This document shows positions 1 to 64,000 of a DNA stretch of 64,000 nt, one piece after another. The notes under the pieces are model-generated. The model was not told where the DNA came from. It was given only the letters and a program-made list of their open reading frames with translations, and ran no database searches. Both the position numbers and the translations under genes were made by a program. The stretch is from a virus, in IMG/VR virus record IMGVR_UViG_3300025120_000019. One strand, given 5' to 3'. Each line of letters begins with the position of its first letter. Position 1 is the stretch's first letter.

Positions 1-602
1 GTGGGTTAACCACAATGAATCATCTATACACAGATTATAAAAAATTACATAAGAAAAATTATAATTGTAATGATGATACTAAAATTATAACAATAATACG
101 TAATCCATTAGAAAGGGCAATATCTATTTTCAATTATAATATGTATAGGTTACCTTACACAGTTGACGGAATAGATAGACTAAACGAAAGAGAATCCGAA
201 CCAAGATATTATGAATTATTTAAAACTATAAGAAAAAAATATCCAGACCCACCAACCTCTTGGTATAATGATTCTATTGATGAAACAAAATTTTTATTTT
301 GGTTAAATGAAATATTACCAATTAGTATTGAAAATGATGGACATTCGATGAGACAAAATACATCATGGCAGTATCCAAATCAATTGCAGACAAGATCAAA
401 ATATTGGACTTTGGAAAATTTAAATAAACATTTGCTAAAAGTTTTTGGATACACATCTAATAAACAATATCAAAACTTTGGCAAATATAATAAAGAAAAA
501 ATGACAACCTTATTATCTTTACCAAATGTAAAAAAGAAATTAATTGAATATTACTACACCGATAATATAATTTATAACACCGCTAAACAAAAATATAAAT
601 AG
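1..602 (+). CDS. Sulfotransferase family protein (5'-truncated by window edge)
   Basis: IIRNPLERAISIFNY resembles the 3'-phosphate-binding motif (RxPxxRxxS). The frame is open back to position 3 (GLTT-M), resembling the end of the 5'-PSB loop, so the true start is probably upstream. Confidence 0.65.
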   Translation, partial: GLTTMNHLYTDYKKLHKKNYNCNDDTKIITIIRNPLERAISIFNYNMYRLPYTVDGIDRLNERESEPRYYELFKTIRKKYPDPPTSWYNDSIDETKFLFWLNEILPISIENDGHSMRQNTSWQYPNQLQTRSKYWTLENLNKHLLKVFGYTSNKQYQNFGKYNKEKMTTLLSLPNVKKKLIEYYYTDNIIYNTAKQKYK

Positions 603-618
603 GTTGTAGGAGAAACAC

Positions 619-810
619 ATGACACAAACTGGCCAAGTTTATAAATTTGTTGGAACCAAAGGAGTTATTAGACCCGATTCCTTTGGCCAATATAGAAGAG
701 ATGTATTATTTGACAAAAGAGAAAACGATTTAATTATTGGAGACAGGGTTGTATACGAGCATATGGAAAAAAATAGTAGAAGATATGCATTTAATTTAAA
801 AAAAGTTTAA
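619..810 (+). CDS. Cold-shock-domain-like (OB-fold) small protein
   Basis: 63 aa; TGQVYKF..KGVIRPD..DVLF..LIIGDRVVYE..AFNLKKV follows the CspA pattern; SD AGGAGA upstream. Confidence 0.6.
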   Translation: MTQTGQVYKFVGTKGVIRPDSFGQYRRDVLFDKRENDLIIGDRVVYEHMEKNSRRYAFNLKKV

Positions 811-817
811 AAAAAGG

Positions 818-845
818 TTGACTTTTATTTTGTATGTGCTATATT
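818..845 (+). promoter_or_regulatory. Sigma70-type promoter for candidate ncRNA
   Basis: TTGACT-N16-TATATT with extended -10 TG, preceded by an A-tract. Confidence 0.6.
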
Positions 846-851
846 AAGTAT

Positions 852-1057
852 ATAACAAAGACGACGGTCCTAGTTAGATAGTGCAAGGAAGAGAGATAGC
901 AGGTCTCAAACTTGGCTAGTAGTTGTAGTGACAGCGTATGAGCGTAGAGATACGAAGATGCGACTTTAAACGTAACTGTTTAATACTAGGCTCTTGGTGA
1001 TTTAGCAGAACAGACTGCAAAGCCGGGTTGTTGGTATTCTGAAGTCCAACCTATCAA
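852..1057 (+). ncRNA. Candidate structured non-coding RNA (~200 nt), family unknown
   Basis: No ORF in the track; more GC-rich than flanks; many complementary segments incl. CGTA-GAGA-TACG GNRA hairpin; bounded by promoter and terminator. Confidence 0.6.
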
Positions 1058-1065
1058 CATTATAG

Positions 1066-1098
1066 AAAGGTCTATCATTTATTTGGTAGGCCTTTTTT
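1066..1098 (+). terminator. Rho-independent terminator
   Basis: AAAGGTCTATCA / TGGTAGGCCTTT 12-bp stem (with GU pairs) followed by T-run. Confidence 0.75.
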
Positions 1099-1126
1099 AT
1101 ACATTATAACCCATTTTTATTTTTTT

Positions 1127-1134
1127 CATAAATA
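1127..1134 (+). promoter_or_regulatory. T4-like late promoter (CATAAATA)
   Basis: TAAATA core upstream of the virion gene operon; recurs before many structural genes. Confidence 0.6.
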
Positions 1135-1215
1135 CTATTGTCAATAGGTGAGCCTCATTAGAGGACTTATGCTAGACCCATAGCGTAGACTTAGAACGTC
1201 ATAAAGGAGAAAATC

Positions 1216-1581
1216 ATGGGACGACCAGTCAATAAAAGAAACTTTGGTGCAACAGGCGTTGACGCCACACCAACAATACCAATTAGATTTCACGATGGAT
1301 CATCATTAATAGAAGGAAAGATTCTATCACAACGAGGCACAAACAAATTTAACTGCTCAAACGATGCAGGAAGTGTTACAAGAGTTTGCACACTTACTAG
1401 TGATGGTAGTGCTCCAAATGCTGATAAAGAAGCTTTGCTTGTTGGAATAGCCGCAGGCGGAGAAGCTATTAATATTAGAAAAATGTTTAATAGAACTTGT
1501 TTAGACTATAGTAATAATCGATATACTTGGACAGCAGAAGACGACTCAACAGAATCATTGCTACGGTTAACTGCTATTTAA
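1216..1581 (+). CDS. Hypothetical phage protein, probably virion-associated
   Basis: SD AAGGAGA; first gene after late promoter. Confidence 0.6.
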   Translation: MGRPVNKRNFGATGVDATPTIPIRFHDGSSLIEGKILSQRGTNKFNCSNDAGSVTRVCTLTSDGSAPNADKEALLVGIAAGGEAINIRKMFNRTCLDYSNNRYTWTAEDDSTESLLRLTAI

Positions 1582-1593
1582 GGAGTTAAATAA

Positions 1594-2613
1594 ATGGCTG
1601 AACGTATCAATAATGTAGGTGCAAGTTCTTACAAGATAAAAGTTAACAGCGGCGGCGACATTACACTTGATGTTGGCAACGGTGGTAAAGTTACTGTAAG
1701 CGGTGATCTTGATATACAAGGTCAAAGCACAAGCATTGGCTCTAGTGAGCTGATTGTTGAAGATAACACAATTACTTTAAACAACGGTGAAACCGGTGCA
1801 GGAATTACTCTTGGCACTGCTGGAATCATAATTGATCGTGGCGTAAGACCAGATGCAAATTTAATATTTGATGAAAGCTTGCAAACGATACAAGGCGGAA
1901 GTGCCTATACAGGTAGTTGGGCATTAAAAGATCAAAACAATGTAATTCAAGGATTGTATGCTTCGAGTATCAAACCTGATCCAAGTAATGCAAATAACTT
2001 AACATTATTAGGTGCAGGAACAAGTATAGTTACAGTTAGTGGAACTACAGATTATGAAAAAAATGTGTATCCGTATACAGCTTCAGCTATAACACCAAAT
2101 CCAAGTCGACCAAATAAATTATCTTTAGCTACTGACGATGATGCATTAGTAAATGTAAAATTGATGGAAGACTATATTTTAGGTTTTTATACTTATAATT
2201 TCCAAAATAGAATTGATAGAGGTGAAGCATCAAAAACATCTGTGCAAACTTATGATTTTGAAGAGGATGCAACAACAAGTAGAATAGAATTTGGTGTCGA
2301 CGGAACTAATATAGCAACTATGTTTGAAAATCGTTTTGATATAGGTAACTTAACTCTTTCCGGCGGCTCGCTTACATCTCAAAATACAAACGGTGATGTT
2401 GAATTAAAAGGCAATGGTACTGGAGTTGTAAAAATAACTACTCCAACTACAATAATACAACAAAGTGATCCTTCTGCTCCTGCTGATGGAATATCTTTGT
2501 ATAGTAAACCTCTTGCTGATGGTGGAACTGGTTTATTCTTTGTAAATCAGGATTCTACGCAAGACGAAATTGCAAGCAGAAATAAAGCATTACTTTTTAG
2601 TATAATTTTTTAA
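1594..2613 (+). CDS. Putative virion structural/fibre-associated protein
   Basis: G/T/S-rich beta repeats (VSGDLDIQG, VEDNTITLNNG..AGIIIDRG) like those in the fibre proteins; SD AAGGAG. Confidence 0.6.
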   Translation: MAERINNVGASSYKIKVNSGGDITLDVGNGGKVTVSGDLDIQGQSTSIGSSELIVEDNTITLNNGETGAGITLGTAGIIIDRGVRPDANLIFDESLQTIQGGSAYTGSWALKDQNNVIQGLYASSIKPDPSNANNLTLLGAGTSIVTVSGTTDYEKNVYPYTASAITPNPSRPNKLSLATDDDALVNVKLMEDYILGFYTYNFQNRIDRGEASKTSVQTYDFEEDATTSRIEFGVDGTNIATMFENRFDIGNLTLSGGSLTSQNTNGDVELKGNGTGVVKITTPTTIIQQSDPSAPADGISLYSKPLADGGTGLFFVNQDSTQDEIASRNKALLFSIIF

Positions 2614-2624
2614 AGGACGAAAAC

Positions 2625-2957
2625 ATGGCAATAGTAAATTCATTAATATCAACTACAGATACAACATTAATTACTGTTCCTGCTGGTAAAAAATATGCTA
2701 TGACTACAATCTTAGTTTGTAATAATGCAACCGACGATGGCACCACAGCAAATGATACAAAATTTGATATGCACGTTATTAAAAGCGGTCAGAGCAGAAA
2801 TAGTACAAATATTGTTCTTAATGATATACCGGTCACAGCATCAGATACTTTTACATTTAATGTAGAAAGAATAATTTTAGAAGCAGACGACAGGATTACA
2901 TTCGTAGGAGCAAACCCAACAAATTTAAGTGTTACAATAAGCTATTTGGAAGTATAA
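2625..2957 (+). CDS. Small beta-rich putative virion protein
   Basis: 110 aa, beta-sandwich-like pattern ending SYLEV; in structural operon. Confidence 0.55.
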   Translation: MAIVNSLISTTDTTLITVPAGKKYAMTTILVCNNATDDGTTANDTKFDMHVIKSGQSRNSTNIVLNDIPVTASDTFTFNVERIILEADDRITFVGANPTNLSVTISYLEV

Positions 2958-2960
2958 GGA

Positions 2961-5900
2961 ATGGAATTTTTTAAGAGGCAGAGTTTACATAAAAGAACAG
3001 TAGGTGATACTAGTGTTACTTTAACTGCTGACGGTGAAGTATTAATTGCACCCGAAGGAGCAAAAACAAGAGTTACTGGTGACTTAATAGTTTCTGGTAA
3101 TGCAACAGGCCCAGCAACAACAGACATCTTATATGTTACTCAAGATGGTAGCGATACCAACGACGGTAAAAGCATGGGAAAAGATGGTGCTAAAGCAACA
3201 ATTAAAAGTGCCGCCGCTTCGGCTTTACCAGGCACTACTATTATTGTAGGACCGGGTGATTATTATGAATCAAATCCGATTACATTAGCAGACTTTGTTA
3301 CAATCAGAGGTGCAGGAGATTTAAGAAACACAAGAATTTTTCCAAGGAATAATACACAAACAATATTCTTTATGGGCAATGGGTGTTACTTACACGAACT
3401 TACATTTAGGGCTTTGAGATATCCAGGTTGGTGTGTTGAAATACGCCCAGGTGCTAGAGTAACTACATCACCTTATGTACAAAATTGCACTAACATGAAT
3501 GGACCTTGGTTAAATGATGGTACAGAATTTATTCCTTTTGAAACTGTACAAATTGCTGGAATAACGCCAGGTGCCAAACCATTAATGCTTGAAGATTACC
3601 CAGCTCTGTCAACTGACAAGCAAATTAACGATACCGGCGGCGGTGGAGGATTATACGTTGATGGTAATAGTTACGATCCAACATCATTAGTATTCAGCTT
3701 TGTTGCTGATGCATTTACACAAATTTCTCAAGGTGGTATTGGGTTTTGGATTGACAACTTTGGATATACACAGATTGTTAGTTGTTTCTCTGTATTTTGT
3801 TCTGTTGGATTTAAAGCTACAAATGGTGGCTACTTATCAATTTCAAACTCGGTTTCTGACTTTGGACTTAAAGGTATTGAGTCTGACGGATTTTTTCCAC
3901 AAGCATATACCACAGCTCGGGCTGAACAAAACTATTTTAGTACTGTTGCAAGTGTAACAATACAAACTGCTGGAGCAGGATATACCAGTGCACCAACAGT
4001 AGTAATCGAAGCACCTACTTTAGGAGGCGGAACACAAGCCACAGCAACTACTTCAATTGATGCTACTACTGGTAAACTTAGTGCTATTACAGTTCAAGAT
4101 GCTGGTAGTGGATATACAACTACACCATTAATTACTATAAGCGGTGGAGGAGCATCAGCACAAGCTACTGCCGTTGTAAATTTAGCAAAAAATATTACAA
4201 TAAGATTAAACAGTTTACGTGATAAACCGCAAACAGGTAGTATTGTTAAATTTGAAGCAGATCCAACTTATTACTACATTACTGGTAACACACAAATAAA
4301 TGCACCATTTATATATGATGAAACTGTATGTAGACGAGACCTTAAAAGAATAATTGATGCTGTCACTTCTGATATTGTACTAGGAACATCTTTTCAATCA
4401 CAAGCCGCAGGAACGAGTTATCTACGTAGTACATCTACTAAAGTGTTAAACGATCAAAAAGCACCAACAATATATGGCATTGAGCAAGCACGTGACGGTA
4501 TGAAAGCACAGACTACAAATCTTGCAATGGAAGAAAATATTGATTATTTGTTTAACATTATTACTAGCACTATTAGTGAAGGTGATAGTAGTATACAACC
4601 TGATAATAGTAACGATGTAGCGGCTACATTTAATGATTTACAAACTATTGACCCTGCTAAAATTGAAGCAAAAAATAATATTTTAGAAAATAGAGAATTT
4701 TTAGTTGAAGAACTTTCTGCATATATTAATGATCAATTTACTGAATTAAGCTATAACCAAGCTACATATACTGAAAATATGACTACACTTATAGACGGTA
4801 TAGAAATGTTTGCAACATTAGAAAGTAATCAGCAAATTGTTAGAGCGGCTGAAGAATTTGAGCTTAGAACAAGATTTAAACCAATGTTGTTGTCAAGTTT
4901 TAGATATTTGAGCGACAAGTTTGAAGCACTAGCAGATGTTCAAGCAAGTAGTATTGCACTTACAAATGTTAAAGAAGGCTTTAATCAATTTATGAATATT
5001 ATTGATGATGGTGATAGTTCAGCTATTGTGATAGTATTTCCAGAACACGCTGGTGTTGATAATAATAGGGCTGATGCAAAAGATCAAATTATTGCAAATA
5101 AAAACTTTTTGATAGCTGAATTTAAAACATTCTTATCAGCTGAAGTATCAGGGTTCGTATATGATGATGCAATATATACCACAGACTTAACAAACATTCT
5201 TGATGCTTGTATATTTGATGTTCTTTATGGCGGAAATAGTAGTACAGTACAAGAAGCAAAATATTACTTTGCTAACGGAGCAGGCGGGGTGGCTTTTTCT
5301 GCACTTGCTCCTGTAAACAAAGCGGCATTAGTTAATGCTTTTGCAAGATTAAGATTTGTAATACAAAGAGTTGTTAGAGGTTTAGCAGTAACACCAACTT
5401 CTGGAAACGGTGTAGCTCAAAACTTTGCAAGCAACAATGCCACACAAAGTGAAGCAGATTTTATAGATACTTTGATATTTAATATACAAGATATGATTGA
5501 TAATTTAACATTATCAAGATTACCAGCTACATTAACAAAACCTCTTTACACTGATGAACCTACATTACAAATAACAGCAGGGCAAAAAATTCTTCTAAAC
5601 AGAAATAACTTTATTACTGATGCAATAGCTTATAACTTAGCAAATAATCCTACTTTAACATACGATCAAGACAAATGTAGAAGAGACGTTGGGTACATTG
5701 TTGATGCTGTAAATAGAGATATCCTTTTAGGAACTAATACAAATAGTATTCAAGCAGGTCAAGCATATAAGAGAGCAAACACTGCATACCTAAATGTTGA
5801 GCAGAAGCCAGCAACAATATTAGGATTAAGAAAAGCAAAGGCATTAGGTGAAGCCGCAGTAATATCAAGCACTACAATCAAAGACGCTGTTACTGCAAGG

Positions 5901-8900
5901 TGGGAAGATGTTTTAAATATAATTGAAAATGATGAATTACCGTCAGAAGGTTTGTCATACCCTGATCCGGGGCCTGCTACAAACGAATTAATTTATGGTG
6001 TTGATCAGGTAATTGCAAACAAAGCATTTTTACAAGAAGAACTTGTTGCATATATTAATGCAAATAATTATGTATACGACAAAGATAAGTGTAAAAGAGA
6101 TACAGGACTAATAATAGATGCCGCCGCATATGATACATTGCTTGGCACTAATTATAATCAAAGAGTTGCAGGATTATCATATCAAAGAGCAAATAGTGCA
6201 TACTTGCAAAGCAATCAAAAAACACAAACTATTGCAGGAATAAACTTTGCAAAAAGTAAATCATCTGATGCAACAACTCATTCACCATCACAATCAACTG
6301 TGGAAGCGGCATTTGACGAAGTAATAGATATTATTAACAATGGAGCAACATCAACAGAACAAGCGGCAGATCCGTTAACATTTACAGATCCAAGTACAGC
6401 TACAACTGGTCAAAAAAATGCAAGACTACAATTACAAGCTAACAGAAATTTTATTGGAAAAGAAGCTGTAGCATATGTAAATAGTAACTATGTAAATTAT
6501 ACATATGATGTTACAAAATGTCAACGAGACACAGGCTTAATTATAGATGCTGTAGCAAGAGATGTTGCATTAGGCACCAACTACAGCTCAGTGACAGCCG
6601 GACTTGCATATTCAAGAGCAAGTGCATTAACTAATAAACAAGCACAAGGAATACAAACTCTTAATGCATTTCAATTTGTTAGAAAAGAAACATTAGAAAA
6701 AGGTTTAAGCGATGTTGGAGAAGCAAGGGCTTTAGCAGGTTACAACGAAGTCATAGATGTTTTCCAAAATGGAGTGCTTAGTACAGATGTTTCTGCAGAT
6801 GCTATAACATTTACAAATCCAACAGGAGCAAGTCAAGATTTAATTGATGCTAAAAATCAATTACAAGCAAACAGAGAATTTATTGCACAAGAAACATTAG
6901 CTTATGTAAATGCAAATAATCCAAAATATGATGTATCAACAGCAACTTACAATCAAACTACTGGAGATATGGTTCTTACAATAGGATCACATAGTTATAC
7001 AACAGCTGATTATATAAGATTAGGAAAAGAATCGTTAGCTTTTAGTTGTACATATGGACAAGGCAATCACACTTATGTTGGTGGTACAGCAAGCAACGCA
7101 GTTCAGTCAGGTGGTAACTATCTACATACATTCGTATCTGCTGTAACCAACGGAGTTACATCAAATGCAGGTAATTTACCAAACGCAGTTACAGGTGCAA
7201 CATATAATGCATCAACTGGTGAGATGATTATTACCTCTGCTTCACATCTGTTAACAACGTCAAACACACTTGCTATAGCCGATGATGCACTCTCTTTTAC
7301 CTGCACAATGGACGGCAACACAACAACTAAAACGTATCCAAGATCAACAGATCCTGCGTCTGGAGCAACTCTTGCTATTAGTGCAGTAACTACTAATACT
7401 ATTACTATAAATGTAGGCGCATCACCAATTGTAAATCATGATGTTACTAATGCAACATACAACTATGCTACTGGCATAATAGAAATGACTATTGGCAGTC
7501 ACTCACTGGCTGTAGGAACAAGTATTAAGATTGCTAATGATGCATTAACATTTACTTGTGATGCTGATGGTAATGCAACAAATCATACATATCCAAGATC
7601 AACTGATCCAGCAAGAGATACTGCATTGTCTATTACAGCCAAAACTGGAACTACAATATCAGTAAACGTAGGTATTATTTCAAGTTCAACAAGTTCAACT
7701 AAAAAATATCCACGTAACAATGCAGATCCTGCTTATAGTGCTAATTTAAGAATTACTGCGGTAGCTAGTAATACTGTTACAGTTAATGTTGGACCAAACA
7801 CAACTAATCCTACTGTACACACATTTGAATCTGCAACACCAGGTGCAGTTACAACTGGATATAATCAAGATAAGTGTTTAAGAGATGCAAGATATTTGGT
7901 TGATTCTTTATCACATGATATTCTATATGGAGGCAATACTGCAATTAGAACAGTTGCAAATAGTTACTTTGATGATGGCACTCCGCAACTTCCAAATTCA
8001 CAGCAAAAAACAGCTATTGTAAATGCATTCCAACATATTGCAACTAATATAATTGGTGATGTTGTACAAAATATAACAGTTGCACCAACAAGAACAAAAT
8101 TTACACCTGGAGCAGGTACAACGTATGATCCTACAACAGGCGTATTAAAATTAGCAGTCGGTTCACATAACTTACAACTAAGTGATTTGATTAAAATTGA
8201 ACCAAATGGGGTTACATTTAGTTGTACATATGGAGCAGGTGCTCATACTTATGTAGGCGGCACAGTATCAAATGCAATTACTATAACTGCAGGAAGTGTT
8301 CAAAAAGACGTTACAAATGCAACATATGACTATGCAACAGGTGTTATGGAATTAACTATAGGCTCACATAGCTTTACAACTAGTGATACTGTGACAATAG
8401 CTACAAATTCATTAACATTTACTTGTGATGCAGATGGAAACGCAACTAACCATACGTATCCAAGAGTAGGAGACCCTGCTCATAACACTGCTATAGCAAT
8501 ATCAGCAGTAACTGGTACTACTATTACTGTAAATGTCGGTGCTGTTGGATCATCTAGTTCAAATAAGTCTTATCCAAGAGCAACTGATCCAGCAATACAG
8601 CGATCATTTACACCTGCCACAGGAACTACATATAATCCAGCAACAGGAGAACTTGTTTTAGAAATTGGCTCGCATAGCTTAACAACAAATATGCAAGTTG
8701 TGATTGCACCTAATAGTATGGTGTTTACTTGTACTACAGATGAAACAAAACCTAAGCTTTATCCTAGACGAACTGACCCTGCATTTCAAAAAGGTTTAGA
8801 TATAACAGCCGTTACAGCAACAACAATTACAATGAATGTAGGAGTATCATCAGATACTAATCCACATACATTTATTTCTGCAAAAACAAATTCTGTAACA

Positions 8901-11900
8901 ACAGGTTTACTTCCAATTACTGCTTTAGATGCAACATCAATTACAGTTGATGTTGGAATTTCACTTACTGCGTTGCAAGCTCATACTTGGATAAGCTCAA
9001 TAGCAGATAGTGTATCAGTTGGAAACTTTACTGTGCAAGATACATCTAATGGCCCGGCTAGTAGTTCAGAAGTGTCTGCATTAGAAGGCGATATAACAAT
9101 AGTTACAAATGCTATAACTGCAAATAATAACTCAGGCGTACCAGCAGAAGTTACACCAAGTGTTACATGGGCATCACAATCTATCCAAGCAGATTATAAC
9201 ACTATTGTAGCAAATAAATCTGCATTACAAACAGCAACTACAGATTTTATAACTGAAAAATATCAAGGATATAATTTCAACGCAACAAAGTGTGAAAGAG
9301 ATACAAAATATATAATTGATGCTCTTTCATATGACTTATTGTACGGTGGTAATAGTGCTACTATAGATGTAGCTAAAAGTTATTGGGTAGGAACACAAAC
9401 ACAAGTAGCTGATCAAAAAGAAGAAACAGCAGTCACCATAGACTATGTTGGAAAAATATGTGACGAAATAATTAGAGATAAAGATGTTGATTATAAATGG
9501 CAAGGTGTAGTAAATCAAGATAAAACTAATGGTGCTGGTACAATTATAGAAGTAGGTAGGGTACAAACACTAGTACAAATTATGGAAGATGTAATTGAAA
9601 ACGGACTTGATAATCTTCCATCTACTACATATCCAGATTACCCACAATGGGTAGATACAGATGTTGTACAAGGTATCTCAAACTTGTTTAGTCAAAAAGA
9701 AACAATTAAAACTGAAACTGTAGATTATATTGATGCAACATATAATGGTTACTCATATGATCAAGCTAAGTGCAAGCAAGATACTGGATTCTTAATAGAT
9801 GCAATTACACATGATTCATTTTATGAATCTAATATTCAAACACTTATTGCAACTAGAGCATACTTTTTAGGATCTGCTCAGTATCTTCCATCTTATCAAG
9901 TAGCAAACACAGTAACAGCATACACACATTTACAAAGTGTAATAGACGATTGTATACAAGGTGTAGCAGTTACTAAATCTGCAGGAAATCCACTTAATCA
10001 AACACTAAGTGGTAATTATGGTAATTCTACTGTAGCAAATACTTTTACAGGCTTGATTAATATAACAAAAACAGCAATAAACAATCAAACACTTGTTGGT
10101 ACTCCAGCAGAAATAGAACCAAACTATAGCTGGATATCACAGGCAACAAGAAACGCTTGTTTAGAATTTTTTAGTCAAAGAGCTTACTATCAAACTGAAG
10201 TTATTAACTATCTGAATACAAAAGTTATTGGCTTTACTTATAATATTGATAAGTGTAAAAGAGATACTGGATATATTATTGATGCCGCTGTGTACGACAT
10301 GGTTTATGGTGGTGATAAGCAAACACAGAGAGCCGCAACTGCATATTATAGTGGTACAGTATTACAGGTGACTAACAATGCATATACTGACCAGTGTGAA
10401 ATAACTGCATATGCTAATTACTATCTTGCAGATATTATTGCTAAAGTTTCAATAAATGATACTGTAACAAAAAGTTTTGGCAACACATTTAATCAGATAC
10501 AAACTATACCAGACGGAAGTACCTTGATAGGAACAGCAACATATCCGGGTGCAACTTGTGAATTATTGATTAATAGATTAGCAGATTCGATTTATAATAA
10601 ATCAGTAAGTGGTTGGTTTGAAAGAGAACCTGACTTAACATTAGGTAACAGCATTTATTTGACTGAACGTAATACTATACTTGCCGCTGAACAAACTATT
10701 GTAGACAATGCTATTTCAGCATTAAACTTACAATATGGTGGTAGATTTGATGTTAACTTATTTCCAGGAATAATAAGTGTAACTACTGATAAGTTAGGTA
10801 GCTTGCATAATGTAAGTACAGTAAGTACTTCAGGTCACGCATTTGAATATGTAGGTGCAGGTATAACATATAATGCACTACCGTTCTTTGGAGGTACGGC
10901 TGTTCCTTCAACAGAAATTATACAAAGTAATCAAGGTAAAGTTTTTGCAGGTGGTACTGTTGACCAAATCGGTAACTTTAGAGTTGGTGACTTCTTTGGT
11001 GTAAATGCATTAACAGGTAGCATCACACTTAATGCTAATGAAATTGATTTATCAGGATTAACTAGTGTTGGACCTTTCATTAGAAACGGTATTCCAGTTG
11101 GTGTAGAATTAAAAGAGGTTAGTGATAATGAAGCACTTGTTTCAAGTTTAGGTACACAGGATTTAAATACTGCTCCTACTCAAAGAGCTGTTTCTAATTA
11201 TGTTGAAGCTAGATATCTAAATAAATTAACTGGTGGTACAGTTCAAGGAAACGTTACACTAAACGGAAACTTTGATGTAAATGGTAGTGTTATTTCAACT
11301 ACTTCAACTGGTGCTTTTGAATTATTAAACACAAACGCAACAACAGTTAACGCATTTGGACAAGCAACGGCTATAAATTTAGGCGCCGCAAATGGACTAG
11401 TAACTATTAATCCTGATATGACAGTTCAAGGCGCATTAACTGTAAATGGTAATTTGATATTTACAGGCGATGTTGCAATTACTATACCGGACGAAGAATT
11501 ACAAGCATATAGTATTACAGAAGGAACAGAAGATTACATTAGTATTAATACTAGATCAGGTGAAGAATCAGTAACCTTTGGTCAACAACCAAGTGTAATT
11601 ATTGCTAATACAACTGATAGTACAAGTAAAGATACAGGGTCGTTAATAGTAGATGGTGGAGCCGGTATTGAAAAGAATATTAATGTAGGCGGCAGTGCAG
11701 ACATTGATGATAACTTAACACTAGGTACAGACAGAACTGTAAACGCACATACTATTAAAGGTAAAATAGATATTGATATACCAGATTCTGGTATTAACAA
11801 TTTTAGAATACACGAAAACCTAAGTGAATACTTAGACATTGTAACAACAGATGGTTCAGAATCTATAAAACTTGGTACAACACCTAAACTTGTTGTACAA

Positions 11901-13313
11901 AATAACACAAATGCTACAAGTAGCACAACTGGTGCAGTACAAATTACAGGTGGGTTAAGTACACAACAAGATATCCATGCTGGTAATGATATAACAGCAG
12001 ATAGAGATTTAAAAGCTGATAGAGATGTTGAAGTAAATGGCACAAATATTATTACAGATGAAACAGGTGCTTTCAATGTATTCAATACAAATGCTACAAC
12101 AATAAATGCGTTTGGAGCCGCTACATCAGTTAACATAGGAGCGGCAACAGGTACATTAACTATAAACAACGAGGTTGTAATTGTAGATAGTGTTGCTGGT
12201 TTCCAAATTCCGGTTGGTACCACAGGACAGCGTCCAACAAATGTTACAGGTAGAATTAGATTTAACACTACTACAAATGCATTTGAAGGTTACGATGGTG
12301 TAGCGTGGAATAGCTTAGGTGGTGTAATTGATGTAGATCAAAATACATATATCTTAGCTGAAGATACACCTGGTGCTGATAACAATGAATTAGACTTTTA
12401 TACAGAAGGAACTAAACGGGCAACACTTTCTAACACCGAATTTAATATTGGTACAACAACTATTCTAAATGTACAAAATACTACTGAAAGTACAGATTAT
12501 CAAACCGGCGGATTAGTTGTATCAGGTGGTGCTGGAATAGCTAAAGATTTACACGTACAAGGATTTATAGGTGGTGATAATAGCGGAGTGCTTACACTAG
12601 CCAATGTTGCAAGTGATAAAATATTAATAAAAGCAGATACTATTGAATCTCCTGAATCGTTAAAAATTATTACTAATGCACCGGATAGTGCCGCCGACGA
12701 TGTAGTATATCCAGTTAGTTTAGCACATCATAGTGTTAGTGGATCTCCAACAGTTGGTAGTGGTACAGGACTTAAATTTGAATTAGAAACTTCAAATAAC
12801 AATTTTGAAGTAGGCGGACAAATTGAAGTTACAGCAATTGATATTACTGGTAACCAAGAAGATTTTGATATGGTATTCAAAACAATGGTTAACGGTACAG
12901 CTGGTATTGAAAAATTTAGAATAAGTGACACAACTAGTACATTTACAAATAATGTACAAGTAGATCAAAGCTTATTTGTTACAGGTGTGCTTGATGCTTC
13001 AAGCTTTAGAGGTAGTGTTGTTGCTGATGATAGTACTGAAATTATTGACGCTATTAATAATAAACTTACTGTTGTAAACGGAGCAATAGGAACCTTATCA
13101 TTAACAACTGATTTAGAAGTACAATATGGTGGTACTGGTAGAAGTAGCTTTGTTCCAAACGGTATTGTTTATGGAGATAATACAAGTCAATTGCAAGTTA
13201 CAGAAGCGGCAGGTAGTGCAGATATTAATACATCATTCCAAATGCTAACAGTAACAGATTCAGGCGATGATACTCCAATTTGGACAGACACAATAGACGG
13301 CGGTTCATTTTGA
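2961..13313 (+). CDS. Giant tail-fibre/virion protein (3450 aa): beta-helix-like domain, ~10 helical KCxRD repeats, 6 inserted beta modules, fibre shaft
   Basis: LYVTQDGSDTNDG..ATIKSA..VGPGDYYE pectin-lyase-like start; visible internal repeats; TG(A/S)LxVxGG fibre repeats; C-terminal IDGGSF. Confidence 0.8.
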   Translation: MEFFKRQSLHKRTVGDTSVTLTADGEVLIAPEGAKTRVTGDLIVSGNATGPATTDILYVTQDGSDTNDGKSMGKDGAKATIKSAAASALPGTTIIVGPGDYYESNPITLADFVTIRGAGDLRNTRIFPRNNTQTIFFMGNGCYLHELTFRALRYPGWCVEIRPGARVTTSPYVQNCTNMNGPWLNDGTEFIPFETVQIAGITPGAKPLMLEDYPALSTDKQINDTGGGGGLYVDGNSYDPTSLVFSFVADAFTQISQGGIGFWIDNFGYTQIVSCFSVFCSVGFKATNGGYLSISNSVSDFGLKGIESDGFFPQAYTTARAEQNYFSTVASVTIQTAGAGYTSAPTVVIEAPTLGGGTQATATTSIDATTGKLSAITVQDAGSGYTTTPLITISGGGASAQATAVVNLAKNITIRLNSLRDKPQTGSIVKFEADPTYYYITGNTQINAPFIYDETVCRRDLKRIIDAVTSDIVLGTSFQSQAAGTSYLRSTSTKVLNDQKAPTIYGIEQARDGMKAQTTNLAMEENIDYLFNIITSTISEGDSSIQPDNSNDVAATFNDLQTIDPAKIEAKNNILENREFLVEELSAYINDQFTELSYNQATYTENMTTLIDGIEMFATLESNQQIVRAAEEFELRTRFKPMLLSSFRYLSDKFEALADVQASSIALTNVKEGFNQFMNIIDDGDSSAIVIVFPEHAGVDNNRADAKDQIIANKNFLIAEFKTFLSAEVSGFVYDDAIYTTDLTNILDACIFDVLYGGNSSTVQEAKYYFANGAGGVAFSALAPVNKAALVNAFARLRFVIQRVVRGLAVTPTSGNGVAQNFASNNATQSEADFIDTLIFNIQDMIDNLTLSRLPATLTKPLYTDEPTLQITAGQKILLNRNNFITDAIAYNLANNPTLTYDQDKCRRDVGYIVDAVNRDILLGTNTNSIQAGQAYKRANTAYLNVEQKPATILGLRKAKALGEAAVISSTTIKDAVTARWEDVLNIIENDELPSEGLSYPDPGPATNELIYGVDQVIANKAFLQEELVAYINANNYVYDKDKCKRDTGLIIDAAAYDTLLGTNYNQRVAGLSYQRANSAYLQSNQKTQTIAGINFAKSKSSDATTHSPSQSTVEAAFDEVIDIINNGATSTEQAADPLTFTDPSTATTGQKNARLQLQANRNFIGKEAVAYVNSNYVNYTYDVTKCQRDTGLIIDAVARDVALGTNYSSVTAGLAYSRASALTNKQAQGIQTLNAFQFVRKETLEKGLSDVGEARALAGYNEVIDVFQNGVLSTDVSADAITFTNPTGASQDLIDAKNQLQANREFIAQETLAYVNANNPKYDVSTATYNQTTGDMVLTIGSHSYTTADYIRLGKESLAFSCTYGQGNHTYVGGTASNAVQSGGNYLHTFVSAVTNGVTSNAGNLPNAVTGATYNASTGEMIITSASHLLTTSNTLAIADDALSFTCTMDGNTTTKTYPRSTDPASGATLAISAVTTNTITINVGASPIVNHDVTNATYNYATGIIEMTIGSHSLAVGTSIKIANDALTFTCDADGNATNHTYPRSTDPARDTALSITAKTGTTISVNVGIISSSTSSTKKYPRNNADPAYSANLRITAVASNTVTVNVGPNTTNPTVHTFESATPGAVTTGYNQDKCLRDARYLVDSLSHDILYGGNTAIRTVANSYFDDGTPQLPNSQQKTAIVNAFQHIATNIIGDVVQNITVAPTRTKFTPGAGTTYDPTTGVLKLAVGSHNLQLSDLIKIEPNGVTFSCTYGAGAHTYVGGTVSNAITITAGSVQKDVTNATYDYATGVMELTIGSHSFTTSDTVTIATNSLTFTCDADGNATNHTYPRVGDPAHNTAIAISAVTGTTITVNVGAVGSSSSNKSYPRATDPAIQRSFTPATGTTYNPATGELVLEIGSHSLTTNMQVVIAPNSMVFTCTTDETKPKLYPRRTDPAFQKGLDITAVTATTITMNVGVSSDTNPHTFISAKTNSVTTGLLPITALDATSITVDVGISLTALQAHTWISSIADSVSVGNFTVQDTSNGPASSSEVSALEGDITIVTNAITANNNSGVPAEVTPSVTWASQSIQADYNTIVANKSALQTATTDFITEKYQGYNFNATKCERDTKYIIDALSYDLLYGGNSATIDVAKSYWVGTQTQVADQKEETAVTIDYVGKICDEIIRDKDVDYKWQGVVNQDKTNGAGTIIEVGRVQTLVQIMEDVIENGLDNLPSTTYPDYPQWVDTDVVQGISNLFSQKETIKTETVDYIDATYNGYSYDQAKCKQDTGFLIDAITHDSFYESNIQTLIATRAYFLGSAQYLPSYQVANTVTAYTHLQSVIDDCIQGVAVTKSAGNPLNQTLSGNYGNSTVANTFTGLINITKTAINNQTLVGTPAEIEPNYSWISQATRNACLEFFSQRAYYQTEVINYLNTKVIGFTYNIDKCKRDTGYIIDAAVYDMVYGGDKQTQRAATAYYSGTVLQVTNNAYTDQCEITAYANYYLADIIAKVSINDTVTKSFGNTFNQIQTIPDGSTLIGTATYPGATCELLINRLADSIYNKSVSGWFEREPDLTLGNSIYLTERNTILAAEQTIVDNAISALNLQYGGRFDVNLFPGIISVTTDKLGSLHNVSTVSTSGHAFEYVGAGITYNALPFFGGTAVPSTEIIQSNQGKVFAGGTVDQIGNFRVGDFFGVNALTGSITLNANEIDLSGLTSVGPFIRNGIPVGVELKEVSDNEALVSSLGTQDLNTAPTQRAVSNYVEARYLNKLTGGTVQGNVTLNGNFDVNGSVISTTSTGAFELLNTNATTVNAFGQATAINLGAANGLVTINPDMTVQGALTVNGNLIFTGDVAITIPDEELQAYSITEGTEDYISINTRSGEESVTFGQQPSVIIANTTDSTSKDTGSLIVDGGAGIEKNINVGGSADIDDNLTLGTDRTVNAHTIKGKIDIDIPDSGINNFRIHENLSEYLDIVTTDGSESIKLGTTPKLVVQNNTNATSSTTGAVQITGGLSTQQDIHAGNDITADRDLKADRDVEVNGTNIITDETGAFNVFNTNATTINAFGAATSVNIGAATGTLTINNEVVIVDSVAGFQIPVGTTGQRPTNVTGRIRFNTTTNAFEGYDGVAWNSLGGVIDVDQNTYILAEDTPGADNNELDFYTEGTKRATLSNTEFNIGTTTILNVQNTTESTDYQTGGLVVSGGAGIAKDLHVQGFIGGDNSGVLTLANVASDKILIKADTIESPESLKIITNAPDSAADDVVYPVSLAHHSVSGSPTVGSGTGLKFELETSNNNFEVGGQIEVTAIDITGNQEDFDMVFKTMVNGTAGIEKFRISDTTSTFTNNVQVDQSLFVTGVLDASSFRGSVVADDSTEIIDAINNKLTVVNGAIGTLSLTTDLEVQYGGTGRSSFVPNGIVYGDNTSQLQVTEAAGSADINTSFQMLTVTDSGDDTPIWTDTIDGGSF
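4310..10740 (+). repeat. Tandem ~140-160 aa helical repeats (Y-D/N-xx-K-C-x-R-D-xxx-I-I-D-A) in fibre 1
   Basis: Cys codons at 4329, 5676, 6090, 6519, 7875, 9291, 9771, 10254, plus two Cys-less copies. Confidence 0.85.
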
Positions 13314-13441
13314 TAGCTTGGCATAAAAAACAAATAGAATGGTATAGTGATAAACTAGGTATTGGCTGGTATGGTATAGCTTGGATTGCATTCGCAAAAG
13401 GTATAATACTAACAATTATTATTGACTTTTTGTTGTTCTAG
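13310..13441 (+). CDS. Small membrane protein (43 aa, TTG start; not in ORF track)
   Basis: MIAWHKKQIEWYSDKLGIGWYGIAWIAFAKGIILTIIIDFLLF*; TTGA overlap with upstream stop; hydrophobic C-terminus. Confidence 0.55.
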   Translation: MIAWHKKQIEWYSDKLGIGWYGIAWIAFAKGIILTIIIDFLLF

Positions 13442-13471
13442 ATCTATAAAACACCCACTATTTTAATCCTT

Positions 13472-13479
13472 GATAAATA
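13472..13479 (+). promoter_or_regulatory. T4-like late promoter (GATAAATA)
   Basis: TAAATA core upstream of second giant fibre gene. Confidence 0.6.
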
Positions 13480-13558
13480 CATTTAAGAGCGATTTCTATC
13501 GTAATTAAAATTATGGGCGTCTATATAGACTTGACTCGTACCTAAATAGGAGGCCGTT

Positions 13559-16500
13559 ATGGCAACAAAAATCAAGCATAAGCGTAGTGCGGTTGCTGGG
13601 AAGCAACCAAGTGTATCGCAGTTAGAATCAGGTGAATTAGCTATTAACACCGCAGACGGAAAAGTATACCTTTTGCGTGATGATAATACAGTTCAAGATA
13701 TAACAAAAAGAGTTTTTGAAGGAAATACAGAATTAAAAGTTGATGATTTAGGTGATAGTACGTCAGCCGCAATTACTGCAAGAGTAAATGCTGACGATAA
13801 AATGATAATCACTGATAACGGCATCAATATAAATGATGATGTACAGATTGAAAATGCCAACACACTTACACTTAAAGAATTAACAGGATCTGGTGCAGAC
13901 GGAGTAAGTCTAAAAGCACCTGATACGCTTGACGCTGGATACTCACTAACATTGCCTCCAAATAGTGGTACTATAGGTCAGCTTTTAAAAACAGATGCTA
14001 ATGGAAATTTAAGTTTTACTGATCCTGATATTTTTGGCGGTAATGTTGTCTACGTTTCTAATGAACAAGGTGATGATATAAATGACGGTCAAAGTGCTCC
14101 TGTAAAAACAATTAAACGTGCCTGTCAGATTGCTTCTGGGTTAGTTTATAATACAGACGGCACAACAAATAATAAACGTGTAAACGTTAAAGTTGCTGTT
14201 GGAGATTACACTGAACAAAATCCTATTATTGTTCCAGATAACACAGTTATTAAAGGTGACGGCTTACGTGGATGTATTTTACGTCCAGCAAATGCTAACG
14301 AAGATATGTTACGGGTGCGTAATGCTTGTTACTTTGGTGAAGTTACATTTAGAGACGGTGTAGACGAGAACGGAGTTCCATTAATTACTTTTGATTATGC
14401 TGTTGCTTTTGATGATCCGTTTGATGTAACTGTAGCTAGGGTTGGCTATACAAATATGCCAACTTCTAGACCCTTTATTACTACTTCACCATATATCCAA
14501 AACTGTTCCATACTTTCATTCTTAGGCGGTAACGGAGCAAAAATTGATGGTAGTAAAATTACATCTCCAAACGTTGGACTAGTACCTTCAGAGCAAGAAA
14601 ACCCAGTTGTAGGATCAATACCTGAACAAGGTAAGTCAATGGTTGCTAACGCCTTTACTATTCTGTCCTTCGGCGGTACAGCATGGCGATTAACCAACGA
14701 TGCTTATGCACAGATTGTGTCTTGTTTTGAAATCTTCCTACTAAACGGTGTTTATACACAGTCCGGCGGATATTGTTCTATTACTAACTCCGCTACAAAC
14801 TTTGGTTTGTATGCGTTGAGATCAAGTGGGTATTCACCTAAAGCTTTTGAATTTGATAGAGCATTTGTATCGTCAACAGGTGCTTTTGAAGGATTACAAA
14901 CTTTAAGTGTAGTTGGTATTAATCGTGCTTCACCAGTTGAAGAATTTGTATTAAGATTTAGAGACCCTGATTATAAAACTGCACGTGACTTGTTATTATT
15001 AGCTAAAAATACTATTGCAACTGATACCGTTTCATATATCAATACTCAAATTGCTGGTGCATCTGCAAGCATTTGGGCAGGATATGATTACGATCCACTG
15101 CAAGCAAAATGTGAAAGAGATACAAAATTATTAGTAGATGCTATTAGGTACGACGCGGCGTTTAACACAAATTATAGATCAATTGCATCTGTAATTACAT
15201 ACTTTAATGGACGTCAAACACCAGCAGTATTTGAATCACAAAGACTACAAGAAGTAGATGCTTTTACACAAGCAAAAGCATTTACTACAAATATAACACA
15301 AGATTCCACATATGATGCAAGAGTTAACGCATTATGGGATGAAGTTATTGATATTCTGGAACACTCTGGAACATATACTGCTGGCACAGGTACTTCATAT
15401 AATGCGGCAAGCGGTTCACTTATTTTAAACGTAGGTGCTCACGATTTAACTGTAGGAACCCAGATTGAAATTGCTCCTAACAGCTTATCATTCAGCTGTG
15501 ACTATGGACAAGGTGCTCATACTTATGTAGGTGGTACTGTAACAGATGCAATTACAATTACTTCAGGTAGTGTTAAAAGAGATGTAACTGATGCAACATA
15601 CAATCATGCAACAGGCGTAATGGAACTTACTATAGGTTCACATAGTTTTACAACTAGTGACACAGTAACAATAGAAACAAATTCTTTAACATTTACTTGT
15701 GCGGCTGATAGTAATGCAACAAACCATACCTATCCAAGAGTAGGAGATCCAGCCGACGGAGTTGCAATAGCTATTTCAGCAGTATCCGGTACTACAATAA
15801 CTGTTAATGTAGGAGCAGTTGGCTCGTCAAGTTCTACTAAAACATATCCAAGAGCAGTTAATGCATCTAACGGAGATCCAGATCCGGCATACAAAACTCC
15901 TGTTACAATTACCGCAGTAAATGCAACTACAGTTACAGTAAATATTGGTAACGCAGGATCAGCCGCTTCGTCAGCTCATACTTTTGAAAGTGCTACAGCT
16001 AATTCTATTACAGTTGCAGGTACTGGAACATTTTCAGATCCCACAGGCTATAATACAAGCTACCTTGCAGGCTACGGTAATGCAAGAGCACAATTAATTG
16101 CAAATAGAAAATTTATTGTTGCAGAAATTACAGCCTATGTTAATAATCAAATTGCCGCTGGAACTGCACCATTTTCAAAAACATTTACATATAGTAAAGA
16201 AAAATGTGAAGAAGATATTGGACATTATTTAGATGCATTTTTATATGATTTAACATATGGTGGTAACTTACAAACTATTGATGCCGCTAATCAAAATTTT
16301 ACTAATACAACACAAGCAGGTGGACTTGCTAATAATAGACTATCAGAATATGGCGAAAAAGCACAAACACTTGCCGCTTATGTTAGATTGAAAGAAGTAT
16401 TAGGTCAAATTGTTCAAGAACAAACAGTAACTAAAAGTGGTGGAGGAGTTCATACTTATGTAGGTGGTACTGTAACAAATGCGGTTACTATAACAGCACC

Positions 16501-19500
16501 AAATCAATCAACTGTTCAAAGAGATGTTACAAATGCAACATATGATCCTGATACAGGTCTAAGTGTTATTACTATAGGTTCACACAGTTTTACTACAAGC
16601 GATAAAGCAACAATAGTTACAAATTCATTATCATTTACTTGTGATACAGATGGTAATACTGTAACCAAAACATATCCAAGATCAACTGATCCAGCCGCTG
16701 GCACTGCTTTATCAATAGCATCAGTAACTGGCAATACTATTACTGTAAACATAGGTAAATCTGGAAATACTGTAACACAGGATGTATCAGGTACAGCAGG
16801 CGGATCAGATACCGCAGTTTTTGTACAAGCTAGAATGCAAGAAGTTATAGATTTTATCACAGCAGATGGAGCAACACAACCAACAAAAATTGATCCAGGC
16901 GTTAGCTGGGTTGCACAAGCGTATCAAGATGACTTAATCCGATTAAATGCAGAAGGTCAAAAAAATATTGCACAAAATGTATCTGGATATATCGAAACAC
17001 AAACTGAAGCCGCTAAATGGTATAATTTTGTATACGATTCAGCCAAGTGCTTAAGAGATACAAAATTAATTGTTGAGGCTGTAGCAAAAGATACCTGGGA
17101 TACTGGTAACAGATATTCAAGAAGTGCTGGACTTTCTTATTACACAAAAAATTTAGCAGACTCGTCACAAATTAGTATTAGTGGACAAGAGAGACAAACA
17201 ATTGATGCAATCAAAAAAGCAAGAGATTTAGCATTAACTTATATTACATCAGTATCTGCGGGAACACAAAACTTTGTCTCATCAAGATTTGATATTGTTA
17301 CTACAATTATTAATGATCCTGGTGATTTACCAGATGCACAAGATGTAAGTTCTGAAGGTGATACAACAAACAATTTTAAAACTAATGCTACTGAAAAATC
17401 ATTTAATGCGGCTACAGATGTAAACATAGGTGTTGATGTCATTACTATTACTGGACATGGATTTGCAAATTTACAAAAAGTAATTTATACTGCTAACGGC
17501 AATACACCATTAGGTGGACTAGACGAAGAACAAACATACTACATAAACATAATTAATGACGATGAATTTAAACTTACTTTTGATGAATCTGGAGATTTTC
17601 CAGTCGATATTAGAGTATTAAGCACAGGAAGTCATAAGTTCCTATCAGGAGTAATTGAATTTTTTGTACAAGAGATAACATCTTCGCACACAACATACCA
17701 GCAATTAGAACTAGAGTCTGGATCAGAAAGTTTTGTTTTTACTCCAGGTAAATCGATAGCTGGTACAACAGGTTCAAGTAATAACAGTGCTATTGTTTCT
17801 AGTTGGGAACCAGCAGAACGTAGACTTATTGTAAGTGTTGAACAAGTTGCAGTTGGAAGTAGTTTGTTACGTATTCAATTTGATGCTACAAGTGTTATCA
17901 CAGCAGACCACGCAGGAACTCCAAATGCAAGTATTGGGGTTAATGCCGTTCAAGCAAAAACAGGATTAGGTAGTGCTACATTTTCAGTAAAAGCTACAGA
18001 CGGAAGTAGTAGTTTAACAAATTTAGGCAATTTACCTGAAAGTCAAGTATGGTTCCATAGACCTAGTATTGTTAACTCATCTTCTCACACATGGGAATAT
18101 GCAGGTTCGGGTACAGACTATAACGCACTACCGCAAAACGGTGGTAACACCAAAGCAGAGTTTGAACAGTTTGAAGAACTACCAGGGCGTGTATACTCAT
18201 CAGGTACAAACGAACTTGGTGACTTTAAAGTTGGTGACTTTATTACAGCGTTTAACAGAACAGGTAACATTACATTTAGAAACAAAGTACAGGTGGACGA
18301 ACTTGATGCTTTGAGATTAAGTGTTTCCGATGTTATTATTGAAGAAATTTCAACAAGTGTTAACTTAGGTGATGACGAATTAGGTGGTGCAACTAATACT
18401 AGATTATCAACCCAGTTAGCTGTGAGATCCTTTATTAGTAATAGACTAGGTGGATTTGTTGATAAAACTGTGAGTACTGCGGCAGTACCGGGTGCTATTG
18501 TTCAACTTAATGTTAACGGACAATTAAACGCTGACTTGATTCCTGCTACACGACAGTTTACAAATACAAATACTTTTGGATATCTTTCAAGACTAGATCA
18601 AATTGACGATATACCGGCTGTAGATTTAAAGGCTGGCGATATTGGTACTGAAAACTATGAACAACAAGAATTAACATTAAGTGGAAATATTTCAGCGGCA
18701 GACGGAGCAACAATAACACAACCTACTTCTTTTGGTGCTACAGGCTATGCTAAAGGACTCTATGGTAATAGTGGTAACATTTTGGTTGCAAGTATTACTG
18801 GTGAATGGATTGCGGGTGATGATAGTACAGGGTCACAATGGGCAACAGGCGCTGGAAATAATTTATTTGTAGACGGTGTTGACTCCGGAGTATATCCAAC
18901 TGCACTTGGCGTAGTTAGTGAAATAGTTGATAACTTCTTTATAAAAACATCTAATAGTAGTCAGTTCTTAGTTTTAGATCCTACACCAAATTATACATTT
19001 ACAACCAATGCTATAGCAAATGCGGCTAGAACAAGTAATGTATCTACTATTACAACCAGTGGCGCTCATAATCTACAAATTGGAAATACTGTCAATGTTA
19101 CTATAGCTGATAATTCAACATTTGATGAAAATGCAGTAGTTATTAGTACACCTACTGCAACATCATTTACATATGCAAATGTTGATCCTGATAATGTTGG
19201 TAGTTTTAGTGTAACTAGCGGTACAGTAGGGACAGTTGTAAAAAGTGCTGATGGTGATGCACAAGGTAAAGTTACAGAAACAAGATTTGGTGTAGCAACT
19301 GGTGTTGACAATGCGGCAATTACTGGCGGTAGTTTATATACCCCAACTACCGGAAGTAAAATATACAAAAATATTCCAATGACAGCCGTAACAGGAAGTG
19401 GAACTGGTGCTAGGGCAAATATTACAGTCACAGCAGGACAGATAACAGATGTTGACCTAATAAGAGGTGGTACAGGATATGCGTCAGGCGACGAGCTTGG

Positions 19501-22500
19501 TGCAAGCCCTACAGACATTGGCGGCACAGGTAGTGGTTTTAAAATTGTTTGTACTGCTATTGAAAAACGTATATATGTTGATATTATTGGTGGTGTGTTA
19601 TTTGTTGCAAGTACATCAAGTGTTGACTTTGTTGAAGATAACACAGCTATTGCAAATAAGAAAACAATAAACTTAGATGATAACATTTCTAAAAACTTCT
19701 TAGCTGGTTCATCCGGTGGTAGTGGTAACGTAGACTATACTAATGATAGAATTACAATTACAAACCACGGATTTACAACTGGTGATCCTGTTTCATATGA
19801 CACACTTACAAATGTGCCAATTGGAGGGTTAACAAATACTCAAGTTGTTTATGTAAAAGTTATTGATGCAAATACAATTGAATTGTACGAAGGATTTTCG
19901 TTACTTAACAAAGTAGAGTTCTTAACAACTCCAGCAAATAATAATCATAACCTTACAAGAAAAACTGTTAACATAACTGATAATAGTATTATTGTTGAAG
20001 GACACGGATTTACAACAGGTAACGCACTTAGACTTGTTACCTTGTCAGACGGTAGCTCATCAAATGCATTATTTTCTGTAGGTGGAACAGCTATTGCATC
20101 AGGTTCTAGATTCTTTGTTGGTTCTGTAACAACAAACTCTTTTACATTGCATACGTTAAGATCAGATGCTTTAAGTAGTATTAATGATTTGGTTACTAAT
20201 GCACAAGACATTGACGGTATTGGTGTTGGTAGTGCTGAGGTAATACAACAAAATGTTCAAGTTATTTCGCAAGTAAACTCCTCTAGTAAAACAGTATCTA
20301 ATTGGAATTCACTTGCTGTTACAAATATTGACGCAAGTAACATTATTTCTGGTATAGTATCTCCAAGTAGATTGGGTGGAGCAGGTACTCCTAATAGTGA
20401 TACATTCTTAAGGGGTGATAGTGCATATTCTGTAGTTGTACAAAAATTGAAAAAAGCATCAACCACAGATAATCCAATAACTCTTACAGGTAGTAGCATT
20501 AGTCAAGAATTTTATGGAACAGTAAATGTAGGTGTAAACAATATTGATCTCAATCCTGGTGGAACTTTTAGTACACTTGGAACATCACGATTTTTACAAT
20601 CACAATTTGATGTTGCTTCAGATGCTAGTGGACAAGTTTTTCTTAAGGATGGTGTAATAGATGCTGGTACATTAGATTCACTAGATAGTGCATACTTCTT
20701 GAACCCAGCAAACTTAACATCAGCTGTTCCTGTAAATAGAGGCGGCACAAACTTAACCACATATGCTGTTGGAGATATAATTTATGCTTCAACAACAGGT
20801 ACATTGAATCCGTTAAATATTGGTAGGAAAGACTCTGTTTTAAAAGTATCAGCAACTGGTATACCAGAGTGGGGTACTGCACTTGATCTTGCAGAAGGAT
20901 TAGATGTTGGTGCCGCAAAACTTACTTCGTCAAGCACAGGTGCTGGACAAGTTTATAATGCAAATGTTTCAAGCTTAGAAATTGGTGGCGCCGCAACAAA
21001 TATTGCTTTTGGTAGTACAGCAGATACAAGGAATATATTTACACTACTTGCTAGTTACGAAGCAAACGCAAGCCAATCAGTGGTAGCTAACTTAACCAGT
21101 ATTACTCAAACTACAAATGGTGTTGCGGCAAATGGCGATAAAGAAATTCCATTAACATCAACGACAGGAATATTATCAGGTATGCTTATAACTGGTAGTG
21201 CATCTATTCCGGCAAACACAACAGTAACTGGTGTAACTGAAAACTTTATATATCTAAGTGCAGAAACAACAGGTACTGTAGCATCTGCACTAACATTAAC
21301 TTTTACTTATACACCATTTACATTAGGTATAAACGTTGGTGATACAATTAATGTTGCTTCAAGTACAATAGCAAATCTAGATGGGTCATGGCCTGTAACT
21401 GGTGCTACAGAAAATGCTACATCGTTTACTTTCCAAACAGATGCTAATGTTACAGCATCAAATGGTGATACCCCGGCTGGTGCATTAACTATTGATTCAA
21501 ACTTTGTAGTTAAAAATACAAAGTTTGTGTTAGGAAATGCAGAACACGCAACTACTCCAGAACCTGGAAGACTCTTAGGCACATCTGGTATTGGTACAGA
21601 TAAATCCGGAGGAAGTATTAGTATTGAGGGCGGTTTAGGTACAGGTAACGGAACAGGCGGAGACGTAATTATCAAAACAGGTGATGTTTCAACCACTGGT
21701 GATATTAAGCATACAAGTAAACAGCGTATGAAAATTGATACACAAGGTCATGTAGGAATCGGTGAACATGAGCCGGACACTACATTACATATTAAAGAAA
21801 CAGCTGGAACAGATACTACTTTTACAATGCAACGAGGTGCAAATACTGATAGAAACCAAATTGTATTTGAGCAAGCAGACGGAACGGCTGTTGGCCATAT
21901 TAAGCATGATGCTGGTGGTAATGATATTGTTATTGGTAATTATAACGGATCTGCTATAATAGATAGAATTAAAATTACAGGCACAAATGGTAATGTAGAA
22001 ATTACATCCGACCTAGAAGTAGACGGTGGAGATATTACTACGGATCAGGCTACTTTTAATCTAATTAACACAAATGCTACTAGCGTAAATGCATTTGGAG
22101 CGGCTACTACTATACAAATGGGTACAGGTGGCGATGGTGGTGGATCAACTACAATCGGACATGATTTAGTTGTACAAGGTGATCTAACAGTTAACGGAAG
22201 TCAAACTACTATTAACAGTACAACACTTACAGTTGATGATAAAAATATTGTTATTGCAAGCGGAGCCGCAGATAGTTCAGCGGCAAATGGTGCAGGTATT
22301 ACTATAGATGGTGCAAGTGCTACTTTAACCTGGGATCACGCTAATACTACTTGGGATTCAAATCAAGACTTTAATCTTGCTAGTGGAAAAGAATACTTTA
22401 TAAACGATGCTAGTGTATTAAATGCAACAACATTAGGATCAGCAGTAGTTAATTCCAGTCTACAAACATTAGGCACAATTACTACAGGTGTGTGGAATGG

Positions 22501-25348
22501 AACAATTATAGATCCTACATACGGTGGAACAGGTGTTAACAACGGTTCAAAAACTATTACATTAGGCGGATCGTTTACACACACCGGTGCTCACACATTA
22601 GGAATTACTACAACAGGAAACACAAGTGTAACATTACCAACAAGCGGTACTATTGCAAGAGTAGATGACGGACTAAATCAATTCGCGGCAACTACTTCGG
22701 CACAATTAGCTGGTGTATTAAGTGACGAAACTGGCACTGGAGTTGCTGTTTTTGGTACAAGCCCAGAAATTACAACAAGTATTACAACAGGTAGTACAAC
22801 ATTTGGCTTAATAGATGCTACTGCTACAACTGTTAACTTTGCTAGAGCGGCCACAGCTTTAAAAATGGGTGCCGCTACTGGTACAACTACTATACAAAAC
22901 AACTTAAACGTTGACGGTGACATCGAAATTGATGGAGGAGATTTAACATTTAGCGATGCAAGTATTAACATTGCTAACACTACTCCAACCACTGTAAATT
23001 TTGCAGATGCGGCATCAACATTAAATATTGGTGCTACAACTGGTACAATGACATTGAAAAATACAAACATTGTTATTACTAACGACTTAGCAATTAATGG
23101 TACATCATTAGATACAGATGAAACTGCAACGTTTAACCTACTTAAAGATAATGTAACTACTATTGCATTTGGACAAGCGGCAACAGCTATTCAAATGGGT
23201 GCAACAACTGGCACAACAACAGTAAGAAACAATCTAACTACAGATGGTGACTTAACTATTTCTGCAGGTGGCGTGCTTATAGCAGATGCTATTAATAACA
23301 TTCCAATTGGAAATTTAACACCAAGCTCAGCCGCATTTACAACCCTTACAGCAAATAATTTTGTTACGTTCACAGATGCTACAAATGCAACAGGTGATTT
23401 TGCAAGTGGTAGTGCATCAGTTAAAATGACAGGCGGATTACACGTAGCAAAAGATATAAAAGCTGATAACTTCATAGGTGATGCTAGTGCAAGTGACCTT
23501 ACAAGTGGTACTATTCCAGACGCAAGAGTACCTTCAAGTGCAATTACACAACACCAAACAGATATTACTGCAACTGGTATATTAAATGGTGGTAGTATTA
23601 CATCAGGATTTGGTAGCATTAATATTGGTACTAGTACATTTTCTGGAAATGGAGGTGGCTTAACTGATCTAGTTGCTACACAATTATCAAGTGGTACAAT
23701 TCCAGATGCACGTATCCAATCAAGCGGTGTTACACAACACCAAGCTGATCTTACAGCAACCGGACAACTTAATGCAGGAAGTATATCAACAGGATTTGGT
23801 AACATTGATATTGGAGCAAGTTCGTTTACTGGAACAGGTGCTTGTTCTTTTGGTGCAACAAGCTTTAATGATAATAATATTACAAATGTTGGTAGTATTG
23901 CTTTAGATAGTATTACTTCAGATAATGGAGCTAGTATTGATTTTAATTCAAATGCAGTGGTAACATTTGCTAACACAAGTTCATCAACAAGTACTACAAC
24001 AGGCGCTGTAAGAGTAAGCGGTGGTTTGGGTGTTGCTGGTGCATTATATGCCGCATCAATGTACACTGCTGATGGTAGTAACGTACAATCACTTAATGCA
24101 AGTTATCTTGCAAGCGGTACAGTACCAAACACAAGGATTGATGGAACATATAGTAACTTAACAGGTACTGGTGCATTAGACGCAGGTGAAATTACTGCTA
24201 ACTTTGGTAATGTTAATATCGGCACAAGCACATTCACTGGTAATGGTAGTGGGCTTACAAACGTAGATGCTACAACACTTGATAGTATAGATAGTGGTTC
24301 GTTTGTGCGTAGTGATGCTGATGACACTATTACTGGACTTTTAACAACAAGTAGAAGCGGCGAACAACTAAAACTTAGTGACACTAGTGCAACAGGTAAT
24401 CCTTATATTGGCTTTTATCAAGGTACTACAAGAAGAGCTTATATTCAATTTGTAGACTCTGGAGGAATACTACGTTTAGCAAGTGACGAAAACAATGACA
24501 GACTAGATATTGGCAACGGAACAACCGGATTACAACACTATGTTGATGGCACTGGTTACACTGTATGGACTTCAGCTAATGACGGTACTGGTAGTGGATT
24601 AGATGCTGATACACTTGACGGTGTAAACTCAGGAAGTTTTTTACGTAGCGATGCAAATGATAGTTTCACTGGTACACTAAGCGGTACAGGAAGCATAAAC
24701 ATAAGCGGAAATGTAAGTTGTACAAGTCTATCAGGAGATGGTAGCGGTATCACTGGTGTTACAGCAACAAATGCAGGCACACTTGACAACTTAGATAGTT
24801 CACAGTTCTTGCGTAGTGATTCAGCAGATCAAAAAACATCAGGTAGTTTAAGATTTAATGATAGTATTCAATTAAACTTTGGTACAGGAGACGATGCAGA
24901 AATTTATCATAATGGTTCGGATTTGTATTTTGATCTGAATTCAGACGATGATATATACTTTAGAGATGGTAATAGCAGTAACGCAACAAGATTTACTTTT
25001 GATATAAGCAGTGGTAACTTTACAGCATCAGGCGAAATTACAGCGTTCTCTGATGCTACTCTAAAAGACAATATCGAAATTATTGCAGATCCATTAACAA
25101 AGATACTAAGTGTAAGAGGTGTAACCTTTACTCGTACTGATCTTGCTGATACTGAAACAAGACACATGGGTGTAATTGCACAAGAAATAGAAGAGCATTT
25201 CCCAGAGGTTGTAACCACACATGAAGAATCAGGTATTAAAACTGTAAACTATGGTGCTATGGCAGGTGTGTTTATCGAAGCAATAAAAGCACAGCAAACT
25301 CAAATTGATGATCTTAAAAGAATGGTTAAAAAGTTAACCGATAAATAG
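13559..25348 (+). CDS. Giant tail-fibre protein (3929 aa) with C-terminal intramolecular chaperone (peptidase S74) domain
   Basis: N-term IKHKRS..P...LESGELAINTADGK fibre motif; beta-helix domain paralogous to the previous gene; DADTLDG..S..FLRSD repeats; C-term SDATLKDNI..GVIAQEIE..PEVV..VNY autochaperone. Confidence 0.85.
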   Translation: MATKIKHKRSAVAGKQPSVSQLESGELAINTADGKVYLLRDDNTVQDITKRVFEGNTELKVDDLGDSTSAAITARVNADDKMIITDNGININDDVQIENANTLTLKELTGSGADGVSLKAPDTLDAGYSLTLPPNSGTIGQLLKTDANGNLSFTDPDIFGGNVVYVSNEQGDDINDGQSAPVKTIKRACQIASGLVYNTDGTTNNKRVNVKVAVGDYTEQNPIIVPDNTVIKGDGLRGCILRPANANEDMLRVRNACYFGEVTFRDGVDENGVPLITFDYAVAFDDPFDVTVARVGYTNMPTSRPFITTSPYIQNCSILSFLGGNGAKIDGSKITSPNVGLVPSEQENPVVGSIPEQGKSMVANAFTILSFGGTAWRLTNDAYAQIVSCFEIFLLNGVYTQSGGYCSITNSATNFGLYALRSSGYSPKAFEFDRAFVSSTGAFEGLQTLSVVGINRASPVEEFVLRFRDPDYKTARDLLLLAKNTIATDTVSYINTQIAGASASIWAGYDYDPLQAKCERDTKLLVDAIRYDAAFNTNYRSIASVITYFNGRQTPAVFESQRLQEVDAFTQAKAFTTNITQDSTYDARVNALWDEVIDILEHSGTYTAGTGTSYNAASGSLILNVGAHDLTVGTQIEIAPNSLSFSCDYGQGAHTYVGGTVTDAITITSGSVKRDVTDATYNHATGVMELTIGSHSFTTSDTVTIETNSLTFTCAADSNATNHTYPRVGDPADGVAIAISAVSGTTITVNVGAVGSSSSTKTYPRAVNASNGDPDPAYKTPVTITAVNATTVTVNIGNAGSAASSAHTFESATANSITVAGTGTFSDPTGYNTSYLAGYGNARAQLIANRKFIVAEITAYVNNQIAAGTAPFSKTFTYSKEKCEEDIGHYLDAFLYDLTYGGNLQTIDAANQNFTNTTQAGGLANNRLSEYGEKAQTLAAYVRLKEVLGQIVQEQTVTKSGGGVHTYVGGTVTNAVTITAPNQSTVQRDVTNATYDPDTGLSVITIGSHSFTTSDKATIVTNSLSFTCDTDGNTVTKTYPRSTDPAAGTALSIASVTGNTITVNIGKSGNTVTQDVSGTAGGSDTAVFVQARMQEVIDFITADGATQPTKIDPGVSWVAQAYQDDLIRLNAEGQKNIAQNVSGYIETQTEAAKWYNFVYDSAKCLRDTKLIVEAVAKDTWDTGNRYSRSAGLSYYTKNLADSSQISISGQERQTIDAIKKARDLALTYITSVSAGTQNFVSSRFDIVTTIINDPGDLPDAQDVSSEGDTTNNFKTNATEKSFNAATDVNIGVDVITITGHGFANLQKVIYTANGNTPLGGLDEEQTYYINIINDDEFKLTFDESGDFPVDIRVLSTGSHKFLSGVIEFFVQEITSSHTTYQQLELESGSESFVFTPGKSIAGTTGSSNNSAIVSSWEPAERRLIVSVEQVAVGSSLLRIQFDATSVITADHAGTPNASIGVNAVQAKTGLGSATFSVKATDGSSSLTNLGNLPESQVWFHRPSIVNSSSHTWEYAGSGTDYNALPQNGGNTKAEFEQFEELPGRVYSSGTNELGDFKVGDFITAFNRTGNITFRNKVQVDELDALRLSVSDVIIEEISTSVNLGDDELGGATNTRLSTQLAVRSFISNRLGGFVDKTVSTAAVPGAIVQLNVNGQLNADLIPATRQFTNTNTFGYLSRLDQIDDIPAVDLKAGDIGTENYEQQELTLSGNISAADGATITQPTSFGATGYAKGLYGNSGNILVASITGEWIAGDDSTGSQWATGAGNNLFVDGVDSGVYPTALGVVSEIVDNFFIKTSNSSQFLVLDPTPNYTFTTNAIANAARTSNVSTITTSGAHNLQIGNTVNVTIADNSTFDENAVVISTPTATSFTYANVDPDNVGSFSVTSGTVGTVVKSADGDAQGKVTETRFGVATGVDNAAITGGSLYTPTTGSKIYKNIPMTAVTGSGTGARANITVTAGQITDVDLIRGGTGYASGDELGASPTDIGGTGSGFKIVCTAIEKRIYVDIIGGVLFVASTSSVDFVEDNTAIANKKTINLDDNISKNFLAGSSGGSGNVDYTNDRITITNHGFTTGDPVSYDTLTNVPIGGLTNTQVVYVKVIDANTIELYEGFSLLNKVEFLTTPANNNHNLTRKTVNITDNSIIVEGHGFTTGNALRLVTLSDGSSSNALFSVGGTAIASGSRFFVGSVTTNSFTLHTLRSDALSSINDLVTNAQDIDGIGVGSAEVIQQNVQVISQVNSSSKTVSNWNSLAVTNIDASNIISGIVSPSRLGGAGTPNSDTFLRGDSAYSVVVQKLKKASTTDNPITLTGSSISQEFYGTVNVGVNNIDLNPGGTFSTLGTSRFLQSQFDVASDASGQVFLKDGVIDAGTLDSLDSAYFLNPANLTSAVPVNRGGTNLTTYAVGDIIYASTTGTLNPLNIGRKDSVLKVSATGIPEWGTALDLAEGLDVGAAKLTSSSTGAGQVYNANVSSLEIGGAATNIAFGSTADTRNIFTLLASYEANASQSVVANLTSITQTTNGVAANGDKEIPLTSTTGILSGMLITGSASIPANTTVTGVTENFIYLSAETTGTVASALTLTFTYTPFTLGINVGDTINVASSTIANLDGSWPVTGATENATSFTFQTDANVTASNGDTPAGALTIDSNFVVKNTKFVLGNAEHATTPEPGRLLGTSGIGTDKSGGSISIEGGLGTGNGTGGDVIIKTGDVSTTGDIKHTSKQRMKIDTQGHVGIGEHEPDTTLHIKETAGTDTTFTMQRGANTDRNQIVFEQADGTAVGHIKHDAGGNDIVIGNYNGSAIIDRIKITGTNGNVEITSDLEVDGGDITTDQATFNLINTNATSVNAFGAATTIQMGTGGDGGGSTTIGHDLVVQGDLTVNGSQTTINSTTLTVDDKNIVIASGAADSSAANGAGITIDGASATLTWDHANTTWDSNQDFNLASGKEYFINDASVLNATTLGSAVVNSSLQTLGTITTGVWNGTIIDPTYGGTGVNNGSKTITLGGSFTHTGAHTLGITTTGNTSVTLPTSGTIARVDDGLNQFAATTSAQLAGVLSDETGTGVAVFGTSPEITTSITTGSTTFGLIDATATTVNFARAATALKMGAATGTTTIQNNLNVDGDIEIDGGDLTFSDASINIANTTPTTVNFADAASTLNIGATTGTMTLKNTNIVITNDLAINGTSLDTDETATFNLLKDNVTTIAFGQAATAIQMGATTGTTTVRNNLTTDGDLTISAGGVLIADAINNIPIGNLTPSSAAFTTLTANNFVTFTDATNATGDFASGSASVKMTGGLHVAKDIKADNFIGDASASDLTSGTIPDARVPSSAITQHQTDITATGILNGGSITSGFGSINIGTSTFSGNGGGLTDLVATQLSSGTIPDARIQSSGVTQHQADLTATGQLNAGSISTGFGNIDIGASSFTGTGACSFGATSFNDNNITNVGSIALDSITSDNGASIDFNSNAVVTFANTSSSTSTTTGAVRVSGGLGVAGALYAASMYTADGSNVQSLNASYLASGTVPNTRIDGTYSNLTGTGALDAGEITANFGNVNIGTSTFTGNGSGLTNVDATTLDSIDSGSFVRSDADDTITGLLTTSRSGEQLKLSDTSATGNPYIGFYQGTTRRAYIQFVDSGGILRLASDENNDRLDIGNGTTGLQHYVDGTGYTVWTSANDGTGSGLDADTLDGVNSGSFLRSDANDSFTGTLSGTGSINISGNVSCTSLSGDGSGITGVTATNAGTLDNLDSSQFLRSDSADQKTSGSLRFNDSIQLNFGTGDDAEIYHNGSDLYFDLNSDDDIYFRDGNSSNATRFTFDISSGNFTASGEITAFSDATLKDNIEIIADPLTKILSVRGVTFTRTDLADTETRHMGVIAQEIEEHFPEVVTTHEESGIKTVNYGAMAGVFIEAIKAQQTQIDDLKRMVKKLTDK
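14975..17330 (+). repeat. Three copies of the same helical repeat in fibre 2
   Basis: Cys codons at 15110 (KCERD), 16205 (KCEED), 17048 (KCLRD). Confidence 0.8.
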
Positions 25349-25359
25349 ACTATAAGGAC

Positions 25360-25388
25360 TTGACATACATAATTATAAGTGTTAAAAT
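25360..25388 (+). promoter_or_regulatory. Sigma70-type promoter
   Basis: TTGACA-N17-TAAAAT; a GATAAATA late motif lies just upstream (25340-25347). Confidence 0.6.
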
Positions 25389-25414
25389 AAAAAATATGAA
25401 TGTAGGAAAATAAT

Positions 25415-25585
25415 ATGGCTTTACCTAATACAGGAAGCACAATTACAATGAGTCAAATCTCTAACTATTTCAGTGGACCATCGTCCACAATTAGACTCAG
25501 TGCCGATTTAGGACCATATATAGGTATAGGTAACCAGGCTACTATATCAATGAGTAGTAGTTTTGGCGGATATTATTTTCCATAA
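25415..25585 (+). CDS. Small fibre-associated protein (56 aa; not in ORF track)
   Basis: MALPNTGSTITMSQISNYFSGPSSTIRLSADLGPYIGIGNQATISMSSSFGGYYFP*; SD AGGA; MALPxxGxIxMSxI N-termini commonly follow S74-type fibres. Confidence 0.7.
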   Translation: MALPNTGSTITMSQISNYFSGPSSTIRLSADLGPYIGIGNQATISMSSSFGGYYFP

Positions 25586-25601
25586 TTTAACAGGAGAACT
25601 T

Positions 25602-25976
25602 ATGATAACATTATACGAAATTATGAACGTACACCTAGCTGATGAATATACAAAAGCAAGGAAAAAACATCTAGTCACAACAATGGAGCTAGAAAAAGAT
25701 TTGTTTAATCAAGCTGTTGAAGCTATTGATGCTATGGATATTCCAGAAGATGATGAAAGACATCATTGGATACAAAAATTTGGTATCACAGCAGGTATCG
25801 ATTTGCTTACATTAGGCAAAGTACAGCCAGAAAATATGTTGGCTATGAGAGGATTAGGTGATGATTTTCAAGAAGCTGTAAAAGTTGCAACAAGCACAGC
25901 AAGGAAATTAAATCAAAATACCATCGATGCTGAAAAAGACCTAAACGAAGAACTTATACCAAATACTACAATTTAA
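25602..25976 (+). CDS. Hypothetical helical protein
   Basis: Start moved to ATG 25602 behind SD AGGAGA (track TTG start overlaps the small upstream gene). Confidence 0.65.
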   Translation: MITLYEIMNVHLADEYTKARKKHLVTTMELEKDLFNQAVEAIDAMDIPEDDERHHWIQKFGITAGIDLLTLGKVQPENMLAMRGLGDDFQEAVKVATSTARKLNQNTIDAEKDLNEELIPNTTI

Positions 25977-26560
25977 TGAAAATTAGTATATGTGTTCCTT
26001 GCAGAGATCAAGTACACACTCTGTTTACACAAAGTTTAGTTAATCTGACCAATAGACTTACCCGCAAGCAAATAGATTTCGAATTGCATCTGTTTGCCGG
26101 AAGTGTAATCTGTGAGTCACGCACAAGACTTGTTAACGAAGCTTTATCTGTAAATAGTGATAAAATATTATTTTTGGATAGTGATATACAATTTCCTTCA
26201 AATGTAGTAGACAAGCTAAATTCTCATAATAAAGATATTGTTGGAGCAACTTATAGCACAAGATATCCACCTTATCAAACTGTAGCATTTACTAATCCAG
26301 ATAATATAAAAGATAGATTAGGTGTTTCTAGTGGGCTACATAAAATTTGGGCTGTAGGAATGGGATGTATGTTGATTGATAAAAATGTATTTTATACATT
26401 GCCTAAACCTTGGTTTAATCACGAATATAATAAAATAGACGATACGTTTAGCGGAGAAGATATATACTTTTGCAATCAGGCAATGCATCACGGCGTAGAT
26501 GTATGGATAGATGCTGATATAAAATTAGCACATATAGGAACAAAGGCATACACATTATGA
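25976..26560 (+). CDS. Glycosyltransferase, GT-A/family 2-like
   Basis: KISICVP, ILFLDSD (DxD), GMGCMLI, GED..FC, LAHIG. Confidence 0.75.
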   Translation: MKISICVPCRDQVHTLFTQSLVNLTNRLTRKQIDFELHLFAGSVICESRTRLVNEALSVNSDKILFLDSDIQFPSNVVDKLNSHNKDIVGATYSTRYPPYQTVAFTNPDNIKDRLGVSSGLHKIWAVGMGCMLIDKNVFYTLPKPWFNHEYNKIDDTFSGEDIYFCNQAMHHGVDVWIDADIKLAHIGTKAYTL

Positions 26561-29500
26561 AAGCCATAGACAGATTTAACAAATTTTCTAAGCCTTTACA
26601 CAACGGACAAGATCAGTTAAAAAATCTTATATTTGATAGATATCCAGTATTAAGGATAGATGACTATTGTGATCTTGACAAAGTTTATCAACAAAATATA
26701 GATAGCGATTATGTGTGGGTAGTTGATAAAAACATTAAAGTATTTGATAGCTTTCCTTGGTGGTTCAAACCAAGGTCAAACGACATTATACAAATACACG
26801 AATTTCCTTATGTGTACAAAGAAAGTAGAAAAATAAAAAGTTGGGATAAAGTGCGTTTAGTACCAACTAAAAAAACACAGCATGAACCACGACAGCATAT
26901 TCACATCTGTGGAGAATATGATGTATATAAAGGCAATAGCAAATTTGATTGCTTTTACATAGGAGAAAATCAAGACGATATAAATTCTATACAGCAAAAA
27001 GTTCCGCATCTACAAACAGTTAAAACATGGCAAGAAGCACAACAACGTAGCTACACAGATATGTTTTGGGTAATATGGGAAGATGTTGATGTTAGAAATA
27101 CATTTAAATTTAGTTTTAAGCCAGACGAATGGAGTCATGATTTTGTCCATGTGTTTGGCAATGGCGATATTGATCAACTAGACGGAGTAGCATTATTTCC
27201 AAAAAATTATAATATAACAGAAAAAGAATTAGAACATAGATTTTATGTGAATAAAAAAGAAGTTCGTATTATGGCAAGTACTCCAAAAAAATACGAAAGG
27301 TTTATCATTGATAATTATGAAGACTACGAAAATGCATCACGTAAATCAACTAATGATATGTTCTGGGGAGTTCCGTCTGATGTAGAAATTATTGAAGAAT
27401 TTGATTTTGATTATTATATTAGTCACCACGATAAATCTTTAAGAAAACAAAATCATGTATTTTTAAATAAAAACAAATACAACGGAGTTGTTTTGTTTAG
27501 CAAACATTCTATTGTTACAAAAAAAGAAATTGCATATAGATTTGTTGTTAATCCTATAGAAACTAATATCGTAGCTTCTAAACCTCACCCTATTAAAGTG
27601 TTTAGAATGAACAATTATGCAGACTACGAAAAGGCATTAGAAAATAGTAAAACTCATGTTTTTCTCGGTGTTCCAGATGATGTGATATTGGATAAAAATT
27701 TTAATATAGACGAATGGATAGCAGAACAAAAAACCTTAGATACAGGAACTACACATTTATTTTTAAATGATAAACATTATGATGGTGTTGCTCTTTTTAG
27801 TAAAAGTTTTAAGGTTACAAAAAAAGAAATAAATCATAGATTTCTTGTAAGTAATAAAGAACATAATATAATAGCAAGCATTCCTCGCCCTTATGAAAAG
27901 TTTACAATTAATAATTATGAAGATTATTTACAAGCACTACAAGATTCTAAAACAGAAATGTTTTGGCTTATTCCTAGCGATGTAGATGTAAAAGACGATT
28001 TCAATTTTAATTTGTACTTTAGTCATCACAATAAATTTGATAAAGAAATAAATCATGTATTTTTAAATGATAAGAACTATGATGGAATAGCTTTAATGAG
28101 CAAAGAATGTATAGCAACTGAAAAAGAAATTAATCATAGATTTTTTATTAATAAAAAAGAACATGAAGTAGTTGCAAGTACTCCTAAACCATTTGATAAA
28201 TTTATTATAAAAGATTATGACGATTACTTAAAAGCAAAAGAAACATCAAAAACAGGAATGTTTTGGATTATATATCATGATATTAATGTTGTGGAAGATT
28301 TTAATTTTAATATGTACATATCGCATCATAATCAATATGAAAGAAAAATTAATCATGTGTGGAAGAATGGTGAATACTACGATGGAGTTGCACTAGTAAC
28401 AAAAAATATAGTTCTTACAAAACACGAAATAGATTATAGATTTTTAGCAATTAAAAAAGAATATACCGAGGTTGGAAGTTATCCTAGTACATTTGATATT
28501 GTCTTTATTAGTAACGGTGAAAATAATGCTGATAAAAATTATGAAAGATTGACTTCATCATACCCTAATGCTAAAAGAGTTGATAAAGTTAAAGGAATAC
28601 ACCAAGCACATATCGAAGCCGCAAAGCTTGTAGATACTGAAATGTTTTGGGTAGTTGACGGTGATGCCGAATTACTAATGGACTTTGAGTTAGATTATCA
28701 AATTGCATATTACGACATAGATGGGAAACGTACTGTATATGTATGGAGGAGTATGAATCCTGTTAACGGATTAGTTTATGGATATGGCGGCGTAAAACTT
28801 TTACCAACAAACCTTACTTTGAATATGGATGTTAATACTGCTGATATGACCACAAGTATAAGTAAAAACTTTAAAGGTATTCCTCGCATGAGTAATATTA
28901 CAGCATTCAATACTGATAGCTTTAGTGCTTGGAGAAGTGGATTTAGAGAATGTGTAAAACTTTCTAGTAGGACAATTAATAGACAAAAGGATGACGAAAC
29001 AACATTTAGATTAAAGTCTTGGTGTTCAAGAGGACAAGAAAAGGAGTTTGGTGCTGAAACAATAACAGGTGCATATGAAGGAGCAAAGTATGGAATTAAA
29101 TGGAAAAATAATCCAGATGCTTTGAAAAAAATAAATGATTTTGAATGGTTGAAGAAAAGATTTAAGGATACTTATCCACCAAAATCTTTTGATTTTGATT
29201 TGGACTTTTTAGATTATTCTGAGGAAGAAAGTCTTAAAGCGTTTAATCCTATTGTAAGCACAATGTTTAAAGAAATTGAAAATAAGCTAGGAAAGAATTA
29301 TAAATTTCAGCATGGTAGTGTAAAGTTATCAGTCACTAATGTTGGAGATTTATTTTGGGATAAAAAAGGTGTAAGAGTAAGTAGCGAATATGCAGATACA
29401 GAGATAACAACAGATCTTAAAACAGGCTTAAAACTTCTAAAAATGGAAGATGATTCTGTAGAAATGTACAAGCGTGGTGATTTTTTATTAGAAGGTGATG

Positions 29501-29856
29501 CAGACTTAGCAATGCTATTTTTTGATGATTTAAAACAGCAGGTTTTACATAAAGAAGAGACCAAAATAGCATTACATAGAATAGCTCTATCAAGTATTGT
29601 TGATAATGAATTATTAGATATGCAAATAAACATTAATAAAGTTGGATCAATTAGCATAGATAATAATGGTATTATAGAGAAAGATAACAAAAAAGAAACA
29701 TATATTGAACTTGATCAAGAGATATTTGAACAAATATTAGAAAATGAATTATCTGTTGTTGATGCATTACAGGAAAAAAGTATAACTTATAAAGGTGATA
29801 TTTTACAAGTTATTAAGTTAAGTCAACAGCTTGATCGTCAAGAAACACATGAATGA
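26557..29856 (+). CDS. Multi-repeat glycosyltransferase-like protein with two C-terminal SCP2-like domains
   Basis: ~6 repeats MFWxxxxDV..HVF..N..DGVAL; DIVFIS..GIHQAH..FWVVDGD GT-A-like domain; C-terminal SCP2-like motifs. Confidence 0.6.
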   Translation: MKAIDRFNKFSKPLHNGQDQLKNLIFDRYPVLRIDDYCDLDKVYQQNIDSDYVWVVDKNIKVFDSFPWWFKPRSNDIIQIHEFPYVYKESRKIKSWDKVRLVPTKKTQHEPRQHIHICGEYDVYKGNSKFDCFYIGENQDDINSIQQKVPHLQTVKTWQEAQQRSYTDMFWVIWEDVDVRNTFKFSFKPDEWSHDFVHVFGNGDIDQLDGVALFPKNYNITEKELEHRFYVNKKEVRIMASTPKKYERFIIDNYEDYENASRKSTNDMFWGVPSDVEIIEEFDFDYYISHHDKSLRKQNHVFLNKNKYNGVVLFSKHSIVTKKEIAYRFVVNPIETNIVASKPHPIKVFRMNNYADYEKALENSKTHVFLGVPDDVILDKNFNIDEWIAEQKTLDTGTTHLFLNDKHYDGVALFSKSFKVTKKEINHRFLVSNKEHNIIASIPRPYEKFTINNYEDYLQALQDSKTEMFWLIPSDVDVKDDFNFNLYFSHHNKFDKEINHVFLNDKNYDGIALMSKECIATEKEINHRFFINKKEHEVVASTPKPFDKFIIKDYDDYLKAKETSKTGMFWIIYHDINVVEDFNFNMYISHHNQYERKINHVWKNGEYYDGVALVTKNIVLTKHEIDYRFLAIKKEYTEVGSYPSTFDIVFISNGENNADKNYERLTSSYPNAKRVDKVKGIHQAHIEAAKLVDTEMFWVVDGDAELLMDFELDYQIAYYDIDGKRTVYVWRSMNPVNGLVYGYGGVKLLPTNLTLNMDVNTADMTTSISKNFKGIPRMSNITAFNTDSFSAWRSGFRECVKLSSRTINRQKDDETTFRLKSWCSRGQEKEFGAETITGAYEGAKYGIKWKNNPDALKKINDFEWLKKRFKDTYPPKSFDFDLDFLDYSEEESLKAFNPIVSTMFKEIENKLGKNYKFQHGSVKLSVTNVGDLFWDKKGVRVSSEYADTEITTDLKTGLKLLKMEDDSVEMYKRGDFLLEGDADLAMLFFDDLKQQVLHKEETKIALHRIALSSIVDNELLDMQININKVGSISIDNNGIIEKDNKKETYIELDQEIFEQILENELSVVDALQEKSITYKGDILQVIKLSQQLDRQETHE

Positions 29857-30271
29857 GTTTTATTACTGTTTCTAATTTATTATAATTTCTTTTATTTCTT
29901 AATGTATTTTGGACACCTTGATGTAGTGGTTTAGGCCATTGGTTTAATGTTACCCAGCAATACCCATCATGCTCGTCGTTTAACTTTGGTAAAAATTCAT
30001 TTTGAACAATACAAAGATAGGTATGGAAATTAAAATGTTGATCACTACTTATAAAAGTTTCTAAAGGAAAAACTTTTTTTATTTTGTTTACTGTGCCTAT
30101 TTCTTCATTTATTTCTCTACTTAAAGATTCCCACGGAGATTCTTGATCCTCAGCTGTTCCGCCAACAAGCCCCCACTTGCCTTTGGTTTTTCCTTTTGTT
30201 CTATGTAGAAGTAAAAATCTTTCAGTATCTTGTGCATAAAATAATGCACCACTACAAACTATTTTGTCCAT
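29813..30271 (-). CDS. NUDIX hydrolase
   Basis: Nudix box GGTAEDQESPWESLSREINEEIG. Confidence 0.85.
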   Translation of the reverse strand: MDKIVCSGALFYAQDTERFLLLHRTKGKTKGKWGLVGGTAEDQESPWESLSREINEEIGTVNKIKKVFPLETFISSDQHFNFHTYLCIVQNEFLPKLNDEHDGYCWVTLNQWPKPLHQGVQNTLRNKRNYNKLETVIKLIHVFLDDQAVDLT

Positions 30272-30284
30272 ACAAATAGTTATT

Positions 30285-32027
30285 TTATATTATTAAATCC
30301 CAACTTCCTCTTGGATAATATCCATCAACTGAAAACTGCCAGTAAAAACTATTCCAGTAAAACTGCTGACTTGTGTTTAAGTTTGTTACATAAGTTGGTG
30401 TTTTTGTTTGACTAGCATCAAAAATTATTTGCCATTCAGTACCAGACCATTCACAAATATCTCCAGTATCTGCTACAAAGTCTCGGTCAGTTGTAGATTT
30501 CCACGCATCTGCTCCATCTTCGTTTATGTATAAAACATACCTTACTTCTTCGCCTGGTCTTGGCATATCGTCTGGCTGTATTTTTAATACTAAACTACCA
30601 TCAATAGTTTCTTGTGATGTAACATCAGTTTTACGTATATTATTAATATACAAATCAATATCGTACACTCTATCAGCATCTACTTCTGTTTCTACTCGTG
30701 TGGTGCTATTACTTGCGGTAAATATTCTTTCAATTTGTCCGCCTATGGGTTGTAAAAGTAAAAGTCGAACACCGTTTGCTTTTACAGTAGTAGGATCAAA
30801 GTTACGTGGATTAATAATATAATCAACTGTTCCTGCATTTTTAGTTGGCCCTTGTAAAAGTGTATCTGCTGGTAAAGTATCAACATCGTATGTCAAAACA
30901 ATCTCTTGTGTATTATTATTAACAAAATCAAATGTAGCTACAATAGATGTTAATAATTCAGCTCTTTTTAGTCTTATTTGACTTATTCCTGGTTGGAATT
31001 TTGCTGGAGCTTCTGCTTCTAAAACATTTAACCAATTTATGTTATTGAGATTTGCCGCATTTTTAGCAAGTTTAGCTAATCGTTTTTCAATTAATATATC
31101 AAAATTTCTATAGGTTGCTGTGTTAACATTAGCTACATTTATATTTCCGTCATTTGAAGTTTTTATAACAGTAGTTCTACTATCTTCAGGGCGTAATCCA
31201 TCATAAACAACATTACCATCTTCATCGTATTTTGCTTCTTTTGGTTCATTTGGATTATTACTAACTACTGACCCATCAGGTAATACGACAAATCCGTCTG
31301 CAACTTTTGTTTGATCACTTGTATCAGGATTAAATCCATCTAAAGTTATTGTATTAGCATCTAAATTTAACACACTATTAATTATTTCAGTAATAACACC
31401 AAGCTTTTTAACTTTTGTTGGCGGTGAAATATAAACAGGAGCAATAAAACTTAATGTAGCAATATCTATTTCTGTTTCTGTTCCCACCGGAATACTTCTG
31501 CTACTAAAATTAATATTTTCAAGTTGTAGTACAGTTAAACTTGTCCAATCTACATAATTGTCATTTGTTTGGAATTCTAAATCAGGATTAAACATCATAA
31601 AAATTTGTTCTAATAGCTGTAATTTTTGTTCTGTATTAGAACTCCATACATCCACATTTACACCTAAAACATAAGGCGTCGGATGTAATCTTTCTACCGT
31701 AAATCCGCTTCCTTGTGTAGTTGAATATGTTTGACTAGTTTCATCAAATGCACGTTCTTTAATATTAATTTTACTTATAAAACTACTATCACTTAGTCTG
31801 CTTCTATCCATTTGCATACTAGTAATATATACAGCCATTCTTGGTACAGAAGGCATTTTATTTTCACTATTATCTCTAATAATATTTGCAACTTGTCTTG
31901 TCAAATCACCATATGTTACAGGCACTTGACGTAACTCTTCGTCACCGTCTTTGTAATTAAAATTACTGAAAGCTCTTACAATTTGTGTAAGATACCTTCT
32001 TATTTGTCCATCATAAAAATATTGCAT
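30285..32027 (-). CDS. gp15: Tail sheath stabilizer/tail completion protein (T4 gp15-like) with C-terminal extension
   Basis: YFYDGQIRRY..F..VPVTYG..PRM..PTPY..QKLQLLEQI...FNP pattern; next to neck genes. Confidence 0.75.
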   Translation of the reverse strand: MQYFYDGQIRRYLTQIVRAFSNFNYKDGDEELRQVPVTYGDLTRQVANIIRDNSENKMPSVPRMAVYITSMQMDRSRLSDSSFISKINIKERAFDETSQTYSTTQGSGFTVERLHPTPYVLGVNVDVWSSNTEQKLQLLEQIFMMFNPDLEFQTNDNYVDWTSLTVLQLENINFSSRSIPVGTETEIDIATLSFIAPVYISPPTKVKKLGVITEIINSVLNLDANTITLDGFNPDTSDQTKVADGFVVLPDGSVVSNNPNEPKEAKYDEDGNVVYDGLRPEDSRTTVIKTSNDGNINVANVNTATYRNFDILIEKRLAKLAKNAANLNNINWLNVLEAEAPAKFQPGISQIRLKRAELLTSIVATFDFVNNNTQEIVLTYDVDTLPADTLLQGPTKNAGTVDYIINPRNFDPTTVKANGVRLLLLQPIGGQIERIFTASNSTTRVETEVDADRVYDIDLYINNIRKTDVTSQETIDGSLVLKIQPDDMPRPGEEVRYVLYINEDGADAWKSTTDRDFVADTGDICEWSGTEWQIIFDASQTKTPTYVTNLNTSQQFYWNSFYWQFSVDGYYPRGSWDLII

Positions 32028-33181
32028 TAATTATCTGCCTTTGGTTTTAATGCTTTACTAAGAGACTGTCTTTCAGTAACTTGTTCGCCGTTGATTGTAT
32101 TTACAGTAGCATTATTAATAAATGTTCCTTTTAGAGTATTTTTAACAGTGTCTGGCGTAGTTGTTGTTCGTACAGCATCTTCGACTTTCTTCCAACTATT
32201 TCCATTATATCTAAATAGTCTGTTGGGTACAAAATCTGTACGTAAAAAGTAACTTCCAACACTACTATTTGACGGGAACCCAATTCCCGTTCCAAATGGA
32301 GCTCCATTAGGAGGAGTACCATCGCCTACTAAATATCCTTTATAACCACTTTGAGGAGCAGGATCAATCACGCTTGAAACATCAACATCAAAATCAGCTC
32401 GTAGTACATCATCGTCAACAGTCACTATACTTACTTCTCCGTTAGTATCAACACTTATTGTATAAAAATGTTTTGTATTATAACCAGCTTGTGGAAGATT
32501 GTCTTCTGCTTGTGCAACTACTGCATTGTTAATCTGCATTTCTGTCTCAAACGTTGATAATACATCTCGTAATGTTTGATCGCTTCCTTCTTCGGAAGGC
32601 AAATCAAGTATGTCTTTATATTCTTGTCCATCATATATTTGTTTTAGTTTAAGTCTATACAAATGTGGATACCAAGTTTGACTAAAGCCTTCGCTTGCTC
32701 TGTTAACATCTTCAACTACATAAAACCTTTTTAATGCTACTGTTGCATCGTTTAGTGCATATTCGTCTATTAAGTGTGGCAATTCAATAACATCACCACT
32801 TATAATTTTTCTCCCTAATGTTTTCACACTACTGTTAATATGCACTGTCATAAACAATGTATCGTTTTGTAAAAACAAACCAAATTGAGTTAAATCAAAA
32901 TCGTTATCTTGAACATTGTAATGTCCTCTAATTGAGTAAATATCTTGATCATATTTTCTATCTCTATTTTCTAAAAATAATAAATCTTGAATATTTGATA
33001 CTGATTCATTTTCATAAATTGGTTTTTCTTTTGTAGCTTCTTCAGCTGTAGGATTTTTTGTTCCGACATATTTGTGTAAAAGTACATCGGTACCACCAAC
33101 AGTAAATTGTTCTAGAATAATTCCATCTAGAAAACTGTAATCTTTTGATTTTTCTGGTCTATATAAACTTAGTCTCGGCAT
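32027..33181 (-). CDS. gp14: Neck protein (T4 gp14-like)
   Basis: LLFLENRDRKY..DLTQFGLF..GDVIELP; start reassigned to ATG 33181 (MPRLSLY). Confidence 0.7.
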   Translation of the reverse strand: MPRLSLYRPEKSKDYSFLDGIILEQFTVGGTDVLLHKYVGTKNPTAEEATKEKPIYENESVSNIQDLLFLENRDRKYDQDIYSIRGHYNVQDNDFDLTQFGLFLQNDTLFMTVHINSSVKTLGRKIISGDVIELPHLIDEYALNDATVALKRFYVVEDVNRASEGFSQTWYPHLYRLKLKQIYDGQEYKDILDLPSEEGSDQTLRDVLSTFETEMQINNAVVAQAEDNLPQAGYNTKHFYTISVDTNGEVSIVTVDDDVLRADFDVDVSSVIDPAPQSGYKGYLVGDGTPPNGAPFGTGIGFPSNSSVGSYFLRTDFVPNRLFRYNGNSWKKVEDAVRTTTTPDTVKNTLKGTFINNATVNTINGEQVTERQSLSKALKPKADN

Positions 33182-33184
33182 ATG

Positions 33185-33205
33185 TATATTTATCGTATAA
33201 ATATA
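33185..33205. promoter_or_regulatory. Back-to-back divergent late promoters
   Basis: TATTTATC-G-TATAAATA: GATAAATA on minus strand and canonical TATAAATA on plus strand between gp14 and gp13. Confidence 0.7.
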
Positions 33206-33219
33206 TATGGAGAGATTCA

Positions 33220-33990
33220 ATGAACGCAATACCTGATCTAACAACAGAAAAACAACAAATATTTGATTATGTGAATGCATTTCTTGGTGGAGGAATGGTT
33301 GATGTAGAACTTGATCCTATACATTATGAAACTGCTTTATCCAAATCATTAACAAAGTACAGACAGCGAAGTGAAAATAGTGTAGAAGAAAGTTATGCAA
33401 CTATTACTTTAGTAGAAAGTCAAAATGCCTATATCCTACCACAGGAAATTATCGAAGTAAGAAAAATTTTTAGAAGAAGTGTTGGAAGTAGACTAGGAGC
33501 AAGTGCCGACGGAGGTAGTTTATTTGAACCTTTTAATTTAGCATATACTAATACATATTTGCTTGCAGGATCAGGTATAGGCGGATTAGCTACATATGAC
33601 TTTTTTGCACAACAGCAAGAATTAATTGGAAGAATGTTTGGTTCATTTATGGAATTCAAATGGAACCCTACAAGTCATAAATTAACTATACTTCAAAGAC
33701 CAAGAGCCGAAGAAGAAGTTCTTTTACAAGTTTATAACTATAGACCTGATTTTGAATTATTTGCTGATTATAAAGCCGCACAATGGATTAAAGATTATAC
33801 ACTAGCAGGATGTAAATATATGCTAGGTGAAGCAAGAAGTAAGTTTAGTACTATAGCTGGCCCTGGCGGCGGAACTACATTAAACGGTGACACACTTAAG
33901 GCTGAAGCACAACAGGAAATGGAAAAGCTTGAACAGGATTTGTTTATGGCAGTAGCAGGTGGTACTGGTTACGGATTTCTAATAGGTTAA
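33220..33990 (+). CDS. gp13: Neck protein (T4 gp13-like)
   Basis: LGGGMVDVEL..WIKDYTLA..LGEARSKF..PGGGTTLNG..EA..E motifs; start at ATG 33220 behind GGAGA. Confidence 0.8.
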   Translation: MNAIPDLTTEKQQIFDYVNAFLGGGMVDVELDPIHYETALSKSLTKYRQRSENSVEESYATITLVESQNAYILPQEIIEVRKIFRRSVGSRLGASADGGSLFEPFNLAYTNTYLLAGSGIGGLATYDFFAQQQELIGRMFGSFMEFKWNPTSHKLTILQRPRAEEEVLLQVYNYRPDFELFADYKAAQWIKDYTLAGCKYMLGEARSKFSTIAGPGGGTTLNGDTLKAEAQQEMEKLEQDLFMAVAGGTGYGFLIG

Positions 33991-34259
33991 AGATCTTCGT
34001 CATGCACATATAGTTGCATAAGTGCATAATGTAACACTTTCATAAGATCTTTTCTAGCATCTTCTTTTGTACCTTTTTTGCCATAGCGTTGACCATATTT
34101 TAAAACATTTCCAACACAAAACCCAGTACCGTGTCCACCATCAATTATAAATTCTGTAGCTTGAAATTTATCTTTTGAATAATGAGCACCATAAGTTGTA
34201 TCTATATATTTTGCAAACTCTTTAATATATTCATCTTCTTTAAATTTGTATTTTGTCAT
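33987..34259 (-). CDS. DUF3310 / T7 gp1.7-like nucleotide kinase family protein
   Basis: HY..GFCVGNVLKY..RYGKK..DLMKVLHY motif; start at 34259 behind AGGAG. Confidence 0.6.
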   Translation of the reverse strand: MTKYKFKEDEYIKEFAKYIDTTYGAHYSKDKFQATEFIIDGGHGTGFCVGNVLKYGQRYGKKGTKEDARKDLMKVLHYALMQLYVHDEDL

Positions 34260-34278
34260 AAACAACTCCTTAATTTTT

Positions 34279-34307
34279 ATTTTACACGATTAATTACACT
34301 TAGTCAA
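34279..34307 (-). promoter_or_regulatory. Sigma70-type promoter for DUF3310-like gene
   Basis: Minus strand TTGACT-N17-TAAAAT. Confidence 0.6.
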
Positions 34308-34404
34308 TAGAAAAATGCGTGTATTACTGGACTAAAATTAATAAAAATAACCAAATCTGCTAAATAATAGTAATAAGAGATTTAGACCCATAGGAGAAAT
34401 TAAA

Positions 34405-37400
34405 ATGGCATTAACATCACCAGGTGTACAGGTTAGCGTTATAGATGAGAGTTTTTATACTCCAGCTGAACCAGGTACTACTCCAATCATCTTTGTTGCT
34501 ACCGCAGAAAATAAACTGAACGGTGCTGGAACAGGTATTGCACCTGGAACTACAAAAGCAGGCGCAGGAAAAGTTTATTTGTTATCATCACAAAGAGACT
34601 TAGTAGAAACTTTTGGAGATCCAAGCTTTAAAACGGATGCAAACAATAATCCGATACACGGCGGAGAGCAAAACGAATATGGGCTCCAAGCCGCATATAG
34701 CTTCTTAGGTGTAAGTAATAGAGCTTATGTAGTTAGAGGAGATGTAGATTTAAATGCACTTTCAGCAAGTGCTACAGCTACAACAGCTAATCCAGCTAAC
34801 GGAACTTGGTGGTTAGATACTAGCACATCACTGTTTGGAATTCAACAATGGAATGCCGCCGCAGTAACAACTACTGGCGGACAAACGTTTGGTAATAAGG
34901 CTCCTATTGTAATTACAGATTCAACAAAACTAGTTGGAAATTCAGCTACCGGCGCACCAAAAGGGTCAATTGGTGCAGTAGGTGACTATGCTGTTAGAGC
35001 AACTACAACAACAGTAAAAACATATTATAAAAATACTGCAGGTACATGGGTAGAAGTAGGAAGTGCTCTTTGGAAAAAATCTTGGCCAAGTGTCTCAAGT
35101 ACATCTGGCGGAACAACAGGTGCAGGTGAGCAATTCACTATTGCCATTAGTGGAACACCTACTACTATTACAACAAGTAGCACAACATTATCAGCTTTAG
35201 CAGGTGACATTAACACAGCCGCTATTACAGGTATTACAGCGGCAGTTGTAGATAATAAACTAGAAATTTATAATGACGGTACTGGCAGAGACTATATTGC
35301 TATTGCTGACGGATCAGGAACACCATTAGCAGACATAGGTTTAACTGCTGGAACATACTATACTACAGCATTAACTATTGCACCGCATACAAGTGTACCA
35401 GAGTATAAATCAGGAGACACAAATCCTAGACCTACTGGATCACTATGGATTAAAACAACAAATCCAAACTTAGGTGCAGACTGGAAAGTGCGTAGATGGA
35501 ATTCAACTACAGAAAAATGGGATCTTTCATCAGCACCACTTTACACAAATAATGCTACAGCATTAAAAGAATTAGATAAAGCAGGCGGCGGTGCAAATTT
35601 AACAGCAAATCAATTGTATGTAAAATATAATGCGGCTGATGATGCAACAATATTAGCATCATATTATGTATATTACAGAAAAGAAACTGGTGCAACTACT
35701 ATTACATCAAGTAAAATTACAGCAACAAGTTTCTCAGCACAAGCATATGCATTTACTGTAAGTGAATCACTTAAAGATAATGCTACGATGACATCACCAG
35801 TTTCAGCATCATTTACTGCAACAGGTGCAAGCACAGACTCAGACTTAATGGCAACAGCTATTAACAATTTAGGTCTTGTAAATGTAAGTGCAAGTGTTGA
35901 TAGTCAAAATAGAGTAGTTATACAGCATTCATTAGGAGGAGAGATTAACCTAGTTGATACTGATAACGGATTAACACTAGCAGGACTAGTTGCTGGAACA
36001 ACAGCTAACTTATACTGGCAACCAGGTGAAAGCGGAAGTAATCCAGAAAAATTAAATGCATCGCTTTGGGCAGGTTTAACATACACTGCGAGTGCGAGTG
36101 CACCAACAGCGTTAGCGGCAGACGGTGCCCTATGGTATAGCTCAGTTGTAGATGAAATTGATATTATGGTACACAATGGAACTGATTGGGTTGGATACTT
36201 ATATCAAGGCGGAACTGGAACATCAGCTACAAGTTCACCGTTCTATAATGCTACACCAGCAAACGCACCAAGTGCGGCAGGGCCAATTGTAAGTGCAACA
36301 GAACCAACAGACACAAGTAGGACAGATGGTAATGCACTTGTAACAGGAGATATTTGGGTAAGCACAGCAGATCTTGAAAATTATCCTAAGATATACAAAT
36401 ATAACTCAGCACTTACAGTGAACAAATGGGTACTACTTGACAACACAGATCAAACTACAGAAAATGGTGTTTTATTTGCAGATGCACGTTGGGCAACAAC
36501 AGGCGGTAGTGCAAGTACACATACAATAGGTGCAATCGAAGACATGATGATTAGTGATTATGTTGATCCAGATTGCCCTGATCCAGCTTTATATCCAAAA
36601 GGTATGATTTTATGGAACCTACGTAGAAGTGGATTTAATGTTAAGAAATTTGTAAGAAACAGCATTGACCTTACATTAACAAATACAAGACAAAACGGAG
36701 CGTCTATGGCATCATACTATCCACATCGTTGGGTAACTGAATCAGCTAATAATAACGATGGCTCAGGATCATTTGGTAGACAATCACAGCGTAAAGTTGT
36801 TGTTCAAGCATTACAAGCAATGGTTAATAGTAATGCAGATATTAGAGACGACGAATCAAGAATTTTTAACTTGATAGCAACTCCTGGATATTCAGAACTA
36901 ATTGGCGAAATGAATAGCTTAAATGCTGATAGAGGATTAACAGCATTTGTAATTGGTGATTCACCATTTAGATTAGCATCAGATGCAACCACACTTAATA
37001 ATTGGGCAACAAATGTTGCATTAGCACCAGAAGATAACGATGACGGACTTGTAACAAGTAATGAATACTTAGGTGTATACTATCCAAGCGGATTTACAAG
37101 TGATAATGCAGGTAACAATATTGTTGTACCTCCAAGTCATATGGTTCTAAGAACTATTGCATTAAATGACCAAGTTGCGTTTCCATGGTTTGCACCAGCA
37201 GGTACAAGACGTGGTGGAGTAACTAATGCAACTGCAACAGGGTTTATTACAGCAGAAGGTGAATTTAGTAGCATTGCTCTTAATGAAGGACAGCGTGATA
37301 CGCTTTATGCTAATAATGTAAATCCAATAACATTCTTAACAGGTGCAGGTTTAGTTGTATTTGGCCAAAAAACTAGAGCGGCTAATGCAAGTTCATTAGA

Positions 37401-37722
37401 TAGAATTAATGTAGCAAGACTTACAGTATATCTACGTAGTCAGCTAAACCAACTTGCAAAACCATATTTGTTTGAACCAAATGATAAAATCACCCGTGAT
37501 GAAATTAAACAAGCAACTGAAAGTTTAATGATTGAATTAGTTGGACTTAGAGCATTATATGATTTCTTAGTTGTATGCGACGAAACAAACAATACACCAG
37601 CAAGAATTGACAGAAATGAACTTTATGTTGATATTGCAGTAGAACCAGTCAAAGCAGTGGAATTTATTTACATTCCGTTGAGATTGAAAAATACAGGAGA
37701 GATAGCAAGCTTGGGATCATAA
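34405..37722 (+). CDS. gp18: Tail sheath protein (T4 gp18-like), enlarged
   Basis: LTSPGVQVSVIDES N-term; PWFAPAG.RRG, RDTLY...VNPI, FGQKT, LDRINVARL, FEPND, PVKAVEFIYI; late motif CTAAATA at 34360. Confidence 0.95.
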   Translation: MALTSPGVQVSVIDESFYTPAEPGTTPIIFVATAENKLNGAGTGIAPGTTKAGAGKVYLLSSQRDLVETFGDPSFKTDANNNPIHGGEQNEYGLQAAYSFLGVSNRAYVVRGDVDLNALSASATATTANPANGTWWLDTSTSLFGIQQWNAAAVTTTGGQTFGNKAPIVITDSTKLVGNSATGAPKGSIGAVGDYAVRATTTTVKTYYKNTAGTWVEVGSALWKKSWPSVSSTSGGTTGAGEQFTIAISGTPTTITTSSTTLSALAGDINTAAITGITAAVVDNKLEIYNDGTGRDYIAIADGSGTPLADIGLTAGTYYTTALTIAPHTSVPEYKSGDTNPRPTGSLWIKTTNPNLGADWKVRRWNSTTEKWDLSSAPLYTNNATALKELDKAGGGANLTANQLYVKYNAADDATILASYYVYYRKETGATTITSSKITATSFSAQAYAFTVSESLKDNATMTSPVSASFTATGASTDSDLMATAINNLGLVNVSASVDSQNRVVIQHSLGGEINLVDTDNGLTLAGLVAGTTANLYWQPGESGSNPEKLNASLWAGLTYTASASAPTALAADGALWYSSVVDEIDIMVHNGTDWVGYLYQGGTGTSATSSPFYNATPANAPSAAGPIVSATEPTDTSRTDGNALVTGDIWVSTADLENYPKIYKYNSALTVNKWVLLDNTDQTTENGVLFADARWATTGGSASTHTIGAIEDMMISDYVDPDCPDPALYPKGMILWNLRRSGFNVKKFVRNSIDLTLTNTRQNGASMASYYPHRWVTESANNNDGSGSFGRQSQRKVVVQALQAMVNSNADIRDDESRIFNLIATPGYSELIGEMNSLNADRGLTAFVIGDSPFRLASDATTLNNWATNVALAPEDNDDGLVTSNEYLGVYYPSGFTSDNAGNNIVVPPSHMVLRTIALNDQVAFPWFAPAGTRRGGVTNATATGFITAEGEFSSIALNEGQRDTLYANNVNPITFLTGAGLVVFGQKTRAANASSLDRINVARLTVYLRSQLNQLAKPYLFEPNDKITRDEIKQATESLMIELVGLRALYDFLVVCDETNNTPARIDRNELYVDIAVEPVKAVEFIYIPLRLKNTGEIASLGS

Positions 37723-37783
37723 AGTAGGGTGTTAATGAATTAACATTTAAATATGATAAATACTTGCAAATAGGAGTACAAAT

Positions 37784-38410
37784 ATGGCAATCTCAACACT
37801 AACAAATATTACGGTACCTTTAGCAAACGACACTAGTGCAAGCAGTCAAGGCTTGCTTATGCCGAAGCTACAATACCGTTTTAGAATTACATTAGAAAAT
37901 TTTGGTGTATCTAACGAAACACAAGAATTAACAAAACAGGTAATTGATGCTTCAAGGCCTACAGTTTCATTTGAAAACCAAGAACTTCATGTTTATGGTA
38001 GTAAAGTAAATATTGCAGGTAAGCATACTTGGAATGAAATTACTGTAAATTTACGTGATGATGTAAACGGTAATGTTCAAAAATTAGTTGGCGAACAGCT
38101 ACAGAAGCAATTTGATTTCTTCGAACAAGCTAGTGCCGCATCAGGTATTGATTATAAGTTTTTACAAAGGCTAGAAATACTAGATGGTGGTAACGGTGTA
38201 AACACACCAAATGTTTTAGAAACTTGGGAAATATACGGAGCATATTTAACCTCAGTAGATTATGGTTCAGTAGCATACGCTAATAGTGATCCTGTTACAG
38301 TCTCACTTACAATAATGTATGATAACGCTGTACAAACTCCAATAGGAAATGGAGTTGGTGCAACTGTTGCAAGAAATGTAAGCGTAGCCGCAACAGGTGG
38401 CGGAACTTAA
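37784..38410 (+). CDS. gp19: Tail tube protein (T4 gp19-like)
   Basis: PKLQYRFRI..AGKHTWNEITVNLRDD..W.I.GAY; follows sheath; late motif at 37755. Confidence 0.85.
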   Translation: MAISTLTNITVPLANDTSASSQGLLMPKLQYRFRITLENFGVSNETQELTKQVIDASRPTVSFENQELHVYGSKVNIAGKHTWNEITVNLRDDVNGNVQKLVGEQLQKQFDFFEQASAASGIDYKFLQRLEILDGGNGVNTPNVLETWEIYGAYLTSVDYGSVAYANSDPVTVSLTIMYDNAVQTPIGNGVGATVARNVSVAATGGGT

Positions 38411-38433
38411 TAAAACAATTTAGAGATTGTTAT

Positions 38434-38465
38434 GAAAGGAGCCTTGAGCTCCTTTCGTTGTTTTA
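38434..38465 (+). terminator. Rho-independent terminator
   Basis: GAAAGGAGC-CTTGA-GCTCCTTTC followed by T-rich tail. Confidence 0.75.
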
Positions 38466-38495
38466 TACGTATATAAATCAAGTGATAAATACTAT

Positions 38496-39830
38496 ATGAG
38501 TAAACTATCCGGATTTTTTGATAACTTTTCAAGTGCATTAGGAAACCCTAAAGGCAATTTAGGTGACTATGCCCATGCGAGTGCTTTATATGTACGTAAT
38601 AATTTACGTCTTACTCCAAAACAAAAATTCCTATATCATGTAGTATTTGATATTAATCAAATAGCATTAGCATCGTTAGGACAAGCGGTAGGTCAACTTT
38701 TAAACAAGAAAGAAGTAAATTTACTGGTTAGAAGTATTGATATGCCTGGATATAGTATTGATACTGATGTAAAAAATCAATATAATAGAAAAAAGATTGT
38801 TCAAACAAAACTTAGATATGACCCTGTATCTGTTGTATTCCATGATGATCAAGCAGGACTAACAACATTGTTATGGGAAACATATTTTAGGTATTATTAT
38901 CAAGATCCAAATTATGCTAGAAAAAATGCTATCGGCCAACCTGATACAACTGTTCCGTTGCCTTTTATAAATAATCCTGATAATACATATGGGTCAGAGT
39001 TACGTAATAGTTATAGATATGGACTAGATAAAACTAGACCTTCTGCACCTTTCTTCAATTCAATTACAATTAATCAATTACATGGAAATAGTGGAGTAAG
39101 TAATTTTACTAGCTACACATTAATAAATCCAATAATAACAAGTTTAAGACATGATAATTTAGAACAAGGCGCCAGTCAGTTTACAGAAAATCAAATGCAA
39201 GTTGAATACGAATCTGTAATGTATGGTAGAGGACTAACCACTGTAGATAATCCAGCAGGATTTGCAGATCCTTCTCATTATGATGTTGGAAAAAGTCCAC
39301 TTTCAGTTGAAGGAGGAGGTGTGTCTAATATATTTGGTGACGGCGGAATACTTAGCGGTATAACATCGGTATTCAAAGATATAGAAAATCAAAATGTAGA
39401 TTTACAAACTATTCTTACAGGATATAATACTTTACAAAATATAGAAAACTATTCTGATCAAGCAAAAGAAGCAGAAAAAAATAATATAATAGACGGAGCA
39501 TTAGTAGCTGTTTCAACAATAGCTTTAAATGGATTAGTTAATAACCTTTTTCCACAACAATCTAATACACAAGCATTTACGCAAACAAGTACACTGCAAG
39601 ATAATAATAATACAATTTTTAATTTACCAAGACAAGATGCTTTAAATGTATTAGCAAATAACCAACAAGCAAGAGATGATTTTGCATTTAAAAATGCATA
39701 TAGTAATAATCAACAATCTGGCAATTTAAATGACAGAAAAGGTGCATGGAATAACTTGAGTAGATCCCAAAAAGATGCATTTGGAACATTAGCAATAGAC
39801 AACTTTGATAACATAAGGAATTCACAATGA
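38496..39830 (+). CDS. Tail tube-like baseplate protein (gp54/gp48-like)
   Basis: LVRSIDMP..NQYNRK..YDPVSVVFHDD..LINP.I...HD.L....YE tube-fold pattern; follows gp19. Confidence 0.55.
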   Translation: MSKLSGFFDNFSSALGNPKGNLGDYAHASALYVRNNLRLTPKQKFLYHVVFDINQIALASLGQAVGQLLNKKEVNLLVRSIDMPGYSIDTDVKNQYNRKKIVQTKLRYDPVSVVFHDDQAGLTTLLWETYFRYYYQDPNYARKNAIGQPDTTVPLPFINNPDNTYGSELRNSYRYGLDKTRPSAPFFNSITINQLHGNSGVSNFTSYTLINPIITSLRHDNLEQGASQFTENQMQVEYESVMYGRGLTTVDNPAGFADPSHYDVGKSPLSVEGGGVSNIFGDGGILSGITSVFKDIENQNVDLQTILTGYNTLQNIENYSDQAKEAEKNNIIDGALVAVSTIALNGLVNNLFPQQSNTQAFTQTSTLQDNNNTIFNLPRQDALNVLANNQQARDDFAFKNAYSNNQQSGNLNDRKGAWNNLSRSQKDAFGTLAIDNFDNIRNSQ

Positions 39831-40195
39831 CAGATGTTACTAGTACCCTAGCAAATACTGATAGTGCAGGAGAAGTTAAAGAATTTTATAATAAGTACTT
39901 TTCTAAACAAGTAAATTTTACATCAAACGAAGTAGACAGTTGTGTAGGATTTTTTGAAAAAAGAGGATTTGGAAAATCTAGTGCCGTATCAACTAGTGTG
40001 GCTATACTACAACAGGCTAAGTTAGAAGGCACTCCAGTATATACTATTCTTGACACTCTCCGTGGATTGGATGAAGTTCAATTAAGTAGATTAGTTACTA
40101 CTATACTTAATGTAAATAGAAGTAAATCAAGTCAATTAGGTTTTAAAGTAGAACCTCAAAATCCTAGCAAAGAACAAAGAAATATTTTATTATAA
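39827..40195 (+). CDS. Hypothetical phage protein
   Basis: ATGA overlap; SD AAGGA. Confidence 0.6.
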   Translation: MTDVTSTLANTDSAGEVKEFYNKYFSKQVNFTSNEVDSCVGFFEKRGFGKSSAVSTSVAILQQAKLEGTPVYTILDTLRGLDEVQLSRLVTTILNVNRSKSSQLGFKVEPQNPSKEQRNILL

Positions 40196-40629
40196 TGGCA
40201 AGGTTTGCTCAAGGAAAGTATACACTGAAAAACCCTGACAAATATGTAGGTGGACGTTCCCCTACATATAGAAGTAGTTGGGAATGGGCGTTTATGCGTA
40301 TGTGTGATAACAATCCTAATATATCTAAATGGGCAAGTGAATCAATTAAAATACCATATAGAAATCCATTTACTGGAAAATATACAGTTTATGTTCCTGA
40401 TTTTTTTGTTGTTTATAACGATAAAAATGGATCTCAAAAAGTTGAACTTATAGAAGTTAAACCAGCTAACCAAACTGATTTAAAGAAAATAGGTAACAGC
40501 CAACATAATAAAGCACATTATGTTTTAAACCAAGCAAAATGGTCTGCGGCTAGGGCATACAGTAAACAAAAAGGTATATTCTTTAGAGTTATAAATGAAG
40601 GAGATATTTTCCATCAAGGCAAACGTTGA
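40195..40629 (+). CDS. gp4: Head completion nuclease (T4 gp4-like, TnsA-type PD-(D/E)xK)
   Basis: KNPDKYVG..YRSSWE..WASE.IKIPY..YVPDF..IEVKP. Confidence 0.85.
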   Translation: MARFAQGKYTLKNPDKYVGGRSPTYRSSWEWAFMRMCDNNPNISKWASESIKIPYRNPFTGKYTVYVPDFFVVYNDKNGSQKVELIEVKPANQTDLKKIGNSQHNKAHYVLNQAKWSAARAYSKQKGIFFRVINEGDIFHQGKR

Positions 40630-41252
40630 TGATAATATATTGTGCGGCTGATCCTGTATACTTTGATCTTTATTTTGATTTATGGAATAAGCAATTAAAT
40701 AAATTTTATAATAATGATAAAGTAATTGCTTTATATAAACCAAGCAAAAGCTCATTACAAAAATGTAAAGATTACAAAGTAGAAAGTATAGATGTTACAC
40801 ATTTGCTTCCATCTAATCCAAAACGTGAACATTTCTATTTAATGCGTTGGCTAGGTTTACCCTACTACAAAAAAGTAAATATACTTTGTACACAAATAAA
40901 TTGTTTAGCAGTTAAGAAACAAAATTTTCCTAAAATTACTGTAGAACAGTGGCGTATACAAAGACAAAAAAGAGGATACTTAGGAGGAGTGTCAGCAAGT
41001 ATATTCACATCTAACGCCTCACAAAAAGTTGTAGAAAAAGCAAAAATAATGTTGACCAATCCACCTACAACAGATCACCTAATGAATATTTGGCAAATAG
41101 AAAATCTAACACAATATCAACACAAAAGTGAACAGCAACTTAAAACAGAAAACAAACAAGAATTAAAAGATTATACACATTGGATCACTGCTGGAACTAG
41201 TGCAGTGTATACAGCCCAACAAAAAATAAATGCACTGCTGAATAATATTTGA
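40629..41252 (+). CDS. Hypothetical protein (possibly degenerate glycosyltransferase-like)
   Basis: ~207 aa ORF coupled to gp4 stop; IYCAADPVYFD..Y..MRW; no firm family. Confidence 0.5.
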   Translation: MIIYCAADPVYFDLYFDLWNKQLNKFYNNDKVIALYKPSKSSLQKCKDYKVESIDVTHLLPSNPKREHFYLMRWLGLPYYKKVNILCTQINCLAVKKQNFPKITVEQWRIQRQKRGYLGGVSASIFTSNASQKVVEKAKIMLTNPPTTDHLMNIWQIENLTQYQHKSEQQLKTENKQELKDYTHWITAGTSAVYTAQQKINALLNNI

Positions 41253-41285
41253 CTAAATAATACTAGTATATAATGGATTACTTTT

Positions 41286-41771
41286 ATGACAAAAAAACTT
41301 GAAGACCTTTTAAATATTGCTGATACAGATACAACTAATACACCAGATAAAAAGGCAGAAACAGCAATTACAGAACAAAGCGACACGTTTCGTGACATAG
41401 CAGAGTTTGACAAAATTGCTAGTGCATTACCAGCTGTTAAAGGTTTAGGTCAAATGGCCGATGATGAATTAAATGAAGTAGCAGGAAAAGCCATGCAAGC
41501 TTATGATGATTTAATGGACTTAGGTATGAATGTAGAAAGTCGTTATAGTGGAAGAGTTTTTGAAGTAGCAGGTAATATGCTTAAAACTACGTTAGATGCA
41601 AAAGTTGCGAAAATAGATAAAAAATTAAAAATGATTGATTTGCAATTAAAAAAGGAAAAACTAGATAAAGATAGTGGAACATCTGAAGGAATAGTAAGTG
41701 GCGAAGGATATGTAGTCACTGATAGAAATAGTCTATTAGAAAGACTAAAAGGCCTTGATAAAGATAAATAA
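41286..41771 (+). CDS. Putative terminase small subunit (gp16-like)
   Basis: Helical; RVFEVAGNML and C-terminal DRNSLLERL; upstream of terminase large subunit. Confidence 0.5.
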   Translation: MTKKLEDLLNIADTDTTNTPDKKAETAITEQSDTFRDIAEFDKIASALPAVKGLGQMADDELNEVAGKAMQAYDDLMDLGMNVESRYSGRVFEVAGNMLKTTLDAKVAKIDKKLKMIDLQLKKEKLDKDSGTSEGIVSGEGYVVTDRNSLLERLKGLDKDK

Positions 41772-41798
41772 TACTATACATTAAATTAGGATGTTATA

Positions 41799-42359
41799 AT
41801 GAAAGAATTTGCTGATTATTTACAAGAGTCTAAAAAGACTTATGATTTTAAAATTGGAATAGCGGGTAATTTGCCTGATAATTGTGAAGATATGATAGAA
41901 AGATGCTTGCAGAAATTTGGTTGTACAAAAATGTCAGCAGGTAAAAAGACACCAATACAAGAACGTCCGTTAGATTTTCCACAGTTAGAAAATACAGAAG
42001 TACACTATTATGAAGTAACCTGTACATATCCAACCACTGTACAAGTATTACAAGAATATATTGGATCATGCTGTGATGTACCACAGAGTCATATTATTGT
42101 ACGTAATCCAAATGAACCTCAAGAATTATATCAGCAAGAAAAATCTGAAGAGGAATATACTGCAAAACTAACCCAGGAAGACATGGGCGGAGAATCAGCA
42201 CAACAAGACTCAGGTGTTAATAGAGTTATGGACTTGTTAAAAGAATTAGAAACTGCACGTAAAGAAAGAGATAACGACCCGTTAGATGGTGCTCCGCAAG
42301 GAGAAAGCAAAGACATTGGTGATGTAGAAAATACAAAAAGCACCATTGCAGGAGCATGA
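41799..42359 (+). CDS. Hypothetical protein, probable head-associated
   Basis: MKEFADYLQE N-terminus like T4-type protease-processed proteins; late motif at 41763. Confidence 0.55.
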   Translation: MKEFADYLQESKKTYDFKIGIAGNLPDNCEDMIERCLQKFGCTKMSAGKKTPIQERPLDFPQLENTEVHYYEVTCTYPTTVQVLQEYIGSCCDVPQSHIIVRNPNEPQELYQQEKSEEEYTAKLTQEDMGGESAQQDSGVNRVMDLLKELETARKERDNDPLDGAPQGESKDIGDVENTKSTIAGA

Positions 42360-42360
42360 T

Positions 42361-43383
42361 ATGAGAATAAAAGAAATTAATGAAAAGTCTAAAGGCTTAT
42401 ACTACAACGTAAACAAGCGTAAGAAAGCCGGCACAAGTAGAGATGCTGATCACCCAGATGCTCCTTCAAGCCAAGACTGGAAAAATGCCGCAAAGACAGC
42501 TAAAAAAGAAGCAATCGTAAGCGAAGCTGTACCAACAACATTTATTCCAACACACTATGGAGGACCTGGTGGTGGCAATATGATTATGCACGCCCCTGAT
42601 GGTAATCTTTACTTTCAAAAACCAAAAACTGGACGCGACGGAATGGCTGTCGGCGGTAAAGAAATAGTTAGATGGAATGGTAATCCTTCCGGCGAAGGAT
42701 TTTTTGGTAAATGGAACCCAGCAACAATAAAAGGTATTGTTAAAGGCGGAAGAAAAATTTCTTATCGTCAAGGAGAAAACTTTAAGAATGCACCTTCTAA
42801 TCAAGTAGGCAAAGCACCAGCACAAAGTTGGAAAAACCCAGATGCAAAACCAGCAGGAAAAGCAGGAACAAGTAACTTACTACGTAAAGGTAGTAGAGGC
42901 GCTGAAGTTAAAGCTATACAAGCACAGCTAGGTATTACCGCTGATGGTATCTTTGGAAGCGGTACTGAAAAAGCAGTAATGGACTTTCAAAAATCTGCAA
43001 TACTAAAAGGTAAGCCATTAAAAGTTGATGGTATTGTTGGACCAAATACTAGAGCCGCATTAAAATTGGCTAAAGTAAAACCAAAAGCAAGACCAACAGC
43101 TAAAGCTACGCAAGTAGATCCAGATGGAACAAAAGCATATGTTGATCAAGCACCAGATGCTAAACAGCTTGGATTAGTAAAACCTAGAGATTTAGATGCT
43201 ATAGATGCTGAAAGAGAGAAACAAGCACAAAAAGGCATTACAGATCCAGCCGCAAGAAGAGCCGCAGGATTAGCAGAACCAAATCCAAATAGACCAAAAG
43301 GTAGTACTGCACCTAGTAGACTAAGATTGCGTCAACGAGTGTTACCAGATGTTGACAGTTGGTTAAGTAAGTACGGGAGCTAA
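42361..43383 (+). CDS. Protein with peptidoglycan-binding (PG_binding_1) domain
   Basis: LRKGSRGAEVKAIQAQLGITADGIFGSGTEKAVMDFQ..LKVDGIVGPNTRAAL; start at ATG 42361 behind GGAG. Confidence 0.7.
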   Translation: MRIKEINEKSKGLYYNVNKRKKAGTSRDADHPDAPSSQDWKNAAKTAKKEAIVSEAVPTTFIPTHYGGPGGGNMIMHAPDGNLYFQKPKTGRDGMAVGGKEIVRWNGNPSGEGFFGKWNPATIKGIVKGGRKISYRQGENFKNAPSNQVGKAPAQSWKNPDAKPAGKAGTSNLLRKGSRGAEVKAIQAQLGITADGIFGSGTEKAVMDFQKSAILKGKPLKVDGIVGPNTRAALKLAKVKPKARPTAKATQVDPDGTKAYVDQAPDAKQLGLVKPRDLDAIDAEREKQAQKGITDPAARRAAGLAEPNPNRPKGSTAPSRLRLRQRVLPDVDSWLSKYGS

Positions 43384-43384
43384 T

Positions 43385-44977
43385 ATGATAATTAAAGAAA
43401 TCGCAATTAAAGAAAGCTTGCCAAAAGAGCAAATAGATGCGGCAAAACAAATGATTCAAACATTAAAAAATGCTTTGAAAATGTACCCCGACGATAAAGA
43501 ACTAGGTGCTGAAATGCAAAAAAGAATTGACGCCTTAGAAAAAGCTATCAGTGGAAATAAAGACAAAGACAAAGGTGGATTAGACGCCGCACCAAAGGCC
43601 GCACCAAAAGCCAAATGGAAAGCAGTTGTTCCTCAACCAAACGGGTATGGTCGTGAACAAGGTAAAGCAATTATTACAAATGGTAGTAAATATGCTAAAA
43701 TTGGTTTAACAAAACATAAAGGCAATTCCTCAGGACCTGGACAAGCTGATTTCGAACATTACAAAGGTAATAATGTGCAGTACGATCCAAAAAATAATAA
43801 ACTTGGTTTGCAAATGATGAATGCGTTACGCCTTAATGTTAATAATGTTGATTTAAGTGGACTTGATCAGAATTATTCAAAAATGACAGGTCCAGATGGC
43901 AATAACGAACTACCAACAGGACCAGGCGGTGACGAAGCACTACCAAAGAGTGAACCACAAGGCGATGGTGCTGGACAAGATAATAGCCCAAATACTGATG
44001 CTGAAAAAGATCAAGAACAAACAAGCGATATAAATCATTCTTCGATTGCACAAGTGTTGTATGATGCAGTAGACGGAATAGGCACAACAGAAGCCGATAT
44101 AATTTCGTCAATTGAACAAATACAAACACAAGCAGATTGGAATCAAGTCAGCGAAGCATTTAGAAGAATATTACTAGATGCCGCAACACTTGGTTCTACT
44201 AAAAGAAAGATTAGTAGACAATCTGCTCCGCTATGGACAAGAATTGATAGCGAATTAAATGATGATGATATAAAGCCTGTTATTGATCATTTAGAGGATA
44301 TGGGCATTGAATGGACTGTAGACACTACAAAAGCTACATCAAATGCAGAATCAATAAACAATAAGGAGAACACCATGAACGAAACCACAAACGAGTGCGG
44401 CATGGAAGGCACAGAAGGCATGGATATGGGCTCAGATGGAAAAGTTACAATATCCGGATCAGTTGATGATCTAATACGCATGATGCAATTGGCAGGAGCT
44501 TCTGGTGCAAAAGAAGTAGGACCAGATGACATAAGCCCACGTATGTCAATGGAGCCACAAGGGTCTCCATCTATGGGAGATATGATTCATATGATGTCAA
44601 CTGAAGATGAAGCAGAAGACTATGATGGTAATTTTCCTGATGCGTCAACTGAACCAGATGAAAAATATATGAATAATGTTAGTGCAAGTGTACCAGCTGG
44701 TAATGATTTGCACAAAGTTAAAAAGTCATATAAAGCAACATCAGGCGGTGATAACCCAATGAATACAGAAGCATCTATAAAAAATACACTGTTGAACGCA
44801 CTAGCTGAGAAAAAAGCAAAGCCAGACTTTCCTGATATAGATGGTGATGGTAATACAAAAGAACCAATGAAAAAAGCCGCAAAAGAAAAAGGCGACAAAA
44901 AAAGTTCAAAAGGTCTAAGTGCAAAACAAAAGAAATTACCAGCAGGCTTGCAGAAAGCTATTGCAGGCAAAAAGTAA
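43385..44977 (+). CDS. Mosaic low-complexity protein with annexin-like segment and DxDGDG motif
   Basis: AQVLYDAVDGIGTTEADII; PDIDGDGNTKEPMKKA; probable internal head protein. Confidence 0.55.
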   Translation: MIIKEIAIKESLPKEQIDAAKQMIQTLKNALKMYPDDKELGAEMQKRIDALEKAISGNKDKDKGGLDAAPKAAPKAKWKAVVPQPNGYGREQGKAIITNGSKYAKIGLTKHKGNSSGPGQADFEHYKGNNVQYDPKNNKLGLQMMNALRLNVNNVDLSGLDQNYSKMTGPDGNNELPTGPGGDEALPKSEPQGDGAGQDNSPNTDAEKDQEQTSDINHSSIAQVLYDAVDGIGTTEADIISSIEQIQTQADWNQVSEAFRRILLDAATLGSTKRKISRQSAPLWTRIDSELNDDDIKPVIDHLEDMGIEWTVDTTKATSNAESINNKENTMNETTNECGMEGTEGMDMGSDGKVTISGSVDDLIRMMQLAGASGAKEVGPDDISPRMSMEPQGSPSMGDMIHMMSTEDEAEDYDGNFPDASTEPDEKYMNNVSASVPAGNDLHKVKKSYKATSGGDNPMNTEASIKNTLLNALAEKKAKPDFPDIDGDGNTKEPMKKAAKEKGDKKSSKGLSAKQKKLPAGLQKAIAGKK

Positions 44978-45004
44978 CTAGTTAATCAATAATCCCCCAG
45001 ACTC

Positions 45005-45031
45005 AATAGCACTTACGGGTGCTATTTTTTT
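45005..45031 (+). terminator. Rho-independent terminator
   Basis: AATAGCAC-TTACGG-GTGCTATT then T-run. Confidence 0.8.
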
Positions 45032-45045
45032 GACTAAGTATTACT

Positions 45046-46632
45046 ATGAGTAAAAGTTTAGATGGTGTTTTAACCAAAAAAGCAAATCAGCAAGAAACAT
45101 ATACAAATGATCAAGTAGAAGATTTGATGAAGTGTATGGATCCTGAAACAGGCTATGTTTATTTTGCAAGTAAGTTTGCCTATATTCAACATCCTGTCGA
45201 GGGTAAACTATTATTTGATTCGTATGAATACCAAGATAGACTTATGCAAAGCTATCATAATCATAGGTTTAACATTAATATGATGCCAAGGCAAACAGGT
45301 AAAACAACTTGTGCCGCAATATATTTGTGTTGGTATGCTATGTTTAATCCTGATCAAACTATTCTAATTGCCGCACACAAATATACAGGTGCCCAAGAAA
45401 TTATGGCACGTATCAGATATGTATATGAACTTTGTCCTGATTATATAAGAGCAGGCGTAACCAGTTATAACAAAGGATCTGTTGAGTTTGAAAATGGATC
45501 AAGGATTATAAGTCAAACAACAACAGGAACAACAGGACGTGGTTTATCTATTTCATTATTATACTGTGACGAGTTTGCGTTTGTTATGCCTAATATTGCT
45601 GAAGAATTTTGGACTTCTATATCACCAACTCTAGCAACAGGTGGTCGAGCAATTATTACAAGTACACCAAATTCAGATGAAGATACATTTGCAACTATTT
45701 GGAAACAAGCTGAACAAAAGTTTGATGAAAATGGAAATGAGCGTGATGTAGGAATTAACGGATTTCATAGTTTTAGAAGCTATTGGGATGAACATCCGGA
45801 TAGAGATGAAAAATGGAAAGTTGATGAACTAGGGCGTATAGGTGAAGAAAAATTTAGAAGAGAATACGGTTGTGAATTTTTAGTATTTGATGAAACTTTA
45901 ATTAACAGCTTAAAACTTGCACAAATGGAAGGTGTAATACCTAAAATGAATATGGGTCAAGTACGTTGGTATAAAACTCCTGATCCAGACAAAAGTTATA
46001 CAGTAGCATTAGATCCATCTATGGGTACAGGAGGAGACTTTGCGGCTATACAAGTAGTAGAACTTCCTACATACGAACAAGTTGCCGAATGGCAACATAA
46101 TGTTACAGGTATCCCCGGGCAAATACGTGTAATGAAAGATATTTGCACATATATAGCAGAAACTTGTAGAAACGAAGGTGCAAATATTTACTGGAGTGTA
46201 GAAAATAATGGTATTGGAGAAGCGGCATTAATTGTTATACAGGATTTTGGGGAAGAAAATATACCAGGACTTTTTATTAGTGAACCTATTAGAAAAGGCC
46301 ATGTGAGGAAGTTTCGAAAAGGATTTAATACTACACATGGAAGCAAAACAAGTTCTTGTGCAAGATTAAAAACAATGGTTGAGAATGATAAATTAATTAT
46401 CCGAAGTAAACCATTAGTAAGTGAATTAAAAGCATTTGTATCAATAGGTAGTTCATTCAAAGCAAAGCCTGGCGCTACTGATGACTTAGTTAGTGCGTTG
46501 ATATTAACTCTACGGATTATAACTGTTATGAGAGATTGGAACCCAGATGTGTATAATACATTTACACAAGCCGAGGAAATAGGCGATTACGAAACTCCAA
46601 TGCCAATCTTTGTATCTAGCAATTATGGATAA
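45046..46632 (+). CDS. gp17: Terminase large subunit (T4 gp17-like)
   Basis: YEYQ adenine motif, PRQTGKT Walker A, LLYCDEFAF Walker B, ITSTPN, ALDPS..GGDF, VENN, DDLV nuclease motifs. Confidence 0.95.
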   Translation: MSKSLDGVLTKKANQQETYTNDQVEDLMKCMDPETGYVYFASKFAYIQHPVEGKLLFDSYEYQDRLMQSYHNHRFNINMMPRQTGKTTCAAIYLCWYAMFNPDQTILIAAHKYTGAQEIMARIRYVYELCPDYIRAGVTSYNKGSVEFENGSRIISQTTTGTTGRGLSISLLYCDEFAFVMPNIAEEFWTSISPTLATGGRAIITSTPNSDEDTFATIWKQAEQKFDENGNERDVGINGFHSFRSYWDEHPDRDEKWKVDELGRIGEEKFRREYGCEFLVFDETLINSLKLAQMEGVIPKMNMGQVRWYKTPDPDKSYTVALDPSMGTGGDFAAIQVVELPTYEQVAEWQHNVTGIPGQIRVMKDICTYIAETCRNEGANIYWSVENNGIGEAALIVIQDFGEENIPGLFISEPIRKGHVRKFRKGFNTTHGSKTSSCARLKTMVENDKLIIRSKPLVSELKAFVSIGSSFKAKPGATDDLVSALILTLRIITVMRDWNPDVYNTFTQAEEIGDYETPMPIFVSSNYG

Positions 46633-46643
46633 ATAATATTAAT

Positions 46644-48683
46644 ATGTTGAATTTAGATTTAATAGCAGAACAACTGTTCAATTCAGTTAAGAGTCGATTT
46701 TCTAACCTTGTAATAGGTGACGAAAATGGAGACATAACCAACACGCCAAAAGAAGCAAGATTTTTTGACTTTGATTTTGGAGTGCAAGAAAATACCTTAG
46801 GTAAAGTAAGTGTTAGCTTAGACGAAGATAGCGGAGTTACTATAATATACAATAAAGATATAATAGACGAAAACTACGGTATTGGTAAAGATAGTTGGTT
46901 TTCATTTTTAAAAGATATGAGACACTTTAGTAAAAAAAGGTTACTTAAATTTGAAGTAAGAGATGTTAATAGATCAAATTTACAAAAAAGAGACTACAAA
47001 TTTTTAGCAAATAATCGTCCTGGAGATAATACAATGTCAGAATCAAAAATGTATGGAACTCATAAAACAAGTTTCCAAAAAATTGGAAGTGCAAAACTTT
47101 CAATAAAACATAATGCATCATTAGGTGAAGACGAAAGCCGTAATAAAAAAATAGGCTTTATTTTTATTGAAAATAATGAAGGCGAAAAATTCAAGTATCC
47201 TTTTAAACATTTAAGCGGAGCAAGAGCTTTAGCTATGCACGTTTCAGAAGGCGGAAATCCATATGATGATTTTGGAAAGTATATTACAGGACTTAGTGAA
47301 GAACTTTCAAAATTAAGAAAATTTAATCAGTATTTAAATCGTAGTACAGTAATGGCAGAAACTTTGCAAGAATATACAGGCATTGTAAAAGACAGAACAG
47401 TTTCTATTAAAAAAGAAATACAAAATTTACAAAAACCAAATTACTATAAAGAAACATTTGAAAGCTTTTCACCAACAAATGTAAAAGATGTACCTGTTGA
47501 TGTTGCAGAAAATTGGATAGATCAGCTTACTATTAAACAATTTAACGAAGAACTTAAAGATGTATTTCCATACATATATAACCTAATAGGCGAAATGCAA
47601 ACTGTTTCAATTATGCCAGAGGATATTTTAGACGAGATAGATGATTCTATATGCGAAGATTGCGGAAATGCTAATTGGTCAGCAGTATCAGAAGAAAAGA
47701 AAAAAGGTTCACATGGCAAAGTATGTTGGAAAGGATATCGTAGAGGAAAAGGCAATAGCTGTCATAAAGTAAACGATTCCAAAAGTTACGATGAAGATTT
47801 AGAAAACTTTTTTGAAAAAATGATGGGTCAATTTAGTGAAACACAAACCTTATCAGAAAGATACATGACAGGATATAAAAATTATTTTTGTGAAGATTGC
47901 GGTTGCCAAATGCACGTAAGACAAGATGATTGTAATTGTAAACATGATTGTGATGACGAATCAGGTAGCTGGTGGAAGGATAAAAACGGAAACGGTGTTC
48001 CTGACATAATGGAAACAGAAGAAGGTAACGCATACGGTGACGCTGTAAGAAAAGCAAAGATGAAAGGCGCAACAAAAGGCGACAAGGTTGACCACCCAGA
48101 TTCAGATGAAGATGATATTGTAATTGAAAAAGATAAGACACCTATAGGCGAATATATAATGAGTCATTTTGACGTACAGACTGGACAATTTCCAAAAGGC
48201 GAAACAGCAGTATTAACAGCAATTGAAAAAGATTACGGCGAACAATACGTAAGAAACGCAAGTCGATTCATAGAACGTCTAGGCCATGCATTTGAAACAT
48301 ATAAAATGAGAATGAACGCAGGACTGGAAGAAGGAAGTTTTGATGACTTTGGTTTGAAAGATTTAGGTAAAGAACTCGATCAAGATAACGACGAGGCTGG
48401 ATTTAAAGAACCACCTATGTTTGATCAACTAGGAAAAGTTATAGATAGTCAAAGTAGTCCTAACCCTGTTAAAGCAGTGAAAACTGATGATGGGAAATCT
48501 CTTCCAGTTTCTGCACAACAAGCTAGAGTCTTAAGAATGATGGCAACAGCTCAAAACGTAAAACCAATGGTTAAGAGTAGATTCCTAAAAGACATACAAA
48601 CATCAAATGGCTTACATGATTTTTTAGATATTAAAGATTATCACGAAATGCCTAAAATGTTTATGACAAAATATTTAGGTTAA
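46644..48683 (+). CDS. Hypothetical phage protein with Cys-rich insertions
   Basis: 679 aa; late motif GATAAATA at 46628; CEDCG x2, CWKGY. Confidence 0.6.
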   Translation: MLNLDLIAEQLFNSVKSRFSNLVIGDENGDITNTPKEARFFDFDFGVQENTLGKVSVSLDEDSGVTIIYNKDIIDENYGIGKDSWFSFLKDMRHFSKKRLLKFEVRDVNRSNLQKRDYKFLANNRPGDNTMSESKMYGTHKTSFQKIGSAKLSIKHNASLGEDESRNKKIGFIFIENNEGEKFKYPFKHLSGARALAMHVSEGGNPYDDFGKYITGLSEELSKLRKFNQYLNRSTVMAETLQEYTGIVKDRTVSIKKEIQNLQKPNYYKETFESFSPTNVKDVPVDVAENWIDQLTIKQFNEELKDVFPYIYNLIGEMQTVSIMPEDILDEIDDSICEDCGNANWSAVSEEKKKGSHGKVCWKGYRRGKGNSCHKVNDSKSYDEDLENFFEKMMGQFSETQTLSERYMTGYKNYFCEDCGCQMHVRQDDCNCKHDCDDESGSWWKDKNGNGVPDIMETEEGNAYGDAVRKAKMKGATKGDKVDHPDSDEDDIVIEKDKTPIGEYIMSHFDVQTGQFPKGETAVLTAIEKDYGEQYVRNASRFIERLGHAFETYKMRMNAGLEEGSFDDFGLKDLGKELDQDNDEAGFKEPPMFDQLGKVIDSQSSPNPVKAVKTDDGKSLPVSAQQARVLRMMATAQNVKPMVKSRFLKDIQTSNGLHDFLDIKDYHEMPKMFMTKYLG

Positions 48684-48724
48684 CATATAACTTATTGTTT
48701 TTTCAAGAAAAATAAAAAAAACAG

Positions 48725-48753
48725 TTGACAAGATAAATAAAGTTGTGTAGTAT
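48725..48753 (+). promoter_or_regulatory. Sigma70 promoter with nested late motif upstream of gp32
   Basis: TTGACA-N17-TAGTAT; GATAAATA within the spacer. Confidence 0.7.
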
Positions 48754-48813
48754 ATAAACTGTGCTACACAATAAAGGCACAATGCATAGGCAAATTTATA
48801 AGGAGGCATAACT

Positions 48814-49794
48814 ATGGCATCATTAGCAGAAATACGAGCAAAGCTCAAAGAACAAGAAAATCGTACAGGTGGAAATAACACTGGTGGCGATAACGCAATT
48901 TACCCATTTTGGAATATGAAAGAAGGCGAGCAGGCAACCCTGCGTTTCTTGCCTGACGGAGATGATTCAAACACTTTCTTTTGGAAAGAGCGTTTGATGA
49001 TTAAACTTCCGTTTGCAGGAGTAAAAGGCGATACTGATTCTCGCCCAATTCAAGTACAAGTTCCGTGTATGGAAATGTATGGAGAATCATGTCCTATCTT
49101 AGGAGAAGTACGTGGATGGTTTAAAGATCCAAGTCTTGAAGATATGGGTCGTAAATATTGGAAAAAGCGTTCTTATGTTTTCCAAGGTTTTGTAACAGAA
49201 GATCCTCTTGGTGAGGATAAGCCAGAAAATCCAGTTAGACGTTTCATTATTGGACCACAAATCTTTCAACTTATTAAAGCGGCACTTATGGATCCAGATA
49301 TGGAAGAATTACCAACAGATTATACTGCTGGAGTTGACTTCCGTTTATCTAAAGGATCTAAAGGCGGATATGCTGACTACGGTGCAAGTAATTGGGCACG
49401 TAGAGAGCGACCACTAGGAGATGCAGAAATGAAAGCAATCGAAACAAATGGATTGTTTAATTTAAGCGACTTCTTGCCTAAGAAGCCCGAAGATGTTGGG
49501 GTTAAAGTTCTTACTGAGATGTTTGAAGCAAGTGTGGATGGCGAAGCATATGATGCAGAAAAATGGAGCCAATATTTTAGGCCCAGTGGAATGCAAGCAC
49601 GTACTGGTGATCCTAATAAAGCGGCACATACTAAACCTGCTCCAGTAGCAGAAACTCCGGCACCAGCACCAGTTGTTGAAGCAACAGAGCCAGTAGCAAC
49701 ACCTGCTCCTACTCCTACTCCTGCAACAGAACAAGCACCTGCTGAAGGCGGAGCCCAAGACATTCTTGCAATGATTAGAGCACGACAACAGTAA
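48814..49794 (+). CDS. gp32: Single-stranded DNA-binding protein (T4 gp32-like)
   Basis: ATLRFLP, C..YGESCP, YWKKRSY, G.DF...K..KGGYADY..S; Pro/Ala linker; precedes uvsX. Confidence 0.8.
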   Translation: MASLAEIRAKLKEQENRTGGNNTGGDNAIYPFWNMKEGEQATLRFLPDGDDSNTFFWKERLMIKLPFAGVKGDTDSRPIQVQVPCMEMYGESCPILGEVRGWFKDPSLEDMGRKYWKKRSYVFQGFVTEDPLGEDKPENPVRRFIIGPQIFQLIKAALMDPDMEELPTDYTAGVDFRLSKGSKGGYADYGASNWARRERPLGDAEMKAIETNGLFNLSDFLPKKPEDVGVKVLTEMFEASVDGEAYDAEKWSQYFRPSGMQARTGDPNKAAHTKPAPVAETPAPAPVVEATEPVATPAPTPTPATEQAPAEGGAQDILAMIRARQQ

Positions 49795-49872
49795 TTATTA
49801 ATTGGGAGTTCCGGCAAAAACCTCCGCACGGTAACCAGCGAGGTCTCCCTTTATTTCTACTTAGGAGAAAAT

Positions 49873-50958
49873 ATGGCTAAATCTTTTGACGTTAGCAAGT
49901 TCCGTAAGGACTTAACAAAAAGCATCTCAGGCATGAGTTCCGGCTTTAATGATCCAACTGACTGGATCTCAACAGGATCATATGCACTAAACTATCTAGT
50001 AAGTGGTGACTTTAAAAAAGGAGTACCTCTAGGTAAAGTAACAGTTTTTGCAGGAGAGTCGGGTGCAGGTAAAAGTTATTTTTGTGCTGGTAACATTGTA
50101 AAACACGCACAAGATCAAGGTATCTTTGTAGTATTAATTGACTCAGAGAATGCACTTGACGAAAGTTGGTTACAAGCATTAGACGTTGACACTAGTGAAG
50201 AAAAACTTCTTAAACTTAATATGTCAATGATCGATGATGTAGCAAAAACTATAAGTACGTTTATGGCAGACTATAAGGCAATGGATGAAACAGATCGTCC
50301 TAAGGTATTGTTTGTTATTGATAGCTTAGGTATGCTACTAACTCCTACTGATGTTGATCAGTTTAACAAGGGTGATATGAAAGGTGACATGGGTAGAAAG
50401 CCTAAGGCACTTACCTCACTTGTTCGTAACACAGTTAATATGATTGGTTCACATAATGTAGGACTAGTATGTACCAACCACACTTATGCATCACAGGATA
50501 TGTTTGATCCAGATGATAAGATATCAGGTGGACAAGGCTTTATCTATGCATCAAGTATTGTTGTTGCAATGAAGAAGTTAAAACTAAAAGAAGACGAAGA
50601 CGGTAACAAAATTAGTCAAGTTATGGGTATTCGTGCAGGTTGTAAAGTAATGAAGACTCGTTATGCTAAACCATTTGAAGGTGTGCAAGTGAAGATTCCA
50701 TACGAAACAGGCATGAATCCATATAGCGGACTCGTTGAGTTATTTGAAGCTAAGAGCGTAATTGAAAAGCAAGGTAATAGATTAAAATATATTGCTTTAG
50801 ATGGTACTGAACATCTAGAATATCGTAAGAATTGGACAGGCGATCTTCTCGAAATGGTCATGTCGGATTACATTAAAAAACAGGCAACTGAGGTAAATAC
50901 CGACAACGCAGACATAGAAGCTGTGGATCATTACGAGGAGCCTGTTACTAATGGATGA
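49873..50958 (+). CDS. uvsX: RecA-like recombinase UvsX
   Basis: ISTGSYALN, AGESGAGKS Walker A, IDSENA, VIDSLG, NHTY, SGG.G..YASS. Confidence 0.93.
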   Translation: MAKSFDVSKFRKDLTKSISGMSSGFNDPTDWISTGSYALNYLVSGDFKKGVPLGKVTVFAGESGAGKSYFCAGNIVKHAQDQGIFVVLIDSENALDESWLQALDVDTSEEKLLKLNMSMIDDVAKTISTFMADYKAMDETDRPKVLFVIDSLGMLLTPTDVDQFNKGDMKGDMGRKPKALTSLVRNTVNMIGSHNVGLVCTNHTYASQDMFDPDDKISGGQGFIYASSIVVAMKKLKLKEDEDGNKISQVMGIRAGCKVMKTRYAKPFEGVQVKIPYETGMNPYSGLVELFEAKSVIEKQGNRLKYIALDGTEHLEYRKNWTGDLLEMVMSDYIKKQATEVNTDNADIEAVDHYEEPVTNG

Positions 50959-51181
50959 AGAATTTGTTGCGGACTTATGGAATGTTTTTAAAGATTATCT
51001 TGATAAGAAACACGTTGAAATGGCGGCAGAGAGATTTGTTGATACGCTAATAGACTATGGATTTAAAGATGATCAATTAAATGATTTACTAGGCAATGAT
51101 AAAACGTTGGATTATGCAATTCAGTATTATTTAGAAATGGACGATGACGAAGTCGACGAAGACAACGATTGGGATGAATAA
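50951..51181 (+). CDS. Small acidic hypothetical protein
   Basis: SD GAGGAG; overlaps uvsX stop; acidic tail. Confidence 0.65.
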   Translation: MDEEFVADLWNVFKDYLDKKHVEMAAERFVDTLIDYGFKDDQLNDLLGNDKTLDYAIQYYLEMDDDEVDEDNDWDE

Positions 51182-51636
51182 TGGGTTGGTACAGTCAAGT
51201 ATCACGAGATATATCACAAATACCCGGTGCTATACAACATTTTGAAGCAGAGCTTACTCAAGCTCGAGCCGAAGTAAAGTTAAAAGGAAGTGTAGAAAAA
51301 GCATCTTCTGAAATGCCAGGTATTGTTGAACATAGATTTAATCAATTACAAGAGATCGAAGCAATACTACATTACTTAAATATCGAGCTACGTAGATTGC
51401 GTAGCTCGTTTTTTAAGACATATCTTGAAAACTATCAACGTGCATTATCTAGTAGAGACGTTGAGAAGTATGTTGACGGCGAAGCAGACGTAGTTGACTA
51501 TGAAAAGATTATTAATGAATTTGCATTGTTGAGGAATAAATGGTTAGGTGTATTAAAAGGCTTAGATCAAAAACAATGGCAAATTACTAATATAGTAAAA
51601 CTCAGAGTTGCTGGAATGGAAGATGCAACTTTGTAA
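51181..51636 (+). CDS. uvsY: Recombination mediator UvsY
   Basis: Coiled coil; YLENY..L.SRDVEKYVDG..K.WQITNIVKLR.AG C-terminus; near uvsX. Confidence 0.75.
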   Translation: MGWYSQVSRDISQIPGAIQHFEAELTQARAEVKLKGSVEKASSEMPGIVEHRFNQLQEIEAILHYLNIELRRLRSSFFKTYLENYQRALSSRDVEKYVDGEADVVDYEKIINEFALLRNKWLGVLKGLDQKQWQITNIVKLRVAGMEDATL

Positions 51637-51644
51637 ATACTGTT

Positions 51645-52376
51645 ATGACACTAACAGTTATTCTTCCTGCCGCCGGTAAAGGTGCAAGATTAAATTTACC
51701 ATATCCAAAAGAAATCTTAAGACTTGATAAAAATCAAGCTTTAATAGATTATAGTTTTGACTTTTTTAAAGACTATACAAAAAACGATGTTGATTTTGTA
51801 ATTGTAATTAACGAGTATAAAACTGAAATAGTTGAATACTTGTCAAAATATAAAAACAAGTACAATATTGCATTTGTTTATCAAAATCCTAAAGAATTAG
51901 AATACACGGGTGCAATAAAAAGTGCTTATAACTGGTTTGGCGAAGATAATCTAGTACTGCTACCTGATACAATTTTAAAATTAAAAAATAACGTAGATTT
52001 GTATACAACAGTAAAAGATAGATTAGAAACAAATGAATTTGTATTTTTTTATAAAAAAGAATCAAATCCATCAATGCTATCAACAAAAGGTGCGTTACAA
52101 ATAGAAAATAATCTAGTAAAGTTATATGAAGATAAGCCTCAAACAAATTTTCAAAATTATAATGCTTATTGGTGTAGTTTTGCTTTTAGGGTTTCTAGTT
52201 TTGCTGACTCTATAAGTTATATGGAAAAAAGTACACTTAATCAAAAATTTAATACTAAACAAATGACGCTTACTCCTTTTTATAATACAGAAGGAATAGA
52301 AGTTGACGATTATGTTGATCTAGGAACTTGGAAAGAAATTAGAAAATTACTTGCATTGCATGAGGACGAACCATGA
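51645..52376 (+). CDS. Sugar-phosphate nucleotidyltransferase
   Basis: VILPAAGKGARL..PKEI, LLPD, EDKP, YVDLGT. Confidence 0.8.
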   Translation: MTLTVILPAAGKGARLNLPYPKEILRLDKNQALIDYSFDFFKDYTKNDVDFVIVINEYKTEIVEYLSKYKNKYNIAFVYQNPKELEYTGAIKSAYNWFGEDNLVLLPDTILKLKNNVDLYTTVKDRLETNEFVFFYKKESNPSMLSTKGALQIENNLVKLYEDKPQTNFQNYNAYWCSFAFRVSSFADSISYMEKSTLNQKFNTKQMTLTPFYNTEGIEVDDYVDLGTWKEIRKLLALHEDEP

Positions 52377-53296
52377 AATTTTTTATTCCTGATTCTGTGA
52401 TAGATAGATATAGCTTTAGGGCTAGAGGAAAATTATTATTAGAAAATATGCCAAATAGTCATGGATATATAAAGGATTATAAATTAATTAAAGACACAAA
52501 TGAATTGTACATTATTAGTAAAGAATTTACTAATGATATTATAGAACATTGTAATAAAAACAACATAAAGTACGTTTTAGATATATCAGATTATAAATTT
52601 TATAAAAATTCAGTATTAGAACTATATAAAAAAGCTACAGAAAATTGTAAGGCAATAGTTACTACTTGCGATCATCTTGCTGATGAAATAAAGAAAATTT
52701 TTGGAAAACCTTGTATTGTGATAGAAGATCCTACTGAACGTAAACAAATCAAACCAAATAAAAAAATATTTACTAAAAATGATAATATCAACTTAGTAAC
52801 TTATGGTGCTAGAAAAAACATAGGATCAATAAACTTTGAAATTTTAAAACAACAATTATTTGACATACATCAAAATATACATTTAAAAATAATTACAAAT
52901 AAAAGCATAGGAGATCCTACGGAATGGTTCGAGTGGAGTTTTGATTTACAAGAAAAACTTATGCATGAAGCTGATTTTATAATTTTACCTATTGCTTACA
53001 CAGAAAAGAAAAAAGCTTTTTTAAAGTCAAAGGGCAATAATAGACCAATCGATGGTATACAACAAGGAAAATTTGTAATTACAAATAACACAATACCAAG
53101 TTATGTAGATTTAAATAATTTCCTTTGGGCTGGAAATATTGCAGAAGGATTACGCTATGCTATAGATAATCCTAATGAAGTTGTTCAAAAGATCACACTT
53201 GGACAAGAACATATTAATAAGTACTACACACCTAAACATATAGTAACAAAATGGTTAAATTTAGAAAGGAAGATATTAAATGAAACAAGTTTTTAA
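52373..53296 (+). CDS. Glycosyltransferase-like protein (GT-B)
   Basis: LDISD, IVTTCDHLA, ADFIILP..KGNNR..G..VI..PSY. Confidence 0.55.
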   Translation: MKFFIPDSVIDRYSFRARGKLLLENMPNSHGYIKDYKLIKDTNELYIISKEFTNDIIEHCNKNNIKYVLDISDYKFYKNSVLELYKKATENCKAIVTTCDHLADEIKKIFGKPCIVIEDPTERKQIKPNKKIFTKNDNINLVTYGARKNIGSINFEILKQQLFDIHQNIHLKIITNKSIGDPTEWFEWSFDLQEKLMHEADFIILPIAYTEKKKAFLKSKGNNRPIDGIQQGKFVITNNTIPSYVDLNNFLWAGNIAEGLRYAIDNPNEVVQKITLGQEHINKYYTPKHIVTKWLNLERKILNETSF

Positions 53297-53900
53297 TTAT
53301 TGGCTTCCTGATTCAGATGTACATTTTGAAAAAATGATTAATAAACGTATAAGTCAAGGCGGTCCTGCAGAATATCAAGATGATGTTAGAGACGAAGCAT
53401 ATAAGTATGTACAACAATTCAATACAGCAATCGATGTTGGTGCAAATGTAGGATTATGGACTGTTCCGTTATCAAAAAACTTTAACAAAGTAATATCGTT
53501 TGAGCCTATGACACAAGTTTATGAATGTTTATTAGAAAATACAAAAGGTATTGATAATATTATTTTAAATAATTTTGCACTAGGTAGTGAACAAAAAAAC
53601 GTAGATATGACATATGATCCAAACAATACAGGAAATAGTTTTATAAATGGTAATGAAGGAAGTATCAAAGTTAAAACACTTGACAAAAGTTTTATGCCTC
53701 CATTTGATCTTATAAAAATTGACTGTGAAAGACACGAGCTTGAAGTTCTTAAAGGTGCAGTTAACACATTATTAAAATACAAACCTATTATTATTATTGA
53801 ACAACAACCTATAACTGAAGAATGTGCAGGAAAATTTTTAAAAGATTTAGGTGCTAAAGAACTTAGTAATGTAAGGAAGGATTATATTTTTGGCTGGTAA
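53280..53900 (+). CDS. FkbM-family SAM methyltransferase
   Basis: IDVGANVG, SFEP, ALG, LIKIDCE.HELEVLKGA. Confidence 0.85.
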   Translation: MKQVFNYWLPDSDVHFEKMINKRISQGGPAEYQDDVRDEAYKYVQQFNTAIDVGANVGLWTVPLSKNFNKVISFEPMTQVYECLLENTKGIDNIILNNFALGSEQKNVDMTYDPNNTGNSFINGNEGSIKVKTLDKSFMPPFDLIKIDCERHELEVLKGAVNTLLKYKPIIIIEQQPITEECAGKFLKDLGAKELSNVRKDYIFGW

Positions 53901-54693
53901 CAATAAAACAGTTTTAGTCACTGGCGGCTTTGATCCAATACATTCAGGGCATCTTGCATATTTCAAAGCGGCTAAAAACTTAGGTAATAGATTAATTGTT
54001 GGTGTTAACTCTGATGAATGGTTAACTAGAAAAAAAGGTAAACCATTTATGCCGCTACAAGAAAGAGTAGAAATAATTAAAGGACTTTCTGTTGTAGATA
54101 AAGTTATTAGTTTTAACGATGATGATAATACTGCGTCTCATGCTATTTTTAATACAATGTCAACTGAAAGTGGAAAAATTATTTTTGCCAATGGCGGAGA
54201 CAGAACTGATGTAAACATTCCTGAAATGGAAGTGTACGGTAATCATCCTGGTGTAGAATTTGTATTTGGTATTGGAGGTGAGGACAAGAAAAATTCTAGC
54301 AGTTGGATATTAAAAGAATGGCGGGCACCAAAAGTAGAACGTGAATGGGGGCATTATAGAGAATTATATCAGGGCGAAGGCTTTCAAGTAAAAGAATTAG
54401 TTATTTCACCAAAGAGTAAATTAAGTATGCAAAGACATAAGTATAGAAGTGAAACATGGAATATTGTTTCTGGTGAAGCATATGTTAAAACGAATGTAAC
54501 ACTATCAGACAATCCATTTGACGGTTGTTCAATTTGGAATTTACATCCAAATAATCCTGTAGATATTCCTGTAGGAATATGGCATCAAGGTTGTAATGAT
54601 ACTGATAAGCCTGCACACATAGTCGAAGTGTGGAAAGGACCAACTGATAAATTAACGGAGAAAGACATTGAACGAGCAGATTACAGAAATTGA
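53890..54693 (+). CDS. Cytidylyltransferase-like (HxGH) domain fused to cupin (mannose-6-P isomerase type II-like)
   Basis: TGGFDPIHSGH, GVNSDEWL.RKKG, FANGGDR, NSSSWIL; then R.WG.Y..LSMQRH..RSE.W..WH. Confidence 0.85.
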   Translation: MAGNNKTVLVTGGFDPIHSGHLAYFKAAKNLGNRLIVGVNSDEWLTRKKGKPFMPLQERVEIIKGLSVVDKVISFNDDDNTASHAIFNTMSTESGKIIFANGGDRTDVNIPEMEVYGNHPGVEFVFGIGGEDKKNSSSWILKEWRAPKVEREWGHYRELYQGEGFQVKELVISPKSKLSMQRHKYRSETWNIVSGEAYVKTNVTLSDNPFDGCSIWNLHPNNPVDIPVGIWHQGCNDTDKPAHIVEVWKGPTDKLTEKDIERADYRN

Positions 54694-56434
54694 ACCATTA
54701 AAAGTATACGTAGGCTGGGACAGTAGAGAAGATATTGCATTTCAAGTTTGTAAACAAAGTATATTAGATCATGCAAGTGTACCTGTTGATGTAATACCTT
54801 TAAAGCAAAAAGATTTAAGAAGAGACGGAATCTATACAAGAGAAACAGATGCAATGGCTAGCACTGAATTTACCTTTACAAGATTTTTAGTTCCACATTT
54901 AAATGACTTTACTGGCTGGGCATTGTTTATAGATTGCGACTTTGTATTTCTTGATGATATTAAAAAGTTATTTGATCAAGCAAATGATAGTTATGCAGTT
55001 ATGTGTGCTCATCATGATTATTCTCCTAAACAATTAACAAAAATGGACGGACAAGCACAGCATATATATCCAAGAAAAAATTGGTCAAGTTGTGTACTGT
55101 TCAATTGCGGTCATCCAAATAACGCACAGATAAATTTAGATCTTGTAAATGATCCAAGTAAGGGCGGAGCATATTTTCATAGGTTTAGTTGGTTAGATGA
55201 TAGTTTAGTTGGCGAATATAGTCATGAGTGGAATTGGCTTGTTGGCTGGTACGAAGAGCCTACAGATGGTGAGCCTAAAGCATTACATTATACAGAAGGA
55301 GGTCCTTGGTTTCCTGAATATGAAAACTGCGATTATGCATACCATTGGTATAAAGCAAGAATAAGTTATGAAGAATATCTTAATGTAAAATATAATCAAG
55401 CATTAGAGAGTGGAGAAAATAAACGGCAACGGCAAATGGAAAAGTTCGAAGTCGAACGTTTAAAAACTACAACAGACACGCTAGTCCTTTCGGATCAAAA
55501 AAAAAAATTAGTAACTGACTTTATTCATTACCTTAAAGACCCTGATGGAACATATTACAAAAGAGAACATAAATGGGAGAATATAATGGCTTTACGAGAA
55601 CCCAGAGTTGCCGCTTTACATCCTGGTAACGACGATGAGTTTGGTTTTAAACCTGAAAAGAAAGGATTTTTGTTTGATGAATATTTAGAAGCATTTGTAT
55701 TAGGAGCAGATGGTGCTAAATTATCATCGTGGGAAGCAGAAGAACATACAAAGAATACATTATTAATAAGAGGGTTAGGTAAACAGAGTCAGCTTGCTAT
55801 AAAACATTGTATGAAAACAGGTAGAGAATTTTATTATATTGATAGCGGATATATGGGCAATGAAACTACAAAAAGTAAAATATATCATCGTATTACAAAA
55901 AACGGTTTACAAAACACTGGACCTATTTTTCCTAGATCACGTAAAAGGCTTATGCCTCTAAAGTACTCATATTCTCCTTTTAAAATGAAAGGTGAAAAAA
56001 TACTTTTAGTTCCACCTAGTGATAAAGTTATGAAGTTTTGGGGCCAAGAAACACCTAACCAATGGGTTGCAAAAGTTAGTAAAGAATTAAAACAATATAC
56101 AGATAGACCTATTGAGATTAGATTAAAACCAAAACGTAATGAACGTATAGCAGATAAAAATATTTTATTTGCATTAAGAGATAACGTATATTGTGTAGTG
56201 ACTTATAATAGTATAGCCGCAACAGAAGCACTACTAAATGGAATACCTGCTATTACTTTAGGAAATAATGCGGCTAGTGTATTGTGTAATGATAAATTAA
56301 GCGATATTAATAATTTATATGTTTACGAAGAAGAACAAATGCTCCAGTATGCGGCTCATTTAAGTTATTGCCAATTTACAAGAAGAGAAATGCAAGATGG
56401 CACTGCCTGGGCAATTTTAAATGAAAAGCTATGA
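54668..56434 (+). CDS. GT8-like glycosyltransferase fused to capsule-synthesis-like domain
   Basis: VGWDSRE, STEFTFTRF, FIDCD, YPRKNWSS, HYTEGGPW; C-half YIDSGY, VTYNS..A.EA..GIPA, LSYCQFT..E..DG.AW. Confidence 0.75.
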   Translation: MNEQITEIEPLKVYVGWDSREDIAFQVCKQSILDHASVPVDVIPLKQKDLRRDGIYTRETDAMASTEFTFTRFLVPHLNDFTGWALFIDCDFVFLDDIKKLFDQANDSYAVMCAHHDYSPKQLTKMDGQAQHIYPRKNWSSCVLFNCGHPNNAQINLDLVNDPSKGGAYFHRFSWLDDSLVGEYSHEWNWLVGWYEEPTDGEPKALHYTEGGPWFPEYENCDYAYHWYKARISYEEYLNVKYNQALESGENKRQRQMEKFEVERLKTTTDTLVLSDQKKKLVTDFIHYLKDPDGTYYKREHKWENIMALREPRVAALHPGNDDEFGFKPEKKGFLFDEYLEAFVLGADGAKLSSWEAEEHTKNTLLIRGLGKQSQLAIKHCMKTGREFYYIDSGYMGNETTKSKIYHRITKNGLQNTGPIFPRSRKRLMPLKYSYSPFKMKGEKILLVPPSDKVMKFWGQETPNQWVAKVSKELKQYTDRPIEIRLKPKRNERIADKNILFALRDNVYCVVTYNSIAATEALLNGIPAITLGNNAASVLCNDKLSDINNLYVYEEEQMLQYAAHLSYCQFTRREMQDGTAWAILNEKL

Positions 56435-57372
56435 AGAAAACTGTTGTAAGTTATTTAACTAGTGTTCCAAGAGGTAATACTAATGTCCAAAAAGAAGAAC
56501 TGCTAATTAAGTTTTATAATGGTGTTTTACGTACTGGTGATAGTGCAACGCTACATAGAGATTATCACCCTATAGATTGTGATGCCGCTGTAATACAAGG
56601 GTGGGTATATTCAGATGTAAATCCTAGCCATTTACAATTAAGAAAAAAAGTAATTAATCATCAAATTAAAAATAATAAACATACTATAGTTGCAGATGCA
56701 AATCTATTTTTATATGCTGACAAGAAAAATAGACATGGATATTTGCGTTATAGTTTGAACGGAGTTTTTCCTAACACAGGAATATATTGCGATGATATTA
56801 TAGACGAACAAAGATGGAATAAAATATCAATCAATAGCGGACTACAATTACAAGATTATAAAAAAGATGGCGATCATATTTTACTACTATTACAAAGGCA
56901 AGGTGGTTGGAGTATGAGCGGAGAAAGTGTAATTGACTGGACTATTAGCACAATAGAAAAAATTAGGAGTGCTGGTTGTAAAAGAAGAATAAAAATAAGA
57001 GCTCATCCAGGCTGTAAACAATCACGTAACTTTTTTATAGAGCAAAAGAGTAACCCGTTTAGGCACTTGAAAAAAGTTGAAGTTGTGGATCCAAACAACT
57101 GGTTACAAAACGATTTACAAAATTGTTATGCAGTAGTAAACAAAAATAGTAGCGGAATTGTTGGACCAATTATACAAGGCTATCATGCTTTTACTACTGA
57201 TCCTACAAAAAGTCAATGTGCAGAAGTAAGTAATCATAGTATATTAGATATTGATAACCCTAAAGAATTTGATAGATTAAAATGGCTTAGGCGTATAAGT
57301 ATGTTTCATTGGAATTTTCAAGAATTAGAAAGTGGCGAATGTTGGAACCATATAAGGAACTACTGCCAGTAG
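56431..57372 (+). CDS. Capsule-polysaccharide-synthesis-like (KpsS/KpsC-like) transferase
   Basis: HILLLLQ, IRAHP, VVNKNSS, R.KWL..I...HW...EL.SG; paralogous to neighbours. Confidence 0.5.
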   Translation: MKKTVVSYLTSVPRGNTNVQKEELLIKFYNGVLRTGDSATLHRDYHPIDCDAAVIQGWVYSDVNPSHLQLRKKVINHQIKNNKHTIVADANLFLYADKKNRHGYLRYSLNGVFPNTGIYCDDIIDEQRWNKISINSGLQLQDYKKDGDHILLLLQRQGGWSMSGESVIDWTISTIEKIRSAGCKRRIKIRAHPGCKQSRNFFIEQKSNPFRHLKKVEVVDPNNWLQNDLQNCYAVVNKNSSGIVGPIIQGYHAFTTDPTKSQCAEVSNHSILDIDNPKEFDRLKWLRRISMFHWNFQELESGECWNHIRNYCQ

Positions 57373-58202
57373 TTTTCTTTGCGATTAACCATTAAATCTT
57401 TTTGTAAACTTTTACCTGTATTTTTTCTATCGCCCTTCATATGATCAATATATTTTCCTAATTCAGTATTAATTAACGGATGGCCACCGCCTCCGGTTTT
57501 AGCTTCTTTTAAATACATTTCTGCACTATAATCCAATACATTATTATCAGTAGCTTTCATTATGTTTAATATATGTCCAAATACATAACTATCATGCCAT
57601 TCTTCTAATTTAAAAATTCCATTCTCAGCGTCTTCATAAAATCTTTCAAATTCTTTTAAGAACTGTACACACATTGAATGATTTTTATTCATACCGTAGA
57701 ATCCGCACTCTGGCCATGTTTGTGATCCTTTACCCCTGCCCACATAAGTTAACCATTTATCATTTGGTAGTAAAGATTCAAATTGCTTTTGTGACCAATT
57801 GCTATGAACAAATGTATCTGCGTCCATCCATACACACCAATCTGTACTTCGTTCAAATGCATCTAATACTGCATAAACTTTATTAGCAAAGCGTACAGCA
57901 TTCCATTTAAATTCTTTATGATGATCTCGAGGTCTACGAGCTTTAATATCGTCTGGCGGAATGCCATTTGCTTTTGGAACATCTTTCCAGCGTTTTTTGA
58001 ACTCCATAAGTTTAGGTAATAGTTGTCTTGTCTGAAGTTCAAAAACACGATGTCTTCCTACAATAGCCGGAAAGCAATCTTCTGCATACACAAATAACTT
58101 GATAGATTCGTCAACATTTTCTTCAAACGATTCGATAAATCTCTGTCCGTATAAATCCATTCCTTGTTTATTGAATGTTGTTACCACAGTTATTGCTGAC
58201 AT
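57360..58202 (-). CDS. Glycosyltransferase-like protein (DxD)
   Basis: VVTTF..Y, WNAVRFANKVYA, WMDADT, ECGF, EWHDSYVF, HMKG; start reassigned to ATG 58202. Confidence 0.6.
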   Translation of the reverse strand: MSAITVVTTFNKQGMDLYGQRFIESFEENVDESIKLFVYAEDCFPAIVGRHRVFELQTRQLLPKLMEFKKRWKDVPKANGIPPDDIKARRPRDHHKEFKWNAVRFANKVYAVLDAFERSTDWCVWMDADTFVHSNWSQKQFESLLPNDKWLTYVGRGKGSQTWPECGFYGMNKNHSMCVQFLKEFERFYEDAENGIFKLEEWHDSYVFGHILNIMKATDNNVLDYSAEMYLKEAKTGGGGHPLINTELGKYIDHMKGDRKNTGKSLQKDLMVNRKENYWQ

Positions 58203-58215
58203 TTTGTTTCCCTTG

Positions 58216-58240
58216 TTAAATAGTGTACTGGAGTATTTAC
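58216..58240. promoter_or_regulatory. Overlapping divergent late promoters
   Basis: TTAAATA (+) and GTAAATA (-) in the 40-bp gap between divergent genes. Confidence 0.55.
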
Positions 58241-58242
58241 TT

Positions 58243-59094
58243 ATGAAATTCAGATTATGGAGAGAATATGGAGCGAACAATTCCCGTACTATTTTTGATG
58301 CTTTCGAACATTCTTGTATTAGTAATGGGCATACTATTAGTAATGATACTAATATTAACAATTCCGATGTTCATGTTATTTGGAGTGTGCTTTTTAACGG
58401 GCGAATGGCTAGTAATAAACATATTTGGACCAGTTGTCAAAAACGCAAAAAGCCGGTTATTGTATTAGAAGTAGGCAGTATAAAAAGAGGAATAACATGG
58501 AAGGTAGGACTTAATGGAATCAATCGTGACGCACAGTTTGGCACTATGGGTAACAATGCTGATCGTGCTAATAGCCTTGGGTTATCTTTAAAACCTTGGC
58601 GTAAAGCAGGAGATCATATATTAATATGTGGTCAACATGAAAAAAGTTTACAATGGCAAAATATGCCAAAAATGAGTAAATGGGTAACAAGTATAATAGA
58701 CGAAATAAAACTGTATACAGACTTATCAATTGTATTTAGACCGCATCCAAGATGTTTATTAGAAGCACTTGAAAATCAATATACAAATGTATATACTGAT
58801 GCGCCGCAAAAAGTAAACGGAACATATGACGACTTTAATCTTAGTTTTAAAGACAGTTATGCTGTTATAAACTGGAGTAGTAATCCTGGAATACAAGCTG
58901 TTATTAATGGTATTCCTGCATTTACTGGTCCAAGTAGTTTAGCATGGCCGGTTTCTAACACAGGCTTAAAAACAATCAACAATCCAAATAAACCAGAAAG
59001 ACAACAATGGTTAAATGATTATGCATGGACAGAATTTACTGAAGAAGAAATAAGTAAAGGCATTCCCTTGAAAAGATTGACAAACTATATATAG
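58243..59094 (+). CDS. Capsule-polysaccharide-synthesis-like transferase
   Basis: VLEVG, HILICGQ, FRPHP, VINWSS..I.A..NGIPA, WL..YAW.EF..EEI..G; start at ATG 58243. Confidence 0.55.
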   Translation: MKFRLWREYGANNSRTIFDAFEHSCISNGHTISNDTNINNSDVHVIWSVLFNGRMASNKHIWTSCQKRKKPVIVLEVGSIKRGITWKVGLNGINRDAQFGTMGNNADRANSLGLSLKPWRKAGDHILICGQHEKSLQWQNMPKMSKWVTSIIDEIKLYTDLSIVFRPHPRCLLEALENQYTNVYTDAPQKVNGTYDDFNLSFKDSYAVINWSSNPGIQAVINGIPAFTGPSSLAWPVSNTGLKTINNPNKPERQQWLNDYAWTEFTEEEISKGIPLKRLTNYI

Positions 59095-59105
59095 TTTGTT
59101 ATAAT
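59077..59105 (+). promoter_or_regulatory. Perfect-consensus sigma70 promoter with 20-bp palindrome in spacer
   Basis: TTGACA-N17-TATAAT; ACAAACTATATATAGTTTGT (59080-59099) is its own reverse complement. Confidence 0.8.
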
Positions 59106-59110
59106 AAACT

Positions 59111-60352
59111 ATGACAAGTACAGAAAACATAGAAGATTTGTTACAAGTAGTTCTGGGCAAACACAATCATGAGTTTGTTTTAAAAAATGCTGATCTTACT
59201 TTATTAAATAGTTTTGATAGACAAATAAACAAAGGTGTTGCGTTAACTGATAGGCAACATAATTTATTAAAAACAAAATTACAAATTTATAAAAATCAAT
59301 TTATAAAATATGAAATTAGAAACTGGCAATATTCTCTTGAAACAACAAGAAGTCCGTTTAGAGAAATTGACCGTAGTAAGTATATTACTGTTGTAGATAA
59401 ATCAAAAATTATTGGACATGATAGATCGTATCTTACACTTAAAGATGGAGATTATATAAAAGTAAGATTTCCATTTAATAAAAAACATATTTCTAAATTA
59501 GAAAGCTGTTTACTAAAAACAAAAAGAAATGAATACTTTCATGAAAAAAATTCACACGAGCATTATTTTTTGTTTGATTCAAAAATATGTTATAATTTAG
59601 TTGATAATTTTCCTACATGGAATACAGATAAAGTTATTATAGATACTGCTAAAAAAGTTGAAGATATTATCAACAACAAAAATAATTACATACCTTATTA
59701 TAAAGATAATAAATTTTTTAACATATCACCAAATGTTACCGATATTGTACAAAAACTATCTGACGAAAAATCGATAGCAGATAAGTCAATTAAATATGGC
59801 TTCTTTTTAAACAATAATAAAAAAATAGATACACTGTTAGATAAGATTGCTTATAGAAAAGAACCAGCAGTATTAGCAGATCAAAACAAATATACTATAT
59901 ATAACATTGCCGATGTATTTGATCATCTCAATAGATATCCAATAATTGTTTGCTTAGATAAAGATGATTCTTACTTTCAGCTACAAGAATTATATAACGG
60001 ATTTTCAAAATACGTACCTAATGAGTTACAAAGCATTTTGTTTCGAATTGAAAGTTCAGATAAAACAAATGTTCAGTTAAATGAATTTGTAAAAGATAAA
60101 AAGTTAAATAACTGGGTAGACAATAAAACAAAAATAGTGTATATTAAAAAAGATAAACTACCTAAAGTTTTATTGAAAAGTTCGTTTAAACCAACAACTG
60201 CATTTTGTAAATCAAGTCTTCGACCTAGTAGATTAGTTACTAGCTACATTACTTTTAATTGTGATTTGATAGCATACAATGATACAGATTTAAGTAACTT
60301 TAAACAAACTTATAATAAAGGATTCAATTCTTGGCAACTTGTAAACTTATAA
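59111..60352 (+). CDS. Hypothetical protein upstream of uvsW
   Basis: 413 aa ORF directly after promoter; overlaps helicase start. Confidence 0.65.
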   Translation: MTSTENIEDLLQVVLGKHNHEFVLKNADLTLLNSFDRQINKGVALTDRQHNLLKTKLQIYKNQFIKYEIRNWQYSLETTRSPFREIDRSKYITVVDKSKIIGHDRSYLTLKDGDYIKVRFPFNKKHISKLESCLLKTKRNEYFHEKNSHEHYFLFDSKICYNLVDNFPTWNTDKVIIDTAKKVEDIINNKNNYIPYYKDNKFFNISPNVTDIVQKLSDEKSIADKSIKYGFFLNNNKKIDTLLDKIAYRKEPAVLADQNKYTIYNIADVFDHLNRYPIIVCLDKDDSYFQLQELYNGFSKYVPNELQSILFRIESSDKTNVQLNEFVKDKKLNNWVDNKTKIVYIKKDKLPKVLLKSSFKPTTAFCKSSLRPSRLVTSYITFNCDLIAYNDTDLSNFKQTYNKGFNSWQLVNL

Positions 60353-61794
60353 TAGAGGACGAGGTAAACATTAAACTTGAAGGACTTGATGTTGACGTAC
60401 GAAGAAAGTTAGCAAATAGTCTTAAGTTTGAGGTGCCTTATGCTAGGTATATGCCTCAATATAAATTAGGACGTTGGGATGGTAAGGTTGCATTTTTTGG
60501 TATTGGTGGTACAGGTTATGTAAATCATCTTGATACTATCACAGATGTATTAGCAAAAAACAAAGTACAAATAGTTGATATAGACGATAGGCGGCATCCA
60601 ATTAAATTGAACTTTACTCCTGTTACAGAACGCTACTGGGCCGACCAAGGTGTTGTATGGCCACAAGGTCATCCTGCAGAAGGTGAAGATGTAATTCTGC
60701 GTGATTATCAAGTAGAAGCAGTTAATAATTTTTTACAAGCACCACAAAGCTTGCAACAAATTGCTACCGGAGCAGGTAAAACTATAACTACTGCAACACT
60801 TAGTCATCTTGGAGAAAAGTACGGAAGAAGTATTGTTGTTGTACCAAACAAAAGTCTTGTTGTACAAACTGAAGAAGATTATATAAATTGCGGATTAGAC
60901 GTTGGTGTTTATTTTGGAGATAGAAAAGAACTAGGAAAAACACATACAATTTGTACCTGGCAAAGTTTAAATATATTAGATAAAAAACATAAAGACGGTG
61001 ATGCAGTTTTAAGTCTTGCAGAATTTTTGGATGGAGTAACAACTGTAATTGTTGACGAAGTACATCAAGCAAAGGCAGAAGTACTTAAAAATTTGCTTAC
61101 ACGCAATCTAAAAAATGCTCCAATACGTTGGGGACTTACTGGTACAATACCAAAAGAAAAGTTTGAATTTGAAAGTATACACGCTAGTTTAGGTCCAGTT
61201 ATTGGAGAAATTAGTGCAAAGGAACTACAAGACAAAGGTGTACTTGCTCAGTGTCACGTAAACATTGTACAGCTACTTGATACCCAAGTACACAGTAATT
61301 ATCAAGAAGAATTAAAATATCTTGTAACAAATCAAGATAGAATAGAATATTTAGGCAAATTATTAAACACAGTAAGAGAAGCAGGCAATACATTAATACT
61401 AGTAGACCGAATAAGTGCTGGTGAACAATTACAAACACTTATACCTAATAGTACATTTGTTAAAGGCGATGTTAAATTAAAAGATAGAAAAGAAGCATAT
61501 GACGAAATTAATCAAGGGACTAACCATGTTGTTATTGCAACGTATGGCGTTGCATCCGTTGGCATCAATATTCCTAGGATATTTAATCTTGTACTTATTG
61601 AGCCTGGCAAGTCATTTGTTCGTGTGATTCAATCAATTGGTAGAGGCGTAAGAAAGGCAAAAGACAAAGACTTCGTTCAGATATGGGATCTTACATCAAC
61701 GTGTAAGTTTGCGAAGCGGCATCTAACTCAACGTAAAAAGTTTTACAAAGAGGCGCAGTACCCATTCACCATTGAAAAGGTAGATTGGAAATAA
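60331..61794 (+). CDS. uvsW: SF2 DNA helicase UvsW
   Basis: WDGK, LRDYQ, ATGAGKT, IVDEVH, GLTGT, GINIP, QSIGRG.R. Confidence 0.9.
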   Translation: MATCKLIIEDEVNIKLEGLDVDVRRKLANSLKFEVPYARYMPQYKLGRWDGKVAFFGIGGTGYVNHLDTITDVLAKNKVQIVDIDDRRHPIKLNFTPVTERYWADQGVVWPQGHPAEGEDVILRDYQVEAVNNFLQAPQSLQQIATGAGKTITTATLSHLGEKYGRSIVVVPNKSLVVQTEEDYINCGLDVGVYFGDRKELGKTHTICTWQSLNILDKKHKDGDAVLSLAEFLDGVTTVIVDEVHQAKAEVLKNLLTRNLKNAPIRWGLTGTIPKEKFEFESIHASLGPVIGEISAKELQDKGVLAQCHVNIVQLLDTQVHSNYQEELKYLVTNQDRIEYLGKLLNTVREAGNTLILVDRISAGEQLQTLIPNSTFVKGDVKLKDRKEAYDEINQGTNHVVIATYGVASVGINIPRIFNLVLIEPGKSFVRVIQSIGRGVRKAKDKDFVQIWDLTSTCKFAKRHLTQRKKFYKEAQYPFTIEKVDWK

Positions 61795-62300
61795 TGAATA
61801 TACTCACGCTCGAGAACCAGAGTTTTAATTTAACTACTATACCTGACGAAGTTGATGATTCTTTAAGATTTAGTGTTTTAGATAATAGTAATCCGCAAGA
61901 TCCGGATTTCTTTTTTATACCATTGATTTTTTTAGAAAGCTTCAGTGCGCCAGCAGTAGTTTTAGATATTGACGGACAGTCTGTTACTATGCCATTAGAT
62001 TGGTGTGTAGCAGTTGGATGTAGTCAATCAGGAAGTGATTTAGAAGTCCTTCCATTAACAAGTCTTAATCAACGTGGCTTCGAAGCTTACTTGTTTAATC
62101 CTCTTACAGGAAGCAAACCTAAATTTGGCAAAATAGAAATTACAAGTTTTTATAATGATGTGAAATGGTATTTTCCAAAAATAAAAACTGGACAATTACT
62201 AAGTATTCCTATAACTACAGGAAACAATCCTGATTGTGCATTTTTTGTAAAAGACATTAACAGGCAAAGTGAAGTTATAGATTATGGTAAATTATTATAG
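61794..62300 (+). CDS. Hypothetical phage protein
   Basis: TAATG coupling to uvsW; start at ATG 61794. Confidence 0.65.
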   Translation: MNILTLENQSFNLTTIPDEVDDSLRFSVLDNSNPQDPDFFFIPLIFLESFSAPAVVLDIDGQSVTMPLDWCVAVGCSQSGSDLEVLPLTSLNQRGFEAYLFNPLTGSKPKFGKIEITSFYNDVKWYFPKIKTGQLLSIPITTGNNPDCAFFVKDINRQSEVIDYGKLL

Positions 62301-62311
62301 GAGAAAAGATA

Positions 62312-62464
62312 ATGAACAAATATTTAGGAATAATTTTTTGGTCAATGCTAGTTGTTGCAGGTGTACTTGGTTATATTGCAACTGATCAACTTGAAAATAG
62401 ACTAGATAATATGGAAAGTAAGATCGAAGATATAAACACTATGCTAAAGGAGATGAGCGAATGA
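62312..62464 (+). CDS. Small single-pass membrane protein with coiled coil (50 aa; not in ORF track)
   Basis: MNKYLGIIFWSMLVVAGVLGYIATDQLENRLDNMESKIEDINTMLKEMSE*; SD AGGAGA; ATGA overlap with next gene. Confidence 0.65.
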   Translation: MNKYLGIIFWSMLVVAGVLGYIATDQLENRLDNMESKIEDINTMLKEMSE

Positions 62465-62805
62465 AGGCAGGAAAAATTTGGGGACAAACTGAATTAATCC
62501 ACGCAAACGGTGTGCTTGAATTTCATCGTATTGAATACAAAGCAGGATTCAAATGTTCTGAGCATGAGCATAAATTTAAATGGAATGGATTCTTTGTTGA
62601 GTCAGGCAAAATGATTGTCAGAGTTTGGCAAGAAGATCAAGGACTTGTCGACGAAACAATTCTTACCGGTGGACAGTTTACACAAGTAAAGCCGGGTAAA
62701 ATACATCAATTTGAAGGACTAGAAGACGGCGTTGCATTTGAATTATATTGGGCTGAATTTAATCACGATGATATTGTAAGAAGGACCGCCGGATCAAATG
62801 TATGA
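62461..62805 (+). CDS. Cupin-domain protein (sugar isomerase-like)
   Basis: KIWG, CSEHEH..K...F.V.SG, PGKIHQF. Confidence 0.75.
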   Translation: MKAGKIWGQTELIHANGVLEFHRIEYKAGFKCSEHEHKFKWNGFFVESGKMIVRVWQEDQGLVDETILTGGQFTQVKPGKIHQFEGLEDGVAFELYWAEFNHDDIVRRTAGSNV

Positions 62806-63350
62806 CAAAACTTTCAACTGAATACTTAGAACAACTTAAAAAACTACATAGTACTTCATCTTTTGGTAGCGGTAAAGGATTACCTAAGGATGTAGTAGAT
62901 TTAATTAATAATGATACAAAGTCTATTTTAGACTTTGGTAGTGGTAAAGGATATACATCCGAATGGATAAAAAATACATATCCTAATATTAATCTTTATA
63001 CATATGACCCAGTTACTTCGCCTATACAATTACCAACAGAAGTTGATATTACCTATAGTAGTGATGTACTAGAACACGTTGAACCTGCACACATAGATCA
63101 AACATTAGATACATTGTTTAGTATAACCAAAAAGTATCAGTATCATTTAATAGCGTGTCATCCTGCAAAAAAATTATTATCAGATGGAAGGAATGCACAC
63201 TTGATTGTTGAATCTCCGGAGTGGTGGAAAAATAAAATTCAAAAATATAATTGGGAAATAGTTAGTGAAAAAATAAAAGAAAATTATAGAGAAAAATTTA
63301 ATCTTAATGTTATAAAATACATTGTCTTATTAAGAAATAAAGCGGAATAA
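62802..63350 (+). CDS. Class I SAM-dependent methyltransferase
   Basis: ILDFGSGKG, YDP, SDVLEHVEP, NAHLIVE..EWW. Confidence 0.8.
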   Translation: MTKLSTEYLEQLKKLHSTSSFGSGKGLPKDVVDLINNDTKSILDFGSGKGYTSEWIKNTYPNINLYTYDPVTSPIQLPTEVDITYSSDVLEHVEPAHIDQTLDTLFSITKKYQYHLIACHPAKKLLSDGRNAHLIVESPEWWKNKIQKYNWEIVSEKIKENYREKFNLNVIKYIVLLRNKAE

Positions 63351-63354
63351 TTTA

Positions 63355-63549
63355 ATGAAAAACTGGACTAAAAATTCTCCATATAGAAACAAAGACAAAG
63401 ATGAAATTGCTGATATATTTTATGAACAATTCAAAAAGCATGGTGTTAGACTTCCAGAAACATATACAGAGCAAGAACTAATTGACTTAAATCCTGGAGT
63501 TCCTGTATGGTTCACTAAACAACATATGAAATTGAGAGACAAAAAATGA
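63355..63549 (+). CDS. Hypothetical protein
   Basis: 64 aa ORF, ATGA overlap with gap. Confidence 0.5.
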   Translation: MKNWTKNSPYRNKDKDEIADIFYEQFKKHGVRLPETYTEQELIDLNPGVPVWFTKQHMKLRDKK

Positions 63550-64000
63550 AAGTAGGTATAAATGGATTTGGCCGAATTGGAAGGTGTTTAGCAAGACATA
63601 TTATGAGCGAACGCAGTGATATGGAACTTGTACAAATTAATGCAACAGGTGGGCAAGAAACGAACTTGCATTTGTTAAAATATGATAGTGTACATGGACG
63701 ATACACAGGGCCAATACAAGATCCTATACTGTGGACACAAGAACGTGATATAAGCAAAATAAGATGGTTTAATGTTGATATTGTATTTGAATGCACTGGT
63801 GCGTTTAGAGATGGCGATGTTTGTATGCATCATGTATCAGGGGGTGCAGGAAAAGTAGTTATTAGTAGCCCAGCAAAGAATGTAGACAAAACAGTTGTAT
63901 ACGGAGTTAATCATAAAGATATAGGCAGTAGCGATTATATAGTAAGCAATGCTAGTTGTACAACAAATTGTTTAGCACCTCTTGTTAAAGTCTTAGACGA
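63546..64000 (+). CDS. gap: Glyceraldehyde-3-phosphate dehydrogenase, type I (3'-truncated by window edge)
   Basis: Manual translation: MKVGINGFGRIGR..LLKYDSVHG..VFECTG.F..KVVISSP..VYGVNH..SNASCTTNCLAP (catalytic Cys motif). Confidence 0.93.
   Translation, partial: MKVGINGFGRIGRCLARHIMSERSDMELVQINATGGQETNLHLLKYDSVHGRYTGPIQDPILWTQERDISKIRWFNVDIVFECTGAFRDGDVCMHHVSGGAGKVVISSPAKNVDKTVVYGVNHKDIGSSDYIVSNASCTTNCLAPLVKVLD

Follow-up and report, generated by a model that had tools for sequence, protein, structure and literature searches.

A divergent manA-family RNA that probably forms its own transcription unit upstream of the virion genes of a PA5oct-like giant phage

The window analysed here, a 64,000-nucleotide stretch of viral DNA (IMG/VR record IMGVR_UViG_3300025120_000019), is AT-rich (34% G+C) and encodes a tail sheath, a tail tube and a large terminase that is 53% identical to the terminase of Pseudomonas phage PA5oct. 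Its source is an uncultured, PA5oct-like giant myovirus; related contigs measure 88-182 kb and are estimated to be 24-51% complete. Neither a blastn search of positions 600-1600 against cultured phages nor a tblastn search with a 530-aa ORF returned a match. At the left end of the window, an ORF at 15-602 (+), two genes upstream of the RNA considered here, shows a sub-threshold sulfotransferase match (PF03567, 19.4 bits; cut-off 22), and a 63-aa ORF ends at 810. The next gene (1216-1581, +) encodes a 121-aa protein (MGRPVNKRNFG...) with no Pfam or PHROG match, which is conserved at 31-87% identity in 71 viral contigs, where its gene opens the block of virion genes; its relatives of 141-149 aa begin MGRPINK. 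After small structural genes come two giant ORFs (2961-13313 and 13559-25348, +), whose products of 3450 and 3929 aa presumably belong to the fibres or the virion.

On the + strand, the end of the 63-aa ORF at 810 is followed by an A-rich tract and then by a sigma70-type promoter (818-845), which a first-pass annotation made from the letters of the window had already marked. Its -35 box TTGACT (818-823) is separated by 16 nt from the TATATT (840-845) of an extended -10 element (TGC-TATATT, 837-845; TG at 837-838), and a promoter scan matches it to the consensus at 10 of 12 positions. The combination TTGAC-N17-20-TATATT occurs only once in the 64-kb window, at this promoter. Among 20 distinct homologues of the first set (defined below), Pelagibacter phage Mosig included, all carry TTGAC-16/17-TATATT before the RNA fold, 18 have TG directly 5' of the -10 box, and the -10 box ends 5-15 nt before the RNA core; the promoter is also kept in 47 of 48 copies of the second set. 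Host RNA polymerase would initiate at this extended -10 promoter.

The same annotation had placed an intrinsic terminator at 1066-1098 (+), and this element is real as well: a 14-bp hairpin (AAAGGUCUAUC / GGUAGGCCUUU) followed by a U run (T6 in the DNA) is present in the minimum-energy structure. A simple terminator scanner missed it, probably owing to a stem that extends into the A/T flanks. A hairpin and T run are in place in 18 of the 20 first-set homologues, with stem sequences that are unrelated between clades; a position that is kept as the stem drifts is the pattern to be expected of a working intrinsic terminator. A strict terminator rule is passed by 35 of 48 second-set copies. Such a terminator would stop transcription and leave the RNA as a separate transcription unit, with a small gene of early type before it and the late virion-gene block of the PA5oct-like giant myovirus after it. 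With its start placed from the -10 box and its end from the terminator, the predicted transcript spans about 245 nt (852-1098, +); its ends and abundance, like the efficiency of the terminator, are read from the sequence.

Within these 245 nt the only ORFs are of 20-34 aa, none of them with a strand or frame that is kept among homologues, and ARAGORN found no tRNA or tmRNA in the whole window. Both results agree with the first-pass annotation, which had described a candidate structured RNA free of ORFs and unlike either tRNA or tmRNA.

Homologues were collected by two routes. Use of the downstream 121-aa protein as a query led to 71 related IMG/VR loci, in 24 of which nhmmer located the RNA upstream of the homologue of that gene. 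An alignment of 14 distinct copies made with MAFFT only, from which RNAalifold derived a consensus, already contains compensatory changes in 32 of 57 pairs. The architecture of the Rfam family manA was transferred onto an 11-sequence alignment to give our own model, R1, and a search of all loci with R1 recovered 46 full or truncated copies. The first set is the model-based alignment of 28 distinct rows; it is fitted to the model, and the analysis was therefore repeated on an independent sample. This second set was drawn through the exact 5' signature GACGGT-N5-TTAGATAGTGCAAGG, which occurs in at least 119 viral (IMG/VR) contigs. The RNA is present in 80 of 80 signature loci retrieved, corresponding to 66 distinct rows.

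Compared with shuffled sequence, the energy of the minimum-energy fold is just modestly unusual (z = -2.43), so that the case rests on comparative evidence. The first set has 93.8% paired cells and changes on both sides in 52 of 60 pairs, against 36-43% paired cells in control structures slid by 1-3 columns; the second set has 94.1% paired cells, with compensatory changes in 40 of 60 pairs. Two independent homologue sets support the predicted nine-helix manA fold, and the covariation that the first-pass annotation had proposed as a check on its reading is found in both. Since G-U makes up 13.8% of paired cells in the homologue alignment and A-C 1.4%, the + strand is the RNA strand. The modest fold energy and the short ORFs are what would be expected if the stretch coded for a small protein or were a spacer in which hairpins arose by chance. 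That explanation has a negligible probability in the face of the compensatory pairs of the first set, the strand-specific G-U bias, the switching of the longest ORFs between strands and frames, and the conservation of the sequence across the contigs that carry the signature.

The fold opens with a 5' hairpin, P1 (857-872, +), which bears a conserved GACG loop (863-866). This copy forms only the inner 3-4 pairs of P1; across the family 79% of the cells of this helix (helix 1) are paired and 6 of 6 pairs are compensatory. An rRNA-type boxA leader was considered for the 5' end and rejected: AUAACAAAG becomes AUAAGCUAG or AUAAGUUAG in homologues and is part of P1. The closing stem P2 (877-1055, +; GAUAG 877-881 / CUAUC 1051-1055; helix 2, 100% of cells paired, 5 of 5 pairs compensatory) encloses a five-way junction, which would bear P3, P4 with its own four-way junction, P8 and P9. 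P3 (884-914, +) is a hairpin with outer CAAG/CUUG and inner GAGA/UCUC pairs (helices 3-4; 100% and 96% of cells paired). P4 (916-989, +; CUAGUA 916-921 / UACUAG 984-989) closes the four-way junction with P5 (922-932, +; loop GUAGU), P6 (934-963, +; GAGA tetraloop of the GNRA type at 947-950) and P7 (966-983, +; loop CGUAACUG), and in this region 89-99% of the cells of helices 5-9 are paired; L6 reads GAGA in 74 of 76 relatives. P8 (992-1028, +) consists of an outer part (993-998/1022-1027) and an inner part (GCAG 1005-1008 / CUGC 1015-1018) capped by the loop L8, AACAGA. The last hairpin, P9 (1030-1050, +; GUUGG/CCAAC; helix 13, 100% of cells paired), carries the 11-nt loop L9, UAUUCUGAAGU.

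Most of the pairings proposed in the first-pass annotation recur in this fold: CAAG 884/CTTG 911 enclosing GAGA/TCTC, CGTAT/ATGCG and the hairpin CGTA-GAGA-TACG, CTTGGT 993/GCCGGG 1022 enclosing GCAG/CTGC, and GTTGG 1030/CCAAC 1046. Two others, CCTAGT 869-874/ACTAGG 985-990 and ACAG 931-934/CTGT 976-979, find no support (65% of cells paired and 3 of 10 pairs compensatory for the two helices together): the true partner of 984-989 is CUAGUA 916-921, and 976-979 lie in the loop of another hairpin. The pairing of GATAG 877 with CTATC 1051 holds; the pseudoknot suggested for it does not, because with the correct P4 pairing it becomes nested as the closing stem P2.

A scan of the window against Rfam at gathering thresholds gave zero matches. 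The manA model (RF01745) nevertheless aligns to 857-1060 over all 192 of its positions, with 31.0 bits against a cut-off of 55.2 (E-value 3.4e-6 in a 601-nt search and 3.6e-4 over the whole window), and it is the sole Rfam match at E <= 0.01 in the whole-window search. Orthologues that precede the same gene at the corresponding position exceed 55.2 bits (L053 89.3, L069 66.5, L014 63.7, L001 62.1, L007 59, L028 56.3 and L008 55.4) or fall below it (L066 48.9, L025 46.6, L004 33.9); the copy in the cultured Pelagibacter phage Mosig EXVC030M reaches 64 bits. By nhmmer the window RNA aligns to L007 and L008, which both pass the Rfam cut-off, with E-values of about 1e-15. Our model R1 gives 183 bits to the window copy and 56-82 bits to L053, L069, L001, L028 and phage Mosig; it finds no second copy in the window. 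Loop and junction nucleotides also align to the manA consensus (GACG, AGUG after P2, GUAGU, GAGA, GUAACU and GGUAU...AGUCC). By Rfam score the window copy falls short of 55.2 bits, an operational cut-off that orthologues pass, and by homology, full architecture, loop nucleotides and complementary loops it belongs to manA. Judged from these alignments, it is a divergent member within a continuous manA lineage.

The score under the gathering threshold would also fit a new RNA class, for instance a ribozyme, decoy or scaffold that resembles manA by chance. This is highly improbable given the full-length model match with its common loop and junction sequences, an unbroken series of alignable orthologues that climbs to 55-89 bits, and the lack of any Rfam match to ribozyme families. 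The novelty implied by the first-pass annotation is thus not borne out: the kind of RNA is not new, and the locus adds a sub-threshold member to a known family. An Rfam match, which that annotation had said would remove the novelty and for which it had listed manA among the motifs to check, does exist, under the cut-off for this copy and over it for orthologues. The discovery is modest in that manA has been in Rfam since 2010. Those copies of this clade that were scored against the Rfam model range from 31 to 59 bits, several of them below 55.2 bits, so that routine annotation misses part of the clade.

Some relatives hold a further Rfam RNA close by. In L028 (1897-1943, 51.6 bits) and L053 (2298-2345, 49.7 bits) a glnA RNA (glutamine riboswitch, RF01739; cut-off 35) precedes the manA RNA by about 200-300 nt, so that in these phages a single intergenic zone brings together several Rfam RNA motifs; no glnA RNA was found in the window.

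In Rfam and in Weinberg et al. (2010; PMC2864571), manA is classed as a candidate riboswitch with a probable cis-regulatory role. Applied to the window, this would mean that the manA fold responds to a ligand or protein and thereby sets how often transcription passes the terminator at 1066-1098 and enters the virion-gene block. The terminator directly after the fold and the frequent association with the 121-aa/MGRPxNK gene family are in keeping with such a role. The terminator and the manA fold do not overlap, however, and both co-form in the minimum-energy structure. No conserved alternative pairing or anti-terminator between them is visible among the homologues, as the terminator stem drifts freely beside a fixed P2. 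The mutually exclusive pairing of fold and terminator that would mark a riboswitch did not appear in minimum-energy (non-kinetic) folding, a weak test. A candidate anti-terminator built on the CUAUC repeat (1051-1055 / 1071-1075) was discarded as peculiar to this copy, since the terminator stems of homologues differ.

The region behind the terminator bears on the same question. Ahead of the next gene lies, as a neighbouring element, CATAAATAC (1127-1135, +), which is similar to the T4 late promoter; in 19 of 20 homologues (G/C)ATAAATA follows the core at a distance of 46-102 nt. We infer its likeness to the T4 late-promoter box, TATAAATA. In the window, (G/C)ATAAATAC occurs at 1127-1135, 13472-13480, 37755-37763 and 38484-38492, always on the + strand and immediately before an ORF start: those of the 121-aa gene, the 3929-aa gene, the gene after the sheath gene and the tail-tube gene, two of which are virion genes by family match. 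Four sites against eight expected is not above chance; their placement, not their count, is suggestive. Next comes a leader resembling the freshwater-2 motif (RF02980; 1151-1218, +), which extends over the ATG of the 121-aa gene and its ribosome-binding site and scores 37.7 bits against a cut-off of 49.9; orthologous leaders in L014 and L025 lie above that cut-off, with 51 and 53 bits. In the orthologous leaders the first hairpin co-varies (CCUC/GAGG versus CCGC/GCGG). This leader may control translation of the first gene in the downstream virion-gene block; the 3929-aa gene has no second such leader ahead of it.

The next gene appears to have both a promoter motif and a leader of its own, and the RNA does not occupy the position of its 5' UTR, as the terminator and the late-type motif intervene before the ATG at 1216. 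Downstream genes, moreover, vary among relatives: the 121-aa/MGRPxNK family is usual and not constant, and at some loci the RNA lies about 2.9 kb from that gene. In phage Mosig the RNA abuts a rubrerythrin gene, with the core ending 23 nt before it, and no terminator was found after the manA core; this arrangement fits a leader role there, elsewhere in the family. The seed rows of Weinberg et al. (2010; PMC2864571) contain TTGACA promoters, annotated terminators after the fold and flanking tRNA genes. The presence of tRNA genes beside some manA seed sequences likewise argues against a dedicated leader, and no manA ligand has been reported. A riboswitch or cis-acting leader is accordingly an unlikely explanation for the window copy. 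Because promoter and terminator are kept and the next gene has a separate motif and leader, the RNA reads as a gene of its own and not as a switch, and the sequence evidence speaks for a stand-alone RNA more than for a riboswitch.

In some close relatives a further conserved module, rich in hairpins, lies 100-200 nt past the manA core and ahead of the terminator. Two types of module occur, one in L100, L152, L123, L149 and L116 and the other in L156, L107, L147 and L089, which suggests modular growth of the RNA gene.

A structured RNA gene at this locus is real and well supported, with homology to manA, fold, RNA strand and the conservation of promoter and terminator all visible among the homologues. 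In all likelihood 852-1098 is a divergent manA-family non-coding RNA of about 245 nt, transcribed as its own unit and folded into nine helices. The first-pass annotation was right to see a complex folded phage RNA made as a separate unit, as the covariation and the kept promoter and terminator attest. Of the functions that it proposed, ribozyme and decoy find no support; scaffold is the closest guess, in view of the reported self-assembly of manA RNAs and of the loops that co-vary.

In the window copy, L5 (GUAGU, with UAGU) is complementary to ACUG in L7, and CAGA in L8 to UCUG in L9; L9 positions 4-7 co-vary with L8. Among 11 representative sequences, duplexes between a sequence's own L8 and L9 have a mean of -3.65 kcal/mol, compared with -1.99 +/- 0.40 after permutation, a value that 0 of 5000 permutations reach; for L5-L7 the mean of own duplexes is reached in 10 of 5000. 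The control pair L8-L7 gives no signal (1834/5000), and L5-L9 a weak one (76/5000), probably through the UGGUA that L5 and L8 have in common in the distant clade. The close clade holds at least eight complementary L8/L9 solutions (AGGAU/AUCCU, CAGA/UCUG, GAGA/UCUC, CGAGA/UCUCG, GUGG/UCAC, UGAU/AUCA, AUGA/UCAU and GCGA/UCGC), and the Rfam manA consensus has CUGU/ACAG and UGGU/ACCA at the same loop places. Co-variation and the many complementary solutions indicate that the L5/L7 and L8/L9 pairings are under selection, although loop covariation cannot separate pairing between molecules from pairing within one.

An unreviewed 2026 preprint (bioRxiv 10.64898/2026.07.01.735769) reports cryo-EM structures of manA RNAs assembled, on a pentamer basis, into octamers, decamers and an icosahedral cage of 60 subunits. 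The contacts are kissing loops L5-L7' and L8-L9' or, in another manA subgroup, an L3-L8' interface together with an L6 GNRA-receptor contact; this assembly was seen in vitro only, at high RNA and Mg2+ concentrations, with other members of the family. Helices are numbered here from 5' to 3', and their mapping onto the numbers of the preprint is by order only. On that order, L5/L7 and L8/L9 of the window RNA would correspond to the interfaces L5-L7' and L8-L9', a mapping that is supported by L6 being a GNRA loop in both. The RNA would then act in trans, its copies joined into a self-assembling particle by L5/L7 and L8/L9 contacts, and would not switch the next gene; by analogy with the preprint, the odds of this are roughly even. 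The varied compensatory L8/L9 solutions suggest that the loop pairing seen in vitro is under selection in nature, which supports, without proving, a physiological assembly of manA RNAs.

A more specific proposal, that in infected cells the early-promoted RNA builds closed pentamer-based particles, up to a 60-mer cage, and that the particle and not the monomer is the functional unit, is tentative and rather doubtful. If it were true, the particle might, for example, sequester or concentrate a host or phage factor, and giant phages of several lineages would carry a gene for an RNA-only nano-compartment.

Among known systems, the manA motif itself is the closest. It shares with the window RNA the nine-helix architecture, the loops GACG (L1), GURGU (L5), GNRA (L6), UAAC (L7) and GGUA...AGUCC (L9), and the complementarity of L5/L7 and L8/L9, which is already present in the Rfam consensus; both occur in phages of marine or aquatic origin, with a TTGAC promoter directly upstream and, in the Weinberg seed rows, a terminator after the fold. 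The window RNA differs from a typical manA in its score (31 bits, where 55.2 is the cut-off), in the degenerate outer pairs of P1, in a shortened P3, in a P2 that reads GAUAG and not GGGAG, and in the L8/L9 pair CAGA/UCUG. Its setting differs too: typical manA RNAs lie near metabolic genes in T4-like cyanophages, whereas this one precedes the virion-gene block of a PA5oct-like giant myovirus. Its own terminator and the second promoter before the next gene are at odds with the 'cis-regulatory' label of manA, and we argue that, with promoter, terminator and second promoter all kept, the label is wrong for these copies.

Like the window RNA, transcription-terminating riboswitches precede a gene and combine a structured domain with an intrinsic terminator behind it. 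The window RNA departs from them in that fold and terminator neither overlap nor engage in a conserved alternative pairing, the downstream gene has a separate promoter, and there is no known ligand. GOLLD and ROOL are large phage-borne non-coding RNAs of unassigned function, often near tRNA genes, and have been reported to form RNA-only multimeric cages. Rfam searches found no sequence or model match to either in the window, and there is no sign of common descent. GOLLD and ROOL are several times longer than the window RNA, and the working hypothesis for all three is of the same kind.

Follow-up and report, generated by a model that had tools for sequence, protein, structure and literature searches.

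Phycobiliproteins are known as free antenna subunits in cyanobacteria and algae. In the core-membrane linker ApcE, the bilin is attached without a lyase, which makes ApcE a model for how phage domains could do the same; the attachment cysteine of ApcE lies elsewhere in its sequence. A recent account of bilin-binding globins (Rockwell et al. 2023, PMC10151467) mentions phages for the PcyX reductase only and describes no phage globin. The cyanophage P-SSM2 encodes pebA and ho1 (PMC1079782). Adsorption of the cyanophages S-PM2 and P-HM2 requires light but does not require host photosynthesis, and light-sensitive tail fibres were proposed as a cause (PMC6628666). In the openly accessible literature, we found no description of phycobiliprotein-like domains in phage fibres and no report of coloured or fluorescent phage particles.

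The window (the whole 64,000-nt stretch of DNA that was analysed) belongs to an uncultured marine jumbo myovirus whose terminase is 53% identical to those of PA5oct-type jumbo phages. Across two adjoining genes of the tail-fibre type, an all-helical domain roughly 125 residues long is repeated 13 times (Table 1). Of the two giant proteins, protein 1 matched PHROG families for tail fiber, virion structural, and short tail fiber proteins, and protein 2 matched tail fiber families (E = 1e-145 to 1e-193 for the tail fiber and virion structural families); protein 2 also has a match to PF13884 (E = 5.8e-12; 46.1 bits, against a cut-off of 22). The Peptidase_S74 chaperone is a mark of trimeric fibres and spikes. 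Genes for the sheath, the tube, and a sheath stabiliser lie downstream. Judging by the fibre families, the C-terminal chaperone, and the position in the tail module, the giant proteins are of the phage tail-fibre or tail-spike type and would be parts of the virion.

We built a repeat HMM from six copies and ran hmmsearch over both giant proteins. This identified 13 units with domain E-values of 1e-56 to 1e-10, which is far beyond chance: ten in protein 1 (aa 447-550, 567-684, 706-863, 870-1006, 1010-1148, 1149-1291, a split unit at 1294-1335 plus 1632-1707, 2073-2231, 2235-2393, and 2394-2534) and three in protein 2 (aa 478-615, 843-982, and 1151-1253). The Cys stands in a K-C-x-[RQE]-D motif in 11 of the 13 units, and R2 and R3 have Tyr instead; the 11 Cys-bearing repeats keep the Arg in 9 cases and the Asp in all 11. 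The domains follow one another head to tail with some 20 linker residues in between, and uninterrupted neighbours have their Cys residues 138, 143, 160, or 161 aa apart. The first-pass annotation had reported about 13 repeats, 11 of them with Cys and uninterrupted neighbours spaced 138-161 aa apart, at positions 4310-17330; these counts and spacings hold, the peptides it quoted are present in the sequence, and our repeat block is close to its region (about nt 4260 to 17407). A six-residue site, described below, is complete in 7 of the domains, has one or two changes in 4, and is degenerate in 2. Beta-barrel modules are nested in or between some of the repeats, and we infer that the three modules after R7b probably sit inside the G-H loop of R7. 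Comparing the beta module to the PDB, by sequence and by fold, gave no significant match.

Table 1. Positions of the giant fibre genes, their helical repeats (R1 to R13), and the beta-barrel modules in the window
Feature	Position (nt)	Strand	Basis
Giant virion protein 1, tail-fibre type, 3450 aa, R1-R10	2961..13313	+	ORF, translation, PHROG
R1, first helix pair absent; all six site residues present (C, R, D, Y, Q, T)	4260..4628	+	
R2, degenerate: Cys to Tyr, Arg to Glu, Asp to Asn, Tyr69 to Phe, Thr85 to Leu	4656..5054	+	
R3, degenerate: Cys to Tyr, Arg to Thr, Gln81 to Asn, Thr85 to Leu	5064..5564	+	
R4, site intact	5565..5984	+	
R5, site intact	5985..6407	+	
R6, site intact; domain used for AlphaFold2 model	6405..6836	+	
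R7a, first helices (A/B) of split domain; profile positions 2-44	6840..6965	+	hmmsearch domain 7
Three and a half beta-barrel modules in R7 B-E loop	6924..7793	+	model pLDDT 93
R7b, helices E-G of split domain; Thr85 to Ile, other site residues (C, R, D, Y, Q) unchanged	7800..8099	+	
Three beta-barrel modules after R7b	8100..8855	+	
R8, site intact, long G-H loop	9177..9656	+	
R9, Cys kept, Arg41 to Gln	9660..10142	+	
R10, site intact	10134..10568	+	
Giant virion protein 2, tail-fibre type, 3929 aa, R11-R13	13559..25348	+	ORF, PHROG, Peptidase_S74
R11, Cys/Arg/Asp kept, Thr85 to Glu	14969..15427	+	
Beta-barrel modules between R11 and R12	15374..15961	+	
R12, Cys kept, Arg41 to Glu, Tyr69 to Asn; beta module within G-H loop	16064..16543	+	
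Beta-barrel module nested in R12	16514..16768	+	
R13, site intact	16943..17407	+	
Peptidase_S74 intramolecular chaperone, protein 2 C-terminus	25049..25213	+	Pfam PF13884

As the first-pass annotation had proposed, we examined the fold of a single repeat with AlphaFold and Foldseek. The AlphaFold2 model of R6, which used no templates and an input alignment of phage repeats only, has six helices (pLDDT 91; pTM 0.86). About 49 Foldseek matches were listed for this model, and all of them were phycobiliproteins, with TM scores of up to 0.67. Using VIA-align, the top eight matches were phycobiliproteins or ApcE (Z of 12.4 to 14.4; rmsd of 1.8 to 2.5 Å over 114 to 123 residues), with the best match at a Z of 14.4 and 2.0 Å; the next neighbours were photocobilin (Z of 12.2) and globin-coupled sensors (Z of 10 to 11). 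In the model, the domain consists of helices A, B, E, F, G, and H, and its globin core is superposable on solved phycobiliproteins. The N-terminal X-Y hairpin is absent: residues 1-121 of the model correspond to residues 35-159 of phycobiliproteins, the repeat has only some 38 residues ahead of the Cys, versus 83 in phycobiliproteins, and the next repeat directly adjoins. Without this hairpin, and with a B-E loop shorter than that of phycobiliproteins, the pocket may differ.

Sequence comparisons point to the same family. When a profile of 12 window repeats was compared to the PDB (E ≤ 10), the single match was phycocyanin alpha, at the Cys84 motif (E = 0.2). With a profile of 149 repeats, phycocyanins made up 26 of the 27 matches (best E = 0.008), and profile positions 6-59 aligned to phycocyanin residues 39-103. 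As single sequences, 21 of these 149 repeats matched PF00502 (best E = 5.3e-5), while the next family was matched by 3. Within the window, neither the whole giant proteins nor the ten single repeats tested matched PF00502. One repeat of a complete relative (see below) scored 30.6 bits against PF00502, where the Pfam cut-off is 22.2, and phmmer gave a gap-free alignment of this repeat to allophycocyanin beta 63-157. Also, hhalign against four Acaryochloris phycocyanins gave a probability of 90.3% (E = 1.5e-6), with Cys on Cys. In both HMMER and hhalign, K-C-x-R-D aligns on Lys83-Cys84-x-Arg86-Asp87 of phycobiliproteins, so the Cys-x-Arg-Asp noticed earlier does lie at the bilin-attachment position. 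Identity is 15-30% between repeats and about 15% between repeats and phycobiliproteins. Profile-sequence and profile-profile comparisons, Pfam, and AlphaFold with Foldseek and VIA-align agree with the original proposal of a phycobiliprotein-like, globin-fold domain. As a statement about homology and fold alone, the repeats are very probably diverged relatives of the phycobiliprotein branch.

We then considered which residues are conserved across the family. Over 1355 repeats, the site comprises Cys39 (94%), Arg41 (94%), Asp42 (98%), Tyr69 (98%), Gln/Glu81 (94%), and Thr85 (88%), and these residues are lost together: in the 75 repeats without the Cys, the other five are kept at 57% versus 97%, while control conserved columns are kept at 75% versus 83%. 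Phe, Tyr, or Trp takes the place of the Cys in 43 of these 75 repeats. Since the site residues decay together and the Cys mostly gives way to an aromatic residue, the sequences suggest that the site is a putative ligand pocket. Two other readings of the site were rejected, and a third was set aside. A heme globin does not fit, as there is no conserved proximal His (the highest His frequency is 8%, at one position of the 145-position profile). An intradomain disulfide does not fit because a second Cys is absent from 84% of the repeats. An intramolecular thioester or ester cross-link of the Cys with Gln81 or Thr85 seems unlikely because Gln and Glu share position 81 at 55:39 and this position is on the same helix face as Thr85. 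The co-loss of site residues is visible in the window as well, in R2 and R3.

We tentatively propose, as a plausible reading, that the intact domains bind bilin covalently and that the virus particle may carry pigment. Each intact domain would acquire its bilin, a linear tetrapyrrole, inside the cell while assembly takes place, and a thioether would join the bilin to the Cys, with attachment either autocatalytic (as in ApcE) or catalysed by a host lyase. The number of pigments on a fibre chain could then reach 8 in protein 1 and 3 in protein 2.

A possible but somewhat unlikely alternative is that the domain is a structural module only, that is, a rigid bead recruited for long fibres, with no chromophore, in which the conserved network of Cys, Arg, Asp, Tyr, Gln, and Thr keeps the fold stable or helps domains or chains to pack together. 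It would suit the location of the domains in fibre shafts, at up to 36 per protein, and the absence of reports of pigmented virions. However, the best-conserved residues are the chromophore-contact triad of phycobiliproteins, despite the low identity between repeats, and the site residues decay as a unit while the structural columns Asp53, Asn59, and Gly57 stay. Also, a lone Cys exposed on the fold is otherwise avoided (the frequency of Cys outside the motif is only 0.15%), and bulky aromatics replace the Cys, as if a cavity were being filled.

The bilin enzymes bear on both readings. As first noted, no bilin enzyme was found in the 64,000-nt window, and no lyase was found there either, which would also fit a purely structural module. 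Repeats occur together with an adjacent HO and FDBR pair in two uncultured relatives; a complete relative of 399,796 bp (terminase 65% identical; 44 repeats) has such a pair of adjoining heme oxygenase and bilin reductase genes. HO and FDBR were not found in five near relatives, but all of these are fragments that are 14-32% complete, so their lack of the pair carries no information. The CpeT and CpeS lyases were not found in five relatives. With positive controls included, the repeat was not found in P-SSM2 or in the Pelagibacter phage Mosig, which has HO and FDBR. Because these two phages make bilin without the repeat, again as a structural module would allow, the link between enzymes and repeat is not general. 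The earlier suggestion that the repeats are a candidate acceptor for phage PebS, PcyX, and HO is weakened as a general rule, although the two uncultured relatives that have both speak for it.

The conserved and co-evolving site shows function, not the identity of a ligand, and it is quite unlikely but conceivable that the pocket serves a non-bilin ligand or other chemistry, for instance by binding a metal, a sugar of the receptor, or a different tetrapyrrole or metabolite of the host, or by working through a redox-sensitive thiol. The next structural neighbours are other ligand-binding globins (photocobilin and globin-coupled sensors), and the host may not be a cyanobacterium, given that the terminase is nearest to PA5oct-type phages. 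The lack of a conserved His argues against heme, though, and K-C-x-R-D sits in the register of a bilin-attachment site; also, the complete relative encodes exactly the two bilin-making enzymes. Finally, it is very improbable that the repeat is an unrelated helical bundle that resembles phycobiliproteins through convergence or as an artefact of modelling: although the single PDB E-values are marginal (0.008 to 0.2), a Z of about 14 is often reached by chance in helical models (VIA-align note), and window repeats singly fail Pfam, independent methods converge on one family and one register, the E-value improves with the deeper profile, one family member exceeds the curated Pfam cut-off, and the model was built template-free from phage repeats only.

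For the repeat family, we counted at least 1443 representative clusters. In a set of 50,697 records of cultured phages, the matches were all cyanophage or marine-labelled (40 of 40 and 111 of 111). Cellular genomes yielded only 8 loci, each from a metagenome bin whose taxonomy was inconsistent, which points to a viral family. The repeat is carried by S-PM2 and P-HM2 and is absent from P-SSM2 and P-SSP7, which both adsorb in the dark. Repeat presence tracks light-dependent adsorption in these four phages only, which is a lead, not evidence. More speculatively, and on balance unlikely, a bilin-loaded fibre would be a virion photoreceptor, with a conformational switch that restricts adsorption to the light. 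If true, this would account for why cyanophages such as S-PM2 and P-HM2 need light but not photosynthesis in order to adsorb, and some phage-encoded bilin pathways would gain a target in the virion.

Overall, the phycobiliprotein fold, with its attachment site under strong selection, occurs here in long tandem fibre arrays. If bilin is bound, then pigmented virus particles would be a new property for a phage, the need of S-PM2 and P-HM2 for light during adsorption would become a testable question, and the repeats may give a purpose to the heme oxygenase and bilin reductase genes of giant aquatic phages. Even without pigment, the repeats add a branch and an architecture that are new to the phycobiliprotein superfamily.

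Like phycobiliproteins (PF00502; C-phycocyanin alpha/beta, allophycocyanin, and phycoerythrin), the phage repeats run through the globin-type helices A, B, E, F, G, and H in that order, carry Lys-Cys-x-Arg-Asp where phycobiliproteins have Cys84, and tolerate insertions in the B-E and G-H loops. Unlike them, the phage repeats have no X-Y hairpin and so form no canonical alpha-beta monomer; they also have a shorter B-E loop and a conserved Asp in place of Arg93. Up to 36 domains are found in one fibre polypeptide, whereas phycobilisome subunits are free 17-kDa proteins, and bilin is known in the latter, whereas the phage repeats are candidate bilin carriers. ApcE (PDB 4xxi and 7eyd; Z of 14.3 and 13.9 against the R6 model) also has a phycobiliprotein domain inside a large multidomain polypeptide, and its big B-E loop insertion is reminiscent of R7, which holds beta modules in that loop; however, ApcE has just one such domain, keeps the N-terminal helices, and is a cytoplasmic antenna component. 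BBAG-type proteins (by their description in PMC10151467) and photocobilin (PDB 8j2w) are likewise globin folds that bind bilin outside light harvesting, but they are cellular, soluble, and single-domain. Giant virion proteins with the repeat also occur in T4-like cyanophages, which belong to another phage lineage by terminase and have fewer repeats (5 and 9 per genome); an 89-nt stretch of Synechococcus phage ACG-2014g is 82% identical to the window. The carriers are the 3792-aa and 3340-aa ORFs of S-PM2 and gp7 and a 3682-aa ORF of P-HM2 (PHROG 5342, 701, and 4527). In their records, these proteins have no annotation beyond structural, tail-fibre, or baseplate protein, and they combine the repeat, with K-C-x-R-D, and beta modules in giant virion proteins, as in the window.

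A repeat HMM identified 13 helical units in the two giant tail-fiber-type proteins, 10 in protein 1 (R1 to R10) and 3 in protein 2 (R11 to R13). The conserved cysteine, in the motif K-C-x-[RQE]-D, is present in 11 of the 13, and uninterrupted neighboring repeats are spaced 138 to 161 amino acids apart. The array is thus as it had been counted by eye in the first-pass annotation. Protein 2 ends in a Peptidase_S74 intramolecular chaperone. A short ORF upstream of protein 1 matches phrog_1276 in the N-terminal portion of that family; the family's C-terminal portion matches beta modules within protein 1.

Features of the window and their coordinates
Feature	Coordinates	Strand	Length	Remark
ORF upstream of giant protein 1	2625-2957		110 aa	immediately upstream
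Giant protein 1	2961-13313		3450 aa	PHROG tail-fiber and virion-structural families
Repeat R6	6405-6842			modeled with AlphaFold2
Beta modules	6924-7793, 8100-8855, 15374-15961, 16514-16768
Match to Synechococcus phage ACG-2014g	7521-7609		89 nt	within a beta module
Giant protein 2	13559-25348		3929 aa	PHROG tail-fiber and virion-structural families
Sheath stabilizer	30285-32027	minus		downstream of fiber region
Tail sheath	34405-37722			downstream of fiber region
Tail tube	38496-39830			downstream of fiber region
Endolysin				downstream of fiber region
Large terminase	45046-46632			downstream of fiber region
gp32-type ssDNA-binding protein				downstream of fiber region
UvsX				downstream of fiber region
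Helicase				downstream of fiber region
Sugar-nucleotide and tailoring genes	51645-54693, 15-602			weak sulfotransferase match at 15-602

The repeats are very probably homologs of phycobiliproteins. When a profile of 12 repeats from the window was compared to the PDB, the single match at E ≤ 10 was phycocyanin alpha, at its Cys84 motif (E = 0.2). We then used a larger alignment of 149 repeats: 80 related viral loci yielded 483 full repeats, of which 137 were non-redundant, and the 12 from the window were added. With this profile, 26 of 27 PDB matches were phycocyanin chains (best E = 0.008), and profile positions 6-59 aligned with phycocyanin residues 39-103, which takes in the stretch from helix B through the loop to helix E. 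Using hhalign, the same profile matched four phycocyanins (alpha and beta chains encoded on the Acaryochloris plasmid pREB3) with a probability of 90.3% and E = 1.5e-6; columns 4-105 aligned with 31-140, with cysteine on cysteine. The window's own repeats, scanned singly, did not match PF00502 in Pfam. Among the 149 single repeats, 21 matched PF00502 (best E = 5.3e-5), while the next family was matched by 3. In a complete relative, one repeat, which belongs to the same family as the window's repeats, scored 30.6 bits against PF00502 (the Pfam cutoff is 22.2 bits). A phmmer search with that repeat returned phycobiliproteins as 18 of 20 PDB matches and aligned it without gaps to residues 63-157 of allophycocyanin beta. 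We did not find any description of these phage fiber domains in the literature that we searched.

The predicted structure agrees. An AlphaFold2 model of R6, built from the 149-row alignment without templates, has six helices (pLDDT 91, pTM 0.86). All of the roughly 49 PDB matches listed by Foldseek were phycobiliproteins, including phycoerythrin, phycocyanin, allophycocyanin, ApcE, and cryptophyte subunits (E = 0.011 to 0.1, TM ≤ 0.67, and rmsd of 2.6-3.1 Å for the best). Similarly, when we ran VIA-align against 48,161 representative chains, the top eight were phycobiliproteins or ApcE (Z = 12.4 to 14.4, rmsd 1.8-2.5 Å, 114-123 residues), followed by the bilin-binding globin domain of photocobilin (Z = 12.2 and 11.7), globin-coupled sensors (Z of about 10 to 11), and then ordinary globins. 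According to a caution issued with the tool, chance alone can give a helical model Z = 14; what carries the case for the fold is the ranking of the matches, together with the evidence from sequence and the common register. Because residues 1-121 of the model superpose on residues 35-159 of phycobiliproteins, the repeat is predicted to be a globin core that lacks the X-Y hairpin (the N-terminal helix pair). The proposal that the repeats are phycobiliprotein-like globin-fold domains is therefore well supported, by the profile searches, PF00502, and hhalign as well as by the model of a single repeat.

If these are phycobiliprotein relatives, do they bind a bilin? At E ≤ 1e-3, the repeat family has 1,443 representative clusters, with as many as 36 repeats in a single protein. 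Across 1,355 repeats from 150 representative clusters, six polar positions are nearly fixed despite low pairwise identity: Cys39 (94%), Arg41 (94%), Asp42 (98%), Tyr69 (98%), Gln/Glu81 (94%), and Thr85 (88%). Asp53 (99%) and a G-G-N turn are also conserved. Cysteines outside the motif are rare (0.15%) and are absent from 84% of the repeats. We examined 75 repeats from 39 proteins that lack Cys39 (67 of them independent at below 60% identity). In these, retention at the remaining five site positions drops to 57%, from 97% otherwise, while fifteen control conserved columns change less (75% versus 83%), and Asp53 and Asn59 are retained. In 43 of the 75, an aromatic residue (Phe, Tyr, or Trp) takes the place of the cysteine, and small residues in the vicinity of the site (Gly44, Ala65, and Ala88) are also lost more often. 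The site residues are lost jointly, the cysteine gives way to aromatic residues, and the controls are mostly kept, as would be the case for a ligand pocket that either stays whole or becomes filled in. Within the window, R1, R4, R5, R6, R8, R10, and R13 have all six site residues; one or two of the six are changed in each of R7, R9, R11, and R12; and in R2 and R3 the cysteine is replaced by tyrosine, with loss of other site residues.

This pattern does not single out a particular ligand. As aligned by hhalign, Tyr69 falls on the tyrosine of the D-D-Y-L stretch of the alpha subunit, which we take to be Tyr110, a contact of the alpha-84 bilin. The conserved, co-evolving Cys-Arg-Asp pocket is most simply explained by bilin binding, which we propose tentatively, as a reading that could well be wrong. 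If bilin is bound, we roughly estimate some 100 sites per virion, equivalent to an absorbance of just about 0.02 at 1e12 particles per ml, so that any color might have escaped notice. A role in light sensing is speculative and less likely.

The distribution of bilin enzymes bears on this question. As the first-pass annotation had stated, genes for heme oxygenase, bilin reductase, and lyase are all missing from the window, as judged by tblastn with the relatives' enzymes and by Pfam scans of ten suitably sized ORFs. Two relatives do have adjacent genes for heme oxygenase and a ferredoxin-dependent bilin reductase: the complete 400-kb genome, with 44 repeats over three ORFs, and a 170-kb contig (77% complete) with a terminase of the T4-cyanophage type. 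Neither enzyme was found in the less complete relative contigs, which are uninformative given their partial completeness. We found neither a CpeT nor a CpeS lyase in the five relatives searched for them. The reductase of the complete relative shares 48% identity with its counterpart in Pelagibacter phage Mosig and about 25% with cyanophage PcyA; its nearest match is from a SAR11 phage, not cyanophage PcyA. In this genome (L082/L083), at 338-342 kb, the pair adjoins a small heat-shock protein-like ORF and a DnaK-fragment-like ORF.

Mosig carries the oxygenase and reductase pair, and P-SSM2 has pebA and ho1 (PMC1079782). No repeat was found in Mosig, by a search whose positive controls matched, or in P-SSM2, by the repeat profile. 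Bilin enzymes and repeats can therefore be separated, and the idea that the repeats are the general acceptor for phage bilin enzymes does not hold. Among 50,697 cultured phage records, two tblastn queries matched 40 and 111 records, all from Synechococcus or Prochlorococcus phages, "Cyanophage" records, and one "Marine" record; the cultured jumbo phages nearest by terminase were not matched. A motif search of 185,579 cellular genomes found eight loci, all in metagenome bins.

The window is from a tailed phage with a contractile tail. Its terminase is 53% identical to those of its nearest cultured relatives, the PA5oct group of Pseudomonas jumbo phages (followed by other phages of 350-470 kb), while two uncultured contigs in IMG/VR have terminases with 75% and 65% identity to it, the latter contig being the complete 399,796-bp genome. 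The 53% identity to PA5oct-type terminases and 65-75% identity to uncultured contigs of 144-400 kb place the phage in a jumbo lineage separate from the T4-like cyanophages with which it shares its fiber domains. Close relatives of 50-115 kb are estimated to be 14-32% complete, which would imply a genome size of about 350 kb. The window also contains sugar-nucleotide and tailoring genes, including a nucleotidyl transferase, an FkbM-type methyltransferase, and a cytidylyltransferase fused to a mannose-6-phosphate-isomerase-type cupin; these could decorate virion proteins.

The fibers also contain an 85-residue beta module, in nine full and two half copies. R7 is split, with its first helices followed by three and a half beta modules and then the Cys helix, and in R12 one module precedes the last helix, so the helical domains hold the modules within their B-E and G-H loops. 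A Gly and a Cys are invariant, and a Tyr, a His, and a Pro are nearly so (T-F-x-C ... Y-P-R-x-x-D-P). AlphaFold confidently predicts a small beta barrel (pLDDT 93) that weakly resembles a barrel domain of phage endosialidase (TM = 0.56 to 0.59, E of about 0.5), and the module may be a sugar or receptor binder. Across the first 6 kb of protein 1, the sole megablast match to a cultured phage, which shares 82% identity with an ACG-2014g gene for a structural protein, lies within a beta module, which suggests that modules have been exchanged with cyanophage fibers.

Among cultured cyanophages, Liu et al. 2019 (PMC6628666) reported that P-HM2 fails to adsorb in the dark and that S-PM2 requires light, but not host photosynthesis, to adsorb, while darkness does not prevent P-SSM2 and P-SSP7 from adsorbing. 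Searching with the repeat profile, we found 5 copies in P-HM2 (in gp7 and a 3682-aa ORF), 9 in S-PM2, and none in P-SSP7. The S-PM2 record (NC_006820 163069-175392) shows a gene for the bilin-lyase-like protein cpeT at a distance of 1.4 kb upstream of a repeat-bearing ORF of 3792 amino acids. A run of tRNA genes is annotated within this ORF, but their coordinates look shifted, because the reading frame is uninterrupted along its whole length. Those P-HM2 and S-PM2 copies that we read have an intact motif. Because the comparison covers just four phages, the presence of repeats in those that require light and not in those that adsorb in the dark is a lead only, a testable coincidence rather than evidence. 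Light-sensitive receptors or tail fibers had been proposed as the cause of light-dependent adsorption (Liu et al. 2019, PMC6628666).
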